A program made the translations under genes and the position numbers. This document shows, one piece after another, positions 1-45,767 of a stretch of 45,767 nt of DNA. Where the stretch lies: IMG/VR virus record IMGVR_UViG_2519103024_000003. One strand, 5' to 3'. The notes under the pieces were generated by a model. That model saw nothing but the letters and a program-made list of their open reading frames with translations. It had not been told where the DNA came from and made no database searches. Source of the DNA: a virus (taxonomy: Duplodnaviria > Heunggongvirae > Uroviricota > Caudoviricetes). Numbering within the stretch: the first letter of the stretch is position 1; each line of letters starts with the position of its first letter.

Positions 1-234
1 ATGAAATCAAAAGACACCCTAAAGTGGTTCCCTGCGCAGCTTCCTGAAGTCAGAATTATCCTGGGAGATGCTGTCGTGGAAGTAGCAAAACAGGGAAGAC
101 CTATCAATACCAGAACATTGCTTGATTACATTGAAGGAAACATAAAGAAAAAGTCATGGCTGGATAACAAAGAATTATTACAAACAGCGATATCAGTTCT
201 TAAAGACAACCAAAATTTAAATGGTAAAGTGTAA
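1..234 (+). CDS. ydfK: Small prophage protein, YdfK/YnaE-like (77 aa)
   Basis: Complete 77-aa ORF starting at base 1; sequence recalled as the YdfK/YnaE family that sits next to pin in Qin/Rac prophages. From memory, not searched. Confidence 0.5.
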   Translation: MKSKDTLKWFPAQLPEVRIILGDAVVEVAKQGRPINTRTLLDYIEGNIKKKSWLDNKELLQTAISVLKDNQNLNGKV

Positions 235-613
235 TACCCCCCCTGAAAAATAATTTTTCAATGCATTAAAAAAATATCAACAACTACGTTATTCCGCAAC
301 AACCTACTTTTTTTACCATTTTTCCACTTTAACAACATTTTGCTCCACTTTTCCACGACCAAACAACTTAAAATCTGGTTGAAATAACATACAACACTAT
401 TATTCGTCTTCCTCGAGTCCGCCCGGAGTTCGAAAAACAAACCGAGTTAAAGCCATTTTTCAAAAAATCGATTTTTGGTTACACCAAAATTACGGGACTG
501 CATCCGAATTCGTTTATTTTCGAACGTATACATACAAATATGTACAATAATAAGCGAAATAATTTTTGGATATGCATTATGATATGTACACCAATTTCGT
601 ATAGAGTCTCACT

Positions 614-1204
614 ATGTCTCGAATTTTTGCTTACTGTCGGATATCAACGCTGGATCAGACCACCGAAAATCAACGCCGGGAAATCGAAAGTGCAGGTTTT
701 AAAATCAAACCTCAGCAAATAATCGAAGAACACATTAGCGGCTCAGCAGCAACCAGTGAGCGTCCTGGTTTTAACCGGTTGCTTGCTCGTCTGAAATGTG
801 GTGATCAATTGATTGTGACAAAACTGGATCGCCTTGGTTGTAATGCAATGGATATCAGGAAAACAGTGGAACAACTGACCGAAACAGGTATCAGAGTGCA
901 TTGCTTAGCATTGGGGGGCATTGACCTGACCAGTCCAACAGGGAAAATGATGATGCAAGTAATTTCAGCAGTCGCTGAATTTGAACGAGACCTTTTACTT
1001 GAACGCACTCATTCCGGGATAGTAAGAGCCCGGGGCGCAGGGAAACGTTTTGGTCGACCACCTGTGTTAAATGAAGAACAGAAACAGGTGGTATTCGAAC
1101 GAATTAAGTCAGGTGTAAGTATAAGTGCCATTGCCCGGGAATTCAAAACCTCGCGGCAAACCATTTTAAGAGCCAAAGCAAAACTTCAGACACCTGACAT
1201 ATAA
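614..1204 (+). CDS. pin: Serine recombinase, DNA invertase Pin/Gin/Hin family
   Basis: 196 aa; N-terminal resolvase catalytic motif (YCRISTLDQ) and C-terminal HTH; sits next to the tail-fibre genes as in e14/Rac/Qin. Confidence 0.9.
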
Positions 1205-1431
1205 AAAATAATCTCGGTGTGAGATGCTTTACGTCTTCCAAGCCCCCTTCCTTGCCGTAAATGGAAAGATACATCTAATTATAGAATTTATATGTTTTAC
1301 CCTACGGCAGTGCTGGCCATTCAATATCCTGTGCAGTTGACGTATCAACACGGTTCAGCAACACCCGATACTTCTTCCAGGCTTCCAGCAACGAGGTTTC
1401 TTCCTCCGTTGCATATACAGCTCACCTTTTT

Positions 1432-1725
1432 TCACCCACGATTAACCAACAGCCAGACCAGCAGACACGCCACCACCGGCACAGCAAAATCCATCAGGCT
1501 TGCCACATCCCACGCGCGCGGATCAAAACCGCCCCACCACGGCATATTCATTCGCTTGCCATGCCCGAACATTTCAATCCAGCGATATTCTGCCTGGGTG
1601 TGTTCACGCGCAATGAAGAACGTACAACCAGCTATCGCCCCGTAAGCCCAGTTCCCGGTAAAAAGACCAATCAGTAGCTGCGCAGCCACAGCACAAAGCG
1701 CATGAAGGAAAGGTGTTATATCCAT
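1432..1725 (-). CDS. Small predicted two-helix membrane protein, unknown function
   Basis: 97-aa ORF with two hydrophobic segments, immediately downstream of the tail-fibre-like gene on the same strand. Confidence 0.45.
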   Translation of the reverse strand: MDITPFLHALCAVAAQLLIGLFTGNWAYGAIAGCTFFIAREHTQAEYRWIEMFGHGKRMNMPWWGGFDPRAWDVASLMDFAVPVVACLLVWLLVNRG

Positions 1726-1735
1726 TACTCCTCCT

Positions 1736-2440
1736 TTATCCGATATCGCTTCGGGAAACGGATAACAACTTTAATTCTGACTCAAGTTCATCAACTCTTT
1801 CAGTCAGCTTCTGGATATGGTGAATCAGTGGAACAACCAGACGTTCGTACATTACACCTTCGGCAACAAGGCCATTGCTGGAAATAGCTTCCGGTGCATC
1901 ATCTTCGTTAGCTGGTCGCCAGTGTACAAACTGAGGGGCAATTTCTCCTACTTCCTCGGCAATCAATCCGTAGAATCCCCAGTCACGCCTGTCATTTTCG
2001 CATTGTGACCTGTACCACACAGGGCGCATCCTGAAAATGAGATCGGCGTGCTCTGAATCTATTGTCTCTACTGAATGTTTATAGCGGATAGACGATGTTG
2101 ACCGCAGCACAGACGAAATTGCGGGGTCAGGATTAAGATAAAGGTTTGCCGCCGCTGTAGTCGTGCCCAATCCCCACAAATAAAACGCTTCACGGCCAGT
2201 CAACGGGTAAAAATCTCCACCATAACGACCGCTTTCCAGAGCGTTCACTTCCAGTTTGTTTTTCAGCTTATTATCAACTTCAGTTTTTGTGTATCTGGTG
2301 CTGATATCCTGCTTTGCACTGGTCATATCAGCCTGAAGCGTTGATACTTTTCCGTTAATTGAGGAAATATCTTCCTTGGCTTTACTGACATCTCCCTTTA
2401 ACGTGGTGATGTCTCCTGGAATTACTGTCGATGTAGCCAT
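1736..2440 (-). CDS. Tail-fibre-like protein with C-terminal intramolecular-chaperone (S74-like) domain
   Basis: 234 aa; N-terminal coiled-coil-like segment; C-terminal motif (DWGFYGLIAEEV) typical of self-cleaving chaperone domains of tail fibres. Confidence 0.55.
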   Translation of the reverse strand: MATSTVIPGDITTLKGDVSKAKEDISSINGKVSTLQADMTSAKQDISTRYTKTEVDNKLKNKLEVNALESGRYGGDFYPLTGREAFYLWGLGTTTAAANLYLNPDPAISSVLRSTSSIRYKHSVETIDSEHADLIFRMRPVWYRSQCENDRRDWGFYGLIAEEVGEIAPQFVHWRPANEDDAPEAISSNGLVAEGVMYERLVVPLIHHIQKLTERVDELESELKLLSVSRSDIG

Positions 2441-2449
2441 TTGTCTCCC

Positions 2450-2731
2450 TCACATCCAGCCACGAAGTTGATGTTCAACTACAACCGCGTATTCATCGAA
2501 TATTAACGATTTTTTTGCATCATTAATGATGCGCACGTTTACAAAATATCCATCTTCCTTAACACATACCGGTTCGCCATCTTCAGTCAGTTCTCCGGTT
2601 TCTTTGTACACGTTACCTATCACGTCAATAAGAATATCATCCTGCATCGACTCGTCATCATAATAGCCAATGCTATCCATAAAGGCCGAAAAGTCGGCCC
2701 TGTCTGCAAATTTGAGTGTTAAATCTTTCAT
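2450..2731 (-). CDS. Small acidic protein, tail-fibre associated, unknown function
   Basis: 93-aa ORF whose start overlaps the stop of the stf C-terminal segment; no family recognised. Confidence 0.45.
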   Translation of the reverse strand: MKDLTLKFADRADFSAFMDSIGYYDDESMQDDILIDVIGNVYKETGELTEDGEPVCVKEDGYFVNVRIINDAKKSLIFDEYAVVVEHQLRGWM

Positions 2732-3666
2732 TAGATTGACTCCCCCATCTGAGCATCAGTCAATGCCTTGTGCCATATTCTGAAATTCCTGACATGACCA
2801 AATAAATGACGCAACCCGGCTGTAGTCTGGCCTCCAATACGGATAATTGCGGAGTTCTGAATATAGGACCATGTGGCTTTCTTTTCGCTGGATATACGCC
2901 CGTTACTTACTGAGCACGTAGACTGATCTGACTTTACACGCATCCCCATAACCATTTTTTCAAGCGATGCGTTTTCGTTTACCCGTCTGTTAGCCAAACC
3001 TATATCACAATAAGGAAATCCGTCGTAATCTGTTGAACGACCGAAGCCAAGAATAATAGCCGCTCCGGTTTGATGACCGCCGGTATCAAAAACACGCGGT
3101 GCTGCATTTGGCGTTTTATACCAGTTCTTATGTACCTCACAAAGAACCGTAAAAGGAAGATTATAAAGGTTATTCTTGATTGGGACTGTCACCATATCGC
3201 TTGCGCGAGTGCTTGCAGTTATATCAGTTACAATAAATGACGAAGCACTTGATCCACCTTCCACTTGTGGAGTTGCGATATCCAGATAGTCTCCAGATGC
3301 TGTACCTGAACCTTTTACAGGAGCGTATTGAACCATCGCACCAATCATGCTCTCTGTATCTAGTGCATTAATTGTAGCCTGATAGAAAATCCAACCAGTA
3401 ACCTCATCTTTTACAGCCTTTGCAATAATACGGTCTGCAGCAGTACCAGTTTTATCAATTACAAGTGTTGATAAATTGAGGTAAGCATCTCCCAAAAAAG
3501 TGTAAGTATAACCATCATGGTGTTCAAATCTTAAACGACACCTTATATTTTCAACATCACTTCTTACACGGCATGTAGACTGGCCCCCTGAATCTCCAGA
3601 CAACCAATATCACTTATTTAAGTGATAGTCTTAATACTAGTTTTTAGACTAGTCATTGGAGAGCAG

Positions 3667-4014
3667 ATGATTGATGTCTTAGGACCGGAGAAACGCAGAC
3701 GGCGTACCACACAGGAAAAGATCGCAATTGTTCAGCAGAGCTTTGAACCAGGGATGACGGTCTCCCTCGTTGCCCGGCAACACGGTGTGGCAGCCAGCCA
3801 GTTATTTCTCTGGCGTAAGCAATACCAGGAAGGAAGTCTTACTGCTGTCGCCGCCGGAGAACAGGTTGTTCCTGCCTCTGAACTTGCTGCCGCCATGAAG
3901 CAGATTAAAGAACTCCAGCGCCTGCTCGGCAAGAAAACGATGGAAAATGAACTCCTCAAAGAAGCCGTTGAATATGGACGGGCAAAAAAGTGGATAGCGC
4001 ACGCNNNNNNNNNN
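3667..4014 (+). CDS. insC: IS2 transposase OrfA (InsC), 3' end masked
   Basis: Translation [24 protein letters not shown]... recalled as IS2 InsC; runs into the N block. Confidence 0.8.
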
Positions 4015-4693
4015 NNNNNNNNNNNNNNNNNNNNNNNNNNNNNNNNNNNNNNNNNNNNNNNNNNNNNNNNNNNNNNNNNNNNNNNNNNNNNNNNNNNNNN
4101 NNNNNNNNNNNNNNNNNNNNNNNNNNNNNNNNNNNNNNNNNNNNNNNNNNNNNNNNNNNNNNNNNNNNNNNNNNNNNNNNNNNNNNNNNNNNNNNNNNNN
4201 NNNNNNNNNNNNNNNNNNNNNNNNNNNNNNNNNNNNNNNNNNNNNNNNNNNNNNNNNNNNNNNNNNNNNNNNNNNNNNNNNNNNNNNNNNNNNNNNNNNN
4301 NNNNNNNNNNNNNNNNNNNNNNNNNNNNNNNNNNNNNNNNNNNNNNNNNNNNNNNNNNNNNNNNNNNNNNNNNNNNNNNNNNNNNNNNNNNNNNNNNNNN
4401 NNNNNNNNNNNNNNNNNNNNNNNNNNNNNNNNNNNNNNNNNNNNNNNNNNNNNNNNNNNNNNNNNNNNNNNNNNNNNNNNNNNNNNNNNNNNNNNNNNNN
4501 NNNNNNNNNNNNNNNNNNNNNNNNNNNNNNNNNNNNNNNNNNNNNNNNNNNNNNNNNNNNNNNNNNNNNNNNNNNNNNNNNNNNNNNNNNNNNNNNNNNN
4601 NNNNNNNNNNNNNNNNNNNNNNNNNNNNNNNNNNNNNNNNNNNNNNNNNNNNNNNNNNNNNNNNNNNNNNNNNNNNNNNNNNNNNNNNNNNGT

Positions 4694-5092
4694 GAAACAG
4701 TACAGGACGTCATGCTGGGAGCGGTGGAACGCCGCTTCGGCAACGAGCTTCCGGCGTCTCCAGTAGAGTGGCTGACGGATAATGGTTCATGCTACCGGGC
4801 TAATGAAACACGGCAGTTTGCCCGGATGTTGGGGCTTGAACCGAAGAGCACGGCGGTGCGGAGTCCGGAGAGTAACGGCATAGCAGAGAGCTTCGTGAAA
4901 ACGATAAAGCGTGACTACATCAGTGTCATGCCCAAACCAGACGGGTTAACGGCAGCAAAGAACCTTGCAGAGGCGTTCGAGCATTATAACGAATGGCATC
5001 CGCATAGTGCACTGGGTTATCGCTCGCCACGGGAATATCTGCGGCAGCAAGCCAGTAATGGGTTAAGTGATAACAGGTGTCTGGAAATATAG
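4694..5092 (+). CDS. insD: IS2 transposase OrfB (InsD), C-terminal part only (5' end masked)
   Basis: C-terminal translation ...[19 protein letters not shown]...[14 protein letters not shown] recalled as IS2 InsD. Confidence 0.8.
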
Positions 5093-5619
5093 GGGCAAAT
5101 CCAGCATGAAATGGTCACATATTTTTCATCACCTGTGACATCAAACCCTTTACTGCCAGAAATCGTTACGATATTAATAGCACTTGTCTGACCAATAAGA
5201 GTATCTTTTACAGTAAATCTCCCATAAGTAAAATTAAAAGAATCCGTGGATATTTCTGTGAGTTCCAGATTGCCTGACTTATTCCATTTAGATGGATTTG
5301 TTGAATTAAGCAGAAGATTAGTTCTTTGCCCCTCAATAAGCAGGCCATCACGTTCAAATCGTGGCTCATCAATGGCAGCCTCTGTCAGCACACCAGATTT
5401 GTTAATATAGGTTGCTTTCGATGCACGTTTAAACTTAACAATCTTGTCGCCAGGCATCGTTATTTCGTCGTCACCAATAACAATCTTTTTATATGATGGC
5501 AAAAAGCCCGTAATCATATCCAGTGAATCGTTAAACGGTATCCACACATCAGGCAGCGGCTGTAAGACATATTTATACGGATCTGCTGCCTGGCTTGCAT
5601 ACTCTCTGGCTGCGTCTTC

Positions 5620-6250
5620 ACTTGCTTTTGCAGCGGTCTGGCTTGCAGCGGATGCTTTCGCCGAGTTCGCCGCTGCAGTCTCGCTTGTCTTTGCATTGGT
5701 TTCACTGGTTTTTGCTGCTTTTTGACTGTTGGCTGATGCAGTGGCAGAAGCAGCCGCCGCGCTTGCAGAACCAGCTGCAGCACTCTCGCTTTGGGCTGCT
5801 GCATCCTGACTGTTTTTCGCCGCAGTTTCGCTGGCTTTGGCATTCGTTTCGCTTGGTCTTCGCTGCCGTCTGGCTGGACTTTGCGTTAGTTTCACTCGTC
5901 TTCGCAGCTTTCTGGCTGTTAGCCGCAGCAGTTGCTGATCCAGCTGCTGAAGTCGCAGAACCGGCTGCCGCGCTCTCGCTTTGGGCTGCTGCAACCTGGC
6001 TGTTTTTTGCCGCAGTTTCACTGGCTTTGGCATTCGTTTCGCTTGTTTTCGCTGCCGTCTGGCTGGACTTTGCGTTGGTTTCGCTCGTCTTTGCGGCTGT
6101 CTCGCTATTTTTCGCGTTGGTTTCTGATTTTTTGGCTGCTGTCGCGGAGTTTGCCGATGCAGTCTGCGAGGACGCTGCCGCCTGTGCGCTGTTAGCTGCA
6201 TTTGTTTCTGAGGTTTTCGCCGCGTTCTTCGATGATGCCGCTGCAGTTTC
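5620..6250. repeat. Imperfect tandem repeats (about 190 bp period) inside stf, encoding Ala/Ser/Thr-rich SETNAK-type units
   Basis: Near-identical DNA blocks, e.g. ctggctttggcattcgtttcgctt at about 5832 and 6022; repeated peptide units in the translation. Confidence 0.65.
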
Positions 6251-6652
6251 GGATTTCTTTGCCGCTGCTGCGCTCTGAGAGGCGGCTTCGGCGTTGCGTG
6301 CCGCTTCTTCCACCATTGCCTCAAAACGACGCAATGCCTCCGGCATGACATCATCTTCCGTCATGGCACCGAGAAAATCATTCAGCGTACCTGGTCTGGA
6401 ACCTTCATAGACGGTAATGGTCCCGGCATGTGAAGGCGGAAAACCTTCAACCAGCAGGGTGACGCTGTACTGACCATACTCAACATCCATGCTGTAACGC
6501 CCGGCTTCATCCGGATTTTCAGAGGCCACCGTGTTCACCAGTACCGTGGTGCTGTTACGCTTTGCCTTCAGTTGAATAGTGCAGTTCTGTATTGGTTTTC
6601 CCGCACCATCTTTCAGCACACCTGAGATTTTTACTGCTGCCATATCCACTCC

Positions 6653-6682
6653 ACAAAAAAGCCCGCCTGAACCGGCGGGCTG
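6653..6682 (-). terminator. Rho-independent terminator after lom
   Basis: GC hairpin gcccgcc...ggcgggc followed by a T-run on the minus strand. Confidence 0.5.
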
Positions 6683-6707
6683 TCATAACACTGTGTTACC
6701 TGGCTAA

Positions 6708-7307
6708 TCAGAACTTATAACCGACACCCACGATGAAACCGTCAGTGCGCCAGTCGCCACTGCCGGAGCCTTCATAAGCAATATCAATGGCCACGGATTC
6801 GGTCGGGTTAAACTGCACGCCAGCCCCCCACGCCAGAGACGTGTTGCTGTGGCGACCGTCATCACTTCCGGTCAGCACATCGTGCTTTTTCCCCTTGTTG
6901 TCAGTTACGCGAAGATAATCCCCGGAGAAAGTCGACACACGGCTGTAAGCCACACCCGCCATCGCATACGCGCTGAACCATTCATTCACGCGCACAGACG
7001 GCCCCGCCATTACGCTGAACCAGCGGTTACGAACGGAATCTTCATGCCAGCGGGTATCGCTGTAACGGGTCAGCTGGCGATTCTTGTCTCCTGCATAGCT
7101 GAATGACGTCACCAGCCCCAGTGTGTCCGTAAACTCATAACGGTATTTCACGTTAATCCCGTTCAGATCATCACTGCCGGGGACGTTCGTCGAGGCATGA
7201 AGATACCCCGCGCTCAGCGTGGACTGATGTTCAGACGCCCATGCAGGCGCACCGGATACGGCCAGACAAATGGCTGCGGACAAAATGGCTGCACAAACTT
7301 TACGCAT
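6708..7307 (-). CDS. lom: Lom-family outer membrane beta-barrel protein (Ail/Lom)
   Basis: 199 aa with signal peptide and C-terminal ...GVGYKF; resembles lambda Lom; located between J and stf as in lambda. Confidence 0.85.
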   Translation of the reverse strand: MRKVCAAILSAAICLAVSGAPAWASEHQSTLSAGYLHASTNVPGSDDLNGINVKYRYEFTDTLGLVTSFSYAGDKNRQLTRYSDTRWHEDSVRNRWFSVMAGPSVRVNEWFSAYAMAGVAYSRVSTFSGDYLRVTDNKGKKHDVLTGSDDGRHSNTSLAWGAGVQFNPTESVAIDIAYEGSGSGDWRTDGFIVGVGYKF

Positions 7308-7329
7308 AATTACCTCTCGCTTTTCTGCA

Positions 7330-7356
7330 ATAAAAAAGGCGCCAATTCTGGCGCCC
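7330..7356 (-). terminator. Rho-independent terminator after J
   Basis: Hairpin ggcgcc-aattct-ggcgcc followed by a T-run on the minus strand. Confidence 0.5.
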
Positions 7357-7374
7357 GTATATGGGTTATAAAAT

Positions 7375-9631
7375 TCAGCTGATACTGATGCCTGCGGTGG
7401 CTTTCTTCATCACCACAACCAGCAAATCGCTGATACTTGCTGTGGGATACCAGTCATTTACCAGCCATGCTGACACCGAAAACTCCAGCGTCATGTGACC
7501 GTGACCGGCAGGCATATCAATAACGCCACTGTAAATCAGCGTATTATCCAGCGCGGTACGGTTATAAATTTCAGCACCGTTTTTCCGCACTATCAGACGG
7601 CATGAGGAGTAAATATCAGTATGCTCTCTCTCATGTTTAGCGCCGCTGAATGCCACCGCAGGAATAACAATCTGCCGGTCAAACGGCTGATCGTCATAAA
7701 CCCTGACGGTAATGGTCCCTGATGGCCACCGTTCCGGTGCACGGGAGTCCCGGGGGAAAGCTTTGCCCACTGTTTTAACGAGATCGCCTTCAATCTGGTT
7801 CGCGGACAGTTTTCCCAGAACCCGACAGTTCTCGTTAATCGTGACGTTGTTGAGCGTCCCGGAGTTCGCATTCACGTTACCGCTGATATCGGCATTTTTC
7901 GCCGTCAGCCGCCCATCCGGTGTCAGGGAAAATGCCGGAGGATTACCGCCGCTGGTAATGGTCGGAGCCGTCAGGCGTTTCAGGAACACGTCGTTCATGA
8001 ATATCTGATCGCCCTGACCAACAAACATTGGTCTTGTGTTGCCATTAGACGGATCAATAAACGCGATACGGTTAGCGGCAACCAGGAACTGGCTCAGTTT
8101 GCCTTCCTCCGTGTCCTCCATGCTGAGGCCAATACCCGCGACATAATGTTTGCCGTCTTTGGTCTGCTCAATTTTGACGCCCCACATGGCATTCCACTTA
8201 TCACTGGCGTCCTTCCACTCTTTCGAAAACTCCTCCAGTTTGCTGGCGTTATCCTCCGTCAGCTCGACTTTTTCCAGCAGCTCCTTGCCAAGATGGGATT
8301 CGGTTATCTGGCCTTTGAAAAAATCCAGGTAACCTTCCGCATCATCGCTCGCCCGACCAACAGCCTCCACGAATGCCGATTTGCCAACGGTGTTCACACT
8401 GCGAACGTAAAAATAATAATCATGGCCCGGCCTGATATTGATACTGGCAGCTATCCAGTACAGCGCCGTGCCAAGATAGCGGGCTGTGGTTTCAACCTGC
8501 CTGATATCCGCAATCCGTTTTTCCGAGAACCAGAACTCAAACTGTACCGTCGGGTCATAAACCGCAAGATGTGGCGTGGCGGTTATCTGAAAATAGCCCG
8601 GTGTCAGCTCAATCCGAGACGGCGCTGCCGGTGCGGCAATCCGGAACGATACCGATGCCGGATCGCCCTGCAGCCCCCACGCATTTACCGCCCGGACCGT
8701 CAGCATGTAACGCCCCAGCGCCAGTTGCGTGAAGCGGTATGTGGTTTCCGTCGTCCGGGCCGTGCTGACCAGCCGCTCACTGCCGTCATCCGCTGCCACG
8801 GTCAGGCGAAGCAGGAAGCTCACGCCCTTCACCACTTTCGGCGTGTCCCAGCGGGCCAGCACCTGATATTCCCCGCTGTCTGCGGTGACTTCGGCAGTCA
8901 GGTGCTGCACCGCTGGCGGCGTGACACCATTCACCGTGCCGCTCTGGTCGCCGTCAAAGTGCGCCCCGTTATCCACGATGGCCTCTTTCTCCGGTACATG
9001 CTGCACGGCAGTGATGGCATACGTGCCGTCGTCGTTCTCACGGATACTCACGCAGCGGAACAGGCGCTGGCGCAACGTCGGCAACTTCAGCCCCCACACG
9101 CTGTATTCAGCAACGCCGTCAGGAACACGGCTCACTTTCACCTTCACGCCGTCGGTGACGGACTGGACCTCCACGCTGACCGGATTACCCTCACCGTCAA
9201 CCAGGCTTATCAGCGTGGTGCCGGAGGATGGCAGCGTGATTTCACGGTCGAGCGTCAGCGTCCGGGTCTGGCTGTTCACCGCCAGCACGCGACCACCGAT
9301 GCTGATACCGGCATAGTCATCATCGCAGATTTCAATAACATCGCCCGGCACATGGCGAAGCCCTTCTGCGCCCACGCTGAAATCCACGGTCTGCGTTTCC
9401 AGCAGTTCCGTTTTAATCAGCCACAGCCCGGCTCGGTGTGCCTGCCCCCGACTGGTACAACCAAAGGCATCCATCTTCGTGACATTACGACCGTAACGGG
9501 CAATGGCCTGCGTATCTTCAACAAGCTCTGTCGCCGTCACCCAGCCGTTGTTCGGGTCAATCCAGTTCACCTCAACGGCATTATGGCGGTCCTTCAGGGC
9601 GCTGAAGCTGTAGCGGAACGGCGCGCCATCA
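7375..9631 (-). CDS. J: Tail tip / host specificity protein J, C-terminal about 750 aa (N-terminus in masked block)
   Basis: Long minus-strand ORF with repeated Ig/fibronectin-like segments, directly upstream of lom; its 5' part lies in the 9632-11830 N block. Confidence 0.8.
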
Positions 9632-11830
9632 NNNNNNNNNNNNNNNNNNNNNNNNNNNNNNNNNNNNNNNNNNNNNNNNNNNNNNNNNNNNNNNNNNNNN
9701 NNNNNNNNNNNNNNNNNNNNNNNNNNNNNNNNNNNNNNNNNNNNNNNNNNNNNNNNNNNNNNNNNNNNNNNNNNNNNNNNNNNNNNNNNNNNNNNNNNNN
9801 NNNNNNNNNNNNNNNNNNNNNNNNNNNNNNNNNNNNNNNNNNNNNNNNNNNNNNNNNNNNNNNNNNNNNNNNNNNNNNNNNNNNNNNNNNNNNNNNNNNN
9901 NNNNNNNNNNNNNNNNNNNNNNNNNNNNNNNNNNNNNNNNNNNNNNNNNNNNNNNNNNNNNNNNNNNNNNNNNNNNNNNNNNNNNNNNNNNNNNNNNNNN
10001 NNNNNNNNNNNNNNNNNNNNNNNNNNNNNNNNNNNNNNNNNNNNNNNNNNNNNNNNNNNNNNNNNNNNNNNNNNNNNNNNNNNNNNNNNNNNNNNNNNNN
10101 NNNNNNNNNNNNNNNNNNNNNNNNNNNNNNNNNNNNNNNNNNNNNNNNNNNNNNNNNNNNNNNNNNNNNNNNNNNNNNNNNNNNNNNNNNNNNNNNNNNN
10201 NNNNNNNNNNNNNNNNNNNNNNNNNNNNNNNNNNNNNNNNNNNNNNNNNNNNNNNNNNNNNNNNNNNNNNNNNNNNNNNNNNNNNNNNNNNNNNNNNNNN
10301 NNNNNNNNNNNNNNNNNNNNNNNNNNNNNNNNNNNNNNNNNNNNNNNNNNNNNNNNNNNNNNNNNNNNNNNNNNNNNNNNNNNNNNNNNNNNNNNNNNNN
10401 NNNNNNNNNNNNNNNNNNNNNNNNNNNNNNNNNNNNNNNNNNNNNNNNNNNNNNNNNNNNNNNNNNNNNNNNNNNNNNNNNNNNNNNNNNNNNNNNNNNN
10501 NNNNNNNNNNNNNNNNNNNNNNNNNNNNNNNNNNNNNNNNNNNNNNNNNNNNNNNNNNNNNNNNNNNNNNNNNNNNNNNNNNNNNNNNNNNNNNNNNNNN
10601 NNNNNNNNNNNNNNNNNNNNNNNNNNNNNNNNNNNNNNNNNNNNNNNNNNNNNNNNNNNNNNNNNNNNNNNNNNNNNNNNNNNNNNNNNNNNNNNNNNNN
10701 NNNNNNNNNNNNNNNNNNNNNNNNNNNNNNNNNNNNNNNNNNNNNNNNNNNNNNNNNNNNNNNNNNNNNNNNNNNNNNNNNNNNNNNNNNNNNNNNNNNN
10801 NNNNNNNNNNNNNNNNNNNNNNNNNNNNNNNNNNNNNNNNNNNNNNNNNNNNNNNNNNNNNNNNNNNNNNNNNNNNNNNNNNNNNNNNNNNNNNNNNNNN
10901 NNNNNNNNNNNNNNNNNNNNNNNNNNNNNNNNNNNNNNNNNNNNNNNNNNNNNNNNNNNNNNNNNNNNNNNNNNNNNNNNNNNNNNNNNNNNNNNNNNNN
11001 NNNNNNNNNNNNNNNNNNNNNNNNNNNNNNNNNNNNNNNNNNNNNNNNNNNNNNNNNNNNNNNNNNNNNNNNNNNNNNNNNNNNNNNNNNNNNNNNNNNN
11101 NNNNNNNNNNNNNNNNNNNNNNNNNNNNNNNNNNNNNNNNNNNNNNNNNNNNNNNNNNNNNNNNNNNNNNNNNNNNNNNNNNNNNNNNNNNNNNNNNNNN
11201 NNNNNNNNNNNNNNNNNNNNNNNNNNNNNNNNNNNNNNNNNNNNNNNNNNNNNNNNNNNNNNNNNNNNNNNNNNNNNNNNNNNNNNNNNNNNNNNNNNNN
11301 NNNNNNNNNNNNNNNNNNNNNNNNNNNNNNNNNNNNNNNNNNNNNNNNNNNNNNNNNNNNNNNNNNNNNNNNNNNNNNNNNNNNNNNNNNNNNNNNNNNN
11401 NNNNNNNNNNNNNNNNNNNNNNNNNNNNNNNNNNNNNNNNNNNNNNNNNNNNNNNNNNNNNNNNNNNNNNNNNNNNNNNNNNNNNNNNNNNNNNNNNNNN
11501 NNNNNNNNNNNNNNNNNNNNNNNNNNNNNNNNNNNNNNNNNNNNNNNNNNNNNNNNNNNNNNNNNNNNNNNNNNNNNNNNNNNNNNNNNNNNNNNNNNNN
11601 NNNNNNNNNNNNNNNNNNNNNNNNNNNNNNNNNNNNNNNNNNNNNNNNNNNNNNNNNNNNNNNNNNNNNNNNNNNNNNNNNNNNNNNNNNNNNNNNNNNN
11701 NNNNNNNNNNNNNNNNNNNNNNNNNNNNNNNNNNNNNNNNNNNNNNNNNNNNNNNNNNNNNNNNNNNNNNNNNNNNNNNNNNNNNNNNNNNNNNNNNNNN
11801 NNNNNNNNNNNNNNNNNNNNNNNNNNNNNN

Positions 11831-12099
11831 AAATCACTCTGCACCTGCAGCCGCCGGTCAGCCTCACTCAGCCAGGGCAGACCACCGGGATGACTGTGGA
11901 CCAGTGCCACAATCTCACCCTGCATCTCTGCCTGCAGCCAGTCCTCCGGAGCCATCCGGAAATAATCCTCCGGCTCACCGGAAATATTCACGCAGGGAAA
12001 ATATCTTTCCCCCTCCGGCGCTCTCACCACGAAGCCGCACGACTCCGCTGGCGCACATCGCCGGGCGTGCGCCAGAATCGCTGATTCTGTCTCTGTCAT
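11831..12099 (-). CDS. K: Tail assembly protein K, N-terminal part (JAB/MPN domain); rest masked
   Basis: MTETESAILAHARRCAPAESCGFVV...HSHPGG matches the lambda gpK N-terminus; the ORF continues into the N block. Confidence 0.85.
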
Positions 12100-12103
12100 G
12101 GGA

Positions 12104-12802
12104 TTACTGCGAAAGTTTGTTAATGGAAAGGAAGCCGCCAAAGTTGCCGACGTTATTGCGAAACTTACAGCCGCTCAGGCATTTGCTGCATTTATCCTTC
12201 GTGATATCGGACGTCGGCTGGTCATATTCATCCGCGACTGCCGGACCGTGATAACCGCACTCATCACCGCGATAGGTCCAGGTGCAGGTGTTGGCCAGCA
12301 TGATACGTCCCGGAAAAACAGCGCCGTCCGTTTCCGTCGGCGTGGACAGTACAAAAGAGGCACTCACCGCGCTCAGTTCGCTGCACTGCTCAATGCGCCA
12401 GCGGCTGATCACCTCCTGCTCCGGATCGGCGTCACTGTTTCCGTTGACGAAGTTCACCGCATCCAGAAAACGGGCGTAAACCTTACGCCGGACCACCGTT
12501 CCGCCGACCAGACTCTGCAGATCTTCCGCCATCCCGGTGACCATACCGTACAGGTTAGAAACCGTCAGTGTCGGACGGGCAGCACTGCCCTTGCCGTTCA
12601 GTTCAAATCCCGTCCCCTGAATGGGGTATACCTGATACTGCCGCCCCTGCCAGATAACCGGCTCACCTTTTTCGTTCTGCTCATTACAGAAAAAATAACG
12701 TTCACCACCGACCTCTGTCAGATCGATTTCCCAGAGCACCACCTGGGCTGACTGAGTGAGGCGTGTCGTCTCATGATGTGTTTCCTGTGGAATATCCTGC
12801 AT
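12104..12802 (-). CDS. L: Minor tail protein L
   Basis: 232 aa, closely resembles lambda gpL (VVLWEIDLTEVGGERYFFCNE...). Confidence 0.85.
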   Translation of the reverse strand: MQDIPQETHHETTRLTQSAQVVLWEIDLTEVGGERYFFCNEQNEKGEPVIWQGRQYQVYPIQGTGFELNGKGSAARPTLTVSNLYGMVTGMAEDLQSLVGGTVVRRKVYARFLDAVNFVNGNSDADPEQEVISRWRIEQCSELSAVSASFVLSTPTETDGAVFPGRIMLANTCTWTYRGDECGYHGPAVADEYDQPTSDITKDKCSKCLSGCKFRNNVGNFGGFLSINKLSQ

Positions 12803-12811
12803 CAGAGCCTC

Positions 12812-13141
12812 CTATGCCACGACCTGTTCAAAATCTGCCGTTATGGTTACCCACAGCGCCCCCACGCTTGCCGACCATTTACGACAAACCACCCTGATCG
12901 GTTTCCAGTCATAAGGTGGCGTCCACTGAAATGCACGGACGCCACCGTGCCGTTCCAGAAAGGCTTTTAAAGATGGGTGGTCACATTTACGAACACGTAT
13001 CGTCACGCTGTAAGTCGACAACTGGTTATTCAGTCCCGCCGCACGACGCTGTTCATAACCATCGCCCAGCTTCACTGTCACCACTTTCGGCTCTGATACC
13101 ACATTCATATCCGGGCGCACTTTCCAGTGAAACGTCTCCAT
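12812..13141 (-). CDS. M: Minor tail protein M
   Basis: 109 aa at the gpM position between H and L. Confidence 0.8.
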   Translation of the reverse strand: METFHWKVRPDMNVVSEPKVVTVKLGDGYEQRRAAGLNNQLSTYSVTIRVRKCDHPSLKAFLERHGGVRAFQWTPPYDWKPIRVVCRKWSASVGALWVTITADFEQVVA

Positions 13142-16100
13142 TACCGATATGCTCCACTTAACCGACCACCATCACGGGCCTGCTGTTGCATAAAGTCCGC
13201 TGCCGCTTTTTTCCCGAGGTCATAAACCGCCTTCAGGGCAGCCGGACCTATCTGCCCGTTCGTGCCATCGTTATTGATCTCGATGTTGTACTGCGGGGAA
13301 AACATCGCCATACCTGACCCCCCAATATCCGCCACAACCCCCAGCTTACCGTCAGCACCACGACGCAATGGCAGAATGGCTTCAGGTCCCGCTTCCCCCA
13401 TCACACCCGCGCCTTTTGCAAAAGCAAAAAACGTCGGACGGTTAACCACCGTGCCACTGTAACGACTCAAATCAGCAGACTGATAAATCCCCCCATTGGC
13501 ATTCAGGGAAAGGCTGCTGAGATCAAATCCCAGTACACTGCCAATCCCTTTTATCGATTTCATCATGGTTGCCTGCGCCAGGATTTTCGCCATATCTGAC
13601 AGCACAGAAGAGGTGAAGGATTTGAAATTGAGTTTGCCGGTAGTGACAAAAGTTGCCAGGCCATTTCCCATGTTGCTGAAGGCTGACGAGAACACCTGTT
13701 CTGCTGTTTCTGCCGTATTATCTGCATCCACGGTAAAATCCTGAAATGCACGCAGGACTCCGTTTTTCCAGTTACCCTGCACAACTTCAAGCTGTTGCCA
13801 GTAACGGCGATTCTCATTCAGTTGTCGGTTCAGGCTCTCCGTCAGCGCCTGCTCGGCCTTTCTGTAGTCATCCGTGTTATATGTCCCTTTCTGCTCACTA
13901 TCCCGCCTCAACTGCTCCAGCTGTTGCTGGTATTTCTGGCGAAGACTCAGTTGTACCTGATATCGCTGTCGCTGCTGATCACCCATACCCACCGTGGCGA
14001 TATCCAGGTCATGTTGCTGACGCTGAGCGCGCTCTTCTTCAGCCAGTTGACTGGTCAGCTGAATTGTTTTTTTCTTCAGCTCGTTGAGTGCCGTCTGTTT
14101 CTGAAGCTCCTGCTGTTTTACATCCAGCAGCGTCAGTGCCTGAATCAGTTCATCTTTACGGGCCAGCACACTCTTTTCATCTGCCGTCAGTTTTTTCCCG
14201 TCCAGATCGCTGATGCGCTGCTGCAGAGCCAGAAGCTGTTTATGCGCTTCTGTCATCTTTTCAGTGGCAATGCCTGCTGACTGTCTTGCAGCAGCAATCT
14301 GTCCTTCCACCTGTGCCTGTTGCTGACTGTACTGCAGCAATAACCGGGTGGCCTCATCATTACGGGTTTCGCGTGTTTTTTTCTTACCGGATGCCAGGGC
14401 TTTCTCGTAACGTTCATTTTCACGTTGTATCGCCGCATCCCTGACAGCCTGATCGGCGTACTGCATGGCATTAATACGCGCAATTTCACGCTGATGTCGT
14501 GCAGCTTCCGTTTCATTCATCCGGTTCAGTGCAGCATTTTCAGCATTACGGCGTTTCTGTTGCTCCTGATAATTCCGCTCTGCCTGCTCTTTTGCATCCT
14601 GCAAATCCTTCTGGCGTTTTTTCTCCTGAAGATCGTTAAGACGCTGCTGATCGTATTCAACCTGAGAAGATGATGCCGTCCAGGGGAGTCTTTTCGCCCG
14701 CGACACTTTCTCCTGCAAAGTGGCAATCTGCGCATCCAGCGAATCTTCACGACCAATATTCATGGCCGCATCCCAGAACTGCTTCCACCAGTCAGACAAA
14801 GTTTGCAGCGTACTGCCCAGCGCATTGAGGTTATTATCAATATCCGCAGTACGCCGACCGGTTTCCTCTGCCAGTGCAGACATGGCTATCCGTGCCGCAT
14901 CACTGGACCGCCCCTGCTCTCCAAGGACGCGTATCTGCTCAAGCTGAGTGGCAGTAAGAAAATGCAGCTCATTGTCCAGAGACTTCGCGGCATTTACAGG
15001 ATCATCCTTCAGCCGCTTAAACTGATTTATGGTATCGCTGACCGACTGGCCAACCGATCGCTCCATCTGTGCGGCAGCTCTCGCCACCATACCGATATCG
15101 TTTCCACGAAATGCACCACTCCCCACCACCTGAGCCAGCGCACCGGCTGCAGCATGTTGCGTGATACCATTCCCGGAAATAGCACGACTGAGCGTCCACA
15201 GCTGCCCGGCAGTGACTCCGGCATAATGCCCCGTCAGCGACAGCTGGCGGTTAAATTCTTCCCCCTCCTTCTGACCGTCATACCAGGCTTTACCCAGGCC
15301 ATAGACAGCCGCGGCAATACCGCCAATAACCCCGCCAAGCATCATGCCTTTCGGTGACATCAATGTGTCTATCCACCCGGCACGGTTAGCCAGCGTTATT
15401 CCGGATCCCCTCAGCGCACCTAAATTTCCGCGGGCCAGTTCACCTATCAGAACGCCTATCTCCTGACGGGCCGCTGCACTTTTCAGCCCCAGCGAATGCG
15501 TGGCTTTTCCTGCCTGCTCCATTTTGCGGATATACACTTCTGCAGCACTGCTTACCCCCAGCTGGGCAGCCTTGGCACGAAGCAACTCAGAAGAAGAAAG
15601 ATTCTGGCGGGTTGCCTGCTCTTTAAGCTGACGGATAAACGCCACTTTCTGTCGGGTAGCCTCTTCCTCAGCCTGTGTAAGAACACGGGTTTTCGCCGTA
15701 ACCTCAGAAATCAGCGCCAGATAATCCTGCTGACCAATCCCGCCACTGTTTCTGGCCTGTCGGATCTGCTGCTGAATACGCTGTAATTCCTGCAGACCCG
15801 CACTGGCCTGTTTCACACTGTCAATCTGACGATAAAACGCAGCAGCCGCTTTATCCTGAGCCTCCGCCAGAGCCATGGCCTGCGCCTGTTCCTCGCGCAT
15901 TTTCTGGCTCAGCGCCTCCATACGCTGGCGGGTTTTCTCCACCTCGCGGGCCATGCGTTCATGAGCCTGTGCGTTCTTCTCCACCGTCTGCGCATGGACG
16001 GATGCGGCTGTTGCAGCCGAAGACGCCGCCTGCGTTGTCTGCCGGGCGGCCTGAGTCTGACGCTCCATAAAACGCTGCATACGGGCAGAAGACCGTTCTG

Positions 16101-16206
16101 CATCGCTGGCTGCACCATTCAGAAGGTTTTTGATACGGGGGATTTCATTTTTAAACTCTGCCGCATCAATCCCCAAATCAATGACCAGGTTGGCTATCTG
16201 GTCCAT
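13141..16206 (-). CDS. H: Tail tape measure protein (gpH-like)
   Basis: About 1020 aa, coiled-coil-rich, Gly-rich segments; ATG at 16206 preceded by GGAGGTG. The ORF-track start at 16236 is a TTG. Confidence 0.85.
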   Translation of the reverse strand: MDQIANLVIDLGIDAAEFKNEIPRIKNLLNGAASDAERSSARMQRFMERQTQAARQTTQAASSAATAASVHAQTVEKNAQAHERMAREVEKTRQRMEALSQKMREEQAQAMALAEAQDKAAAAFYRQIDSVKQASAGLQELQRIQQQIRQARNSGGIGQQDYLALISEVTAKTRVLTQAEEEATRQKVAFIRQLKEQATRQNLSSSELLRAKAAQLGVSSAAEVYIRKMEQAGKATHSLGLKSAAARQEIGVLIGELARGNLGALRGSGITLANRAGWIDTLMSPKGMMLGGVIGGIAAAVYGLGKAWYDGQKEGEEFNRQLSLTGHYAGVTAGQLWTLSRAISGNGITQHAAAGALAQVVGSGAFRGNDIGMVARAAAQMERSVGQSVSDTINQFKRLKDDPVNAAKSLDNELHFLTATQLEQIRVLGEQGRSSDAARIAMSALAEETGRRTADIDNNLNALGSTLQTLSDWWKQFWDAAMNIGREDSLDAQIATLQEKVSRAKRLPWTASSSQVEYDQQRLNDLQEKKRQKDLQDAKEQAERNYQEQQKRRNAENAALNRMNETEAARHQREIARINAMQYADQAVRDAAIQRENERYEKALASGKKKTRETRNDEATRLLLQYSQQQAQVEGQIAAARQSAGIATEKMTEAHKQLLALQQRISDLDGKKLTADEKSVLARKDELIQALTLLDVKQQELQKQTALNELKKKTIQLTSQLAEEERAQRQQHDLDIATVGMGDQQRQRYQVQLSLRQKYQQQLEQLRRDSEQKGTYNTDDYRKAEQALTESLNRQLNENRRYWQQLEVVQGNWKNGVLRAFQDFTVDADNTAETAEQVFSSAFSNMGNGLATFVTTGKLNFKSFTSSVLSDMAKILAQATMMKSIKGIGSVLGFDLSSLSLNANGGIYQSADLSRYSGTVVNRPTFFAFAKGAGVMGEAGPEAILPLRRGADGKLGVVADIGGSGMAMFSPQYNIEINNDGTNGQIGPAALKAVYDLGKKAAADFMQQQARDGGRLSGAYR

Positions 16207-16507
16207 AACGCACACCTCCGGAAATACCTTCCCCAAGATGCATCAGTTCTTCGTCCGTTCGCTCCGGTATCCCGTTCTCTTCCGGTAAAAGGCTGAAATC
16301 AGCCACCGCAGCATCACTGCTGCCGGACACCATTCTCACGATCAATGCCTTCAGCGAGGCAAACTGCGCATCCATCCACACATCACTGAAGCTCTGCATC
16401 CGGAAATAATCGCCCCACTCACCAAGCTCAGTGGCCGACATTTCCGACAGCATCCGCCGCCAGTCTGCCCGCCGGAACTCCCGGGCAAGCCGCATGACAA
16501 ACTGCAT
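16178..16507 (-). CDS. T: T-frame segment of the tail assembly chaperone (G-T frameshift product)
   Basis: ORF in the -1 frame overlapping the 3' end of G, at the lambda G/T position. Confidence 0.55.
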   Translation of the reverse strand: MQFVMRLAREFRRADWRRMLSEMSATELGEWGDYFRMQSFSDVWMDAQFASLKALIVRMVSGSSDAAVADFSLLPEENGIPERTDEELMHLGEGISGGVRYGPDSQPGH

Positions 16508-16515
16508 TTCCCGCG

Positions 16516-16905
16516 TCAGGACTTTTCCGGCGTCAGCGCCTCATGCTCATCATCCCCGGCATTATCAATGGCCCCCATACCGCTCAGCGACAGAACCATC
16601 TCCGCCCCCGCACCCAGGGCATCATACGACCATGTTGTAATAACGGATGCGCAAAGCGTCTCTACATCCTTAGACTGATCCGCATTCCACAGTGAGCGGG
16701 AAACCAGCCAGGCATTGATATCCATCCCCATCCGCAGAAAAGCAATCTGTCGTTCAGCCTCCGGCAGTTCTCCCTCACCGGCATCAAACTTTGCCGTTCG
16801 CTGCTGAACAAACGCCAGATATTCAATTCTCTGCAACCCGGACAGCTCACTGAGCACCACGGACTGTTTTTCATAATTAAACGTGCCCTGTTTCAGAAAC
16901 ATCAT
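16516..16905 (-). CDS. G: Tail assembly chaperone G
   Basis: C-terminus ...LSLSGMGAIDNAGDDEHEALTPEKS resembles lambda gpG; start ATG at 16905 with an SD. Confidence 0.75.
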   Translation of the reverse strand: MMFLKQGTFNYEKQSVVLSELSGLQRIEYLAFVQQRTAKFDAGEGELPEAERQIAFLRMGMDINAWLVSRSLWNADQSKDVETLCASVITTWSYDALGAGAEMVLSLSGMGAIDNAGDDEHEALTPEKS

Positions 16906-16915
16906 GTTCTCCACC

Positions 16916-16942
16916 TGCAAAAAAGCCCCGGATAACCGGGGC
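16916..16942 (-). terminator. Hairpin/terminator-like element between V and G
   Basis: gccccgg-ataa-ccggggc hairpin followed by a T-run on the minus strand. Confidence 0.45.
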
Positions 16943-16962
16943 AAATGATGAGTATCGTCCTG

Positions 16963-17706
16963 TTAACCTGCGGCGCTGACAGTCACCGCAGCCACAGCCA
17001 CAAAATTCCCGTCAGCGGTCATGCCCACAATGCTGACACTGCCCTGCTTCACGCCTTTCACCGTGGCCACAAGCCCGTTCAGGGTCACCGTGGCAGTCTG
17101 TGGATCTGACGAATGCACACTGATCGCTTTGTCACTGGCTCCGTCAGGTTTTACTGTAAAGGTCAGCGTGGTGGTTGCTCCCACTTTTACACTGGCAGAT
17201 GCCGGTGCCACCGTCAGCCCGGTAACGCTCACTGTTTCAGTGCCTTCCTCTGCCAGATACGGACGCCCCACACCGCTGATTTTCACAGTGCGGGTCATCA
17301 CGTCTTTTGAGGCAATGGTTTTACCCAGTGAACTCAGCCAGCCACGGAAAACATCAACAGTACCGTTGGGATATTTGATACGAAACGCGCAGACTTCACC
17401 GGAGTCGAACAACTGAACCAGTTTTTTCTGCCCGCTGTCACCCGGACGCCAGGCCAGCGTCGCCGAAGTATCACCGACTGATTTCTGCCCCTGGGTTGTC
17501 GTTTTCCAGTCTGCATCTTCATCATCGAGATAAGTATCATCTTCTGCATCAGCGGTCATTTCGCCAGGTTGCAGATCCTTCACCATCGCAAGACGCAGCC
17601 AGTCAGTGTCCGACAAAGGGTTCGCAAATGCGTCGCCGTTGCCGGTATACATCCAGAACGTCGTCCCCGCACCTTTCGTCTTTGCCAGTGGATTTGGTGT
17701 GGTCAT
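16963..17706 (-). CDS. V: Major tail protein V with C-terminal Ig-like domain
   Basis: Resembles lambda gpV (KGAGTTFWMY...NGTVDVFRGW); ATG at 17706 preceded by AAGGAGGTG. Confidence 0.9.
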   Translation of the reverse strand: MTTPNPLAKTKGAGTTFWMYTGNGDAFANPLSDTDWLRLAMVKDLQPGEMTADAEDDTYLDDEDADWKTTTQGQKSVGDTSATLAWRPGDSGQKKLVQLFDSGEVCAFRIKYPNGTVDVFRGWLSSLGKTIASKDVMTRTVKISGVGRPYLAEEGTETVSVTGLTVAPASASVKVGATTTLTFTVKPDGASDKAISVHSSDPQTATVTLNGLVATVKGVKQGSVSIVGMTADGNFVAVAAVTVSAAG

Positions 17707-17716
17707 TGCCACCTCC

Positions 17717-18118
17717 TTAATTCGTGTACGTGATCTGGTACGTGATTTCCGCCATCGCCCAGGTGGCCATCTCATTATCACGTTGATAGTTAAAACCGAG
17801 TGGGATCAGGGTGTCGATGAGTCCGGAAAGTGCCGGTACATCATTCAGGGCCGGGAAAATGGTGCTCTCCATCCACATATCCAGCTCTGAATCCGGTGCC
17901 TGTGCCCGGATGAAGACAGCAATATGCAGAACAGCCTGCCAGTCATCTTCATCCGTCATTTTTCCGGTGTACTGAGCATCACTCAGCCACACCGCCACGG
18001 CAGGCAGTTCCTGCGCATCAACAAATGCCGGAAGCCCGTCAAAAAACGTGGCGCTGTCTCCACACTGTTCCCGAAGGCGTGCCAGTACGACCTGGCGGAT
18101 TTGTGTATGTCGGTTCAT
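17717..18118 (-). CDS. U: Tail terminator protein U
   Basis: Resembles lambda gpU (ATFFDG..PAVAV...DSELD.WMES); start overlaps the Z stop (ATGA). Confidence 0.8.
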   Translation of the reverse strand: MNRHTQIRQVVLARLREQCGDSATFFDGLPAFVDAQELPAVAVWLSDAQYTGKMTDEDDWQAVLHIAVFIRAQAPDSELDMWMESTIFPALNDVPALSGLIDTLIPLGFNYQRDNEMATWAMAEITYQITYTN

Positions 18119-18693
18119 CGGGTCAGCCATAACCTCAGTTGTTGTTTCAGTGCATACCCCAGCTGTTTCGGCATTTCCGCAGCAATGATGCGGTCGCGGG
18201 CATCTTCAAATGCCTGTGTCAGCGGTCCGGACAGCGGGATTTTCACCACATCAATGGGGTAACGATTTTTGCCATCAATACGCCGCATCACATGCCAGCG
18301 ACCATTCGCCAGTTGCTGAATAAACGCATCCCGGAAAAGATATTTACCCACCTTCAGCACACTGCCACGGTACTGCAGTTTTCCACCACGCCGGGCCAGT
18401 CTGACCCGGGCTGTCCCCAGCTTAATGGCGGGAAGATTGCCCCGGTTAACGCGGATCCTGGCCGTCATTTTTCCTGACGGACTGGCTTTAAACACCCGGA
18501 CACGCTGACGTACCAGTTTCAGGGGGATCCCTTTCACCTGGTTATCTCCCGCAACGGTATTCCCGGCAACCTGCCGGGTGGCAACCGAGACCGCTTTCTG
18601 TGCCACACGGTTTATCGCCCATGCGCTGGCCTGTGGCACCATACGGGTATCAAGGCTGTTCAGATTGCGGATGGCATTCTCAAGCCCCTTCAT
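18115..18693 (-). CDS. Z: Tail completion protein Z
   Basis: Resembles lambda gpZ (NGRWHVMRR..GKNRYPIDVVKIP). Confidence 0.85.
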   Translation of the reverse strand: MKGLENAIRNLNSLDTRMVPQASAWAINRVAQKAVSVATRQVAGNTVAGDNQVKGIPLKLVRQRVRVFKASPSGKMTARIRVNRGNLPAIKLGTARVRLARRGGKLQYRGSVLKVGKYLFRDAFIQQLANGRWHVMRRIDGKNRYPIDVVKIPLSGPLTQAFEDARDRIIAAEMPKQLGYALKQQLRLWLTR

Positions 18694-18704
18694 CCCACAC
18701 CTCT

Positions 18705-18980
18705 TTACTCAATAAAGATCATTGGCTTACCGTTAAAGCGTTCATGCCGTGTGACCGTCCATTGTTGTCCGTCATAAACAACGCGATCCCCGCGCCGTGG
18801 GCGGTATCCCGAAGAAAACACCACCAGAGAGACCGCAGGTCCGGACAGAGCATTCAGCTCTGCCAGTGTTTCTCCCGGGATCACAGCCATATCGACATCA
18901 TTAATCGAGGCTGTCTTTCCCATCTTTCTGACCGTGATCGCATCCATACGCGCTGCCAACCGGGAAAAGGGATCAGACAT
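18705..18980 (-). CDS. Head-tail joining protein (gpFII-like)
   Basis: 91 aa at the FII position with FII-like pattern (RRGD...). Confidence 0.6.
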   Translation of the reverse strand: MSDPFSRLAARMDAITVRKMGKTASINDVDMAVIPGETLAELNALSGPAVSLVVFSSGYRPRRGDRVVYDGQQWTVTRHERFNGKPMIFIE

Positions 18981-19296
18981 TGAGTTTTACCGGCACTTCT
19001 TCTGCACTGGTTCCGGCATCTGCCCAGACAACCCCGACCAGCGGCTCAGAGCCGCTGTTAGTCAGCTGAACTTTTCCTGACTTCAGATAAACCTTCTTAC
19101 CCGTTTTCATGTCATCCGTTTTCAGCTTAGGCAGCATAAACACACCTTCGGTTATGCCGTCGCCTGTTTCTCCCTGTGGAATATCGGTCAGCGCCACCGC
19201 AAAAACATCCCCCACCTGCACCAGATCTCCGCTGCTGATGGCTGCACTGGCAACAATCGCCACCGTTTTTCCTTCTTCTACAAAATTCTTTGCCAT
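18973..19296 (-). CDS. Small head-associated protein (DUF2190-like)
   Basis: About 107 aa starting MAKNFVEEGKT..., immediately after the capsid gene. Confidence 0.5.
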   Translation of the reverse strand: MAKNFVEEGKTVAIVASAAISSGDLVQVGDVFAVALTDIPQGETGDGITEGVFMLPKLKTDDMKTGKKVYLKSGKVQLTNSGSEPLVGVVWADAGTSAEEVPVKLNV

Positions 19297-19382
19297 AACT
19301 GTCTCCGCACAGCCCCGTTCAGGGGCTGATTTCAGGTACAAAAAAAGCCCTTACGGGCCATCAGAGTTGTTGTCTGCGACGT

Positions 19383-21341
19383 TTACGCCGTACATTTCAC
19401 CAGGCCGCGGTGATCAACTGGCGCAACACCAGCGTCAATACGCACTTTCGTTGTCACGCCATCCACACTGAAGCCCTCCATCTGATCAATATATGGCGTA
19501 TCCACACCGTTGAGATAAGCCACTTCAATCGTATCGGAGCCTTTGGACGCAGCCAGGTAGAAGGTGGTCTGGCTGTTATCATCAAGACGAGGCTCTGCAA
19601 TAACGGTCGCAAAATCTTTCACCGGGTTAATAATACCGGCGTTAATGTCAGCCCCCTTGACACTTGAGGAGCGAATGACCTGGTTAGCAACAGACTCCAT
19701 CGCCGTCGGTACCAGTACGAACGCAGGACGAATATTCAGATGACGCTCACCCTCTTTCTGAACGCGCATCAACTGGCGGGCTTTATCCAGCGATGCCACG
19801 TCCATTGCCGCGCTCTCCAGTACGTTTGCATGTTTCGCTTTATCGAACAGACTTACATTATCTGTGGAGATTTTCGGGTTAGACGTCAGAATGGCATAAA
19901 CCAGATCGGCAATAGTGGATTTCGCCGCACGGCCCAGCTTCATCGGGACATCGGTCAGCATATTCAGATCATCATTGATAATGGCCTGACGGGTGATACT
20001 GAACAGCTCGCCATAGGTCGCCAGTGCAATAGTGGCCTGTTTATCTCCGGTGGTGACGTATTTATATTCTGCCCCTTCACGCACCTGACGCAGAGCACTG
20101 AAGCCCCCCATACCCACACGATGGGCAATTTTAAAATCAGACAACTGACCTTTCCGCGTCCACTGTTCATAGGTTTCAGGGGCATCTTCCCAGCCCTGCA
20201 GAATGGCTTTGTTCGCAACATCCAGCAGAATATTACCGAAGTCAGACGTACTGTGTGTGAACGCCGCACCGACCATCTGCATCGGGTTATAACTGGAAAC
20301 ACCAATACCACGTTCAGTCAGTGACATACGGGCATATTCACGCAGGGTCATCCCGTTGTAGACATTATCACGTTCAGTTTTTTCAAACCCGGCGCGCGCC
20401 ATCAGCGCCTGGCGGATCCCGTCCCCCACAAAATTACCGTTACCGGCATAAATATGAGCCGGGGTATTTTTATTGGATGGCGTGGACTCGCGCCCCATCT
20501 CGTTCAACAGCTTTTCGCGGGCCTGCTCCAGCGAACATTCAGGATCGGCAAGACACTGAGCCTGCAACGACTGATAACGCCCGCCAAACATGGCAAACAG
20601 ATCATTAATACCGTTTACACGCGCTTTTTGCTCTGCCAGGACCTGCGCACGGATGCTGTTTTCATCCACCACGGGTGCTGCTGCCTGCACTGGCGTCCGG
20701 GAGGCTGCAGGTCCATCATCCTGTACGCGTGGAGCACTGTTGCGTGGCGGAGTAATCATATTTCGAATGGATTCCGGCATCTTTTTAAATTCCTCTGTAC
20801 GTTTTGACTGAATACATGCCATTGCCTTAACGGCTGGTGTCACCTGATCAGCAAATCCCTGTGCCAGACATTCGGCACCGGACATCCAGGTCTCATCCGC
20901 CAGCATGGCAGCAATTTCATCGGTGGTTTTCCCGGTTTTCTGTGCATAAGCGGGTAACAGAACCGCCTCAACTTTATCGAGCAGGTCGGCATAGGTGCGC
21001 ATGTCCTCCGCATCACCGCCCGTAAAGCCAAATGGTTTATGAATCATCATGAAGGAGTTTTCCGGCATAATGACCGGGTTTCCCACCATCGCAATGACCG
21101 ACGCCATTGACGCCGCCACACCGTCGACATAAACGGTAATGGACGCACCATGTGTTTTCAGTGCATTAAAAATGGCGATGCCTTCAAAGACATCGCCACC
21201 CGGTGAATTAATATGGAGATTAATGTGGGTGATATCGCCCAGTGCATTCAGATCACTGATAAACTGCTTCGCCGTAACACCCCAGAAACCAATCTCGTCA
21301 TAAATATAAATATCCGCGTCACTCTGGTGACCTGCCTGCAT
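19383..21341 (-). CDS. Prohead protease (ClpP/S49-like) fused to major capsid protein
   Basis: About 650 aa; N-terminal protease-like region (INSPGGDVFEG...), central Ala/Pro-rich linker, C-terminal capsid-like domain. ATG at 21341 is 13 nt downstream of the portal stop. Confidence 0.75.
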   Translation of the reverse strand: MQAGHQSDADIYIYDEIGFWGVTAKQFISDLNALGDITHINLHINSPGGDVFEGIAIFNALKTHGASITVYVDGVAASMASVIAMVGNPVIMPENSFMMIHKPFGFTGGDAEDMRTYADLLDKVEAVLLPAYAQKTGKTTDEIAAMLADETWMSGAECLAQGFADQVTPAVKAMACIQSKRTEEFKKMPESIRNMITPPRNSAPRVQDDGPAASRTPVQAAAPVVDENSIRAQVLAEQKARVNGINDLFAMFGGRYQSLQAQCLADPECSLEQAREKLLNEMGRESTPSNKNTPAHIYAGNGNFVGDGIRQALMARAGFEKTERDNVYNGMTLREYARMSLTERGIGVSSYNPMQMVGAAFTHSTSDFGNILLDVANKAILQGWEDAPETYEQWTRKGQLSDFKIAHRVGMGGFSALRQVREGAEYKYVTTGDKQATIALATYGELFSITRQAIINDDLNMLTDVPMKLGRAAKSTIADLVYAILTSNPKISTDNVSLFDKAKHANVLESAAMDVASLDKARQLMRVQKEGERHLNIRPAFVLVPTAMESVANQVIRSSSVKGADINAGIINPVKDFATVIAEPRLDDNSQTTFYLAASKGSDTIEVAYLNGVDTPYIDQMEGFSVDGVTTKVRIDAGVAPVDHRGLVKCTA

Positions 21342-21354
21342 CCTGAACCAGGAA

Positions 21355-22863
21355 TTATTCTTCGGACTGGTCGTCGGTGTGCTGCGGCTCCTGTCGTTTC
21401 GTTGCGGCACTGCTGCCTCCTTTATCACTGGCCGGATCGGTATCAAATACCAGATCCAGCTTGCGGTTTTCATCAATTTCGGCCTTGCGCCGACGTTTGA
21501 CATCATCTGGATTACGACCACCTGCACGTACCCAGTCTGATTCTGTCGCCGCTCCACCACGAATCTGAATTTTCCAGGCCTCAGCCTCCTTAACAGGGTC
21601 AATCCACGGCATCACCGGTCCGGAATACACCGCGGTATACAGTGAAGAACGATCAAGATCGCGGGGTAGCCTGATAACACCGGATGCCACAGCCTGTTTC
21701 AGCCAGGCACGATACATCGGGCGGGTGACGGCACCAATAAACCAGTCCTGCAGGATCAGGTAGCCATCAGTGGATTCAACCAGCTCCTGACGCTGGGCGC
21801 TGTAAGTGCCGTTATAGTTGCGCGCTGTACTGGAAAAACTCAGACGACTGCCCGCCGCCACGGCACGCAACTGACCATTACGAAAAGTTTCAAGATTAGG
21901 ATTGGGGCGATCCGACTTCACCATTCCGATTTCTTCGCCGGGTTTCAGATCGTCGTAAATAATGCCTGGCTGAATGGTAAGCTCGCGTTCCTTATCCTTG
22001 CTGCCATTACCATCCGGTTCATAGCTCTGCCCGTCGCCTTTCCGGATGTACATCCCCAGAGCAGCGGCGATCCTTGCTGCAGTCAGCTCAGAATCTTCAT
22101 ACTCTTTCAGGGCACTGAGGCGGATCAGCACACCGGACAACAAAGACGTCCCGCGCATCTGGTGCAGACGGCGAACAAATTTAAGATGCAGCATTCGCTC
22201 TGCATCCACTTCTTTGGTTTCCATCTGCCGTCCGGATACGGGACGGCTTTTATACACCAGATATTTTTCGGGACGCCCCCAGTCATCAACAAACACGCCC
22301 TGATTCAGCCTGTTGCTCTCATCACTGGTCATGGGAATAAAGTCCGGCTCGAGCGCCTCCAGCCAGAAATGAACACCGGCAGAAGGCGTCAGGCTGTTTA
22401 TGCGCCCGGAAACCATCTGGGCAAACACCTCACCATCGCGCAGCCAGGTACGCAACATCAGACGTTCCAGCATCGGACGGGTAAACTGCCCGGTGACTTC
22501 CGGACTGACAGACCATTCACTCCATCGGGTGCGTATCTCCGCTGCCAGATCACGGGCAATGGCCCCATTGCGTAATACCGGATGTGGCTCGACAATAATC
22601 CCGTTTTTCCCCACCACCCGTTCTTCCAGCTTGTCAAATACACCAATGACCAGATCGTGGTTGTTATCAAGGTAACGGGCCTGCTCACGTAACGACACGG
22701 CCCCGTACTGGCTTAACTGGTCGGCAGTTCGGTTTTCCCGCCGGGCTTTGTGTGTCCGCGTCGTTTTTACGGCCTCATAAGCCTGGATCACCGCACGGGA
22801 ACGCAGCCTTGCCGCTTTCCATCCTGGTGAAAAAACGCCAATCACATCATCAAGAATTGCCAT
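21355..22863 (-). CDS. B: Portal protein (gpB-like)
   Basis: About 500 aa between W and the protease-capsid gene; start overlaps the W stop. Confidence 0.85.
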   Translation of the reverse strand: MAILDDVIGVFSPGWKAARLRSRAVIQAYEAVKTTRTHKARRENRTADQLSQYGAVSLREQARYLDNNHDLVIGVFDKLEERVVGKNGIIVEPHPVLRNGAIARDLAAEIRTRWSEWSVSPEVTGQFTRPMLERLMLRTWLRDGEVFAQMVSGRINSLTPSAGVHFWLEALEPDFIPMTSDESNRLNQGVFVDDWGRPEKYLVYKSRPVSGRQMETKEVDAERMLHLKFVRRLHQMRGTSLLSGVLIRLSALKEYEDSELTAARIAAALGMYIRKGDGQSYEPDGNGSKDKERELTIQPGIIYDDLKPGEEIGMVKSDRPNPNLETFRNGQLRAVAAGSRLSFSSTARNYNGTYSAQRQELVESTDGYLILQDWFIGAVTRPMYRAWLKQAVASGVIRLPRDLDRSSLYTAVYSGPVMPWIDPVKEAEAWKIQIRGGAATESDWVRAGGRNPDDVKRRRKAEIDENRKLDLVFDTDPASDKGGSSAATKRQEPQHTDDQSEE

Positions 22864-23081
22864 CAGAACCTCGCAAGCCGGTACCCGGGATGCCCCCGTC
22901 GTCGTGTAATCAGAGCCGCAAGGCGGCGCTCCCACTCCTGCCGTCCCTGCCGGATCTCAGATAAGTTTTCCATGGTCATCTGCTGACCATTAAAGGTGAC
23001 GGATTTTCCGTCCAGCACCGCCATTTCAGCTTCCGTATAACGCTGAATCATGGCTTCGATATCATTCTGGTTCATAACCAT
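22863..23081 (-). CDS. W: Head-tail connector protein W
   Basis: 72 aa with C-terminal ...RRRGHPGYRLARF resembling lambda gpW; lies between the terminase and portal genes. Confidence 0.7.
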   Translation of the reverse strand: MVMNQNDIEAMIQRYTEAEMAVLDGKSVTFNGQQMTMENLSEIRQGRQEWERRLAALITRRRGHPGYRLARF

Positions 23082-25174
23082 CCTCCGGAAGTCAGCCAGG
23101 GGTTAACATCGTCAGTTACTGTTTTCTTCCGTTTTTGTTTTTTAACAGGCGTGGATACCGGTTCCGGTGTGGGTGACGGTTCGGTACTGTCCGGGACACA
23201 CTCCAGCCAGGTTTCCCGGCTCGCCCACTCCGGTGCATCCGGCCAGCGGATCTTTTCGTATCCATGCAGAATGACCAGAGCCTCGGCATACACCATCAGG
23301 TCAAAAGCTTCGTTGGCACCGCGACCCGGCTTACTCCATTTCCCGTCACTGCTCCGCTCTTCATACGTCAGTTCGTCGTAAAACCAGCTCCCCAGCCAGT
23401 CAGGGAAATGCACATAGCCGGGACCTGGCGAGTCACGCCATAACGCGTTATTCACCCGGTCTTTCAGGGCATCCGTCTGAAGAAGCCAGAGCGGTACATC
23501 ACCTGCGGCCTGCGCCCGTCGGCCCGTTCGTCCGGTGTTATCAGGGAATGTACGGGTGATCAGTTTTGCGCGCCGGATGCTGTCGCCCTTAAACAGGTAA
23601 ATACGTTTACCAAGGCCATCACGACGGCAACGACGCCAGAATTTATAGGCATTATCAGTGACCCCGTCTTCACCGCCGGAGTCCACCGCCATTGCCATCA
23701 GTCGCATTTGTTGAGAAGGATCGGAGGCCAGCGGCCAGCTTTTATGAAAAACATCCGTCAGCAGGACATCCCAGTCTTCCGGATAGCTGGCCGGATCAAT
23801 TCGCTGGCTCTCCCCGTCGCTGTCACCGCGCAATGACTGCGTGATGTTGTAACGATCAATAATCCAGCGTTCGCCACGGCTGCCATAGCCCGTTACCTGA
23901 ACCACAAAACGGCGATGACGTCCCGCCTGCACATCAACTGTCGCCACCAGGAAATTAACGCCATCCGGCACACTGCGGGAAGGAACTGGCTCTGCCCGCT
24001 GCTCAAGCAGTTCACTTTTTCGTTGCTCCATGCTGGCACGGGGAAGATAAGGTAATCCCCAGTCGGTATTGATAACCGTCTTGAGTGTTTCTTCACTTCC
24101 GGTTGTCTCGTATTCCTGTTCTGCAGCAAGCAGTTTGTAAACGAGTTGCGAGAGTGTCTGGTAAGCAGCTGCCGGACCCTCCATCCAGAATGACGCAATA
24201 CGTGAGCGTCGGGGATCACCATAACGACTGCCATCCGCATTGATGGATTCACCATCCCGCAACCAGACCCCACGTCCGTTCAGCTCACGTTTTTGTTCAG
24301 GCATAATCCGTCCTGAACAGGAAGGACACTGAATATAAGCCGCCTCACTTGCCAGCACGGGATCGGCAATATCACGGAAACCAGCAACCACATCGCCGCA
24401 GGGCTGAAAATACTCACCACAGTGTGGACAGGGCCAGTACCAGCGACGGCGATCGCCACGGTTATAGAGCGACAGTATCCCCGTGGTTGGTGGAGCCTCA
24501 TGCGGTGAAGTCCGTCGCCATTTCACATCCTTCACATCCCTGCCGGGGGAACTCTCCACCAGCGTCATACCACTGGACATAAATGTGGTGGTACGTTTTG
24601 AGGCAAGAGAGAAGGCATCCCCCTCGCCATCAATATCTTCCGGAAAACGGTCATAATCCGTCAGCGCCACGCATTTATAATCTGATGAGGACATGATATT
24701 GACTGACGGCCAGCCGATTTTCAGGTAGTTGCCAGCAAGGAATGTTCTGTCATAAACGTTGTTGTCATTTTTGTTCGGACTCAGGCGACTGACCACTTCC
24801 GGGCTGACGCGAAACGTTCTGGCAAGTCGTTTTTTGGAGTGTTCGCGGGCTTTTTCCTCCGTCATCTGAATGATCAGCATATCAGCAGGATCGCAAATCA
24901 CGTTGTAAATCACCCAGCCGTCAATCAGGCCGATAGTCTTGCCAGTTCGTGCCGGGCCAACAAATATCACTGCGTCGTATTCACGCGAGGCCAGGCAGTT
25001 CATCGGCTCAATAACATACGGTGCCACCAGCGGATCCCACGGGACTGAGTTCCCGGCCCCCATGGGCACCCGCATATACTGAGCAACGGCATCAGCAACC
25101 CGCATTCGTCTCGGTGCGCGAAGGATATAACCTGAATCGGTTCGTGCTGCCTTTGCGGTTTCCTGATTCAGCAT
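23072..25174 (-). CDS. A: Terminase large subunit (gpA-like)
   Basis: 700 aa; Walker A-like VGPARTGKT; CPHCGEYFQ motif as in lambda gpA. Confidence 0.9.
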   Translation of the reverse strand: MLNQETAKAARTDSGYILRAPRRMRVADAVAQYMRVPMGAGNSVPWDPLVAPYVIEPMNCLASREYDAVIFVGPARTGKTIGLIDGWVIYNVICDPADMLIIQMTEEKAREHSKKRLARTFRVSPEVVSRLSPNKNDNNVYDRTFLAGNYLKIGWPSVNIMSSSDYKCVALTDYDRFPEDIDGEGDAFSLASKRTTTFMSSGMTLVESSPGRDVKDVKWRRTSPHEAPPTTGILSLYNRGDRRRWYWPCPHCGEYFQPCGDVVAGFRDIADPVLASEAAYIQCPSCSGRIMPEQKRELNGRGVWLRDGESINADGSRYGDPRRSRIASFWMEGPAAAYQTLSQLVYKLLAAEQEYETTGSEETLKTVINTDWGLPYLPRASMEQRKSELLEQRAEPVPSRSVPDGVNFLVATVDVQAGRHRRFVVQVTGYGSRGERWIIDRYNITQSLRGDSDGESQRIDPASYPEDWDVLLTDVFHKSWPLASDPSQQMRLMAMAVDSGGEDGVTDNAYKFWRRCRRDGLGKRIYLFKGDSIRRAKLITRTFPDNTGRTGRRAQAAGDVPLWLLQTDALKDRVNNALWRDSPGPGYVHFPDWLGSWFYDELTYEERSSDGKWSKPGRGANEAFDLMVYAEALVILHGYEKIRWPDAPEWASRETWLECVPDSTEPSPTPEPVSTPVKKQKRKKTVTDDVNPWLTSGGWL

Positions 25175-25665
25175 TACTCCTCCTGCTGTAATTCCTCCTC
25201 ATCATCCGCACCTGCTTCGGTCACCCGCAGGGCTATCTGATCGCGCAGATCATCAATAATGGACTGAACACGGCTCACAGCGGCAGGCTGCAGGCCGCAG
25301 TCACGTTCCAGAATATCCGGTAATGTCTCCAGCACCTGCACGACCGCTTTTGCCCAGATGGCAAACTCCCGTCTGACATCACTGGCCGGAATGAGTTGTG
25401 CCGTTTCCTGTTCGAACTTAAGACGCTCACGTTCAGACTGATACCAGGCTTTGCGTTCATGTGGATCCATTTCGCCCTCAGCAACCGGCGGTGGTAACCC
25501 CATAAATTCAGTCAGAATATCGGTCAACCGGTATAGCTTGAGTTTGTCATGTCCACCAGCGGGACGAATGTTTTTCAGTCTTGCCACGACAGTCTGGCGG
25601 TGCAGACCAGATAAAGCCGCCAGTTGATTAATATTCAGCACCAGGTTTTTCAACTCATGATCCAT
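25174..25665 (-). CDS. nu1: Terminase small subunit (Nu1-like)
   Basis: 163 aa with N-terminal HTH (LNINQLAALSGLHRQTV); immediately upstream of the large subunit. Confidence 0.8.
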   Translation of the reverse strand: MDHELKNLVLNINQLAALSGLHRQTVVARLKNIRPAGGHDKLKLYRLTDILTEFMGLPPPVAEGEMDPHERKAWYQSERERLKFEQETAQLIPASDVRREFAIWAKAVVQVLETLPDILERDCGLQPAAVSRVQSIIDDLRDQIALRVTEAGADDEEELQQEE

Positions 25666-25689
25666 ATTTCCTCCGGAGAGCTTTAAACA

Positions 25690-25862
25690 TGCATCGTGCG
25701 AACAACTTTAAGAAAACGCGTTCGATGTCGAACAAAAAACACTCAATTCGACATACAAAAAACAAACAACCATTAATAATCAATAAGATGCAAAGATGAT
25801 GGTGGCCGATAAAAATGCAAAAACTAGCCTTTTTCCGCGACGCTCCCGCCCCGTGGCAGGGA
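25690..25862. other. cos-like packaging site: candidate Nu1-binding repeats and a cosN-like segment
   Basis: Repeated CGAACA/TTCGAC elements at 25695-25755; 25835-25854 ccgcgacgctcccgccccgt resembles the reverse complement of the lambda cosN region. Confidence 0.45.
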
Positions 25863-26217
25863 CCCCCACTGGGAGGACCCGACAGCCTGACAACCGTGAC
25901 GAGCATCTGAAACAGAGCGTTACATAATGGCATGGGGATAATTCAGAAGGACATCACAGCATGCCCACACAAATTAGTGTGAGTGTCCTGTTTCTTACTA
26001 CGCGCAGGACTGACGAGCATGAGGGGAAAATACGCGAACCGAAATGCCTTATCTTCAGAAATGCAGCCGGCATCCGAACTGGACGATATTGTAAATTCAC
26101 CTAAATACGAGGCATTGCTGTAGTTGAATTGCAGTACTGTATTAGCCTTACAGTGACAGAATACGATATTGACTCTGTCACTTGTGAAATGGTCAGAATG
26201 GTTAGCAGTTATGGTGA

Positions 26218-26424
26218 TCAGTCAACCACCAGGGAATAATCCTTCGTATTCTTATCGTGCTTTACTAACGCGGCCTCAATTGCCCTGAATGCTTCCAGAG
26301 ATACTTGATGTTCTATACATGCAATTACAACATCCGGGTAACCCATCGAAATGGTGCTATTAAGCATAGTTTTTACACGAACCTGCTCCTGGGAGGGGGC
26401 ATCAGTGTATTGATCTTTATGCAT
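26218..26424 (-). CDS. Conserved small lambdoid protein (resembles the lambda ORF near the right cos end)
   Basis: 68 aa; this block (26090-26460) closely resembles DNA I recall from the lambda right end. Confidence 0.55.
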
Positions 26425-26719
26425 TTTGTCGCTCCATTCGTTTGCTCTTCACTTGCGGCTAAAAATATAACGTCAAATCACTCAGCATGAAAGAGTGAAA
26501 GTTTCAGCGCGTTTCCCTTACATAATCTGTCGTTTGTATTCTCTTCAGGCATACCGGAAAGACTAGGTATTGTCACACAACCAATACCATTGACAATCGA
26601 GATTTATATCTATTCGGTAATGTTTAAATATAACAAAACCCCGTAAAAACGAGGTTTATGGGTAATTTGTATTGTTGAATAGCATCTGATGAGAAATTGA
26701 TGCTAATACTATAAACATG

Positions 26720-26893
26720 CTAGATTAAATCAATCTTGATATCATAGCTTTCAAGACCAGTCATTTTTTCCCGTGCAGTAAACTGGATACTGGTAACTTC
26801 TTTCCCGGTCTTTTTCTTAAGCTCAATGATTTTTTTTGTTATATATTCAGAAATATCTGCTTCTGTTTTTGTTTTTAACTCTTCAATGTTCAT
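26720..26893 (-). CDS. gnsB: GnsA/GnsB-family small protein
   Basis: 57 aa MNIEELKTK...FTAREKMTGLESYDIKI resembles GnsB of Qin. Confidence 0.6.
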   Translation of the reverse strand: MNIEELKTKTEADISEYITKKIIELKKKTGKEVTSIQFTAREKMTGLESYDIKIDLI

Positions 26894-27065
26894 CATTTCC
26901 TCTTTTAGTCTGTTATGACTGTCCTGGTACACAGTAGTGTCAATTATATGGAGCAAACGTATAAAAGATAAGATGAAACATCGCAATAATCAACATACGA
27001 CGGTCTAAATTTCACACAAACAGATAAAGATGATTATCATTTATTATCAATGCATTAGAATCAAA

Positions 27066-27257
27066 TCAATTCAAGAGTCTCATTGCTGCTTCCAGAATTT
27101 CTTCTGAAGTTACATGTCGATCCGCTGCTACATAAATGACTTTATGATCTCCGGTCAGAGATGGAAACCCTGCAGCCATTACAGTGAGGTGTGTTGTTTC
27201 GCCATTTGGATATTCACGCATGATGGTGTTAACTCCGGTCATCACTGGCACTACCAT
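27066..27257 (-). CDS. Small hypothetical protein (63 aa)
   Basis: ORF only; no family recognised. Confidence 0.3.
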   Translation of the reverse strand: MVVPVMTGVNTIMREYPNGETTHLTVMAAGFPSLTGDHKVIYVAADRHVTSEEILEAAMRLLN

Positions 27258-27566
27258 TGCTGGTTCAGAGTTAAAAAAACTATTATTTTTTTCATAATGT
27301 TACCGTAATATGTGAGTATCCATCGACTAGACACTAAGCAAAAAAGCTCCCGAAGGAGCCTTCATTTTCACTTTCTTAAATCTAACGACAGATGGCTAAC
27401 ATTTAAGTATTGTGAAATATTATCAAATGTAATCATCATTGATTTACAAAAGATACATTTTGCCCCGAAAGGATTTCTGTCAGAAACATCAAAAGATGAT
27501 GTTCTATACTGAGAACCATGGCAACACGGGCATCTAAAGTGAATATGGTTTGTAATATTTTCTACC

Positions 27567-27779
27567 TCAAAGTGCCACTACATGAACAGCTGCAGGGCCT
27601 TTAGGTCCGTTCTCAATACCAAATTCGACTTCCTGATTCTCAGTTAACGTTTTGAAATCGTTGCTCTGAATAGCTGAGAAATGCACAAACACATCTTTGC
27701 TACCATCTTTCGGCGTGATGAAACCAAAACCTTTTTCAGGGTTAAACCATTTCACTAAACCAGTCATTTTGTTAGACAT
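27567..27779 (-). CDS. cspI: Cold shock protein, CspA family (CspI-like)
   Basis: [23 protein letters not shown]... canonical cold-shock domain with RNP motifs. Confidence 0.85.
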
Positions 27780-28142
27780 CATTATTACCTTTTGAAGAAG
27801 TTAGCCCTTGGGCAGAATGGTCCGAAAAAAAATATCAGAGAGAAAAACCAACAAGGAAATCTCAAGAGGTACAAATAATAAAATTATAACAATGACTGCT
27901 TCAGATAATTTTGTAACAAACCAGAACACCATTAACGCATGATTAACCAACCATAGCAAGGATTACTTTTGTAAAGAAAAACACACGAATGAAACAATAG
28001 CTTTATTTATTAATAAAACGTGTCATTCTGTCTAATGACCTTTTATCTTACCCTTAAGATTTCAAGGATTTTGACTCATGGAAGAGTCCTTTTTATTTAA
28101 ATTTCACATTCAGCGCTAAAAATAATCCGATTTAATATTAAT

Positions 28143-29170
<1,028 letters not shown>

Positions 29171-29277
29171 GGATATTTATCAGGATTTATCGGCTTCAAA
29201 TCCCCGGATATGTTAAATCTTACCTCACCAGTGATGGGCACTGGCGGGAGGAGGATGTCAATCTGATAAACACAGAG

Positions 29278-29544
29278 GTGACTATGGATTACACAAATCT
29301 ACCAAAACAAACTTTTGCTGATTTAATCGCACTCAGGCAAGCAGTCGTAGCTCTAATCAACTTGTTGCCGGAGAAGGAAAAGGAATTAGTTAAAGCGCTT
29401 CTTAACAGAACTGCCGCCGATTTTTCATCATATCCACTGACAGATGACCTTGCGGACCTTCCTGAATTAATTGCAGCGTCCGCCATTAAGCTTACTGAAG
29501 AGATTTACCCTCCTCAAAAATCTTCACAAAATTCCTGCGAGTAA
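29278..29544 (+). CDS. Hypothetical acidic helical protein (88 aa), convergent with the YdfR-like gene
   Basis: ATG preceded by a GAGG SD; 3' end overlaps the minus-strand gene by about 50 bp. Confidence 0.4.
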   Translation: MTMDYTNLPKQTFADLIALRQAVVALINLLPEKEKELVKALLNRTAADFSSYPLTDDLADLPELIAASAIKLTEEIYPPQKSSQNSCE

Positions 29545-30043
29545 CTTCAATGCAATAATCGTAAAACGCCGCAAACTGCTCATCGCGGCGTTTTTTTTCA
29601 TCTTCAGAAGGGATCAGCACCGACAATTTTTTATTCAGATCAGCGACGCTGCCCTCCAGTTTTTCAATGGGCGATTCAATATCATCTTTTTCTGACCGCA
29701 ATGCCGTCGGTGGCGTCTTCAGAGAACCAGTAATTCTTCCCGGTAGCTTTCCTTTGTAGGTTATCCACACATTCTGCGCCTCTAAAATTATGGGGCGCTT
29801 TTCCGGCGACTGCTCATCCCCTACACATAACCCGGCAGCAACATCCAGGAATACCTGTCTGATTCTCATTCTGGCTGCTGCCTCATAAAACTCCAGCGCG
29901 GCACCTTCAACACGGTCCAGCGAGATGTCCAGGTCAAAAATTTCACCGTCAAAGCGTTTTTTGTCCCGTAAGGCTACAGTTACCGCCACTTTATTCTCAA
30001 AATTGCGGACTCCTTTCACAACCAGTTCATAGTCTTGTGTCAT
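29492..30043 (-). CDS. YdfR-like protein (about 183 aa) inserted between holin and endolysin
   Basis: ATG at 30043 lies 4 nt after the holin stop; same position as ydfR between essQ and rrrQ in Qin. No further family recalled. Confidence 0.55.
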   Translation of the reverse strand: MTQDYELVVKGVRNFENKVAVTVALRDKKRFDGEIFDLDISLDRVEGAALEFYEAAARMRIRQVFLDVAAGLCVGDEQSPEKRPIILEAQNVWITYKGKLPGRITGSLKTPPTALRSEKDDIESPIEKLEGSVADLNKKLSVLIPSEDEKKRRDEQFAAFYDYCIEVTRRNFVKIFEEGKSLQ

Positions 30044-30047
30044 TGGA

Positions 30048-30263
30048 TTACTCTCTTCTCGCAACCTTACGCCTGTCTTCTTTAATCTTGAAATAAAGGT
30101 TTGTCAGATACGTCAGCAGGCCAAAAACCAGACTACCCAGCACACCGATTGCAGCCCACTGTGACGGAGTTACTTTATCGAGTAACTGCAATGCCCAGAA
30201 ACCAGCATTACCAGCCGATGTGCCATAGGCGATACCTGTTGTTAACTTATCCATTGATTTCAT
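30048..30263 (-). CDS. Pinholin, phage 21 S-type, with dual-start motif
   Basis: 71 aa [18 protein letters not shown]...[17 protein letters not shown] closely matches the S21 pinholin; Met1/Met4 dual start. Confidence 0.85.
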
Positions 30264-30481
30264 ATCCTCACCCCGATGTACACAGATGGTGCAATATGTT
30301 TGAAAAGATCGGAGTCTATGGGTTAGTTTTTATAGCAAACGTTGTTCTCAACGGCGCTAAAAAACAGACACATTAAAAATGTGGGTAATTATTTTAAAAG
30401 AAAATCATATATTAAATAATAATACGAGATATGTTTTCATATTTAGTGTACTGTATACGGCCATTTATACAGGAAAAGCCT

Positions 30482-30652
30482 ATGTCAGAACGTAAAGACT
30501 CAAAATCACGCCGTAATTATCTCGTTAAATGTTCCTGCCCAAACTGCACCCAAGAGTCAGAACACAGTTTTTCAAGAGTACAAAAAGGTGCCCTTTTGAT
30601 CTGCCCTCATTGCAACAAAGTATTCCAGACAAATCTTAAAGCTGTAGCTTGA
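30482..30652 (+). CDS. Small zinc-ribbon protein (56 aa)
   Basis: Two CxxC pairs (CPNC...CPHC); ATG preceded by AGGAAAAG. Confidence 0.5.
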   Translation: MSERKDSKSRRNYLVKCSCPNCTQESEHSFSRVQKGALLICPHCNKVFQTNLKAVA

Positions 30653-30710
30653 TTGATTTTATTCGTAACAAGTATTTTTTATATTTTAATAACATATTTA
30701 AAGCAGATAA

Positions 30711-30736
30711 TAAAAAACCCGCCTGAGCGGGTTTAA
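30711..30736. terminator. Bidirectional rho-independent terminator
   Basis: acccgc-ctga-gcgggt hairpin with an A-run upstream and T-rich tail downstream. Confidence 0.5.
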
Positions 30737-31015
30737 TATTGTGGTACTTTTTGTGGGAGTCATCCACTTACGCACTTTGTTTTGCTATGCCAGCAGTTAG
30801 CTTCTGCTGTAAAACTATTCATGCAGCAAACCTGCACTTCACCACAATGGTTAGCATACTTTTCCTGATTAAGTTATTGCCAAATATGCTGGCCATTGTT
30901 TCATGTATTGGACCTCCTTACTATTTATTAAAGAGATCCAATATTCACCACTCTGTCTGTATCTCCACTCAGGCATCAGCCTTCTTCGTTATCGTATACA
31001 GACAAACTATGAATT

Positions 31016-31231
31016 TTAATCAGTAATTATGACATTTGCTGCTGCAGGACCTTTAGCACCACTCTCTACAGAGAAGGTAACCTTTTGACCTTCAAATAAG
31101 GTTCGAAAATTATCATTCTGAATCGCAGAAAAATGCACAAACACATCTTTACTACCATCAACAGGAGAAATAAAGCCAAAACCTTTATCAGCGTTAAACC
31201 ATTTTACTAAACCAGTCATTTTATTTGACAT
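31016..31231 (-). CDS. cspB: Cold shock protein, CspA family (CspB-like)
   Basis: [23 protein letters not shown]... cold-shock domain. Confidence 0.8.
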
Positions 31232-31531
31232 TCTACATTCCTTAACTTGAGCCTTTCGGCATAAATGGCTTGTATAACAGAAACGACTTCGTACTTAATT
31301 GGAGAGACTCAAAGAAGGAATAAGTGAATAACACCTGAAATGAGAACTGCTTTAGTAAACTACTTCGTATATCGTCTGTTCTTCAAACCGACGCAATCAT
31401 TAACGCATAGTTGAACATATGAAGCAATGTTTATTTTAGACATCCAGCCATCTTCAACCCCATCAAAAAACTATAGCTTTCTTCAGGAACGTGTGTATAG
31501 TGCGCCCAGTTATCAGTATTAAGGAATTTTT

Positions 31532-31744
31532 TTGTCCCGTAAAATGACAGGAATTGTCAAAACCTTTGACGGCAAAAGCGGCAAGGGTCTTATCACCCCA
31601 TCCGATGGTCGTATCGATGTCCAGCTTCATGTTTCAGCGCTCAATCTCCGCGATGCAGAAGAAATTACCACCGGATTACGCGTGGAATTTTGCCGGATAA
31701 ATGGTCTGCGTGGCCCTTCAGCTGCCAATGTTTACCTTTCATGA
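31532..31744 (+). CDS. cspF: Cold shock-like protein, CspF/CspH type
   Basis: [23 protein letters not shown]... resembles CspF. Confidence 0.75.
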
Positions 31745-31798
31745 GCTATATTAAAGCTTTAATTTCAGGCCCCATCGAATCAAACATGGAGAGTTTTC

Positions 31799-31888
31799 AT
31801 GAATAACCCCGTCTGTCTTGATGACTGGTTGATTGGCTTTAAAAGCTTATGCTGTACTTTGACCGTAATAGCTCTGCTAATAATGTAA
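31799..31888 (+). CDS. Candidate small hydrophobic peptide (29 aa)
   Basis: ATG preceded by GGAGAG; [29 protein letters not shown]; not in the ORF track because it is short. Confidence 0.25.
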
Positions 31889-32027
31889 TATGCAGACTCA
31901 TTGTATCTAGGGACATAGCACTGGAAGAAAACATTTTAAACATCAGGCAAAGTCACCCGATAAATAATAAGTAAACAAACATGAATCCCGGAATGAGATT
32001 CAACATCTCTATTACCCTATTTAAAGC

Positions 32028-32133
32028 ACAAAAACCCGCTCATCAGCGGGTTTTCTACTTTTTCTTAACGTCGGGTATATAAAGCCCATCGTTGAAAGAA
32101 TTTTATCCATATTTTTTGAAAAATGCAAGCATT
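32028..32133 (-). promoter_or_regulatory. Candidate late promoter PR' and terminator tR' downstream of Q
   Basis: Minus-strand TTGCAT (32128-32123), 17-nt spacer, TAAAAT (32105-32100); hairpin acccgct-catc-agcgggt (32051-32034) with T-run. Confidence 0.4.
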
Positions 32134-32159
32134 ACGTCGCCATCTTCGGCGAAAATCAT

Positions 32160-32912
32160 TTATCTCGTCACTTTTCTTAATTGCACCTCAGCATATGCTT
32201 CTTCCTGCCAGCACTTTGTAACCAGTTTATCAATGACATCTGCATATCCTTTGTACCACTGATAATCAGTCAGGTCTGGTACCAGCTTCTGGACATGACA
32301 CCGCGCCAGTGTCGTTGGTAAACGACTAAACCGGTTTCCATTGCAACGCCCACAAATCTTATAAACAGGCGCGCCATGAAGCCGGGTCCTTTTTTCATCC
32401 AGGACAATACCTTTACCCTTACACCCTCTGCACGCTGTGCTGACTTCTCCCTTACCATGACAATGCTGACATAGTTCCTTCACCCACTCTTCTTTGATAA
32501 CAGATTCCCCGCTTCTGGAGTGTTTCACCACTTCGCGCAATACATTATGAAATCCAGTACCAGCACAATGCTCACAACGAGCCTTACTTGCCGCAGACCT
32601 GGAATAATCAGCAAAGGCAAAATTCACAAGGTAAGGAATAATCTGTAGCCGGGTTTCTTCACTCAATTTATTCAATGTCGGGTTATCCAGTGCCATCGCG
32701 TAATTGAGCAGACCTTCAATCGCAAACTGAGGATCCTGAACACCAACTTTTGCCAGGAATAAGGCAAACCCAAGCGGTGCTTTCGATTGCACCATCCCCT
32801 GCGCAGCCATCACATCCGTAATCGTTAAACCACCAGAGCCTGTCGCCGGTGCGTCATCACTCAATTTTGGAGATTTTGGGGAGTAATATTTTGGTAAGGC
32901 TTCAAGGTTCAT
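32160..32912 (-). CDS. quuQ: Late-gene antitermination protein Q (phage 82/Qin type)
   Basis: 250 aa with Cys-rich zinc-binding region (CEHCAGTG...CQHCHGKG...CRGCKGKG); position upstream of the lysis genes. Confidence 0.75.
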   Translation of the reverse strand: MNLEALPKYYSPKSPKLSDDAPATGSGGLTITDVMAAQGMVQSKAPLGFALFLAKVGVQDPQFAIEGLLNYAMALDNPTLNKLSEETRLQIIPYLVNFAFADYSRSAASKARCEHCAGTGFHNVLREVVKHSRSGESVIKEEWVKELCQHCHGKGEVSTACRGCKGKGIVLDEKRTRLHGAPVYKICGRCNGNRFSRLPTTLARCHVQKLVPDLTDYQWYKGYADVIDKLVTKCWQEEAYAEVQLRKVTR

Positions 32913-32925
32913 GCTCGTTCTCCAC

Positions 32926-33921
32926 TTACGCCAGTACGCCTATTGCCAGCGCACGATCGATAAAACGAAATATCAGCTCCAGCTGGGAGCCATACTTCTC
33001 TTCAAATGCCACGGTATCCGCATGCAGCTCGTCGTGATGCTTTCTGCACAAAGGCAACACAAAAAGGTCATGCGCTTTTGTACCCATTCCCCCCTGACCG
33101 TGGCCTATCAGGTGGTGGGGATCATCAGCAGGTTTTCCACAACATGCGCACGGCTGCGTCTTAACCCAGCGCGTGTACTTTTCATTAACCCAGCGGTGAC
33201 GTTTTGGGCGTAACATAAAAGACTCCGGCGACTCCGGATCCACTTTCAGCGCCAGCACCTTTTTCGCCTTATCCTGGATGATGCTGGTGGCAGGAACCGA
33301 AGGCACAAGGTCACTTTCCCGGGTAACAGACGGCACAACAGGCTTCGGTAATCTCAGTGCCTTACGGGCTGCACTTTCCGGTAAGGCATCCGCCAGATCA
33401 TTACGAATCAGCCACCAGCACAGTTCCGGCATTGTCACAACATGACTGTCATCAAAACCGAGATCCCGACGCACAACAGACAACACCCAGCGGGCACAGT
33501 TATCCGTTGCCATTGATTCCAGCCGTTCCGTGAACTGATCGCGCAGCTGGTTATCGCAGTGCCAGCACAGACGGATTGCGCCCGGAGCGTGTCGCATTGT
33601 TGTCATATTCTCGCTGTGCCAGTCGGAATGAGGCCACTGGCAGCCTTTTTCACGAAGTAACCAGCTTTCAAGACATTCCACGCCACCAGCACGACGGATC
33701 ACTGCCTCATTGCGGAACACGGCCCGAACGGCAGGATCATCCGCCAGCGGTTGTGATGCCGCCGGAACGGCACCACTGGCGAAAGATGAATAACGTTCCG
33801 GCTCAGGCTCCAGCAGGACACGCCCCTGCATAAACAAGGGCATCAGCTCTGAACCTGGTCTGAACAATACGATCCCCATACGCGGGGCAATTTCAGGGGT
33901 CAGTAGTGCTCTCACGGTCAC
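32926..33921 (-). CDS. DUF968-family prophage protein (YdfU-like) with C-terminal HNH-like Cys/His motif
   Basis: 331 aa; C-terminal CACCGKPADDPHHLIGHG...HDELH. Confidence 0.65.
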   Translation of the reverse strand: MTVRALLTPEIAPRMGIVLFRPGSELMPLFMQGRVLLEPEPERYSSFASGAVPAASQPLADDPAVRAVFRNEAVIRRAGGVECLESWLLREKGCQWPHSDWHSENMTTMRHAPGAIRLCWHCDNQLRDQFTERLESMATDNCARWVLSVVRRDLGFDDSHVVTMPELCWWLIRNDLADALPESAARKALRLPKPVVPSVTRESDLVPSVPATSIIQDKAKKVLALKVDPESPESFMLRPKRHRWVNEKYTRWVKTQPCACCGKPADDPHHLIGHGQGGMGTKAHDLFVLPLCRKHHDELHADTVAFEEKYGSQLELIFRFIDRALAIGVLA

Positions 33922-33922
33922 C

Positions 33923-34738
33923 TCAATGAACGGTATCGAGCAGCTTTAACAGCTCAGGGAATCGGGATTCGAAGAAATGCGGCTGCGTCTCGCGCGGATT
34001 TGCAGGACTGGTGATGTTCTTGCCGAACATGCAGCCTTTCGCGGTCAGCGACCAGAATTTTTTGATGTTGTTAATCGCGGTACGACTGTATCGTTCGCGT
34101 TGTTCAACGATCCCCAGCTTCGCCATCTGGTGATATGCCTGATTAGCCGTCAGGCGGATACCATACTGCTTCAGCAGTGCACTCAGCGACAGCGTAGGGC
34201 GGCTTGAACCATCTGGCGCATCAGCAGGTGCATCAATGGCATAGATCGGCATAAGTTCAGGAAGACCAGCTACCTTTGATAATTTCTGGTATGCACCAAG
34301 TTTCGAGGAGTTTGACAGATTTAGAGTCTTTGCTGCTGATTCAAGCAGAATGACCCCGGATTTAATTTTGTCGGATGTGGTTTCTTCTGGTGATGAATTA
34401 TGAAGCGCATCAAAAGTACGTATCACTTTTAAGCTGAATGCCGGGCTGATCCACATTGCATATGCATAGACCAGCTCTTTACAGACATACGTCCCACCAT
34501 TGCGCCCCTGAATGGTGATGACAGGAATACTACGGGAATCTCCCGTAGTTTCTTCTTCCAATAATTCCACAAGAGCCTTCGTTTCAGGACGACGCATAAA
34601 CTCGTGAACTTCCAGCGAACGGGAGGAGCGATTCTCACCAGCGGCAAGAAGAGCAGCTTTCTGAAGGTCGTTAAGACAGTAGTTAGATTCGAAGTACTGG
34701 CGCACAGAAACGCCATCAATTACAAGCAACTGATTCAT
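33923..34738 (-). CDS. KilA-N domain protein (antirepressor-like)
   Basis: N-terminal MNQLLVIDGVSVRQ...KALVELL resembles the KilA-N domain; ATG at 34738 with GGAGAAA SD. Confidence 0.6.
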   Translation of the reverse strand: MNQLLVIDGVSVRQYFESNYCLNDLQKAALLAAGENRSSRSLEVHEFMRRPETKALVELLEEETTGDSRSIPVITIQGRNGGTYVCKELVYAYAMWISPAFSLKVIRTFDALHNSSPEETTSDKIKSGVILLESAAKTLNLSNSSKLGAYQKLSKVAGLPELMPIYAIDAPADAPDGSSRPTLSLSALLKQYGIRLTANQAYHQMAKLGIVEQRERYSRTAINNIKKFWSLTAKGCMFGKNITSPANPRETQPHFFESRFPELLKLLDTVH

Positions 34739-34900
34739 TGGTTTCTCCACAAATTTTTATCCACGAGCGGGACTGCACTCCCTTTTCGTTGATGCAGGAT
34801 GAACTTACTGCGATTTTTAATAGTTATCAAGGATACACTGTTCATAAATACAGTATCTTTAACGAGGTAATACCCAAATTTAGGGTGTTGCTCAATTCCG

Positions 34901-35296
34901 TTACCGAGTTGCTAATTTGCAACTCGCTTTTTCGTACTTACTGATAGTGATCTCGACCTTCCCCTCCGGGATAACCGGTCCCCACTCCACCAGCATTCTT
35001 TTCACCTGACTGTCGTCTTCCCACACACCCGCGTGGGTCAGGGCGTCAAACAGCGCCTTGTTATAGTTGTCCAGATCGCGGATCCGGTTATCCGGAGGAA
35101 ACAACACGATCTCCACTGAAGCAGGTGCCGACGTTGGTTTTGGCAGACGACGTAACTGCTCAACTATTGCTGCACACGCCGCGCTCTGGAATTTTCGCCC
35201 CGCCGCGCTTATCAGGCTCTTACCAGCAAACGCCCCTTTGTTGGGGTGTCGCCAGTACGTGTTCACGCTGGGCGGAAAAGGCAGGATCAGCTTCAT
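34901..35296 (-). CDS. rusA: Holliday junction resolvase RusA
   Basis: 131 aa with RusA signature (PPSVNTYWRH...DLDNYNKALFDALT). Confidence 0.85.
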   Translation of the reverse strand: MKLILPFPPSVNTYWRHPNKGAFAGKSLISAAGRKFQSAACAAIVEQLRRLPKPTSAPASVEIVLFPPDNRIRDLDNYNKALFDALTHAGVWEDDSQVKRMLVEWGPVIPEGKVEITISKYEKASCKLATR

Positions 35297-35619
35297 ACTT
35301 TCAGGCCCCTCTCATGTAACCAGTGGGCTGCACGCAGCCTGGCGTTTTCCTCACCGGCAAGCAGTGAGCGGATAATCCCGACCGCCTCGCTGTCGTCGTC
35401 CTTCACCACGGTATGAAGCGTGATCCCCCGGGCCACACCACGCTTTATCGTGATGACGCCTTTTTTCTCCAGTGCGCGAAGATGCTCCACCGCTGCATTC
35501 ACTGAACGGTATCCCAGCATGGTTGCCACCTCCTGATTGGTTGGCGGGAAGCCACGTTCTTTCTGATAAGAAATCAGCATATCCAGCACCTGCTGCTGGC
35601 ATTGAGTTAAAGTCGTCAT
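35293..35619 (-). CDS. LexA N-terminal-like winged-helix DNA-binding protein (no peptidase domain)
   Basis: QQQVLDMLISYQKERGFPPTNQEVATMLGYRSVNAAVEHLRALEKKGVI resembles the LexA DNA-binding domain. Confidence 0.6.
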   Translation of the reverse strand: MTTLTQCQQQVLDMLISYQKERGFPPTNQEVATMLGYRSVNAAVEHLRALEKKGVITIKRGVARGITLHTVVKDDDSEAVGIIRSLLAGEENARLRAAHWLHERGLKV

Positions 35620-36269
35620 GCCGCCATCTCCCTGACCAGTTTTTCCGCCTGCTGGCGAACCTGCGCCAGAAACGCCTCACCACATGCCTCAAGTTCATCG
35701 CGCCCGATGTAGCTGATTGCCGGTCCCTTCCAGGTCTTGTCGAAAACAGCAATAGCACCAGCGAAGAAAGCGCCTGTCGGCACCTGCTTCTCATCTTTCG
35801 GGATAAACCAGGCAGGCAGTTCAAAACCAATACGCCCGCGAATAAAAGCAATATGATCTGCATCTTCCGGCCACCACACTTCGCTGGTGGCAGCTTTGAT
35901 CAGGAAAACATAGCGCCCGCCTTTATCACGCATGGCACTGGCATGTTTCATGATGTAACGCATGCCGGTGATGTATTGCCCCTCATGCTGACTGGCGCGG
36001 CTGTATGGGGGATTACCAAAGGCAGCACCTTTAAGCTCCGCAAGACGTTCTGACCAGTCATGCGCCAGCGCGTTGTCTTCCGCCGTGTAATACGCGGTAC
36101 ATTTGGCGTTATCACCGTCAGTAAACAGATCCAGGACAAACGGGCCAAACAGGGTGTTAATTCCCCAGAAAATGTTATCCGGCGTGCGCCACTGATCGCC
36201 CACTTCCTTCAGTTCATGGGCTGGTTTGTTCCGCAGCTCCACCAGCTCCTGGCAATATTTATTACTCAT
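35616..36269 (-). CDS. Phage-type DNA N6-adenine methyltransferase (Dam-like, orphan)
   Basis: GNPPY catalytic motif; about 217 aa; start overlaps the upstream stop (TAATG). Confidence 0.75.
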   Translation of the reverse strand: MSNKYCQELVELRNKPAHELKEVGDQWRTPDNIFWGINTLFGPFVLDLFTDGDNAKCTAYYTAEDNALAHDWSERLAELKGAAFGNPPYSRASQHEGQYITGMRYIMKHASAMRDKGGRYVFLIKAATSEVWWPEDADHIAFIRGRIGFELPAWFIPKDEKQVPTGAFFAGAIAVFDKTWKGPAISYIGRDELEACGEAFLAQVRQQAEKLVREMAA

Positions 36270-36757
36270 TAAGCCCCCACGTAATTCCCTGACAGATACC
36301 ACTCATCACCCGATACAGCGCGCTTGCTGCTTTTCCGTAAGCACCGCTCACGACGTGCCAGAAAATTGTTTCGTTCTGGCTGGGAGTGGCTTTCACGGAA
36401 TGCCGCCATCCACACGGTTGCAGCACGACGGTATAAGCCCCTGGACTCCAGTTCTTCAGCCTGGCGGGTCAGGCACAAAATCACCCGGGGATCGTTAGTG
36501 CCGACATAGAAATTGCGCACAGGTCTGGTTTCACGAACTGGTTGTGGTTCCGGCTCCTGCGCTCTCTCAGTCAGGCGCGGGAAATGTCTGCGTGTATATC
36601 CTTCACAACGGTGAGCCACACGCCCACTCTGACGTAACTTGCTTGCAGACTGCAGAACGCGCTGCCGTGAGTAACCTGCAAAAGCATCCGCAATGTCTCC
36701 GGAAGTACACCCCGGATGGGCTTCAATGAATTTCTGAACTTCATTCAAAAGACTCAT
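36269..36757 (-). CDS. Hypothetical protein (162 aa), nin-region
   Basis: ORF in operon context; no family recognised. Confidence 0.45.
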   Translation of the reverse strand: MSLLNEVQKFIEAHPGCTSGDIADAFAGYSRQRVLQSASKLRQSGRVAHRCEGYTRRHFPRLTERAQEPEPQPVRETRPVRNFYVGTNDPRVILCLTRQAEELESRGLYRRAATVWMAAFRESHSQPERNNFLARRERCLRKSSKRAVSGDEWYLSGNYVGA

Positions 36758-36759
36758 GA

Positions 36760-37578
36760 TTATCCCCTGAATCCTGCCGGGATCTGGCTGTAGTCCACGT
36801 TGTCGTAACTGGCTTTGAAGTACGGGTCCTCGCGTCTGGCTGCAGATACCGCAGGAACTTCCCAGGATTCTTCGAAATGACGATCCGGACCAAAGAACGT
36901 GACAGCCTGTTTCACAAATTGTGTGCCGCTGTTACCCATCGCAGATACCCAGCCCGCGTAGCGTTTCACACCTTCCAGCATGGTTTCGGGTTTTACCCCC
37001 TCATTCAAACGGGCTTTCCAGGCTTTGAAGGCTGCAGATTTTGAATTGCCACCAGCACGTTTGGGGTATGCCAGCCATGCCTGCTCAAACTCCGGAGAGT
37101 ATTCCGGTCGGTTTGAACGAACTCGCACAGACTCATCAGCAGATGCACCAACAGCTATTGGTTCATTGACTGGTTCTTTGACTGGTTCAAAAGAGTGACT
37201 GGTTCTGGGTGAATCTCCTGCACCACCCCCTGGTGCAACTCCTGCACTACCTGGTGAATTTGCTGCACCAGATAGTGAATTATTTGCACTACCCCCTAGT
37301 GAATCTCCTGCACCATCAAGATGAAGGAGATAGATATTACTTGAGTTACCTTTTTCACCTTTCCGGGTGACTTTTTTTACCAGCCCGGAATCACAAAGGG
37401 CCGCAATATGATTCATCACAGAACGTTTGCTAATCTCGCACTGGTCAGCAATATGCTGGTAGCTGGGCCAGCACTCACCCTGATCGCTGGCATTATCAGC
37501 CAGCTTGATCAGAACCAGTTTTCGCAATGGATTACCCACTCGAATTTTCATCGCTTTAACCATCAGCTCCATACTCAT
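36760..37578 (-). CDS. HTH-domain protein with Gly/Ser-rich linker, possible replication initiation protein
   Basis: N-terminal winged-helix-like segment (PSYQHIADQCEISKRSVMNHIAAL), low-complexity linker, C-terminal domain; start codon uncertain. Confidence 0.5.
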   Translation of the reverse strand: MSMELMVKAMKIRVGNPLRKLVLIKLADNASDQGECWPSYQHIADQCEISKRSVMNHIAALCDSGLVKKVTRKGEKGNSSNIYLLHLDGAGDSLGGSANNSLSGAANSPGSAGVAPGGGAGDSPRTSHSFEPVKEPVNEPIAVGASADESVRVRSNRPEYSPEFEQAWLAYPKRAGGNSKSAAFKAWKARLNEGVKPETMLEGVKRYAGWVSAMGNSGTQFVKQAVTFFGPDRHFEESWEVPAVSAARREDPYFKASYDNVDYSQIPAGFRG

Positions 37579-37811
37579 GCTGCACCTCCGAGATGCTTCA
37601 TGTTTTTTCCGGAGCAAAAGGCTATAAGCGGCATACTGATGCGGTAATTACGGCCCAGCGGTTCACAAATCACCTTCTGACATTCACGGTCAACCAGGCT
37701 AACACGTAGAACATGCCCTGCAGGCGTGGTGTACCACTGCCCAACTGTAGGAATTGATGTTTTTTTACGCTGAAGCAAACGGCAAATATTGAGGATCAAC
37801 GGATTAAGCAT
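37575..37811 (-). CDS. Small hypothetical protein (78 aa)
   Basis: ORF overlapping its neighbours by a few nt in the early operon. Confidence 0.35.
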   Translation of the reverse strand: MLNPLILNICRLLQRKKTSIPTVGQWYTTPAGHVLRVSLVDRECQKVICEPLGRNYRISMPLIAFCSGKNMKHLGGAA

Positions 37812-38640
37812 GACGATGCCCTCCGCTGATATTCAGGAGACGGTGAATATGAAAATTAGCCTTATCCGCCAGACGAATACGTTCAGCCTGCAAGTTAAGA
37901 AGGGTTTCTACCAAAACCTGATGCGCCTGCGGATCCGAAAGAGTTACCTTGCGCAGAGCACGTAGTGCAGTTGTTACATAACTGAGTTTATGTAAGTCTT
38001 CATCATTCAGACGAGTGAGGGCTGGGACAGTAGCCATGATGGCAGCCTCCGATAACAGTGAATTACCTTCACCACCGGAAACGCCAATTTCGCTGGTGGT
38101 GAACTGAACGGGGTTGGCGTAACCGGCGTTATCGGAAACCGGCGCACCTTTCGGTGCCCCCGTCCAGCCCACCATAATTTGGGTGTGCACAGACGCAGAC
38201 GATAAAAAAGACGCTGGCGCGTCATATATCGCCGATAACATTTCCAGGACGCCAATCCCGTCACCCGCTTTATAAGGTGCCTGAACAGTGTAACGTCCCG
38301 GAATGGCAGAATCAATGTGCTGGTGGTCCTTCACACTCAACAAAATCACGCCTGAATTTCCACAAAGGACTAAAGCACTCATGCGGGTAGTCTTTGCGAA
38401 GATAGATAACGCGCTGTGTTTCTGGTTCCCAACGAATAACATGGACATAAAGCCCTCTTCCGTCACGAAACCAGCGGTTAAGTTCCCGCACAACTCGCCC
38501 CCCACAGTCAGGTAAAGTTCTCTGTGGTTACTTACAGCCAGGTAATTTGGTAATCTGCATTCATGCCGTAACAACAGGTGTTCAGCGACACTGACCACCA
38601 GCTGTTGCGACAAACGGTTATTTGCCGTTAAACTGTTCAT
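37804..38640 (-). CDS. Hypothetical early-region protein (278 aa)
   Basis: ORF in operon context; no Walker motifs or recognised domain. Confidence 0.45.
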   Translation of the reverse strand: MNSLTANNRLSQQLVVSVAEHLLLRHECRLPNYLAVSNHRELYLTVGGELCGNLTAGFVTEEGFMSMLFVGNQKHSALSIFAKTTRMSALVLCGNSGVILLSVKDHQHIDSAIPGRYTVQAPYKAGDGIGVLEMLSAIYDAPASFLSSASVHTQIMVGWTGAPKGAPVSDNAGYANPVQFTTSEIGVSGGEGNSLLSEAAIMATVPALTRLNDEDLHKLSYVTTALRALRKVTLSDPQAHQVLVETLLNLQAERIRLADKANFHIHRLLNISGGHRHA

Positions 38641-39200
38641 GCGTTAGTTTCTCCACAGACACAAAACGCCACGACGCCCGGAGCTGCACACTCGCGGGCG
38701 TCACTCTTTTCTGGAGCGCAAAAGATTTTGTAGACCAGTGCTGCATGCTCTTGGAGCTTCGAAATTGACAGATACAACTCATCATTAATTGCTGTCTGCT
38801 CGTGTGGCTCCACGACCCCATCTTCGATTGCCGAACGAATCTGCTTTGAGTAATTCCCGATCTGTTCGATGACTTCCAGCAGGCGCTGGTTTATATCGGC
38901 GTTCTCTACTTCCTCAATTTCAGGAAGCGATACGAACACCCCACCAGCAGACTGTGCGACAGCATCCGCAATGTAGTGAGTGCCAGCCGCGCGCTGTAAA
39001 ACCATTGCCCATCCCAGCGGGAAAATCTGATCGCCATCGGCACGAAGGCGGTTAAATAATGCGTTCTCTGTTACATCCAGCCAGTCAGCTGCTTCAGCGT
39101 AACCACCCGGCAACGCTGCGATAGTTTTTCTGACAGCTTTCACGTACCACTCAGGCTGTTTTTCTACTTTCCAGTGATACTTACCCACGGTTAGCCTCAT
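38637..39200 (-). CDS. CII-like / YdaT-like regulatory protein
   Basis: Immediately downstream of the cro-like gene, as ydaT follows ydaS in Rac; assignment by position and weak recalled similarity. Confidence 0.5.
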   Translation of the reverse strand: MRLTVGKYHWKVEKQPEWYVKAVRKTIAALPGGYAEAADWLDVTENALFNRLRADGDQIFPLGWAMVLQRAAGTHYIADAVAQSAGGVFVSLPEIEEVENADINQRLLEVIEQIGNYSKQIRSAIEDGVVEPHEQTAINDELYLSISKLQEHAALVYKIFCAPEKSDARECAAPGVVAFCVCGETNA

Positions 39201-39231
39201 CGTTCTGTGGTTAAAAATTGAAGGTGTTCTG

Positions 39232-39432
39232 TTAATCTTTCGGATAGATATCCGGTCTTAAGTCAGATTTCGTAATTGCACCTGACGTGCATTGCTCAAG
39301 TTTTTTCGCCAGCACAAAACTGGCTTTTTTATAACCATTGAAAACCAGCCGTAAGTAGCCAGGTGTTGAGCCAACTTTTCCGGCCAACTCGCCCTGCTGT
39401 TCTTTGGTTAAAGAGTCCCAATACGCTTTCAT
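39232..39432 (-). CDS. Cro/YdaS-like HTH regulator
   Basis: 66 aa from the internal ATG at 39432 with GGAGGT SD; HTH-like QGELAGKVGSTPGYLRLVFNG; divergent from cI. Confidence 0.7.
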   Translation of the reverse strand: MKAYWDSLTKEQQGELAGKVGSTPGYLRLVFNGYKKASFVLAKKLEQCTSGAITKSDLRPDIYPKD

Positions 39433-39522
39433 ACAATATGTACCTCCGGTATACATATTACATGATTGAAATGAACCTTCAAGATACTTGTACCTTATCG
39501 GTACAAAGGTTTTAATTTCGTT
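39433..39522. promoter_or_regulatory. Right operator/promoter region between cro-like and cI with two palindromic sites
   Basis: atgtacctccggtatacat (39438-39456) and ttgtaccttatcggtacaa (39488-39506), both TGTAC-N7-(G/A)TACA. Confidence 0.55.
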
Positions 39523-40197
39523 ATGAAAACAATCCATGACATCCGGCGGTCTAACGCCAGAAAACTGAGAGATGGTGTTGGCGGAAATTCATCCTTTGCC
39601 ACCATGATTGATCGCGAGCCAACCCAAACCAGCAGGTTTATGGGGGATGGCGCTACTAAAAATATCGGTGACAGCATGGCACGGCACATCGAAAAATGTT
39701 TCGACCTGCCTGTCGGATGGCTTGATCAAGAACACCAGACAACGAACATCACAAAAAAACCTGATGTTTCAATCACTAACAAACAAATAACGTTAGTCCC
39801 TGTCATATCATGGGTACAGGCCGGAGCATGGAAAGAAGTTGGCTATTCTGAGGTTGATTTGAGCACAGCAGAAACGTATCCCTGCCCTGTACCCTGTGGC
39901 GAAATGACTTATATCTTGCGGGTGATTGGTGATTCAATGATTGATGAGTACCGCCCTGGAGACATGATTTTTGTTGATCCCGAAGTCCCTGCCTGCCACG
40001 GTGACGACGTTATTGCATTGATGCACGATACAGGCGAAACCACCTTCAAGCGATTGATAGAAGATGGAACACAGCGTTATCTCAAAGCATTAAACCCAAA
40101 CTGGCCTGAGCCTTACATTAAGATTAACGGTAATTGCTCTATAATTGGTACAGTGATTTTCTCGGGAAAACCAAGAAGATACACAATAAAGGCCTAA
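39523..40197 (+). CDS. cI: CI-type repressor with C-terminal S24 (LexA-like) autopeptidase domain
   Basis: 224 aa; C-terminal LRVIGDSM...K peptidase signature; divergent from the cro-like gene. Confidence 0.85.
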   Translation: MKTIHDIRRSNARKLRDGVGGNSSFATMIDREPTQTSRFMGDGATKNIGDSMARHIEKCFDLPVGWLDQEHQTTNITKKPDVSITNKQITLVPVISWVQAGAWKEVGYSEVDLSTAETYPCPVPCGEMTYILRVIGDSMIDEYRPGDMIFVDPEVPACHGDDVIALMHDTGETTFKRLIEDGTQRYLKALNPNWPEPYIKINGNCSIIGTVIFSGKPRRYTIKA

Positions 40198-40209
40198 TCA
40201 ATATTTATG

Positions 40210-40232
40210 AACCTGCTTCGGCAGGTTTTTTT
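40210..40232 (+). terminator. Rho-independent terminator after cI
   Basis: acctgc-ttcg-gcaggt hairpin followed by TTTTTTT. Confidence 0.65.
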
Positions 40233-40234
40233 AT

Positions 40235-40268
40235 ACTTGACAATGTACCCATGAGATACATAATGTAT
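40235..40268 (+). promoter_or_regulatory. PL-like sigma70 promoter overlapping an operator palindrome
   Basis: TTGACA (40237-40242), 16-nt spacer, CATAAT (40259-40264); operator-like atgtacccatgagatacat (40243-40261) shares half-sites with the right operators. Confidence 0.55.
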
Positions 40269-40270
40269 CC

Positions 40271-40748
40271 AAAAGAAACATGAGGCAGGCAAGATTCAAA
40301 CAAAATTTGGTTGTAACACGGCGTATGGCACATGCGTCGTTAGCGGTCTGGGGACGTTAAAGGGGACAATCCACTCCCTGCTCGGACAAACAAACCAGGT
40401 AGCCGGAATGTGCAAGTCAATGATGATGCTGATAAGACGCCTAACCTGCGTGGCGGTTCGGTTTGACACCTGGGAAGAGACCAGGGTGCAACGATGAGGG
40501 CATTTATGGAACCGCGACAAAGTGTGGTGCCGTAACTGGCTAAGTGCTCTCAGCGTTGTGGTGAATGCGCAGGCTGATGCGCGAAAGACATTGCAGCTAT
40601 TGCGGAAAAGAGCTGTTCGGCGGGGCAATTAAACACCCGTGAGAGTCTGAAATAACCGCAAGCCGGAGATCAGCACCGGTCACCACAACAGCCACTGCTT
40701 TGGCGGTACCAGTTTGTACACTTGCTTCCGGCTGGTACCGCTCTTTTT
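40271..40748 (+). ncRNA. Candidate structured non-coding leader RNA between the PL-like promoter and a strong terminator
   Basis: No convincing ORF (longest about 29 codons); several hairpins (cctgg-gaagaga-ccagg; gcgca-ggctga-tgcgc); 10-bp stem gcggtaccag/ctggtaccgc (40703-40741) followed by TCTTTTT. Confidence 0.3.
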
Positions 40749-40885
40749 ACAAAACAGAGAAGAGCATCACCGGACGACGGGCTCATAACCCAATCCATCC
40801 GGGCGGCTGCCACCGCAGGTGTTCTTCTCTGTTTTGTGGAGAAACCAACCGACCTTGCAGGGTCGATATGATGAGGAGCAGCAAA

Positions 40886-41248
40886 ATGGCTAGCGAACGC
40901 AGTACTGATGTGCGGGCATTTATCGGGGAGCTGGACGGCGGCGTATTTGAAACCAAAATCGGCGCAGTTCTCAGTGAAGTCGCTTCAGGTGTGATGAACA
41001 CGAAAACCAAAGGTAAGGTCTCACTCAACCTGGAAATCGAACCATTTGATGAGAACCGTGTGAAAATCAAACACAAACTCTCATATGTTCGCCCGACTAA
41101 CCGCGGGAAAATTTCCGAAGAAGACACCACCGAAACGCCGATGTATGTCAATCGCGGTGGTCGCCTGACTATTCTGCAGGAAGACCAGGGACAATTACTG
41201 ACTCTTGCCGGTGAACCTGACGGAAAACTCCGCGCAGCAGGTCATTAA
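40886..41248 (+). CDS. YfdP-like prophage protein (about 120 aa)
   Basis: ATG at 40886 with AGGAG SD; recalled as the CPS-53 yfdP family preceding yfdQ. Confidence 0.5.
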   Translation: MASERSTDVRAFIGELDGGVFETKIGAVLSEVASGVMNTKTKGKVSLNLEIEPFDENRVKIKHKLSYVRPTNRGKISEEDTTETPMYVNRGGRLTILQEDQGQLLTLAGEPDGKLRAAGH

Positions 41249-41313
41249 TATCGTTCTTAATTAACCGATTATTTATCTCATCACTGAATATCTTTATATA
41301 GTGAGGACTTATT

Positions 41314-42138
41314 ATGTCTCAGAACTTAGACGCAACCGCAATTAATCAAATCCATGCCCTTATTTCTGCTCAGGGTGTTAATGAAATTATCAGTAAGATT
41401 GGTGCCGATGCTGTGGCATTGCCTGAGAATTTCCGCATTCATGATCTGGAAAAATTTAATTTAAATCGCTTCCGTTTCCGTGGTGCGCTTTCCACTGCCA
41501 GCATCGATGACTTTACCCGTTATTCTAAAGATCTTGCAGATGAAGGCACCCGCTGCTTTATCGATGCCGATAATATGCGAGCAGTCAGTGTGCTTAACCT
41601 GGGTACTATTGATGAACCAGGTCACGCAGATAACACCGCCACTCTCAAACTGAAAAAGACAGCACCGTTCTCTGCCCTGTTGTCTGTTAACGGCGAGCGT
41701 AACTCCCAGAAGTCACTGGCAGAATGGATTGAAGACTGGGCCGACTACCTTGTGGGCTTTGATGCTAATGGTGACGCCATTCAGGCAACCAAAGCGGCTG
41801 CGGCGATCCGTAAAATCACAATTGAAGCGAACCAGACCGCTGATTTTGAAGATAATGACTTCAGCGGCAAACGCTCCCTGATGGAGTCTGTCGAAGCGAA
41901 GACCAAAGACATTATGCCAGTGGCATTTGAATTTAAATGCGTTCCGTTTGAAGGTCTGAAAGAACGTCCGTTTAAATTACGCCTCAGCATTATCACTGGC
42001 GATCGTCCTGTACTGGTTCTGCGCATTATTCAGCTGGAAGCGGTGCAGGAAGAAATGGCTAACGAATTTCGTGATCTGCTTGTTGAGAAATTCAAAGACA
42101 GCAAAGTAGAAACCTTTATTGGTACTTTCACCGCCTGA
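41314..42138 (+). CDS. YfdQ-like (DUF2303) protein
   Basis: 274 aa; recalled similarity to CPS-53 YfdQ. Confidence 0.55.
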
Positions 42139-42265
42139 TTTCATTACTGCAAATGCCCCTGCGGGGGCATTTATGTCAACATAATTTACCCAATAATCGC
42201 CAGATGGTGAGGGCTTCCTTTTACCAGAATTCAGCACGGTGCAACGCATATACGTGGAGAACAAA

Positions 42266-42802
42266 ATGTCATTTATTAAAACTTTTTCCGGGAAGCATTT
42301 TTATTATGACAGGATAAATAAAGACGACATCGATATTAACGATATCGCGGTTTCCCTTTCAAATATCTGTCGCTTTGCCGGTCATCTTTCACACTTCTAC
42401 AGCGTCGCCCAACATGCGGTGCTTTGCAGCCAGCTGGTACCGCAGGAATTTGCTTTTGAAGCGTTAATGCATGATGCAACAGAAGCGTATTGCCAGGACA
42501 TCCCCGCACCACTGAAACGCTTTCTTCCTGACTATAAACGGATGGAAGAAAAAATAGACACAGTAATCCGTGAGAAATACGGGTTACCCCCGGTTATGAG
42601 TACACCCGTGAAATATGCCGATCTCATCATGCTGGCAACCGAACGCCGCGATCTCGGGCTTGAGGATGGCTCTTTCTGGCCAGTACTGGAAGGCATCTCT
42701 GCCACAGAGATGTTCAAAGTTATTCCACTGTCGCCAGGCCATGCCTACGGGATGTTTATGGAACGCTTTAACGAGTTATCGGAGTTACGCACATGCGCAT
42801 GA
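42266..42802 (+). CDS. YfdR-like HD-domain protein
   Basis: ATG at 42266 with GGAGAA SD; His/Asp motifs (HFYSVAQHAVL...HDATEAY) consistent with an HD fold. Confidence 0.6.
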   Translation: MSFIKTFSGKHFYYDRINKDDIDINDIAVSLSNICRFAGHLSHFYSVAQHAVLCSQLVPQEFAFEALMHDATEAYCQDIPAPLKRFLPDYKRMEEKIDTVIREKYGLPPVMSTPVKYADLIMLATERRDLGLEDGSFWPVLEGISATEMFKVIPLSPGHAYGMFMERFNELSELRTCA

Positions 42803-42836
42803 GTCTTTCAACTGAACAACCGCTGGAGGGGTAGCA

Positions 42837-43031
42837 ATGAGCAACTTAATGACAACAAAACAAGTCGCCGAATTCTGTGGCGTTTCAATATCGACGGTGC
42901 TTCGCTGGAACAGCGTAAACAGGAGGACAGGCCAGAAATACAGGCCAGATTTTCCAGATCCTGATATTAAATCCTGCCCAAATAAATGGGCATCACGCAA
43001 AATATACAGATTTGCTGGAGTTATTGAGTAA
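42837..43031 (+). CDS. AlpA/Xis-type excisionase or regulator (MerR-like HTH)
   Basis: 64 aa; LMTTKQVAEFCGVSISTVLRW is typical of AlpA-family HTH proteins. Confidence 0.65.
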   Translation: MSNLMTTKQVAEFCGVSISTVLRWNSVNRRTGQKYRPDFPDPDIKSCPNKWASRKIYRFAGVIE

Positions 43032-43305
43032 TGAGAGTTAGCCAAGAGGTGAGATAATATCCATCTATGGCACAGAACTAAACATAATCTGACTATATGC
43101 TCTGTGCCAAAAACAGATGTTATATCATGTATTGTATGCTCATCCTGCAAAATATAAATTCCGCAGATACCCCTTACCTCTGAATATTAATCCACAATGG
43201 ATGCGACAAAAAAGATTTTGAGTTGGCATCAGGCGAAATATTAATAATTATAATACCCCATGCACAATGCCATCTGAGTCATCATATCCTGGTCTCTATC
43301 AATAT

Positions 43306-44373
43306 TTATCTTGCCATCAGAAAAATCCAACACAAAGAAATGATGAAATTTCGGCGGAACAACTTTAGAGTAAAAGCAGAAATACTCATTATTCCTTTCA
43401 TATTGAAAATTAACGTATATTTTTTAATTTTTTTATTTTCCACCAGGTCCATAAACATTTTATTTAAATCTGACCTTTTACTTTCCTTGTCATCATCTTG
43501 AAGCTTAGGATCAAAGTAACGTATTAAGCAGTTTTCAATAATTCTCCCCTCATTATCAACATCAATTTCATCCAGTAGAGAATTTGAAATATTAAAGACC
43601 ACATTACATTTATTATTCAGAGATATAATCCTTGGATTAAATATACTAAAACAAACAAAAAAATCATTATCGTCATTTGAAACGCTATACAGCATCTTTG
43701 ATAAGCCACGGTGAATAAAATCAACAGGGCGCCGATGCGGATGACGTGTATATCCTACGTAATGCACTTCTGTATGAATTCCTAAATCAATATAATGTCC
43801 GTTTACGAAATCATGAACTGACATCACACATAAATTGCCATTTTCATATTCAATGTAGAGAAACTTCTCAGTTACTCTAACATTTGGAGTTACCTTCACT
43901 ACCCCATTCTGCGTAAACGTGCAAAAGGAATATTTTATCCGAAGCTTTCGCTCTTCTTTGCCAATCAACAGAGTGAATACTATATTTTTTGTGAATGGGT
44001 TATACCTAGGCTGTTTCTTGGTTGAAAACCTCACTTTTTTTCTTGAACCTAAGAAATAAATAAATCTCTTTTCACAGCTTTCCCTCGTATATTTTTCCAT
44101 AATTCTGAGATAGTTCTTTATTATCTTATTTGTTCTTATATCATCAGGAGGATTAATTATCATATCATACCAAATACAATCGGTGTTAATGAGATCAATC
44201 CACAATGACTTATCGGCTTCTGAGAAAACCACGTTAGAGTTTATAAAATCAAAGTTTCCGCGAGTCATAAAACACTTCATCACATTAAAAATCACCTGCA
44301 CATAATAAATTAAGTAGCAGAAGGTTCGCAAACCCTTGCTTCTGTTTGTGCTATGATATTTTTCATAATTCAT
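43306..44373 (-). CDS. AT-rich orphan protein (355 aa), unknown function
   Basis: Long ORF in a 25-30% GC island between xis and int; Lys/Asn/Ile-rich; no recognised domain. Confidence 0.6.
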   Translation of the reverse strand: MNYEKYHSTNRSKGLRTFCYLIYYVQVIFNVMKCFMTRGNFDFINSNVVFSEADKSLWIDLINTDCIWYDMIINPPDDIRTNKIIKNYLRIMEKYTRESCEKRFIYFLGSRKKVRFSTKKQPRYNPFTKNIVFTLLIGKEERKLRIKYSFCTFTQNGVVKVTPNVRVTEKFLYIEYENGNLCVMSVHDFVNGHYIDLGIHTEVHYVGYTRHPHRRPVDFIHRGLSKMLYSVSNDDNDFFVCFSIFNPRIISLNNKCNVVFNISNSLLDEIDVDNEGRIIENCLIRYFDPKLQDDDKESKRSDLNKMFMDLVENKKIKKYTLIFNMKGIMSISAFTLKLFRRNFIISLCWIFLMAR

Positions 44374-44531
44374 CGATTGGCATCCCTACATCCTTAGTCC
44401 CACAGTAACCCAATAAACCATCAAACTCCTGCCGACACCCCAAATACTGAAGCTACCGGTTAACGTAGTCTGGCTAAAAACCCAGTACACAAGGTATCCG
44501 CAGCGGACTGGCAGATATGATTACGCTCTGG

Positions 44532-45767
44532 CTACGCAAACTGTCCGTTGGAGATTAAGTCAGTACAAGTAACGATCGATTCAACCCTCTCCCACCATGC
44601 CCAGTAAGCTTTACGCTGTTCTTCTAGATAATCGCTCTTATCATAAACTTGCCATACACCTGGCAGTTTATGACCAAGCATTATTTCAGCAATATGAGGA
44701 GCAGTAAGATCAGAAAAGTTTGTTCGTGCTGTTCGTCTCAAATCATGAAGAGACCAATGAGGAAATTGATACCCCAAACGTCGCCATGCGAACTGCATTA
44801 AATTGTAAGGCAGCGACTGCAATGATGTCCGACCAACTGGCTCCCTGCTTCCTTCCTTAGTAAAAAGCATATCGGAACCGTTGTTCATAGAGATAACGTA
44901 TTTTATAAGCTCTTCAACCGGTTCAATAATGGGCCGCTTTAGCGGTTCGCCTGTTATGTCCCCAGTCTTATGTCGTTCTGGTGGTACAGTCCATACCTTA
45001 TTTATGAAATCAAAATCATCCACCCTAGCAGTAATTAGCTCTGAACTACGGCAACCAAAATGCAGCAATAGTTTAATGAAGGCTCGGTATTTAGGAACCA
45101 TTCGAGAACCATCGATCGCAGCATAAAGGATGTTAATTTCATCATGTGTCAGAAACCGTTTTTTCTGACCTTTACGGATATCCATATCTTTACCCGTGAT
45201 ATCCGACAGTGGGCGAGTTTCAATGAGCTTTCTCTTATACGCCCAGACATGAGCCTGCTTTGCGTTAATTAGCAATCGGTCTACTATTGCTGGAGTCTTG
45301 GTGCTAAGAGGCTCCAGGACTTCTAACCAATCATGCAATGTAGCTGCATCGTGAGGGATATTCCCGATTTTAGAGAACAGGTGCAGCTCAAACGAGCGGA
45401 GTATCTGTTCAGAACCTTTTTTATTTTTTACACAATATGCTTCATACCAGGCACGGATCACAGACTCTACCGTCATGGCTTCAGTAGCTTTTCGTTTTTC
45501 AGCCTGCTTGACTAATCGTGGATTGCGGCTTGACTCGAGTTCACCACGGAGACGGATAACTTCTTCTCTGGCCTCTTTTAATCCAGTTGCCGGGTAAGTT
45601 CCGATATCAAGGCGCTCACCTTTCCCTGCCCATTGATAACGATATTGGAACACTACGCGACCTTTCGGTGATACTCTGACAGACAGACCATCACGATCGG
45701 ATTTAACCAAAACCTTATCACGTTCCTTTCCAACGACTGAACGCAACCACGCATCAGACAGCGCCAT
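44532..45767 (-). CDS. int: Tyrosine-type site-specific integrase (P4-like)
   Basis: 411 aa; N-terminal MALSDAWLRS; C-terminal catalytic region with conserved Arg/His/Tyr context (HDLRRT..., ...LGH...Y). Start coincides with the window edge. Confidence 0.9.
   Translation of the reverse strand: MALSDAWLRSVVGKERDKVLVKSDRDGLSVRVSPKGRVVFQYRYQWAGKGERLDIGTYPATGLKEAREEVIRLRGELESSRNPRLVKQAEKRKATEAMTVESVIRAWYEAYCVKNKKGSEQILRSFELHLFSKIGNIPHDAATLHDWLEVLEPLSTKTPAIVDRLLINAKQAHVWAYKRKLIETRPLSDITGKDMDIRKGQKKRFLTHDEINILYAAIDGSRMVPKYRAFIKLLLHFGCRSSELITARVDDFDFINKVWTVPPERHKTGDITGEPLKRPIIEPVEELIKYVISMNNGSDMLFTKEGSREPVGRTSLQSLPYNLMQFAWRRLGYQFPHWSLHDLRRTARTNFSDLTAPHIAEIMLGHKLPGVWQVYDKSDYLEEQRKAYWAWWERVESIVTCTDLISNGQFA

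Follow-up and report, generated by a model that had tools for sequence, protein, structure and literature searches.

A 486-bp accessory insert with a reverse gene between ydfR and the endolysin gene of a pinholin-type lysis cassette

The lysis cassette closest to the one considered here is that of phage 21 (S21, R21, Rz/Rz1), in which the genes S21 and R21 are adjacent. Late operons that are otherwise syntenic may differ by the presence or absence of small units known as morons, among them bor and lom of lambda, the morons of HK97 and the "ant moron" of P22, and bor is oriented opposite to late transcription. The term is used below according to the definition quoted in PMC2629481. Convergent units with 3′ ends overlapping by tens of nucleotides are described for the type I toxin–antitoxin (TA) pairs txpA/RatA and bsrG/SR4, where a short hydrophobic membrane toxin is opposed by a non-coding RNA antitoxin. 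In the Qin prophage of E. coli K-12, the slot between class II holin and lysozyme of the lambdoid late operon is occupied by ydfR (PF07041), encoding 103 aa and having its stop codon overlapped with the start of rrrQ; for YdfR residues 1–72, binding to the N-terminal half of RNase E and co-purification with RNA are reported (PMC13232886), this being the only relevant paper that literature searches on ydfR, on DUF1327, and on lysis-cassette morons brought up. In Stx phages, the whole gap is filled by long YdfR forms (296–329 aa, PHROG 1085), and these loci carry no reverse gene. Here, we describe a related cassette in which ydfR is extended by an insert bearing a gene of opposite polarity.

Cassette layout and limits of the insert

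The window is the whole analysed stretch of DNA, 45,767 nucleotides of a Caudoviricetes virus, an E. coli prophage (IMG/VR record IMGVR_UViG_2519103024_000003). Its lysis genes follow on the minus strand in the order of pinholin, 183-aa ORF, and SAR endolysin:

30048–30263, minus strand: pinholin, S21-type class II holin of 71 aa with MKSM dual-start N-terminus (context gene)
29492–30043, minus strand: 183-aa ORF, ATG at 30043, stop at 29492–29494
29708–30043, minus strand: resident YdfR-family DUF1327 domain (PF07041), codons 1–112 of the 183-aa ORF; homology with the O157 short ydfR resumes at 29708
29222–29707, strand not assigned: accessory insert of 486 bp, delimited relative to the O157:H7 short-ydfR cassette, holding the plus-strand gene and codons 113–183 of the late-strand ORF
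29171–29221, strand not assigned: common ydfR–R spacer of about 50 nt, found with and without the insert and serving also as endolysin leader
28637–29170, minus strand: SAR-type endolysin (rrrQ-like) of 177 aa with Ala-rich N-terminal SAR-like segment (context gene)
28143–28640, minus strand: Rz-like spanin (DUF2514; PF10721, E 4e-38; PHROG "Rz-like spanin"; context gene)
28193–28489: Rz1-like lipoprotein ORF embedded in Rz (context gene)

The holin matches Pfam PF04971 Phage_holin_2_1 (P21 holin S, E 7e-34) and PHROG "holin", being named essQ, class II holin, in RefSeq, while the endolysin is recognized by PF00959 Phage_lysozyme (E 3e-24), PHROG "endolysin", and RefSeq ("lysozyme"). The P21 holin S match, the dual start, the SAR-like N-terminus of the endolysin, and the lipoprotein ORF inside Rz relate this cassette to that of phage 21; unlike the latter, S and R are separated by 877 nt accommodating ydfR and the insert.

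The 183-aa ORF begins 4 nt after the holin stop (the gap is 30044–30047). A preceding sequence-only reading of the window, whose coordinates all held on re-checking, had placed it there, compared its position with that of Qin ydfR while noting the greater length, and taken it together with a convergent ORF for a two-gene insert splitting a holin and an endolysin that are normally adjacent. The comparison with ydfR was correct: the product belongs to the YdfR/DUF1327 family (PF07041 over aa 1–112, 140.8 bits vs gathering cut-off of 25, E 1.6e-41), matches PHROG 2091 over the full length, occupies the same slot, and has 60 of 72 residues (83%) identical to K-12 YdfR within positions 1–72, its length being 183 vs 103 aa. 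The supposed adjacency, on the contrary, is not the rule for this phage group, since 3868 of 5426 complete E. coli genomes contain the DUF1327 N-domain and a gene of this family occupies the holin–lysozyme slot in K-12 Qin, in O157, and in most related phages. The 183-aa gene is the resident YdfR/DUF1327 late gene rather than an inserted one, and what was described as a two-gene insert reduces to codons 113–183 plus the convergent ORF.

The limits of the insert are given by blastn comparison of the window with this O157:H7 cassette, where homology stops at 29221 and restarts at 29708, and the insert is missing from both K-12 Qin and the O157 short-ydfR cassette. The ydfR–R spacer retains 91% identity to O157:H7 NE92 and in many genomes is the only part of the query that matches. 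The GC content of the insert is 42.7% vs 47.7% for ydfR and 51.5% for the endolysin gene, which is a modest difference. In distinction from K-12 YdfR, the last 71 codons of the window protein come from the insert and the start of R is displaced by 321 nt. The long YdfR of Stx phages has aa 1–164 in common with the window protein, its stretch coding for KKRRDEQFAAFY being 98% identical to the window at the nucleotide level, and splits from it at 29552, 7 nt past the stop of the plus-strand gene, continuing with an unrelated 125-aa C-terminal domain. The layout of the window is shared by the infectious phages 2H10 and PhiR63_1 and is therefore compatible with lysis, and the 183-aa ORF is intact and of the same length in 62 of 93 loci. 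Its AF2 model is of low confidence (pLDDT 55), and a PDB sequence search with the 183-aa protein gave no match.

The reverse gene, its signals, and the overlapped late-strand tail

The elements of the plus strand and the late-strand segments opposed to them are the following:

29284–29544, plus strand: gene of 86 aa (alternative GTG start 29278, 88 aa; PHROG 2572; RefSeq WP_001306174.1 "hypothetical protein")
29274–29278, plus strand: Shine-Dalgarno sequence AGAGG, 5 nt before ATG 29284, read from sequence
29217–29256, plus strand: GC-rich hairpin within what is presumably the 5′ UTR of the gene (RNAfold, no better than shuffles)
29186–29214, plus strand: weak promoter-like site TTTATC, 17 nt, TATGTT, in the ydfR–R spacer, ending 7 nt before the insert boundary
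29563–29598, plus strand: intrinsic-terminator-like hairpin, 10-bp stem, 12-nt loop, T8 (RNAfold z = −2.6)
29492–29599, minus strand: codons 149–183 and stop of the 183-aa ORF, antisense of the terminator, spacer, and last 53 nt of the plus-strand gene
29600–29707, minus strand: codons 113–148 of the 183-aa ORF, predicted linker or helix, clade-specific (AF2 confidence is low here)

The convergent ORF had been delimited as 29278–29544 with an acidic product of 88 aa. Its convergent overlap with the 183-aa ORF (29492–29544, 53 nt) and the acidity (pI 4.6) are confirmed, but the start is likely ATG 29284, leaving 86 aa, because AGAGG stands 5 nt upstream and RefSeq uses this ATG, while GTG 29278 overlaps the Shine-Dalgarno sequence. 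Three helices and no transmembrane segment are predicted in the product. Homology and structure searches, named by the sequence-only reading as the way to check both ORFs, were productive in their first half: a full HMMER scan revealed homologs of similar length with 57% and 41% identity, and a profile search added those of Salmonella, so that the family is represented in prophages of E. coli and Salmonella, close homologs being found in E. coli only. As to the fold, the model of the 86-aa protein gave 0 Foldseek hits in PDB and none below E 2.9 in BFVD, and a PDB sequence search yielded no match; without a fold or family match, any biochemical role ascribed to this protein is a guess. The label "DUF1823" of the PhiR phage records was rejected as sub-threshold (PF08853, 13.2 bits vs cut-off of 25, E 0.11). 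Two hits were discarded too: P0139 (975 aa, 8 matched stretches), a TPR/CHAT-like repeat protein representing repeat or composition noise, and P0142, which appears to be a frameshifted translation.

Between clades, dN/dS(JC) of the plus-strand ORF is 0.20–0.29, the lowest value among six frames, with no stops over ~40% nucleotide divergence; within clade A, only 12–15 substitutions are available, too few to inform. Alleles differ by in-frame indels, and the diverged homologs retain length, start, and Shine-Dalgarno site, the latter being TAAGGA at the equivalent distance in clades B and C. Judging from these substitution patterns, the plus-strand ORF is a real conserved gene under purifying selection. 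Its antisense shadow frame is nearly open as well, and in one widespread lineage, that with a 176-aa partner, the ATG start is changed to ACG at 29285, outside the YdfR ORF.

The promoter-like site coincides with the consensus at 7 of 12 positions, lies outside the insert, and is found also in O157 cassettes devoid of the plus-strand gene; its hexamers and 17-nt spacing are retained in clades A, A2, and B (TATTGT in C), with variable sequence of the spacer. A consensus promoter scan from the endolysin gene to the plus-strand ORF returned no plus-strand promoter, this site being missed. Clades A2, B, and C have a hairpin at the corresponding site of the 5′ UTR. The terminator-like hairpin begins 19 nt past the stop of the plus-strand gene, inside the YdfR coding sequence (codons for KKRRDEQFAAFY), and is present in all three clades at equal distance from the stop; 90% of its cells pair, compared with 34–67% when the partner is slid. 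One GC-to-AU compensatory pair in it costs the partner two amino-acid changes, one G-U, the natural variant 29589 C>T, pairs on the plus strand only, and the stem has A8 on one flank and T8 on the opposite flank. Together with T8, this hairpin is the putative own terminator of the plus-strand gene. Slippage on T8 as a frameshift switch was considered and dismissed, the run being T8 in 86 of 89 copies.

The plus-strand ORF with its convergent overlap occurs in 311 of 5426 E. coli genomes, and given two further diverged clades, with overlaps of 53–59 nt in the same partner frame, the pairing exceeds chance. The insert accounts for 71, 76, or 73 codons of the late-strand ORF, depending on the clade, cross-clade conservation of this part being limited to the last 35 codons, that is, to the antisense of the terminator and 3′ end of the plus-strand gene: aa 149–183 match aa 37–71 of Salmonella p73 (BLASTP E 3e-5, in agreement with hhalign), at the nucleotide level, homology with clade C reaches as far as 29599, and codons 113–148 resemble the equivalent 36–38 codons in clades B and C no more than shuffled sequences do (shuffle p about 0.5). 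In Salmonella, p73 stands as a gene of its own, preceded by the Shine-Dalgarno site GGGGG and coupled to Rz through TAATG, and its N-terminal 36 codons, the non-conserved half, show pN/pS of 0.32–0.42 (p 0.009–0.04) vs about 1 in control frames. The unit moves between the S–R slot in E. coli, where it is fused to two different ydfR types, and the Rz–terminase slot in Salmonella, where it stands after Rz beside a cassette of holin_8/holin_3_7 and GH19 endolysin without DUF1327. The plus-strand gene and the overlapped 3′ end are thus inherited together across three clades and two host species, in either of two genomic slots, DUF1327 being absent from the Salmonella loci. Conservation, purifying selection, and the co-inherited overlap substantiate the previously suggested accessory module, although not its proposed expression at lysis, since an ORF antisense to the late operon cannot be expressed as a part of it.

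Known modules and competing explanations

A toxin/antitoxin-like function or a role as lysis regulator had also been suggested for the pair. Pfam, NCBIfam, and PADLOC revealed no toxin, antitoxin, or defence domains in either protein or in the homologs of clades B and C, and the two small co-directional genes in one operon that characterize type II TA systems are replaced here by convergent ones. Neither is there a hydrophobic membrane peptide as in type I toxins, the top 19-residue Kyte-Doolittle mean being 1.62 in an amphipathic helix with Asp and Arg and the mean for the partner tail 0.35. The 53-nt 3′ overlap resembles the geometry of txpA/RatA and bsrG/SR4 and, with the hairpin, might correspond to an antisense RNA on the mRNA of a type I toxin, yet both strands encode hydrophilic proteins under selection. 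A TA assignment is not supported. Regulation of lysis is unlikely: neither ORF has a transmembrane segment or a PHROG of the category "lysis", and the unit is not tied to one holin/endolysin type, as its Salmonella position after Rz, with different holin and endolysin and without DUF1327, demonstrates.

The insert looks like an ordinary phage accessory ("moron") unit, not a new lysis or toxin system. It is small, present or absent between syntenic late operons, has translation signals, lower GC content, and its own terminator (predicted in silico), and, like lambda bor, is oriented against late transcription, by analogy with which the plus-strand gene is probably expressed in the prophage too. 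It differs from morons in being placed inside the lysis cassette in the 3′ end of a gene, so that its terminator and 3′ end are translated antisense within a late protein, in its weakly supported promoter, and in a product having neither signal peptide nor lipobox.

The explanation that we favour, with confidence standing near the midpoint, is that the gap consists of resident ydfR and a 486-bp mobile insert with one real reverse gene acting as an accessory of the prophage state. The insert would have been placed between codon 112 of ydfR and the ydfR–R spacer, and its other strand, being open in the ydfR frame, would supply codons 113–183; the reverse gene's last 53 nt, together with its terminator, would thereby become an antisense-encoded YdfR tail, and the convergent overlap would be built into the insert itself. 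In the lysogen, the reverse gene may be transcribed from the weak promoter-like site of the spacer and stopped at the hairpin, whereas after induction Q-modified late transcription proceeding in the opposite sense would ignore the hairpin, produce S, YdfR183, R, and Rz, and suppress the reverse gene by collision. The cytoplasmic product of the latter would be a prophage-state accessory protein of conversion or exclusion type, binding another protein, and not a lysis protein, and the N-domain of YdfR183, by homology with K-12 YdfR, may bind the RNase E catalytic half, and possibly RNA as well, in late infection. The ACG-start lineage and the sharing of the promoter-like site with O157 cassettes lacking the gene count against this explanation, and the similar size of the inserted late-strand segment in all clades counts against passive read-in of the insert into the ydfR frame.

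What may be set against this mobile insert with a single reverse gene is a true two-gene convergent cassette, in which an ancestral late-strand gene of ~73 aa and a reverse gene of ~90 aa have interacting products or transcripts, for instance a prophage-state protein neutralising a late effector or a defence protein paired with a self-immunity factor; because of the 3′ overlap, the two genes would have to be inherited together and expressed mutually exclusively, the 73-aa gene being fused to ydfR in E. coli. The recurrence of the pair in three clades in the same partner frame, the comparable lengths of the insert-encoded partner segment, and the free-standing p73 with constrained N-terminal codons speak for it, the last fitting such a cassette better than passive read-in does. 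However, partner similarity is confined to the 35 codons overlying the terminator and 3′ end of the plus-strand gene, so that inheritance as a pair can be explained without a functional link; expression of the two genes would fall into different phases of the phage life cycle, and both proteins are hydrophilic, acidic or neutral, with no TA, defence, or known interaction domain. Altogether this cassette seems to us rather unlikely. Distinctly less credence is given to an obligate convergent pair of the reverse gene and the late-strand ORF that it overlaps, serving as a lysogeny/lysis toggle, in which the 86-aa protein, made in the prophage only, could act on the helical tail produced by late transcription or be counteracted by it, and the shared 3′ end with the embedded terminator would enforce co-inheritance and mutually exclusive expression.

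The plus-strand transcript rather than its protein might tune the late operon across the ydfR–R junction by antisense or transcriptional interference, setting, for instance, how much endolysin is made or when lysis occurs, with the hairpin as bidirectional attenuator. Complementarity of this transcript to late mRNA between ydfR and R, the A8 and T8 runs on the two sides of the hairpin, and the proximity of the E. coli unit to the endolysin leader accord with such regulation, yet selection acts at the protein level with conserved Shine-Dalgarno site and start, the predicted transcript begins downstream of the R ribosome-binding site and so would not pair with it, no lysis gene lies downstream of the Salmonella unit, and the insert-less cassettes of K-12 Qin and O157 possess the same S, R, and Rz genes. 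Besides, Q-modified polymerase, which in lambda ignores such terminators, is expected to ignore this hairpin. We consider antisense control very improbable. That the plus-strand ORF arose by chance or as a shadow frame within a longer, decayed ydfR, with the 183-aa ORF a pseudogene, appears extremely improbable, even though PGAP marks the DUF1327 gene as "incomplete, missing C-terminus", Stx phages have forms filling the whole gap, the shadow frame is nearly open, and close homologs are limited to E. coli. A tblastn search with the 329-aa protein gave no match in any frame of 29171–29491, which excluded an antisense shadow of its C-terminal domain, the 125 C-terminal residues of this long form being without equivalent in all frames of the window; the low dN/dS of an uninterrupted frame, the features retained by diverged homologs, and the preservation of the 183-aa ORF in most loci, infectious 2H10 and PhiR63_1 included, disagree with decay as well.

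Annotation of the pair and its meaning

Existing records already list the two ORFs as hypothetical proteins, in a conflicting manner: RefSeq labels the intact 183-aa late gene as a pseudogene and calls the reverse ORF, the records of 2H10 and PhiR63_1 contain the 183-aa gene only, and both ORFs are called in PhiR5/PhiR12 phages. Probably both are real, and the present analysis corrects this annotation. It leaves the view of pinholin/SAR-endolysin lysis unchanged and defines a small mobile unit common to E. coli and Salmonella prophages, whose putative terminator located within the coding sequence of another gene is a clear case of overlapping constraints. If the toggle were true, it could serve the prophage as a defence or exclusion device with built-in self-immunity and could be linked to RNase E via the YdfR domain. 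The 86-aa protein itself, which about 6% of complete E. coli genomes encode, is a candidate prophage-state accessory factor.

Lysis cassette and the resident YdfR gene

The analysed DNA is a Qin-like lambdoid prophage of E. coli, whose lysis region is 100% identical to that of strain MS7163 and 99.5% identical to that of the infectious phage 2H10. The layout read from sequence alone, with its 4-nt gap behind the holin and its convergent overlap, was borne out together with its coordinates:

30048-30263, minus strand: S21-type holin of 71 aa (Pfam 'P21 holin S', E 7e-34) with MKSM dual start
29492-30043, minus strand: 183-aa ORF starting 4 nt past the holin stop
29278 (GTG) or 29284 (ATG) to 29544, plus strand: reverse ORF, 86 aa from the ATG, whose last 53 nt are shared with the 3' end of the 183-aa ORF
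28637-29170, minus strand: endolysin (Phage_lysozyme, E 3e-24) with Ala-rich, SAR-like N-terminus
28143-28640, minus strand: Rz, with embedded lipoprotein ORF

On either side of this cassette lie the cold-shock genes cspB and cspI, each with a 5' UTR that matches the cspA-type thermoregulator (Rfam RF01766) at 156 and 110 bits (30953-31392 and 27521-27937, both minus strand); a third paralog, cspF, occupies 31532-31744 (plus strand). Elsewhere in the prophage a C4 antisense RNA (RF01695, 83 bits; 38092-38179, minus strand) adjoins isrK (RF01394, 55 bits; 38204-38280, minus strand), these being P1/P7-type immunity or anti-Q-type small RNAs.

The 183-aa protein matched PF07041/DUF1327 over aa 1-112 (E 1.6e-41) and PHROG 2091 over its full length, which assigns it to the YdfR family. 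The sequence-only reading took holin and endolysin to be normally adjacent, whereas phages of this group as a rule have a YdfR-family gene between class II holin and lysozyme, so its presence is no oddity. Of 5426 complete E. coli genomes 3868 contain the YdfR N-domain sequence, as do most related phages. The same reading was right in placing the gene in the ydfR slot of Qin as a longer copy: K-12 Qin YdfR has 103 aa and its stop overlaps the rrrQ start, while O157:H7 YdfR has 114 aa and is followed by a 50-nt spacer. Beyond residue 112 the family is mosaic (beyond approximately residue 73-98 in K-12-type members), with lengths of 103, 114-116, 169, 176, 183, 211, 268, 296, and 329 aa. Long variants of 329 aa (L006 1501-2490, Stx2a phage Stx2_95) and 296 aa (protein P0068) belong to PHROG 1085 and fill the entire holin-endolysin gap by means of an extra 125-aa C-terminal domain.

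In MS7163 (L001 4538-4873, corresponding to window 29708-30043) and in two other genomes (L007 and L008), RefSeq/PGAP labels ydfR a pseudogene "missing C-terminus" and annotates the reverse ORF in its place. Since the 183-aa ORF is intact, has identical length in 62 of 93 surveyed loci and is carried by infectious phages, we read this label as an annotation artefact. Records disagree here: 2H10 and PhiR63_1 call only the 183-aa ORF, whereas PhiR5/PhiR12 call both.

The reverse gene and its putative transcription signals

Close homologs of the reverse ORF all come from E. coli (at least 85% identity), and its alleles differ by in-frame indels; the 12-15 substitutions within this set leave dN/dS uninformative. 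Among 1.8 billion representative proteins, a full HMMER scan retrieved two more distant homologs of comparable length (P0140, 93 aa, 57% identity; P0141, 89 aa, 41%), and profile search added members from Salmonella enterica. Clades A (that of the window) and B are E. coli forms, and clade C is the Salmonella one. Among three clades the plus frame has no stops and the lowest dN/dS(JC) of all six frames (0.20-0.29), whereas the antisense shadow frame is interrupted by 1-2 stops, gives higher ratios and does not keep its start. A Shine-Dalgarno sequence (AGAGG or TAAGGA) precedes the aligned start codon by 5-7 nt in all clades, and the ORF is called by RefSeq and PHROGs (family 2572). From homologs, substitution ratios, start signals and database calls we conclude that it represents a real gene; that the ORF is a non-gene artefact is unlikely, given a selection signal which spans clades.

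Sequence signals that could delimit its transcript are as follows:

29136-29151, plus strand: terminator-like hairpin with T-run found by the scan, inside the endolysin 5' end and just upstream of the gene leader
29186-29214, plus strand: candidate promoter TTTATC, 17 nt, TATGTT
29563-29598, plus strand: hairpin with 10-bp stem and 12-nt loop followed by T8, starting 19 nt past the stop of the reverse ORF

The downstream hairpin folds better than shuffled sequences (z = -2.6) and was missed by the consensus terminator scan because the latter permits loops of up to 8 nt only. Its distance from the stop is the same in all clades. When seven distinct sequences are aligned, 90% of hairpin cells are paired, versus 34-67% with the partner column slid; in clade B one G-C pair is replaced by A-U at the cost of R-to-H and A-to-V changes in the overlapping protein, and one allele has a G-U pair valid on plus-strand RNA only. 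Since the shuffle control was not significant (97/500), covariation support is modest. We read the hairpin as the intrinsic terminator of the reverse gene, lying within the part of ydfR that encodes KKRRDEQFAAFY. The 296-aa YdfR form lacks one hairpin arm.

The weak point of this account is the promoter. The only candidate matches no more than 7 of 12 consensus positions, was missed by the scan and sits in the common ydfR-R spacer (R being the endolysin gene), which is also present in O157 cassettes devoid of the reverse gene; what speaks for it is that clades A, A2 and B retain both hexamers at the same distance (TATTGT in C) across a variable intervening sequence. Because the site at 29136-29151 would stop transcripts arriving from further upstream, a start between 29160 and 29283 would fit.

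Boundaries and recurrence of the insert

Alignment with the O157 short cassette lost homology at 29221 and regained it at 29708, which delimits an insert of 486 bp (29222-29707) containing the reverse ORF, its leader and late-strand codons 113-183. Hence what had been taken for a two-gene insert between holin and endolysin is one ORF plus the C-terminal codons of a resident gene, and the insert explains why this YdfR is longer. The 329-aa form of Stx phages is 98% identical to the window through the hairpin-coding stretch, identity ending at 29552, 7 nt past the reverse ORF stop. Its 125-aa domain has no counterpart in any frame of the window, which rules out the reverse ORF as a shadow of this lost domain.

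In clade B (6 E. coli genomes) the reverse gene again lies between endolysin and a ydfR gene, here of K-12 type and extended to 174 or 243 aa. Clade C comprises Fels-1-like prophages of Salmonella, whose terminase shares 96.8% identity with that of Fels-1 and which have a different lysis cassette, holin_8/holin_3_7 plus GH19 endolysin and no DUF1327; there the gene is located downstream of Rz and upstream of DUF1441/terminase genes, and converges on a free-standing 73-aa gene, p73 (L011 1558-1779, minus strand; L108-L110), which is coupled to the Rz stop by TAATG and has a GGGGG Shine-Dalgarno. NCBI annotation omits p73, and other gene callers include it. Across these loci the gene is co-inherited with the overlapping 3' end of a late-strand ORF: in all clades a partner ORF overlaps by 53-59 nt in the same frame.

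In the partner only the final 35 residues are conserved (aa 149-183 of the window protein versus aa 37-71 of p73, E 3e-5, hhalign agreeing), and similarity of the preceding 36-38 codons is no better than that of shuffled sequence. At the nucleotide level, the window is homologous to clade C over 29166-29201, 29300-29445 and 29459-29599. Codon 149 begins at 29599, one base beyond the hairpin T-run, so that the conserved partner segment coincides exactly with the antisense of the reverse gene's 3' end, spacer and terminator.

Both ORFs are subject to decay. The reverse start is changed from ATG to ACG (29285 T>C) in seven loci (L055, L056, L066, L068, L075, L077 and L080), all with a partner of 176 aa. 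This variant (P0022 type, 463 contigs) is common in E. coli and Shigella, and about eight loci with it were surveyed; the seven copies are left with the badly positioned GTG at 29278 as sole start, and the gene may be inactive in them. One locus has a premature stop in the reverse ORF, and the DUF1327 N-domain is broken in two. The reverse gene stop (29542-equivalent) is the exact point at which four IMG/VR contigs (L020, L026, L031 and L042) part from the window, and in one genome, where the 3' end of the reverse gene is interrupted, an IS3-family element (L009 1847-3060) lies about 45 nt past the end of homology to the reverse ORF. The stop may be a recurrent site of insertion or recombination. 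Given these losses and rearrangements, neither ORF is indispensable to the prophage.

A probable reverse accessory insert and competing explanations

We read the locus as a moron-type accessory insert in reverse orientation, whose far strand continues the reading frame of the upstream late gene, either by chance or because it has been maintained. The expectation of an accessory module is upheld in that the reverse ORF is real and recurs in three clades; lying antisense to the late operon, however, the gene would not be expressed together with the lysis genes. It would be transcribed in the lysogen up to the hairpin, whereas after induction late transcription modified by Q would cross the hairpin from the other side, yielding lengthened YdfR and lysis proteins and suppressing the reverse gene through collision of polymerases. 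The acidic 86-aa product (pI 4.6) lacks a transmembrane segment and is predicted to form three helices with moderate confidence (pLDDT 72). No match was found in Pfam, NCBIfam, PADLOC, PDB sequences, PDB folds or BFVD, and the supposed toxin/antitoxin-like character of the pair found no footing in any test run. Our guess, from size, charge and placement, is a protein-binding factor of conversion or exclusion type.

The chief rival, less likely but with an appreciable probability, is that the insert is a true two-gene cassette with functionally linked products. For it speaks that the late-strand segment supplied by the insert is of similar size in three clades (71, 76 and 73 codons), forms a separate, translationally equipped gene in Salmonella, and shows in the non-conserved N-terminal 36 codons of p73 a pN/pS of 0.32-0.42 (p 0.009-0.04) with control frames near 1; these features do not by themselves demonstrate a link between products. 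Control of lysis by the plus-strand transcript as an antisense regulator is unlikely, since in Salmonella no lysis gene follows the unit and since constraint on the ORF is seen in its protein sequence.

Existing catalogues already list both ORFs as hypothetical proteins. The present analysis adds the insert boundaries, the putative terminator embedded in a coding sequence, the movement of the unit between two slots of the late operon and between two host species, and the reason for the longer YdfR.

Follow-up and report, generated by a model that had tools for sequence, protein, structure and literature searches.

To our knowledge, the N gene is missing in a large group of lambdoid phages that includes SfV, cdtI, mEp460 and several Stx2 phages. 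The CI RNA of P4 and the C4 RNA of P1 and P7 are processed by RNase P and carry their 5' end at the base of a stem. The described RNA that lies closest to the locus considered here is sRNA-17 of Escherichia coli K1 RS218, which was defined by 5'/3' RACE and Northern blotting, is encoded in an mEp460-like prophage upstream of yfdP, and has been presented as helping meningitis E. coli adapt to the host (PMC7719688). In its deletion strain 48 genes are changed and virulence phenotypes appear (PMC7719688).

We analysed the early-left leader of a 45,767-nt phage sequence (the window, meaning this whole stretch of DNA). An earlier note, made from the letters alone, had placed a repressor-controlled promoter at the position of N, followed by a non-coding, structured and terminator-closed unit, and this outline is borne out. 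We consider it probable that the interval forms the untranslated beginning of the early-left transcript, under repressor control, of a lambdoid prophage of the SfV/mEp460 type, and that it is made of tandem RNA genes and a terminator that together yield a processed stable RNA and act as an attenuator. Two points absent from that first reading are the mosaic make-up of the interval and the large family to which one of its modules, B, belongs.

Promoter, terminator and coding potential of the leader

The repressor gene (cI/ymfK-like, 39523-40197) lies upstream of a + strand terminator found by the terminator scan at 40209-40228 (an 8-bp stem, then TTTTTAT). Beyond it stands the early-left promoter pL (40237-40264, + strand), whose -35 element TTGACA (40237-42) and -10 element CATAAT (40259-64), separated by a spacer of 16, match 11 of 12 consensus positions. 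Between the cI stop and yfdP it is the sole sigma-70-like site on the + strand with at least 9 of 12 matches, and from the spacing its transcript would start at about 40271. Overlapping pL is the operator OL, a 17-mer, TGTACCCATGAGATACA (40244-40260), of the same type as the right operators. Exactly three exact copies of TGTACC-N7-TACA occur in the 45.8-kb window, all at immunity promoters: the two right operators in the cI-cro intergenic region (39439-39455 and 39489-39505) and the copy at pL. At one mismatch the window holds seven matches against 1.45 expected, a number reached in 0 of 100 shuffles. The near-consensus pL overlapped by a right-type operator thus stands as first described. The following stretch (40265-40304, + strand) is the immunity-linked start of the leader, with homology to phages of other immunity beginning downstream of it or within it: alignments of mEp460 and of many E. 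coli prophages start at 40290-40307, and mEp460, which has a different repressor, yet shares the same leader from 40290 onward.

The far end of the unit is an intrinsic terminator, and putative attenuator, on the + strand (40703-40748), recognised from sequence, fold and the published RNA 3' end. Its 10-bp stem (GCGGTACCAG, 40703-40712, with CTGGTACCGC, 40732-40741) encloses a 19-nt loop and is followed by the tail TCTTTTT (40742-48); the automatic terminator scan, with a loop limit of 8 nt, skipped it. The earlier note had closed the unit with this stem and T-run, and the published 3' RACE end falls at 40747. Downstream, a structured 5' untranslated region of yfdP (40749-40885, + strand; delimited by its fold and the yfdP annotation) is predicted to form a long hairpin with arms 40749-73 and 40813-37 and a small hairpin at 40848-67, ahead of a Shine-Dalgarno sequence, GAGGAG (40873-78), and the start codon at 40886. 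The region 40690-40900 folds exceptionally well (z = -6.7). SfV, SfIV and others carry this piece together with yfdP, and in the first two a canonical B is missing. A 16-nt repeat at 40833-48, considered as a nut-type repeat of both early operons, was discarded as such: it corresponds to a ribosome-binding-site motif before genes, and is a mosaic joint.

Does the leader encode a protein? The NCBI automated annotation of a 98.6%-identical E. coli prophage shows no gene between cI (ymfK) and yfdP, and none of the candidate ORFs shows codon-position periodicity when 89 distinct homologues (identity 85% or more) are compared, in agreement with the earlier description of some 480 nt without a credible ORF. 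A small protein gene could take the form of an N-like arginine-rich peptide (40280-40360), the short basic peptide suggested in the earlier note, or of a reverse 110-codon ORF annotated in some phage records; the 26-codon ORF at 40280 is indeed basic, and hypothetical-protein ORFs are annotated within the interval in the mEp460, Ayreon and cdtI records. Among the 89 homologues, however, the variable sites fall 6/4/6 by codon position in the 26-codon ORF and 40/31/31 in the reverse ORF, and frameshifting indels are common. In phage Ayreon the ATG of the 26-codon ORF is replaced by ATA, its start lies upstream of 40290, where mEp460 homology begins, and inspection of the sequence before it found no Shine-Dalgarno motif. 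We therefore reject the peptide, no conserved coding ORF having emerged by homology among the 89, and regard a small protein gene of either kind as extremely improbable.

sRNA-17 and the two RNA modules

We placed sRNA-17 on the window through its published primers and probes. All 16 map with zero or one mismatch, the probe and RACE primers lie on the expected strands, and the full-length primers match at 40554-40586 and 40716-40747 without mismatch. The Table S2 primers of PMC7719688 thereby set the 193-nt RNA at 40555-40747 on the + strand, where it comprises module B and the terminator hairpin, its 5' end being the first base of B's closing stem. The fragment used as the "promoter" in the published gel shift is module A, and the qRT-PCR amplicon of the same study (40305-40700) covers A and B, which shows that a co-transcript of the two exists. 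Among the three readings offered in the earlier note, a processed small RNA like DicF thus comes closest: a 193-nt RNA with its 5' end at a conserved stem base has been mapped. The DicF model itself (RF00039), run at gathering score over the window and at E values up to 10 over the interval, finds no match.

Module B (40555-40689, + strand) is predicted, from the score of a covariance model (R2) and from compensatory changes, to be a cloverleaf-like RNA. All its parts lie on the + strand: a closing stem P1 (40555-63 with 40681-89), a junction AAU (40564-66), a hairpin H1 (stem 40567-70 with 40579-82, loop 40571-78), a variable domain (40584-40658) and a hairpin H2 (stem 40662-66 with 40676-80, loop 40667-75). 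The two loops kiss through six base pairs, GCUGAU (40573-78) with AUCAGC (40669-74). Model R2 gives 77.4 bits (E 1.8e-18) as its single match in the window, where the conserved hairpins GCGC[AGGCUGAU]GCGC and GCCGG[AGAUCAGCR]CCGGY are both exact. Comparative folding of the leader, which the earlier note had named as a check, shows that this fold covaries across relatives. A closing stem of at least six pairs abuts H2 directly at 118 of 121 loci, and measures 7-10 bp in 101 of 122 distinct copies; compensatory changes occur at seven of its eight pairs family-wide and 100% of cells are paired, figures that are partly circular in that the element finder itself required pairing there. Stem variants of H2 include CCAG/CUGG, CUGG/CCAG and CAGG/CCUG. 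The H1 loop variant GCCGAU is answered by AUCGGC in the H2 loop at six of eight loci (U-A to C-G), and at one further locus, L369, GUUGAU pairs with AUCAAC (C-G to U-A). The invariance of H1 in most of the sample reflects its use as an exact seed in the database scans, and the copy in phage P1 shows covariation in both stems (H1 GCAC/GUGC; H2 GUCGG/CCGAC). The predicted closing stem, both hairpins and the six-base-pair kiss are thus all supported by compensatory changes. The skeleton is tRNA-like: a 7-10-bp closing stem abutting a 5-bp hairpin without a spacer, a 4-bp hairpin three bases past the closing stem, a variable domain at the place of the anticodon arm, and six Watson-Crick loop-loop pairs that stand in for the tRNA elbow.

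Module A (about 40305-40554, + strand) is a conserved structured RNA according to comparative alignment and a consensus fold, partly resolved, with compensatory changes at seven pairs. Its core (~40305-40495) is common to phage P1, the P1-like plasmid RCS47 and epsilon15-like phages, and a 3' extension (40496-40554) is present in a subset of relatives. In P1, P1-like plasmids and epsilon15-like phages, A lies flush against tRNA genes. No second copy was found in the window, and none in the pR operon. The two modules part company elsewhere: A stands without B between trnI and ban of phage P1 and immediately ahead of tRNA-Arg in O157 typing phage 9, while B stands without A in RCS47, swi2 and UPM2146. 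In RCS47, which has no yfdP, the copy of B is 95% identical even with the variable domain counted in. These distributions show that the leader interval is a mosaic of independently mobile RNA modules and not one leader element. Of 5426 complete E. coli genomes, 2645 contain some part of it. The ban operon of phage P1 combines B-type elements, module A, tRNAs and a dicF-like region, and the modules there lie opposite two annotated ORFs. The earlier idea of a structured RNA element holds as far as the comparative support for the folds goes; the single-sequence folding energies of A and B are ordinary (z about -0.6), so that the support for structure comes from comparative data and not from inverted repeats.

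How widespread is module B? The family is large and absent from Rfam 15. The covariance-model search of Rfam that the earlier note had also named left A and B unmatched, in the whole window at gathering score, in 40100-41000 at E values up to 10 and at 16 related loci. A literal sequence search of a collection of papers returned no match; a catalogue of 10,006 viral structured-RNA candidates (PMC10690425) may include the B motif. Lambdoid, P1-like, T1-like and Ackermannviridae phages carry members, as do prophages across Proteobacteria, and these members adjoin terminators or tRNA genes of the same orientation. The stretch within 400 nt of B holds tRNA genes at 27 times the density found in the rest of the same loci, and 29 of the 31 near B are co-oriented with it; a canonical terminator follows within 45 nt in 20 of 129 distinct copies, against 1 in shuffles. 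Phage swi2 has an islet of just two genes, B and tRNA-Met, flanked by genes of the opposite strand, and some variable domains contain T-arm-like hairpins or a whole predicted tRNA. Clear -10 boxes do occur in a few copies. The window itself contains no tRNA gene by ARAGORN and no match to the Rfam tRNA model. Several candidate relationships were dismissed. The neighbours of B vary by context (repressor, yfdPQR, lysis genes, tRNAs), which speaks against a conserved protein partner next to it; the Pas sRNAs of pathogenic E. coli belong to another locus, in the late region; and hammerhead or HDV-like (theta) ribozymes, judged by sequence and topology, do not fit an RNA whose 5' and 3' ends pair with each other and in which the expected core motifs are not conserved.

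Origin and role of the leader RNA

In our preferred reading, transcription from pL would start at about 40271, pass through A and B, and halt mostly at the terminator, with an RNA end at 40747 and a precursor of about 477 nt. A cut between 40554 and 40555, at the base of B's closing stem, would release the 193-nt sRNA-17, and the same cut would presumably free a separate A RNA. We infer that the 5' end at 40555 arises by processing, by RNase P or RNase E, and not by initiation. Because no sigma-70-like promoter is present inside A, a promoter of its own for B is unlikely. The position could nevertheless be a start site: the discoverers treat A as an ArcA-binding promoter, and the published RACE does not separate primary from processed 5' ends. 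A general promoter for the family was not recovered, TANNNT boxes preceding stem P1 in 14 of 129 copies and in 12 of 129 shuffled sequences.

An ordinary base-pairing sRNA with its own ArcA-regulated promoter, tuning the host genes glnP, fdnG, tdcG and fim and sitting behind pL incidentally, would account for the RNA being seen in an uninduced lysogen with a Northern signal that is higher in stationary phase, for the ArcA gel shift on the upstream fragment, and for the 48 altered genes and virulence phenotypes (PMC7719688). The terminator 3' end is likewise typical of Hfq-type sRNAs. The shift, however, required 20-80 uM protein, host genes change by a factor of about two, and no pairing site is shown (PMC7719688). 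The supposed promoter fragment, besides its want of a sigma-70-like site, is itself a conserved RNA module found in phage P1, and a host-specific seed would be unfit for a core that is near-invariant across Proteobacteria and occurs in lytic phages. We judge this explanation unlikely. If pL is the source, it should be repressed in the uninduced lysogen, and the RNA seen there could come from spontaneous induction, from cI read-through or from a weak internal promoter.

The terminator in the leader, despite a long loop of 19 nt, probably has an attenuating role: derepression would yield abundant non-coding RNA, and only the read-through fraction would express yfdP, yfdQ, yfdR and the excision genes. 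Upon replacement of 40580-40697 the reads for yfdP went from 0.5 to 47 and those for yfdR from 0 to 8 (PMC7719688), a rise that is confounded by the inserted resistance cassette. The same result, about 100-fold for yfdP, could be read as loss of an immunity-type RNA which, like P4 CI or P1/P7 C4, is cut from an operon leader and represses the early-left genes by pairing with the same transcript. The RNA does derive from an operon leader and has its 5' end at a stem base as C4 and CI do, and C4- and IsrK-type RNAs are already present in the pR operon of this phage, with true Rfam matches to both at 38092-38280 on the other strand. In 40100-41000, by contrast, the C4/CI/IsrK models (RF01695/RF01394) find no match at E values up to 10, B being unmatched by the C4 model. 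No stretch in the window is complementary to its variable domain over 10 nt or more, antisense matches to A and B in the prophage do not exceed chance, the conserved loops engage one another instead of a target, and RCS47 retains a 95%-identical B in the absence of yfdP. An immunity-type function, too, seems to us improbable.

Could A or B act in cis instead? A processive antiterminator like HK022 put would bind RNA polymerase on the nascent RNA, carry it past the terminator at 40747 and later ones, and so replace N, a reading that the earlier note had offered and that has been the subject of speculation for the related phage LLS (PMC12315714). An element just past pL in a phage group without an N homologue, an intrinsic terminator between pL and the first gene, and near-invariant B hairpins that would fit binding of a conserved machine such as RNA polymerase are all in keeping with it, and by eye the first hairpin of A (ACGGCG...CAUGCGUCG) resembles putL stem I. 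A covariance model (R1) built from five putL sequences recovers the untrained putR of HK022 (35.4 bits, E 3e-8) and phiEt88 (E about 3e-8), yet in the window its best hit is noise (7.5 bits, E 4.9 at 25563), with nothing in the leader and nothing in Ayreon, mEp460, P1, RCS47 or typing phage 9. Because the model finds an untrained putR but nothing here, we hold that the unit is not put-like. Further against it, A and B are present in one copy each and the pR operon has neither; the RNA ends in vivo at the terminator directly behind B; many B members stand directly before a terminator or in RNA-only islets with one tRNA, in lytic phages; and no further + strand intrinsic terminator is predicted inside the early-left operon. 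Strings resembling boxA by eye occur at 40546-52 (TGCTCTC) and 40739-52 (CGCTCTTTTTACAA), but GCTCTTTWW is not enriched in the window, and no boxB-like repeat is common to the leader and the pR operon. A boxA reading of the conserved 5' flank (GTGCTCTTTCC) and the terminator tail was set aside, having no statistical support and applying to one lineage only. Taken together, we regard put-type antitermination as very unlikely.

Under the processed-leader reading, the unit would supply trans-acting stable RNAs that phages shuffle and place as they do tRNA genes. The N position in this prophage is occupied by an RNA-only unit and, in all likelihood, not by a put-type antiterminator. What might these RNAs do? 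We suggest, tentatively, that with B a new class of phage RNAs shaped like tRNA has its first studied representative. The near-invariant kissing core would either bind, as decoy or inhibitor, a conserved cellular or defence factor that recognises tRNA-like RNA, or serve as a self-processing cassette by which sites of cleavage are marked in untranslated phage transcripts. As to a partner, a conserved factor that handles tRNA-shaped RNA, such as a host tRNA-processing enzyme or a tRNA-directed defence nuclease, is at best a doubtful guess. Were such a class real, a decoy or inhibitor would be produced at the very start of infection or induction, and the plp/upl region of phage P1 and the pL leaders of N-less lambdoid phages would each be a series of such RNAs. 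Should the tRNA-like shape prove functional, members of the family become candidate agents of RNA-based interference, directed at tRNA-handling enzymes or at defences that target tRNA. The family offers 78-nt minimal versions for structural work, and the classical annotation of the phage P1 genome may require correction where the modules lie opposite annotated ORFs.

Relation to known systems

The window at 40555-40747 and sRNA-17 are the same locus with essentially the same sequence. Its publication presented sRNA-17 as an independent, ArcA-regulated sRNA whose relatives were confined to enteric bacteria and mEp460 (PMC7719688); new are its position in the pL leader, its fold, its membership of a family spread over Proteobacteria and many phages, and the identity of the "promoter" fragment as a second RNA module. 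sRNA-17 can thus be regarded as a single representative of a phage RNA fold that is widespread and strongly covarying, and its phenotypes are to be reread accordingly. With lambda N and nutL the leader shares its map position directly past pL and OL, and differs in having no N-like ORF and no apparent boxB hairpin. HK022 putL and putR are likewise structured RNAs at work in an N-less lambdoid phage, putL just past pL, where RNA rather than protein acts. The put elements, however, are about 70 nt with two stem-loops and a copy in each early operon, whereas here we find two unrelated single-copy modules with no sequence or structure match to model R1, and the RNA does not run past the following terminator but ends there.

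Among processed phage RNAs, DicF of prophage Qin is similarly an sRNA cut from a repressor-controlled early operon, but it is a short linear base-pairing RNA, whereas B is predicted to be a four-way junction. P4 CI and P1/P7 C4 (RF01695) resemble B in being small stable phage RNAs that originate in an operon leader, fold into two hairpins and a closing stem, and are processed at the base of that stem; their loops pair with the target transcript, whereas the conserved loops of B pair with each other, and B adds a variable domain. StxS, formed by early termination at pR' in Stx phages, is also a regulatory RNA from a strong phage promoter immediately followed by an intrinsic terminator, but its promoter is a late one, it has no sequence in common with the leader, and it stands outside any conserved structural family (PMC7547250). 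The likeness to tRNA is of another kind. B has no anticodon loop, its loops of 8 and 9 nt form six Watson-Crick pairs in place of the elbow, and three bases follow its closing stem where tRNA has two. It nevertheless shares with tRNA the cloverleaf topology, the 4-bp and 5-bp arms in D and T positions and a T-like arm without spacer to the closing stem, and, like tRNA genes and the RNAs of phage tRNA clusters, it is placed inside or beside tRNA arrays.

Early-left promoter and leader

The window holds a complete prophage. It is lambdoid, of the SfV/cdtI/mEp460/Ayreon type, and lies in the reverse orientation to the lambda map, with cro running leftward from about 39435, a LexA-like repressor gene (cI/ymfK-like; 39523-40197, + strand) and its terminator (40209-40228), and yfdP (40886-41248) as the first early-left gene, followed by yfdQ, yfdR and a TorI-like excisionase gene. 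We examined the approximately 690 nt from the cI stop to yfdP, for which an earlier note had proposed a promoter, an overlapping operator and a terminator, and all three stand. TTGACA-16-CATAAT at 40237-40264 agrees with the consensus at 11 of 12 positions and is the only sigma-70-like site of such quality on the + strand of this interval. The operator 17-mer TGTACC-N7-TACA has three exact copies in 45.8 kb, two in the cI-cro interval and one overlapping this promoter; with one mismatch allowed there are 7 matches against 1.45 expected, a count that 0 of 100 shuffles reach. The shared operator therefore marks a repressor-controlled early-left promoter, pL. The terminator stem (40703-40712/40732-40741, then TCTTTTT) escaped the automatic scan for one reason, its 19-nt loop.

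The region 40690-40900 folds far more stably than shuffles (z = -6.7). Directly 3' of the terminator hairpin lies a hairpin with 25-nt arms (40749-40773/40813-40837), which in read-through RNA pairs with the terminator U-run. The 16-mer TTTGTGGAGAAACCAA at 40833-40848 recurs at 34738-34753 (-) and 38643-38657 (-), sense-oriented just upstream of two pR-operon genes and containing their Shine-Dalgarno sequence. No start codon follows the copy in the pL leader, which seems to be a remnant of a mosaic joint.

The absence of a credible ORF is borne out: NCBI automated annotation leaves the interval empty in a prophage of 98.6% identity, variable sites in 89 distinct homologues are not in excess at third positions of any candidate frame, and frameshifting indels are frequent among these homologues. 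The suggested short basic peptide fails, the ATG of its 26-codon ORF not being conserved.

Elsewhere in the prophage, Rfam matches C4 antisense RNA (82.8 bits) and IsrK RNA (55.4 bits) at 38092-38280 (-), inside a 278-codon ORF (37804-38640) recorded in SfV and Ayreon as an 'immunity region' protein. The pR operon thus seems to contain an RNA region of immI type, and the ORF itself is doubtful. Two cspA-type thermoregulator leaders (30953-31392 and 27521-27937, -; 156.5 and 110.1 bits) indicate that the prophage has genes of the cold-shock-protein type with structured 5' UTRs.

sRNA-17 and a family of cloverleaf-like RNAs

One RNA from this leader is already in the literature: Sun et al. 2020 (PMC7719688) described sRNA-17 of E. 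coli K1 RS218, which lies in an mEp460-like prophage, had no Rfam relative and was delimited to 193 nt by 5'/3' RACE and Northern blotting. The published primers map to the window with 0-1 mismatch and place sRNA-17 at 40555-40747 (+ strand), that is, a cloverleaf-like module B (40555-40689) plus the terminator hairpin, its 5' end being the first base of the closing (P1) stem and its 3' end the terminator U-run. The 'promoter' gel-shift fragment of that study is a second structured RNA, module A (40305-40554), and its qRT-PCR amplicon (40305-40700) covers both modules, so an A-B co-transcript exists. When 40580-40697 was swapped for a resistance cassette, reads for yfdP rose from 0.5 to 47 and those for yfdR from 0 to 8 (PMC7719688), which fits a barrier function, though confounded by the cassette.

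Scanning viral contigs for an exact 21-nt 5' motif gave at least 120 matches, and a 3'-motif scan of one genome per species at least 46 further complete elements; with exact-match seeds and only the matches listed, family size and H1 invariance are therefore biased. Hosts in the latter scan include Pseudomonas, Xanthomonas, Stenotrophomonas, Burkholderia, Pandoraea, Thauera, Massilia, Pelagibacterium, Geminicoccus and enterics; occurrence outside Proteobacteria is based on metagenome bins, a few elements being placed, with caution, in bins assigned to Coriobacteriia, Phycisphaerales and Syntrophomonadaceae. A 26-member covariance model scores the window's module B at 77.4 bits (E ~2e-18) and finds no second copy in the whole window, and Rfam 15 has no matching family.

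The architecture is constant across total lengths of 78-241 nt: a P1 stem with no fixed sequence (101 of 122 distinct copies have 7-10 bp), the junction AAU, hairpin H1 (GCGC[AGGCUGAU]GCGC), a single base, a variable domain of ~23 to >150 nt, hairpin H2 (GCCGG[AGAUCAGCR]CCGGY) and the 3' strand of P1, which abuts H2 with zero spacer. Pairing of the P1 stem holds in 100% of cells, and 7 of its 8 positions show compensatory changes. These statistics are partly circular because the element finder demanded pairing there, but such pairing abutting H2 is present in 118 of 121 loci. The H2 stem covaries, and the phage P1 copy has H1 as GCAC/GUGC and H2 as GUCGG/CCGAC. The two loops are complementary (GCUGAU/AUCAGC), and scans targeted at loop variants found GCCGAU together with AUCGGC in 6 of 8 loci; one locus has GUUGAU with AUCAAC.

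In helix lengths and in junctions the fold mirrors a tRNA cloverleaf: the D-like arm has 4 bp, the T-like arm has 5 bp and stacks on the closing stem, and the variable domain takes the anticodon position. A Watson-Crick kiss replaces the tRNA elbow, and tRNA detectors do not call module B. In two loci (L070 581-666 and L103 3063-3148) ARAGORN predicts an 86-nt tRNA-Pro(CGG) nested in the variable domain, and four others (L021, L094, L098, L113) carry T-arm-like hairpins there (GGTTCGAnTCC), L094 with a D-arm-like hairpin as well.

The family behaves as RNA genes, not leaders. The density of tRNA genes within 400 nt of B elements is 27 times that in the rest of the same loci (29 of 31 co-oriented), a canonical terminator lies within 45 nt 3' of 20 of 129 distinct copies (one for shuffled flanks), and no constant protein-gene neighbour was found. 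In the T1-like phage swi2, module B shares a small islet with a single tRNA, and the genes on either side run in the opposite direction. Among enterobacterial copies GTGCTCT occurs in the 5' flank (window 40541-40554); 22 of 129 distinct copies have it at a fixed 20 nt upstream of the AAU junction. TGCTCTTT is the start of rrn boxA, and the flank could serve Nus-factor binding or mark a processing site, although statistics lend this no support.

Mosaic origin and the put alternative

BLAST searches of phage and E. coli collections resolve the interval into separately travelling pieces. From 40290-40307 on, the leader is common to phages with unrelated repressors, such as mEp460, and the terminator-to-yfdP piece accompanies yfdP in SfV, SfIV and others. 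Module A, its structure partly resolved by seven covarying pairs, recurs at ~78-81% identity in three other settings: between trnI and ban in phage P1, starting 2 nt past the tRNA; at the equivalent position in the P1-like plasmid RCS47; and in epsilon15-like phages (TL-2011b, O157 typing phage 9), its end flush with a tRNA-Arg gene. RCS47 also has a module B copy just 3' of tRNA-Thr, and swi2 and an Ackermannviridae phage of Klebsiella carry module B with a different interior.

Phage P1 (L007, NC_005856) holds two B-family elements (1309-1408 and 1570-1691, +; 62.9 and 26.8 bits; record coordinates ~69818-69917 and 70079-70200) between trnT and tciA, each with a GTGYTCTTWCCGTTG flank upstream, opposite in strand to the annotated plp and upl, which may be mis-annotations. 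Counting module A ahead of ban, the leader of that operon has the look of a non-coding RNA array. In Ayreon (L001, ~2855-2960) and in cdtI, 2H10 and Stx2c phages, the closing stem and flanks of module B are kept around another interior (GGTAATCCGCGAAATGGCGCGG ... long hairpin), to which the B model gives no score; possibly these form a second class of this kind of RNA.

The leader had also been suggested as a possible put-like cis-acting antitermination RNA. A model built from putL of HK022, HK639, phiEt88, CobraSix and S9-5 recovers the untrained putR of HK022 and phiEt88 (E ~3e-8) and finds no match in the window or five related phages. Membership of the put family, or a put-like mechanism, is further opposed by the single copy of each module, by an RNA that ends at the next terminator and by the stand-alone behaviour of the B family. 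The only likeness left, by eye, is that of module A's first hairpin (40318-40340, ACGGCG-loop-CAUGCGUCG) to putL stem I of HK022 (L373 3006-3035), with both stem strands in common; neither BLAST nor the put model detects it.

Proposed mechanism and relation to known RNAs

As the most likely mechanism we propose that transcription from pL, at a predicted start site, would yield a ~477-nt precursor that mostly ends at 40747, assuming an efficient terminator. Cleavage at the base of the P1 stem by a putative processing nuclease would then release sRNA-17, probably plus a separate A RNA. Termination and cleavage would thus make the unit both an early-left attenuator and a source of stable RNA. No antisense target for the RNA is visible in the window. 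A P1-like plasmid that lacks yfdP carries a 95%-identical module B copy, variable domain included, which speaks against self-regulation through pairing. The core, nearly invariant in distant hosts, the tRNA-like shape and the tRNA neighbourhood suggest, as a guess at the putative target, a conserved factor that handles tRNA-shaped RNA.

What appears new is the placement of sRNA-17 at the N position of the pL transcript, the second conserved RNA module upstream of it, and the membership of its core in a large covarying family, absent from Rfam and also present in phage P1. The motif could already be among the unnamed viral RNA candidates of one large catalogue (PMC10690425). DicF, P4 CI RNA, P1 C4 RNA and StxS are of the same kind, phage sRNAs from an early leader; the fold and the family of module B were not previously known.

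What the first reader, a model, noticed from the sequence alone, without database searches (positions are those of the whole stretch)
43040..44531. AT-rich orphan gene wedged between the excisionase and the integrase
The 355-aa ORF at 43306-44373 sits in DNA that is far more AT-rich than the rest of the prophage (about 25-30% GC in sampled stretches) and shows no similarity to any phage structural, lysis or regulatory family I recognise. It follows int on the same strand and is convergent with the early-left operon. The int-proximal end of a prophage is a recurrent site for horizontally acquired accessory genes such as abortive-infection or superinfection-exclusion factors. It contains an R-x5/6-H stretch (RHPHRRPVDFIH), but that is not enough to call a HEPN nuclease. 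This is my top candidate for an undescribed single-gene system.
Basis: partly seen in the sequence, partly recalled or inferred. Interest (0 to 1): 0.8.

Follow-up and report, generated by a model that had tools for sequence, protein, structure and literature searches.

The report
Frameshifted cryptic GIY-YIG nuclease, prophage cargo
The AT-rich gene next to the prophage integrase is a frameshifted copy of an unannotated 342-residue protein that contains a hidden GIY-YIG-type DNA-cutting domain and sits in a swap-in cargo slot, so it is a plausible but untested single-gene anti-phage nuclease that is probably broken in this copy.

Summary
The ORF and its AT-richness are real: 31.9% GC against 49.2 ± 6.3% for 1-kb windows, the lowest point in the window. 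The 355-aa reading is not the native protein. Codons 1-35 are an E. coli-only open frame; the family start is M36. A 1-bp deletion (A7 to A6, 43420-43425) replaces the last 59 residues of the intact 342-aa protein.

It is not an orphan. At least 215 clusters at 50% identity exist (PHROG 7779), none annotated, with no Pfam, NCBIfam or PADLOC model.

The gene is the only content of a 1.38-kb module in an int-xis slot that carries a dGTPase defence gene or other unknowns in sister prophages. Homologs sit beside type I R-M, Bil, RT and toxin-antitoxin genes.

The best reading is a stand-alone defence endonuclease, repeatedly inactivated in E. coli. Defence is inferred, not shown.

The parts
43122..44501 (.). 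Variable cargo module in the int-xis slot. It is AT-rich, about 1.38 kb, and contains only this gene and its flanks.
   Evidence: Homology to six prophages carrying other cargo ends at window 43092-43121 and resumes at 44502-44534. The GC trough is shown.
43306..44268 (-). The CDS as it stands in this window, read from the family-conserved start M36. It gives 320 aa, of which residues 1-283 are native and 37 are out-of-frame tail.
   Evidence: The exact 320-aa and 355-aa products exist in public assemblies.
43420..43425 (-). A6 homopolymer (T6 on the plus strand). This is the site of the 1-bp deletion relative to the A7 of intact copies, and it causes the frameshift after ORF residue 318.
   Evidence: The A6 allele occurs on two SNP haplotypes, each of which also exists with A7.
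43241..43419 (-). Out-of-frame remnant that encodes the last 59 aa of the intact protein, including the nearly invariant His and Phe (H345 and F347 in 377-aa numbering).
   Evidence: The intact stop in PV340573.1 maps to window 43241.
43480..43908 (-). Divergent GIY-YIG-like nuclease core, ORF residues 156-298. It is intact in this window.
43711..43761 (-). Core motif YVGYTRHPHRRPVDFIH (Y205, G207, T209, R215, H221).
   Evidence: These columns are invariant in A1/A2. They align to I-TevI VYVGSAKDFEKRW and EndoII VYIGKTKNLRKRI.
43498..43551 (-). Second motif EGRIIENCLIRYFDPKLQ (E275, E280, Q292). E280 aligns to the catalytic Glu of T4 EndoII and Q292 aligns to its invariant Asn.
   Evidence: E245 aligns to E126, which equals E118 of the 136-aa numbering, and Q257 aligns to N138. 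PDB entry 2wsh is the E118A mutant. Co-loss with Y/R/H is shown.
44302..44331 (-). Candidate sigma-70 promoter (TTGCGA-18-TATTAT, 9 of 12 matches), 34 nt upstream of M36 and inside the spurious 35-codon extension.
   Evidence: This is a consensus match only, and such sites are not enriched over shuffles.
42837..43031 (+). Left flank of the slot: a 64-aa xis-like HTH ORF.
   Evidence: Weak HTH_17/MerR/HTH_23 hits at E about 4e-4 to 9e-4. The homologous ORF is annotated as an HTH, MerR-family or DNA-binding protein in other genomes.
44532..45767 (-). Right flank of the slot: a tyrosine integrase of 411 aa.
   Evidence: Arm-DNA-bind_3 and Phage_integrase domains.

Best explanation
The locus is a one-gene cargo module in the variable slot between int and the xis-like gene of a lambdoid prophage. 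The prophage is about 99.9% identical to Escherichia phage PhiR63_1 and is integrated next to yjjG.

The native product is a 342-aa protein that starts at M36. Its centre, ORF residues about 156-298, is a strongly diverged GIY-YIG endonuclease core. This core keeps the YIG strand (Y205), the Arg (R215), the His (H221), the catalytic Glu (E280) and the Asn-equivalent (Q292). It lacks the canonical first 'GIY' tyrosine, and an 11-residue helix (sIHDFL) is inserted there. The core is packed between N- and C-terminal regions of unknown fold.

Inferred mechanism: the protein is a stand-alone DNA endonuclease expressed from the prophage or island, and it cuts invading phage or mobile-element DNA. 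No methyltransferase accompanies it, so self/non-self discrimination must come from the non-catalytic regions. That could mean modification-dependent recognition, as in the GIY-YIG enzyme PD-T4-3, or recognition of a DNA structure or an infection trigger.

In this window the gene carries an A7-to-A6 frameshift that removes the conserved C-terminal 59 residues, so this copy is most likely inactive. Such inactivation has happened repeatedly in E. coli, which fits a costly or self-damaging nuclease.

Shown here: the anatomy, the frameshift, the family, the fold and motif relationship, and the slot variability. Inferred: nuclease activity, the defence role, the mode of discrimination, and loss of function.
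For: Frameshift and start.

Family size and lack of annotation.

Sequence:
- Pfam GIY-YIG is the only recurrent family, hitting 9 of 90 divergent members with best E 1.8e-4, while no other family hits more than 2.
- The Pfam hits start at the YIG strand.
- hhalign against an EndoII family profile gives E 3.1e-4. The permissive alignment pairs R, N, the catalytic Glu and the terminal Asn.
- The real score is 31.5, against 100 column shuffles at 12.9 +/- 2.5 with a maximum of 21.3.

Active-site behaviour: Y, R, H, E, E, N and Q are lost together in about 14-16 of 90 sequences. Those sequences keep the structural residues D202, Y251/F252, H310 and R76, and all but one keep R80.

Cargo and defence context:
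- The module edges are sharp.
- The same slot holds a PADLOC dGTPase in sister prophages.
- Homologs lie beside HsdRMS and a McrA-like SBD-HNH gene.
- Homologs lie beside a C5-MTase/DUF4928/Vsr cassette.
- Homologs lie beside BrxR, BilABCD and two RT genes.
- Homologs lie beside CcdAB and PIN genes.
- Homologs lie beside CTD6/MC2 genes and a transposase.

Repeated inactivation: A6 occurs on two haplotypes that both also exist with A7. There is also an IS1 insertion and a 3' truncation, and truncated Shigella products.
Against: No phenotype, expression or nuclease data exist.

Every sequence link to GIY-YIG is below curated thresholds. The two Pfam hits inspected score 15.0 and 13.7 bits against a gathering score of 22.6. 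hhalign probability is only 39-41%. HMM searches of PDB sequences found nothing.

The canonical first Tyr is absent. The isolated core did not model well, with pLDDT 70.

Four of the ten contexts examined outside E. coli show no defence neighbours: Arcobacter, Budviciaceae, Serratia plymuthica and Cronobacter.

The co-loss statistics are inflated by shared ancestry.

Recurrent inactivation is equally expected under relaxed selection on a useless gene.
Confidence: 0.55

Rival explanations
1. It is a free-standing GIY-YIG homing endonuclease, a selfish gene. It would cut sister prophages that lack it at the int-xis junction and be copied in by repair, with no benefit to the host.
For: The closest fold and profile relatives are phage enzymes: T4 EndoII and I-TevI. 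The gene is an AT-rich single-gene insertion with sharp edges between conserved phage genes. It has a patchy, horizontally transferred distribution.
Against: It is found in only 1 of 50,697 deposited phage genomes. Most homologs lie in chromosomal islands beside R-M, Bil, RT or TA genes rather than in phage genomes. No NUMOD, HTH or zinc-finger DNA-binding module was detected, and the nuclease core is central rather than N-terminal. The same slot carries several unrelated cargoes, including a dGTPase, which is hotspot behaviour rather than a homing site.
Confidence: 0.1
2. It is an infection-triggered abortive-infection toxin. The nuclease would be held inactive by its own N- and C-terminal regions and, once a phage product is sensed, would degrade host as well as phage nucleic acid, killing the cell.
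For: It is a single gene with no partner. The large non-catalytic regions are conserved even in the subclade that lost the catalytic residues: H310, R76 and R80 are kept. Some homologs neighbour toxin-antitoxin genes. Recurrent inactivation fits a dangerous protein.
Against: Nothing here distinguishes this from direct restriction of foreign DNA. No sensor-type domain (NTPase, TPR, STAND) was detected. This is a sub-variant of the best explanation rather than an exclusive rival.
Confidence: 0.2
3. It is a decaying, functionless prophage gene. In this reading the family once had a role unrelated to defence, for example a lytic-cycle nuclease serving the phage as EndoII serves T4, and the E. coli copies are eroding under relaxed selection.
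For: The window copy is frameshifted. The A6 allele is common, listed in 65 blocks of the collection. IS1-disrupted and truncated copies exist. The SD before M36 is weak compared with other genera. The promoter scan shows no enrichment.
Against: None of the roughly 58 full-length copies listed in complete RefSeq E. coli genomes carries the A6 deletion. Intact E. coli copies are 98-100% identical to one another. The family is conserved full-length from Enterobacterales to Campylobacterota with invariant catalytic residues, which implies purifying selection. A host-DNA-degrading enzyme would be self-destructive for a temperate phage with unmodified DNA (inference).
Confidence: 0.12
4. It is a HEPN-type RNase that acts through the R-x5-H motif.
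Against: The motif directly follows a beta-strand carrying YVG-T and aligns to the YIG-Arg segment of I-TevI and EndoII. The predicted region is alpha/beta, not a four-helix bundle. No HEPN Pfam or PADLOC hit was found in 133 members scanned. Seven GIY-YIG structures outrank the HEPN hit.
Confidence: 0.03

Closest known systems
T4 endonuclease II (DenA), a GIY-YIG enzyme, PDB 2wsh
   Different: EndoII is a 136-aa single-domain enzyme of a lytic phage that degrades host cytosine-containing DNA. This protein is 342 aa, with about 120 extra N-terminal and about 80 extra C-terminal residues. It lacks the first-motif Tyr, has an 11-residue insertion between strands 1 and 2, and is carried by a temperate prophage and by chromosomal islands.
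PD-T4-3, a single-gene GIY-YIG anti-phage system. Vassallo et al. 2022 (PMC9519451) report a GIY-YIG nuclease among their defence systems. PDB 9u75 is described as a 5hmC-specific restriction endonuclease.
   Different: No sequence relationship was detected: none of the window protein or 90 family members hits a PADLOC PD-T4-3 model. The architecture and length differ. The substrate specificity of the present family is unknown.
SNIPE, a membrane-bound GIY-YIG defence nuclease (PMC13190303)
   Same: It is a GIY-YIG nuclease used for anti-phage defence in E. coli, with non-catalytic regions that provide the self/non-self logic.
   Different: SNIPE has an N-terminal transmembrane helix, DUF4041 and a C-terminal GIY-YIG domain. 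Here there is no DUF4041 hit, and the only hydrophobic stretch lies in the E. coli-specific 35-codon extension that is probably not translated (KD maximum 1.46).
Prophage and satellite defence hotspots (P2/P4 hotspots, PMC9122126 and PMC13586616)
   Same: Conserved flanking genes bracket a slot with interchangeable, AT-rich, often single-gene cargo that includes known defence genes. Here the known example is a dGTPase.
   Different: This slot is the int-xis junction of a yjjG-integrating lambdoid prophage, not the P2 or P4 hotspots described in those papers. Most of its cargoes are unannotated.
PHROG 7779
   Same: The window protein matches this PHROG at E 8.7e-204 over ORF residues 36-327.
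   Different: The PHROG has no assigned function. The match stops at profile position 292 of 342 because of the frameshift.

Membership tests
GIY-YIG nuclease superfamily | Small alpha/beta fold shared with I-TevI, UvrC-N, EndoII, Eco29kI and Hpy188I | tested here: met
GIY-YIG nuclease superfamily | Second motif 'YIG', followed 8-10 residues later by a conserved Arg | tested here: met
   Y205-V-G-x-T and R215 are invariant among close members. The Y-x9-R spacing equals that of I-TevI Y17-R27. The segment is aligned by hhalign to I-TevI and EndoII.
GIY-YIG nuclease superfamily | First motif 'GIY' with a conserved Tyr, 10-11 residues before YIG | tested here: not met
   There is no conserved Tyr in the preceding strand. 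An 11-residue insertion (sIHDFL helix) separates the strands. The Pfam alignments begin only at profile position 13-14.
GIY-YIG nuclease superfamily | Catalytic Glu and downstream Asn in the C-terminal helix | tested here: met
   E280 (family E245) aligns to EndoII E126, which is E118, the residue mutated in 2wsh. Q292 aligns to the invariant N138. The spacing is the same at 12 residues. This comes from a permissive alignment, so it is supportive rather than conclusive. These residues are co-lost with Y, R and H.
GIY-YIG nuclease superfamily | Score above the Pfam PF01541 gathering threshold (22.6 bits) | tested here: not met
   The window protein gives no hit. One of 43 and 9 of 90 members hit at E 0.012 to 1.8e-4. 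The two hits inspected score 15.0 and 13.7 bits.
GIY-YIG nuclease superfamily | Metal-dependent endonuclease activity | not testable with these tools
   This needs purified protein and DNA cleavage assays.
HEPN RNase | Rx4-6H motif placed in an all-alpha four-helix bundle | tested here: not met
GIY-YIG homing endonuclease (I-TevI / Seg type) | N-terminal GIY-YIG domain with a C-terminal NUMOD, HTH or zinc-finger DNA-binding module, and recurrence in phage genomes or introns | tested here: not met
   The core is central. No DNA-binding module was detected. SegG gives no meaningful alignment. The protein is found in only 1 of 50,697 phage records.
Type II R-M GIY-YIG enzymes (Eco29kI, Hpy188I) | An adjacent cognate DNA methyltransferase | tested here: not met
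   The 1.38-kb module holds one gene. No methyltransferase neighbour is conserved across the 10 contexts. The Salmonella C5-MTase belongs to its own DUF4928/Vsr cassette.
Known anti-phage systems (PADLOC-DB v2, including PD-T4-3) | A significant match to a system's HMM | tested here: not met
   There are 0 hits for the window protein. Ninety divergent members give only singleton hits at E 0.0016 or weaker.
Prophage defence-hotspot cargo | Conserved flanks, interchangeable cargo, and at least one known defence gene among the alternatives | tested here: met
   int and the xis-like flank are shared at 84-96% identity. At least six different cargoes occupy the slot. One of them is a PADLOC dGTPase at E 3.5e-105.
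Prophage defence-hotspot cargo | A demonstrated anti-phage phenotype | not testable with these tools
Brenes & Laub 2025 (PMID 40409266), the likely source of PhiR63_1, is not held.

The most novel reading that the evidence does not exclude
The family is a new single-protein anti-phage defence system. Its nuclease is a cryptic GIY-YIG core that lacks the first catalytic tyrosine and is embedded in a fold with no solved or annotated relative. In E. coli the A7 tract near the 3' end would act as a contingency (ON/OFF) switch for a costly prophage nuclease. That would explain why the same frameshift appears on two haplotypes that both also exist intact. A catalytically dead subclade that keeps the non-catalytic regions would then point to a second, nuclease-independent function such as a sensor or a decoy.
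Probability: 0.12. Interest if true: 0.65.

Novelty: new variant of a known kind. Interest (0 to 1): 0.42.

Why it matters
If the intact allele defends, it adds an unannotated single-gene nuclease family to the defence catalogue. The family has at least 215 clusters and no Pfam, NCBIfam or PADLOC model, so current defence finders miss it. It would also mark the int-xis junction of yjjG-integrating lambdoid prophages as a defence hotspot whose other four cargoes (413-aa, 428-aa, 239-aa, and a 160+150-aa pair) are equally unknown and worth testing.

The diverged core, which keeps the YIG/Arg/His/Glu residues but has no GIY tyrosine, would be informative about the minimal GIY-YIG catalytic set.

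For annotation, the practical lesson is that the 355-aa ORF is a frameshift allele with a spurious 5' extension.

The finding is not a new principle, because stand-alone GIY-YIG defence nucleases (PD-T4-3, SNIPE) are already known.

Tried and rejected
- Direct family scans of the window protein. Pfam gave only NNH2 at E 0.058, and NCBIfam and PADLOC gave nothing.
- HMM searches of PDB sequences with the 43- and 90-member profiles. The only result was a spurious vestitone reductase hit at E 1.
- Foldseek of the whole model against PDB and BFVD. There were no hits at E 0.001 or better, and the top alignments are meaningless global ones with rmsd of about 20 A or more. The afdb50 library was unavailable.
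- Single-sequence hhalign to I-TevI, EndoII and SegG. Only the YIG-Arg motif aligned, and SegG gave nothing.
- The HEPN reading. Rejected, as set out in the membership test.
- A membrane anchor in the 35-codon extension. Rejected because the extension is E. coli-specific, it is disordered in AF2, and its KD maximum is 1.46.
- The idea that the frameshift is a sequencing error. Rejected because the exact product is on 50 contigs and listed in 65 blocks.
- Literature. No paper mentions PhiR63_1, WP_225092812, XSB43253, A0A8T6QGQ4 or phrog_7779. The DefensePredictor supplements do not list WP_225092812.
- Promoter and terminator scan. No enrichment over shuffles.
- tRNA scan. None found.
Full report
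OBSERVATION.

It lies downstream of a 411-aa tyrosine integrase (44532..45767, minus strand). It is convergent with the plus-strand genes yfdP, yfdQ and yfdR and with a 64-aa ORF (42837..43031) that has weak HTH_17/MerR hits.

The ORF has 31.9% GC. One-kb windows, after removing two masked N runs, average 49.2% with sd 6.3, and the minimum of 31.8% falls on this gene. Two other AT-rich islands exist at 26.1-28.4 kb and 30.2-31.6 kb. So the gene is the most AT-rich spot in the window, but not the only one.

IDENTITY OF THE WINDOW.

The region is 99.9% identical to Escherichia phage PhiR63_1 (PV340573.1, propagated on ECOR13). It is equally close to prophages integrated next to yjjG/rimI/holD in 61 of 5,426 complete E. 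coli genomes. About 700 genomes share the integrase, but only 62 carry this gene.

THE ORF AS READ IS NOT THE NATIVE PROTEIN.

First, the window has T6 at 43420-43425 where PhiR63_1 and strain 06-00048 have T7. On the coding strand this is an A7-to-A6 deletion. The reading frame changes after ORF residue 318. The last 59 residues of the intact protein are replaced by 37 unrelated ones. The displaced coding remnant is 43241-43419.

Second, the 35 N-terminal codons are probably not translated. Four observations support this:
- The PHROG profile matches from residue 36.
- PGAP calls a 342-aa product, and all homologs start at the equivalent Met.
- AF2 gives residues 1-35 pLDDT below 50.
- In 7 of 9 other genera an in-frame stop lies 3-9 codons upstream of that Met, with a Shine-Dalgarno sequence 6-10 nt before it.

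The frameshift is not a sequencing error. The exact 355-aa product is on 50 contigs, the 320-aa call is on 20, and the index lists the 355-aa product in 65 blocks of the collection. The A6 allele occurs on two SNP haplotypes, and each haplotype also exists with A7. The deletion therefore arose at least twice or moved by a short double crossover. None of the roughly 58 full-length copies in complete RefSeq genomes has it. Other disruptions also occur: an IS1 insertion, a 3' truncation, and truncated Shigella products.

THE FAMILY.

The protein is not an orphan. A word-indexed search found 47 clusters. An exhaustive profile search found 215 representatives at 50% identity among 1.84 billion proteins. 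Nearly all are 300-350 aa, cover the full length and carry no fusions.

Members occur in Escherichia, Shigella, Salmonella, Cronobacter, Klebsiella, Serratia, Proteus, Budviciaceae, Robbsia, Arcobacter, Psychrobium and Pseudomonadales. Every source name is 'hypothetical protein'. There is no Pfam, NCBIfam or PADLOC model. The only family hit is PHROG 7779, function unknown, at E 8.7e-204.

WHAT THE PROTEIN IS.

The alignment shows an invariant block, HYVGYT-x2-P-x2-RP-x4-H-x-G, followed downstream by N, E-G-x-I-I-E and YF-x4-Q. I recognised this from memory as GIY-YIG-like and then tested it.

(b) Pfam. GIY-YIG (PF01541) hits 1 of 43 close members and 9 of 90 divergent members, with best E 1.8e-4. 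No other family hits more than 2 of the 90 divergent members. Two inspected hits begin at profile position 13-14, the YIG strand, and score 15.0 and 13.7 bits, below the gathering score of 22.6.

(c) Profile-profile comparison. Using real T4 sequences, the family profile aligns its YVG-Arg segment to EndoII at E 0.0021 and to I-TevI at E 0.029. Against a 23-member EndoII family alignment the result is E 3.1e-4 with probability 39%.

A permissive alignment runs over 115 columns, family 121-263 against EndoII 15-143. It pairs:
- the Arg;
- family N229 with invariant N112;
- E245 with E126, which is E118 of the 136-aa numbering (assuming the 144-aa annotation starts 8 codons upstream) and the residue mutated in the 2wsh E118A structure;
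- Q257 with invariant N138.

The Glu-to-Asn/Gln spacing is the same in both, at 12 residues.

As a control, 100 column shuffles of the EndoII alignment score 12.9 +/- 2.5 with a maximum of 21.3, and the reversed alignment scores 8.9. The real score is 31.5.

(d) Internal test. In about 14-16 of the 90 divergent sequences, Y170, R180, H186, E240, E245, N229 and Q257 are lost together. Those sequences all keep D202, Y251/F252, H310 and R76, and all but one keep R80. Shared ancestry inflates the p-values. Even so, the pattern is what an active-site set shows when a subclade becomes catalytically dead.

NEGATIVE RESULTS.

- There is no conserved first-motif tyrosine, and an 11-residue helix is inserted there.
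- HMM searches of PDB sequences and Foldseek searches of PDB and BFVD found nothing.
- The isolated core modelled poorly.

I conclude that the protein contains a strongly diverged GIY-YIG-like nuclease core, with confidence of about 0.8. It cannot be filed as a member by curated thresholds.

CONTEXT.

Homology to six prophages that carry other cargo ends at 43092-43121 and resumes at 44502-44534. The swapped module is therefore about 43122-44501 and contains only this gene.

The alternatives in the same slot are a dGTPase (PADLOC E 3.5e-105) and four cargoes with no Pfam or PADLOC hit: 413 aa, 428 aa, 239 aa, and a 160 + 150 aa pair.

Outside E. coli the gene is always solitary. Its neighbours are:
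- Klebsiella: between HsdRMS and an McrA-like SBD-HNH gene.
- Salmonella: next to a C5-methylase/DUF4928/Vsr cassette, with a conjugation gene (TraC) nearby.
- Robbsia: between BrxR-BilABCD and two reverse-transcriptase genes.
- A pseudomonad: beside CcdAB and PIN.
- Proteus: beside CTD6/MC2 genes and a transposase.
- Arcobacter, Budviciaceae, Serratia and Cronobacter: no telling neighbours.

The gene is in only 1 of 50,697 phage records. On plasmids it is in one Serratia conjugative plasmid plus a few A. baumannii records.

MECHANISM.

I commit to the following. The native 342-aa protein is a stand-alone DNA endonuclease that serves as prophage- or island-borne defence against incoming phages or other mobile DNA. 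No methyltransferase accompanies it, so discrimination must reside in the N-terminal (about 120 aa) and C-terminal (about 80 aa) regions. The options are modification-dependent cutting, as in PD-T4-3, or recognition of a DNA structure or an infection trigger.

The window's allele keeps the whole catalytic core. It loses the conserved C-terminal 59 residues, including a His and a Phe (H345, F347) that stay conserved even in the catalytically dead subclade. It is therefore probably inactive. Repeated inactivation in E. coli fits a costly nuclease, but it equally fits relaxed selection.

Nuclease activity, the defence role, the mode of discrimination and the loss of function are all inferences.

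RIVALS.

The rivals I considered are a selfish homing endonuclease (0.10), a decaying functionless gene (0.12) and a HEPN RNase (0.03). An abortive-infection variant of the main model (0.20) cannot be separated from direct restriction with these data.

NOVELTY AND SCORE.

Stand-alone GIY-YIG defence nucleases are already known: PD-T4-3 (PMC9519451) and SNIPE (PMC13190303). This would therefore be a new variant of a known kind. The family is unannotated and has an atypical core and unknown accessory regions.

No paper in the library mentions the protein. The paper most likely to have tested it, Brenes & Laub 2025, could not be read.

Interest is moderate at 0.42. The candidate is credible and testable, and the slot itself looks like a useful hotspot. 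Against that, there is no phenotype, the principle is not new, and the copy in this window is a frameshift allele.

Noticed in passing
window 4005-4691 and 9632-11830: There are two runs of N, of 687 and 2199 bases. They create artificial long ORFs on both strands (for example 7375..12141 and 8146..12084) and distort composition statistics unless they are removed.
   Followed up: partly
window 27567-27782 (-), 31016-31231 (-), 31532-31744 (+): Three CspA-like cold-shock protein genes of 70-71 aa ([13 protein letters not shown]...) lie in the other two AT-rich islands, flanking the lysis cassette. The cassette comprises a holin-like ORF at 30048-30263, a lysozyme-like ORF at 28637-29170, and an Rz-like ORF at 28143-28640 with an embedded ORF at 28193-28489. 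My assignments come from reading the translations only.
   Followed up: no
window 43420-43425; loci L022-L031: The A7-to-A6 frameshift occurs on two SNP haplotypes that both also exist with the intact A7 tract, so all four combinations are present. This suggests recurrent slippage at the tract and possibly ON/OFF switching. None of the roughly 58 full-length copies in complete RefSeq E. coli genomes carries A6, yet the A6 product is listed in 65 blocks of the large assembly collection.
   Followed up: partly
L012:718-1959(-), L013:907-2193(+), L014:696-1415(-), L015:508-990(-) and 1032-1484(-): Sister prophages carry four other cargoes in the same int-xis slot: 413 aa, 428 aa, 239 aa, and a 160 + 150 aa pair. 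None has a Pfam or PADLOC hit. A fifth alternative (L011:664-1890) is a PADLOC dGTPase. The unknown cargoes are further candidates for uncharacterised accessory or defence genes.
   Followed up: partly
family members P0105, P0112, P0116, P0118, P0123, P0140, P0144, P0149, P0161, P0169, P0177: A divergent subclade has lost the putative catalytic Tyr, Arg, His and Glu together, but it keeps the N-terminal SRxKVRF motif, D202, YF251-252 and the C-terminal His. It is probably a catalytically dead branch with a retained non-nuclease function. I did not examine its genomic contexts.
   Followed up: no
window 42785-43150 (-): The PhiR63_1 record annotates a 121-aa minus-strand ORF here as a hypothetical protein. 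That ORF overlaps the plus-strand 64-aa xis-like HTH ORF (42837-43031), which other genomes annotate instead. PGAP annotates neither in strain 06-00048. The plus-strand HTH reading is better supported, but only weakly.
   Followed up: partly
L019 (Klebsiella variicola) 1-9892: This is a compact defence island. It contains type I R-M genes (HsdS, HsdM, HsdR), the family member, Tlde1-domain and Hcp genes, and a ScoMcrA-like SBD-HNH gene.
   Followed up: no
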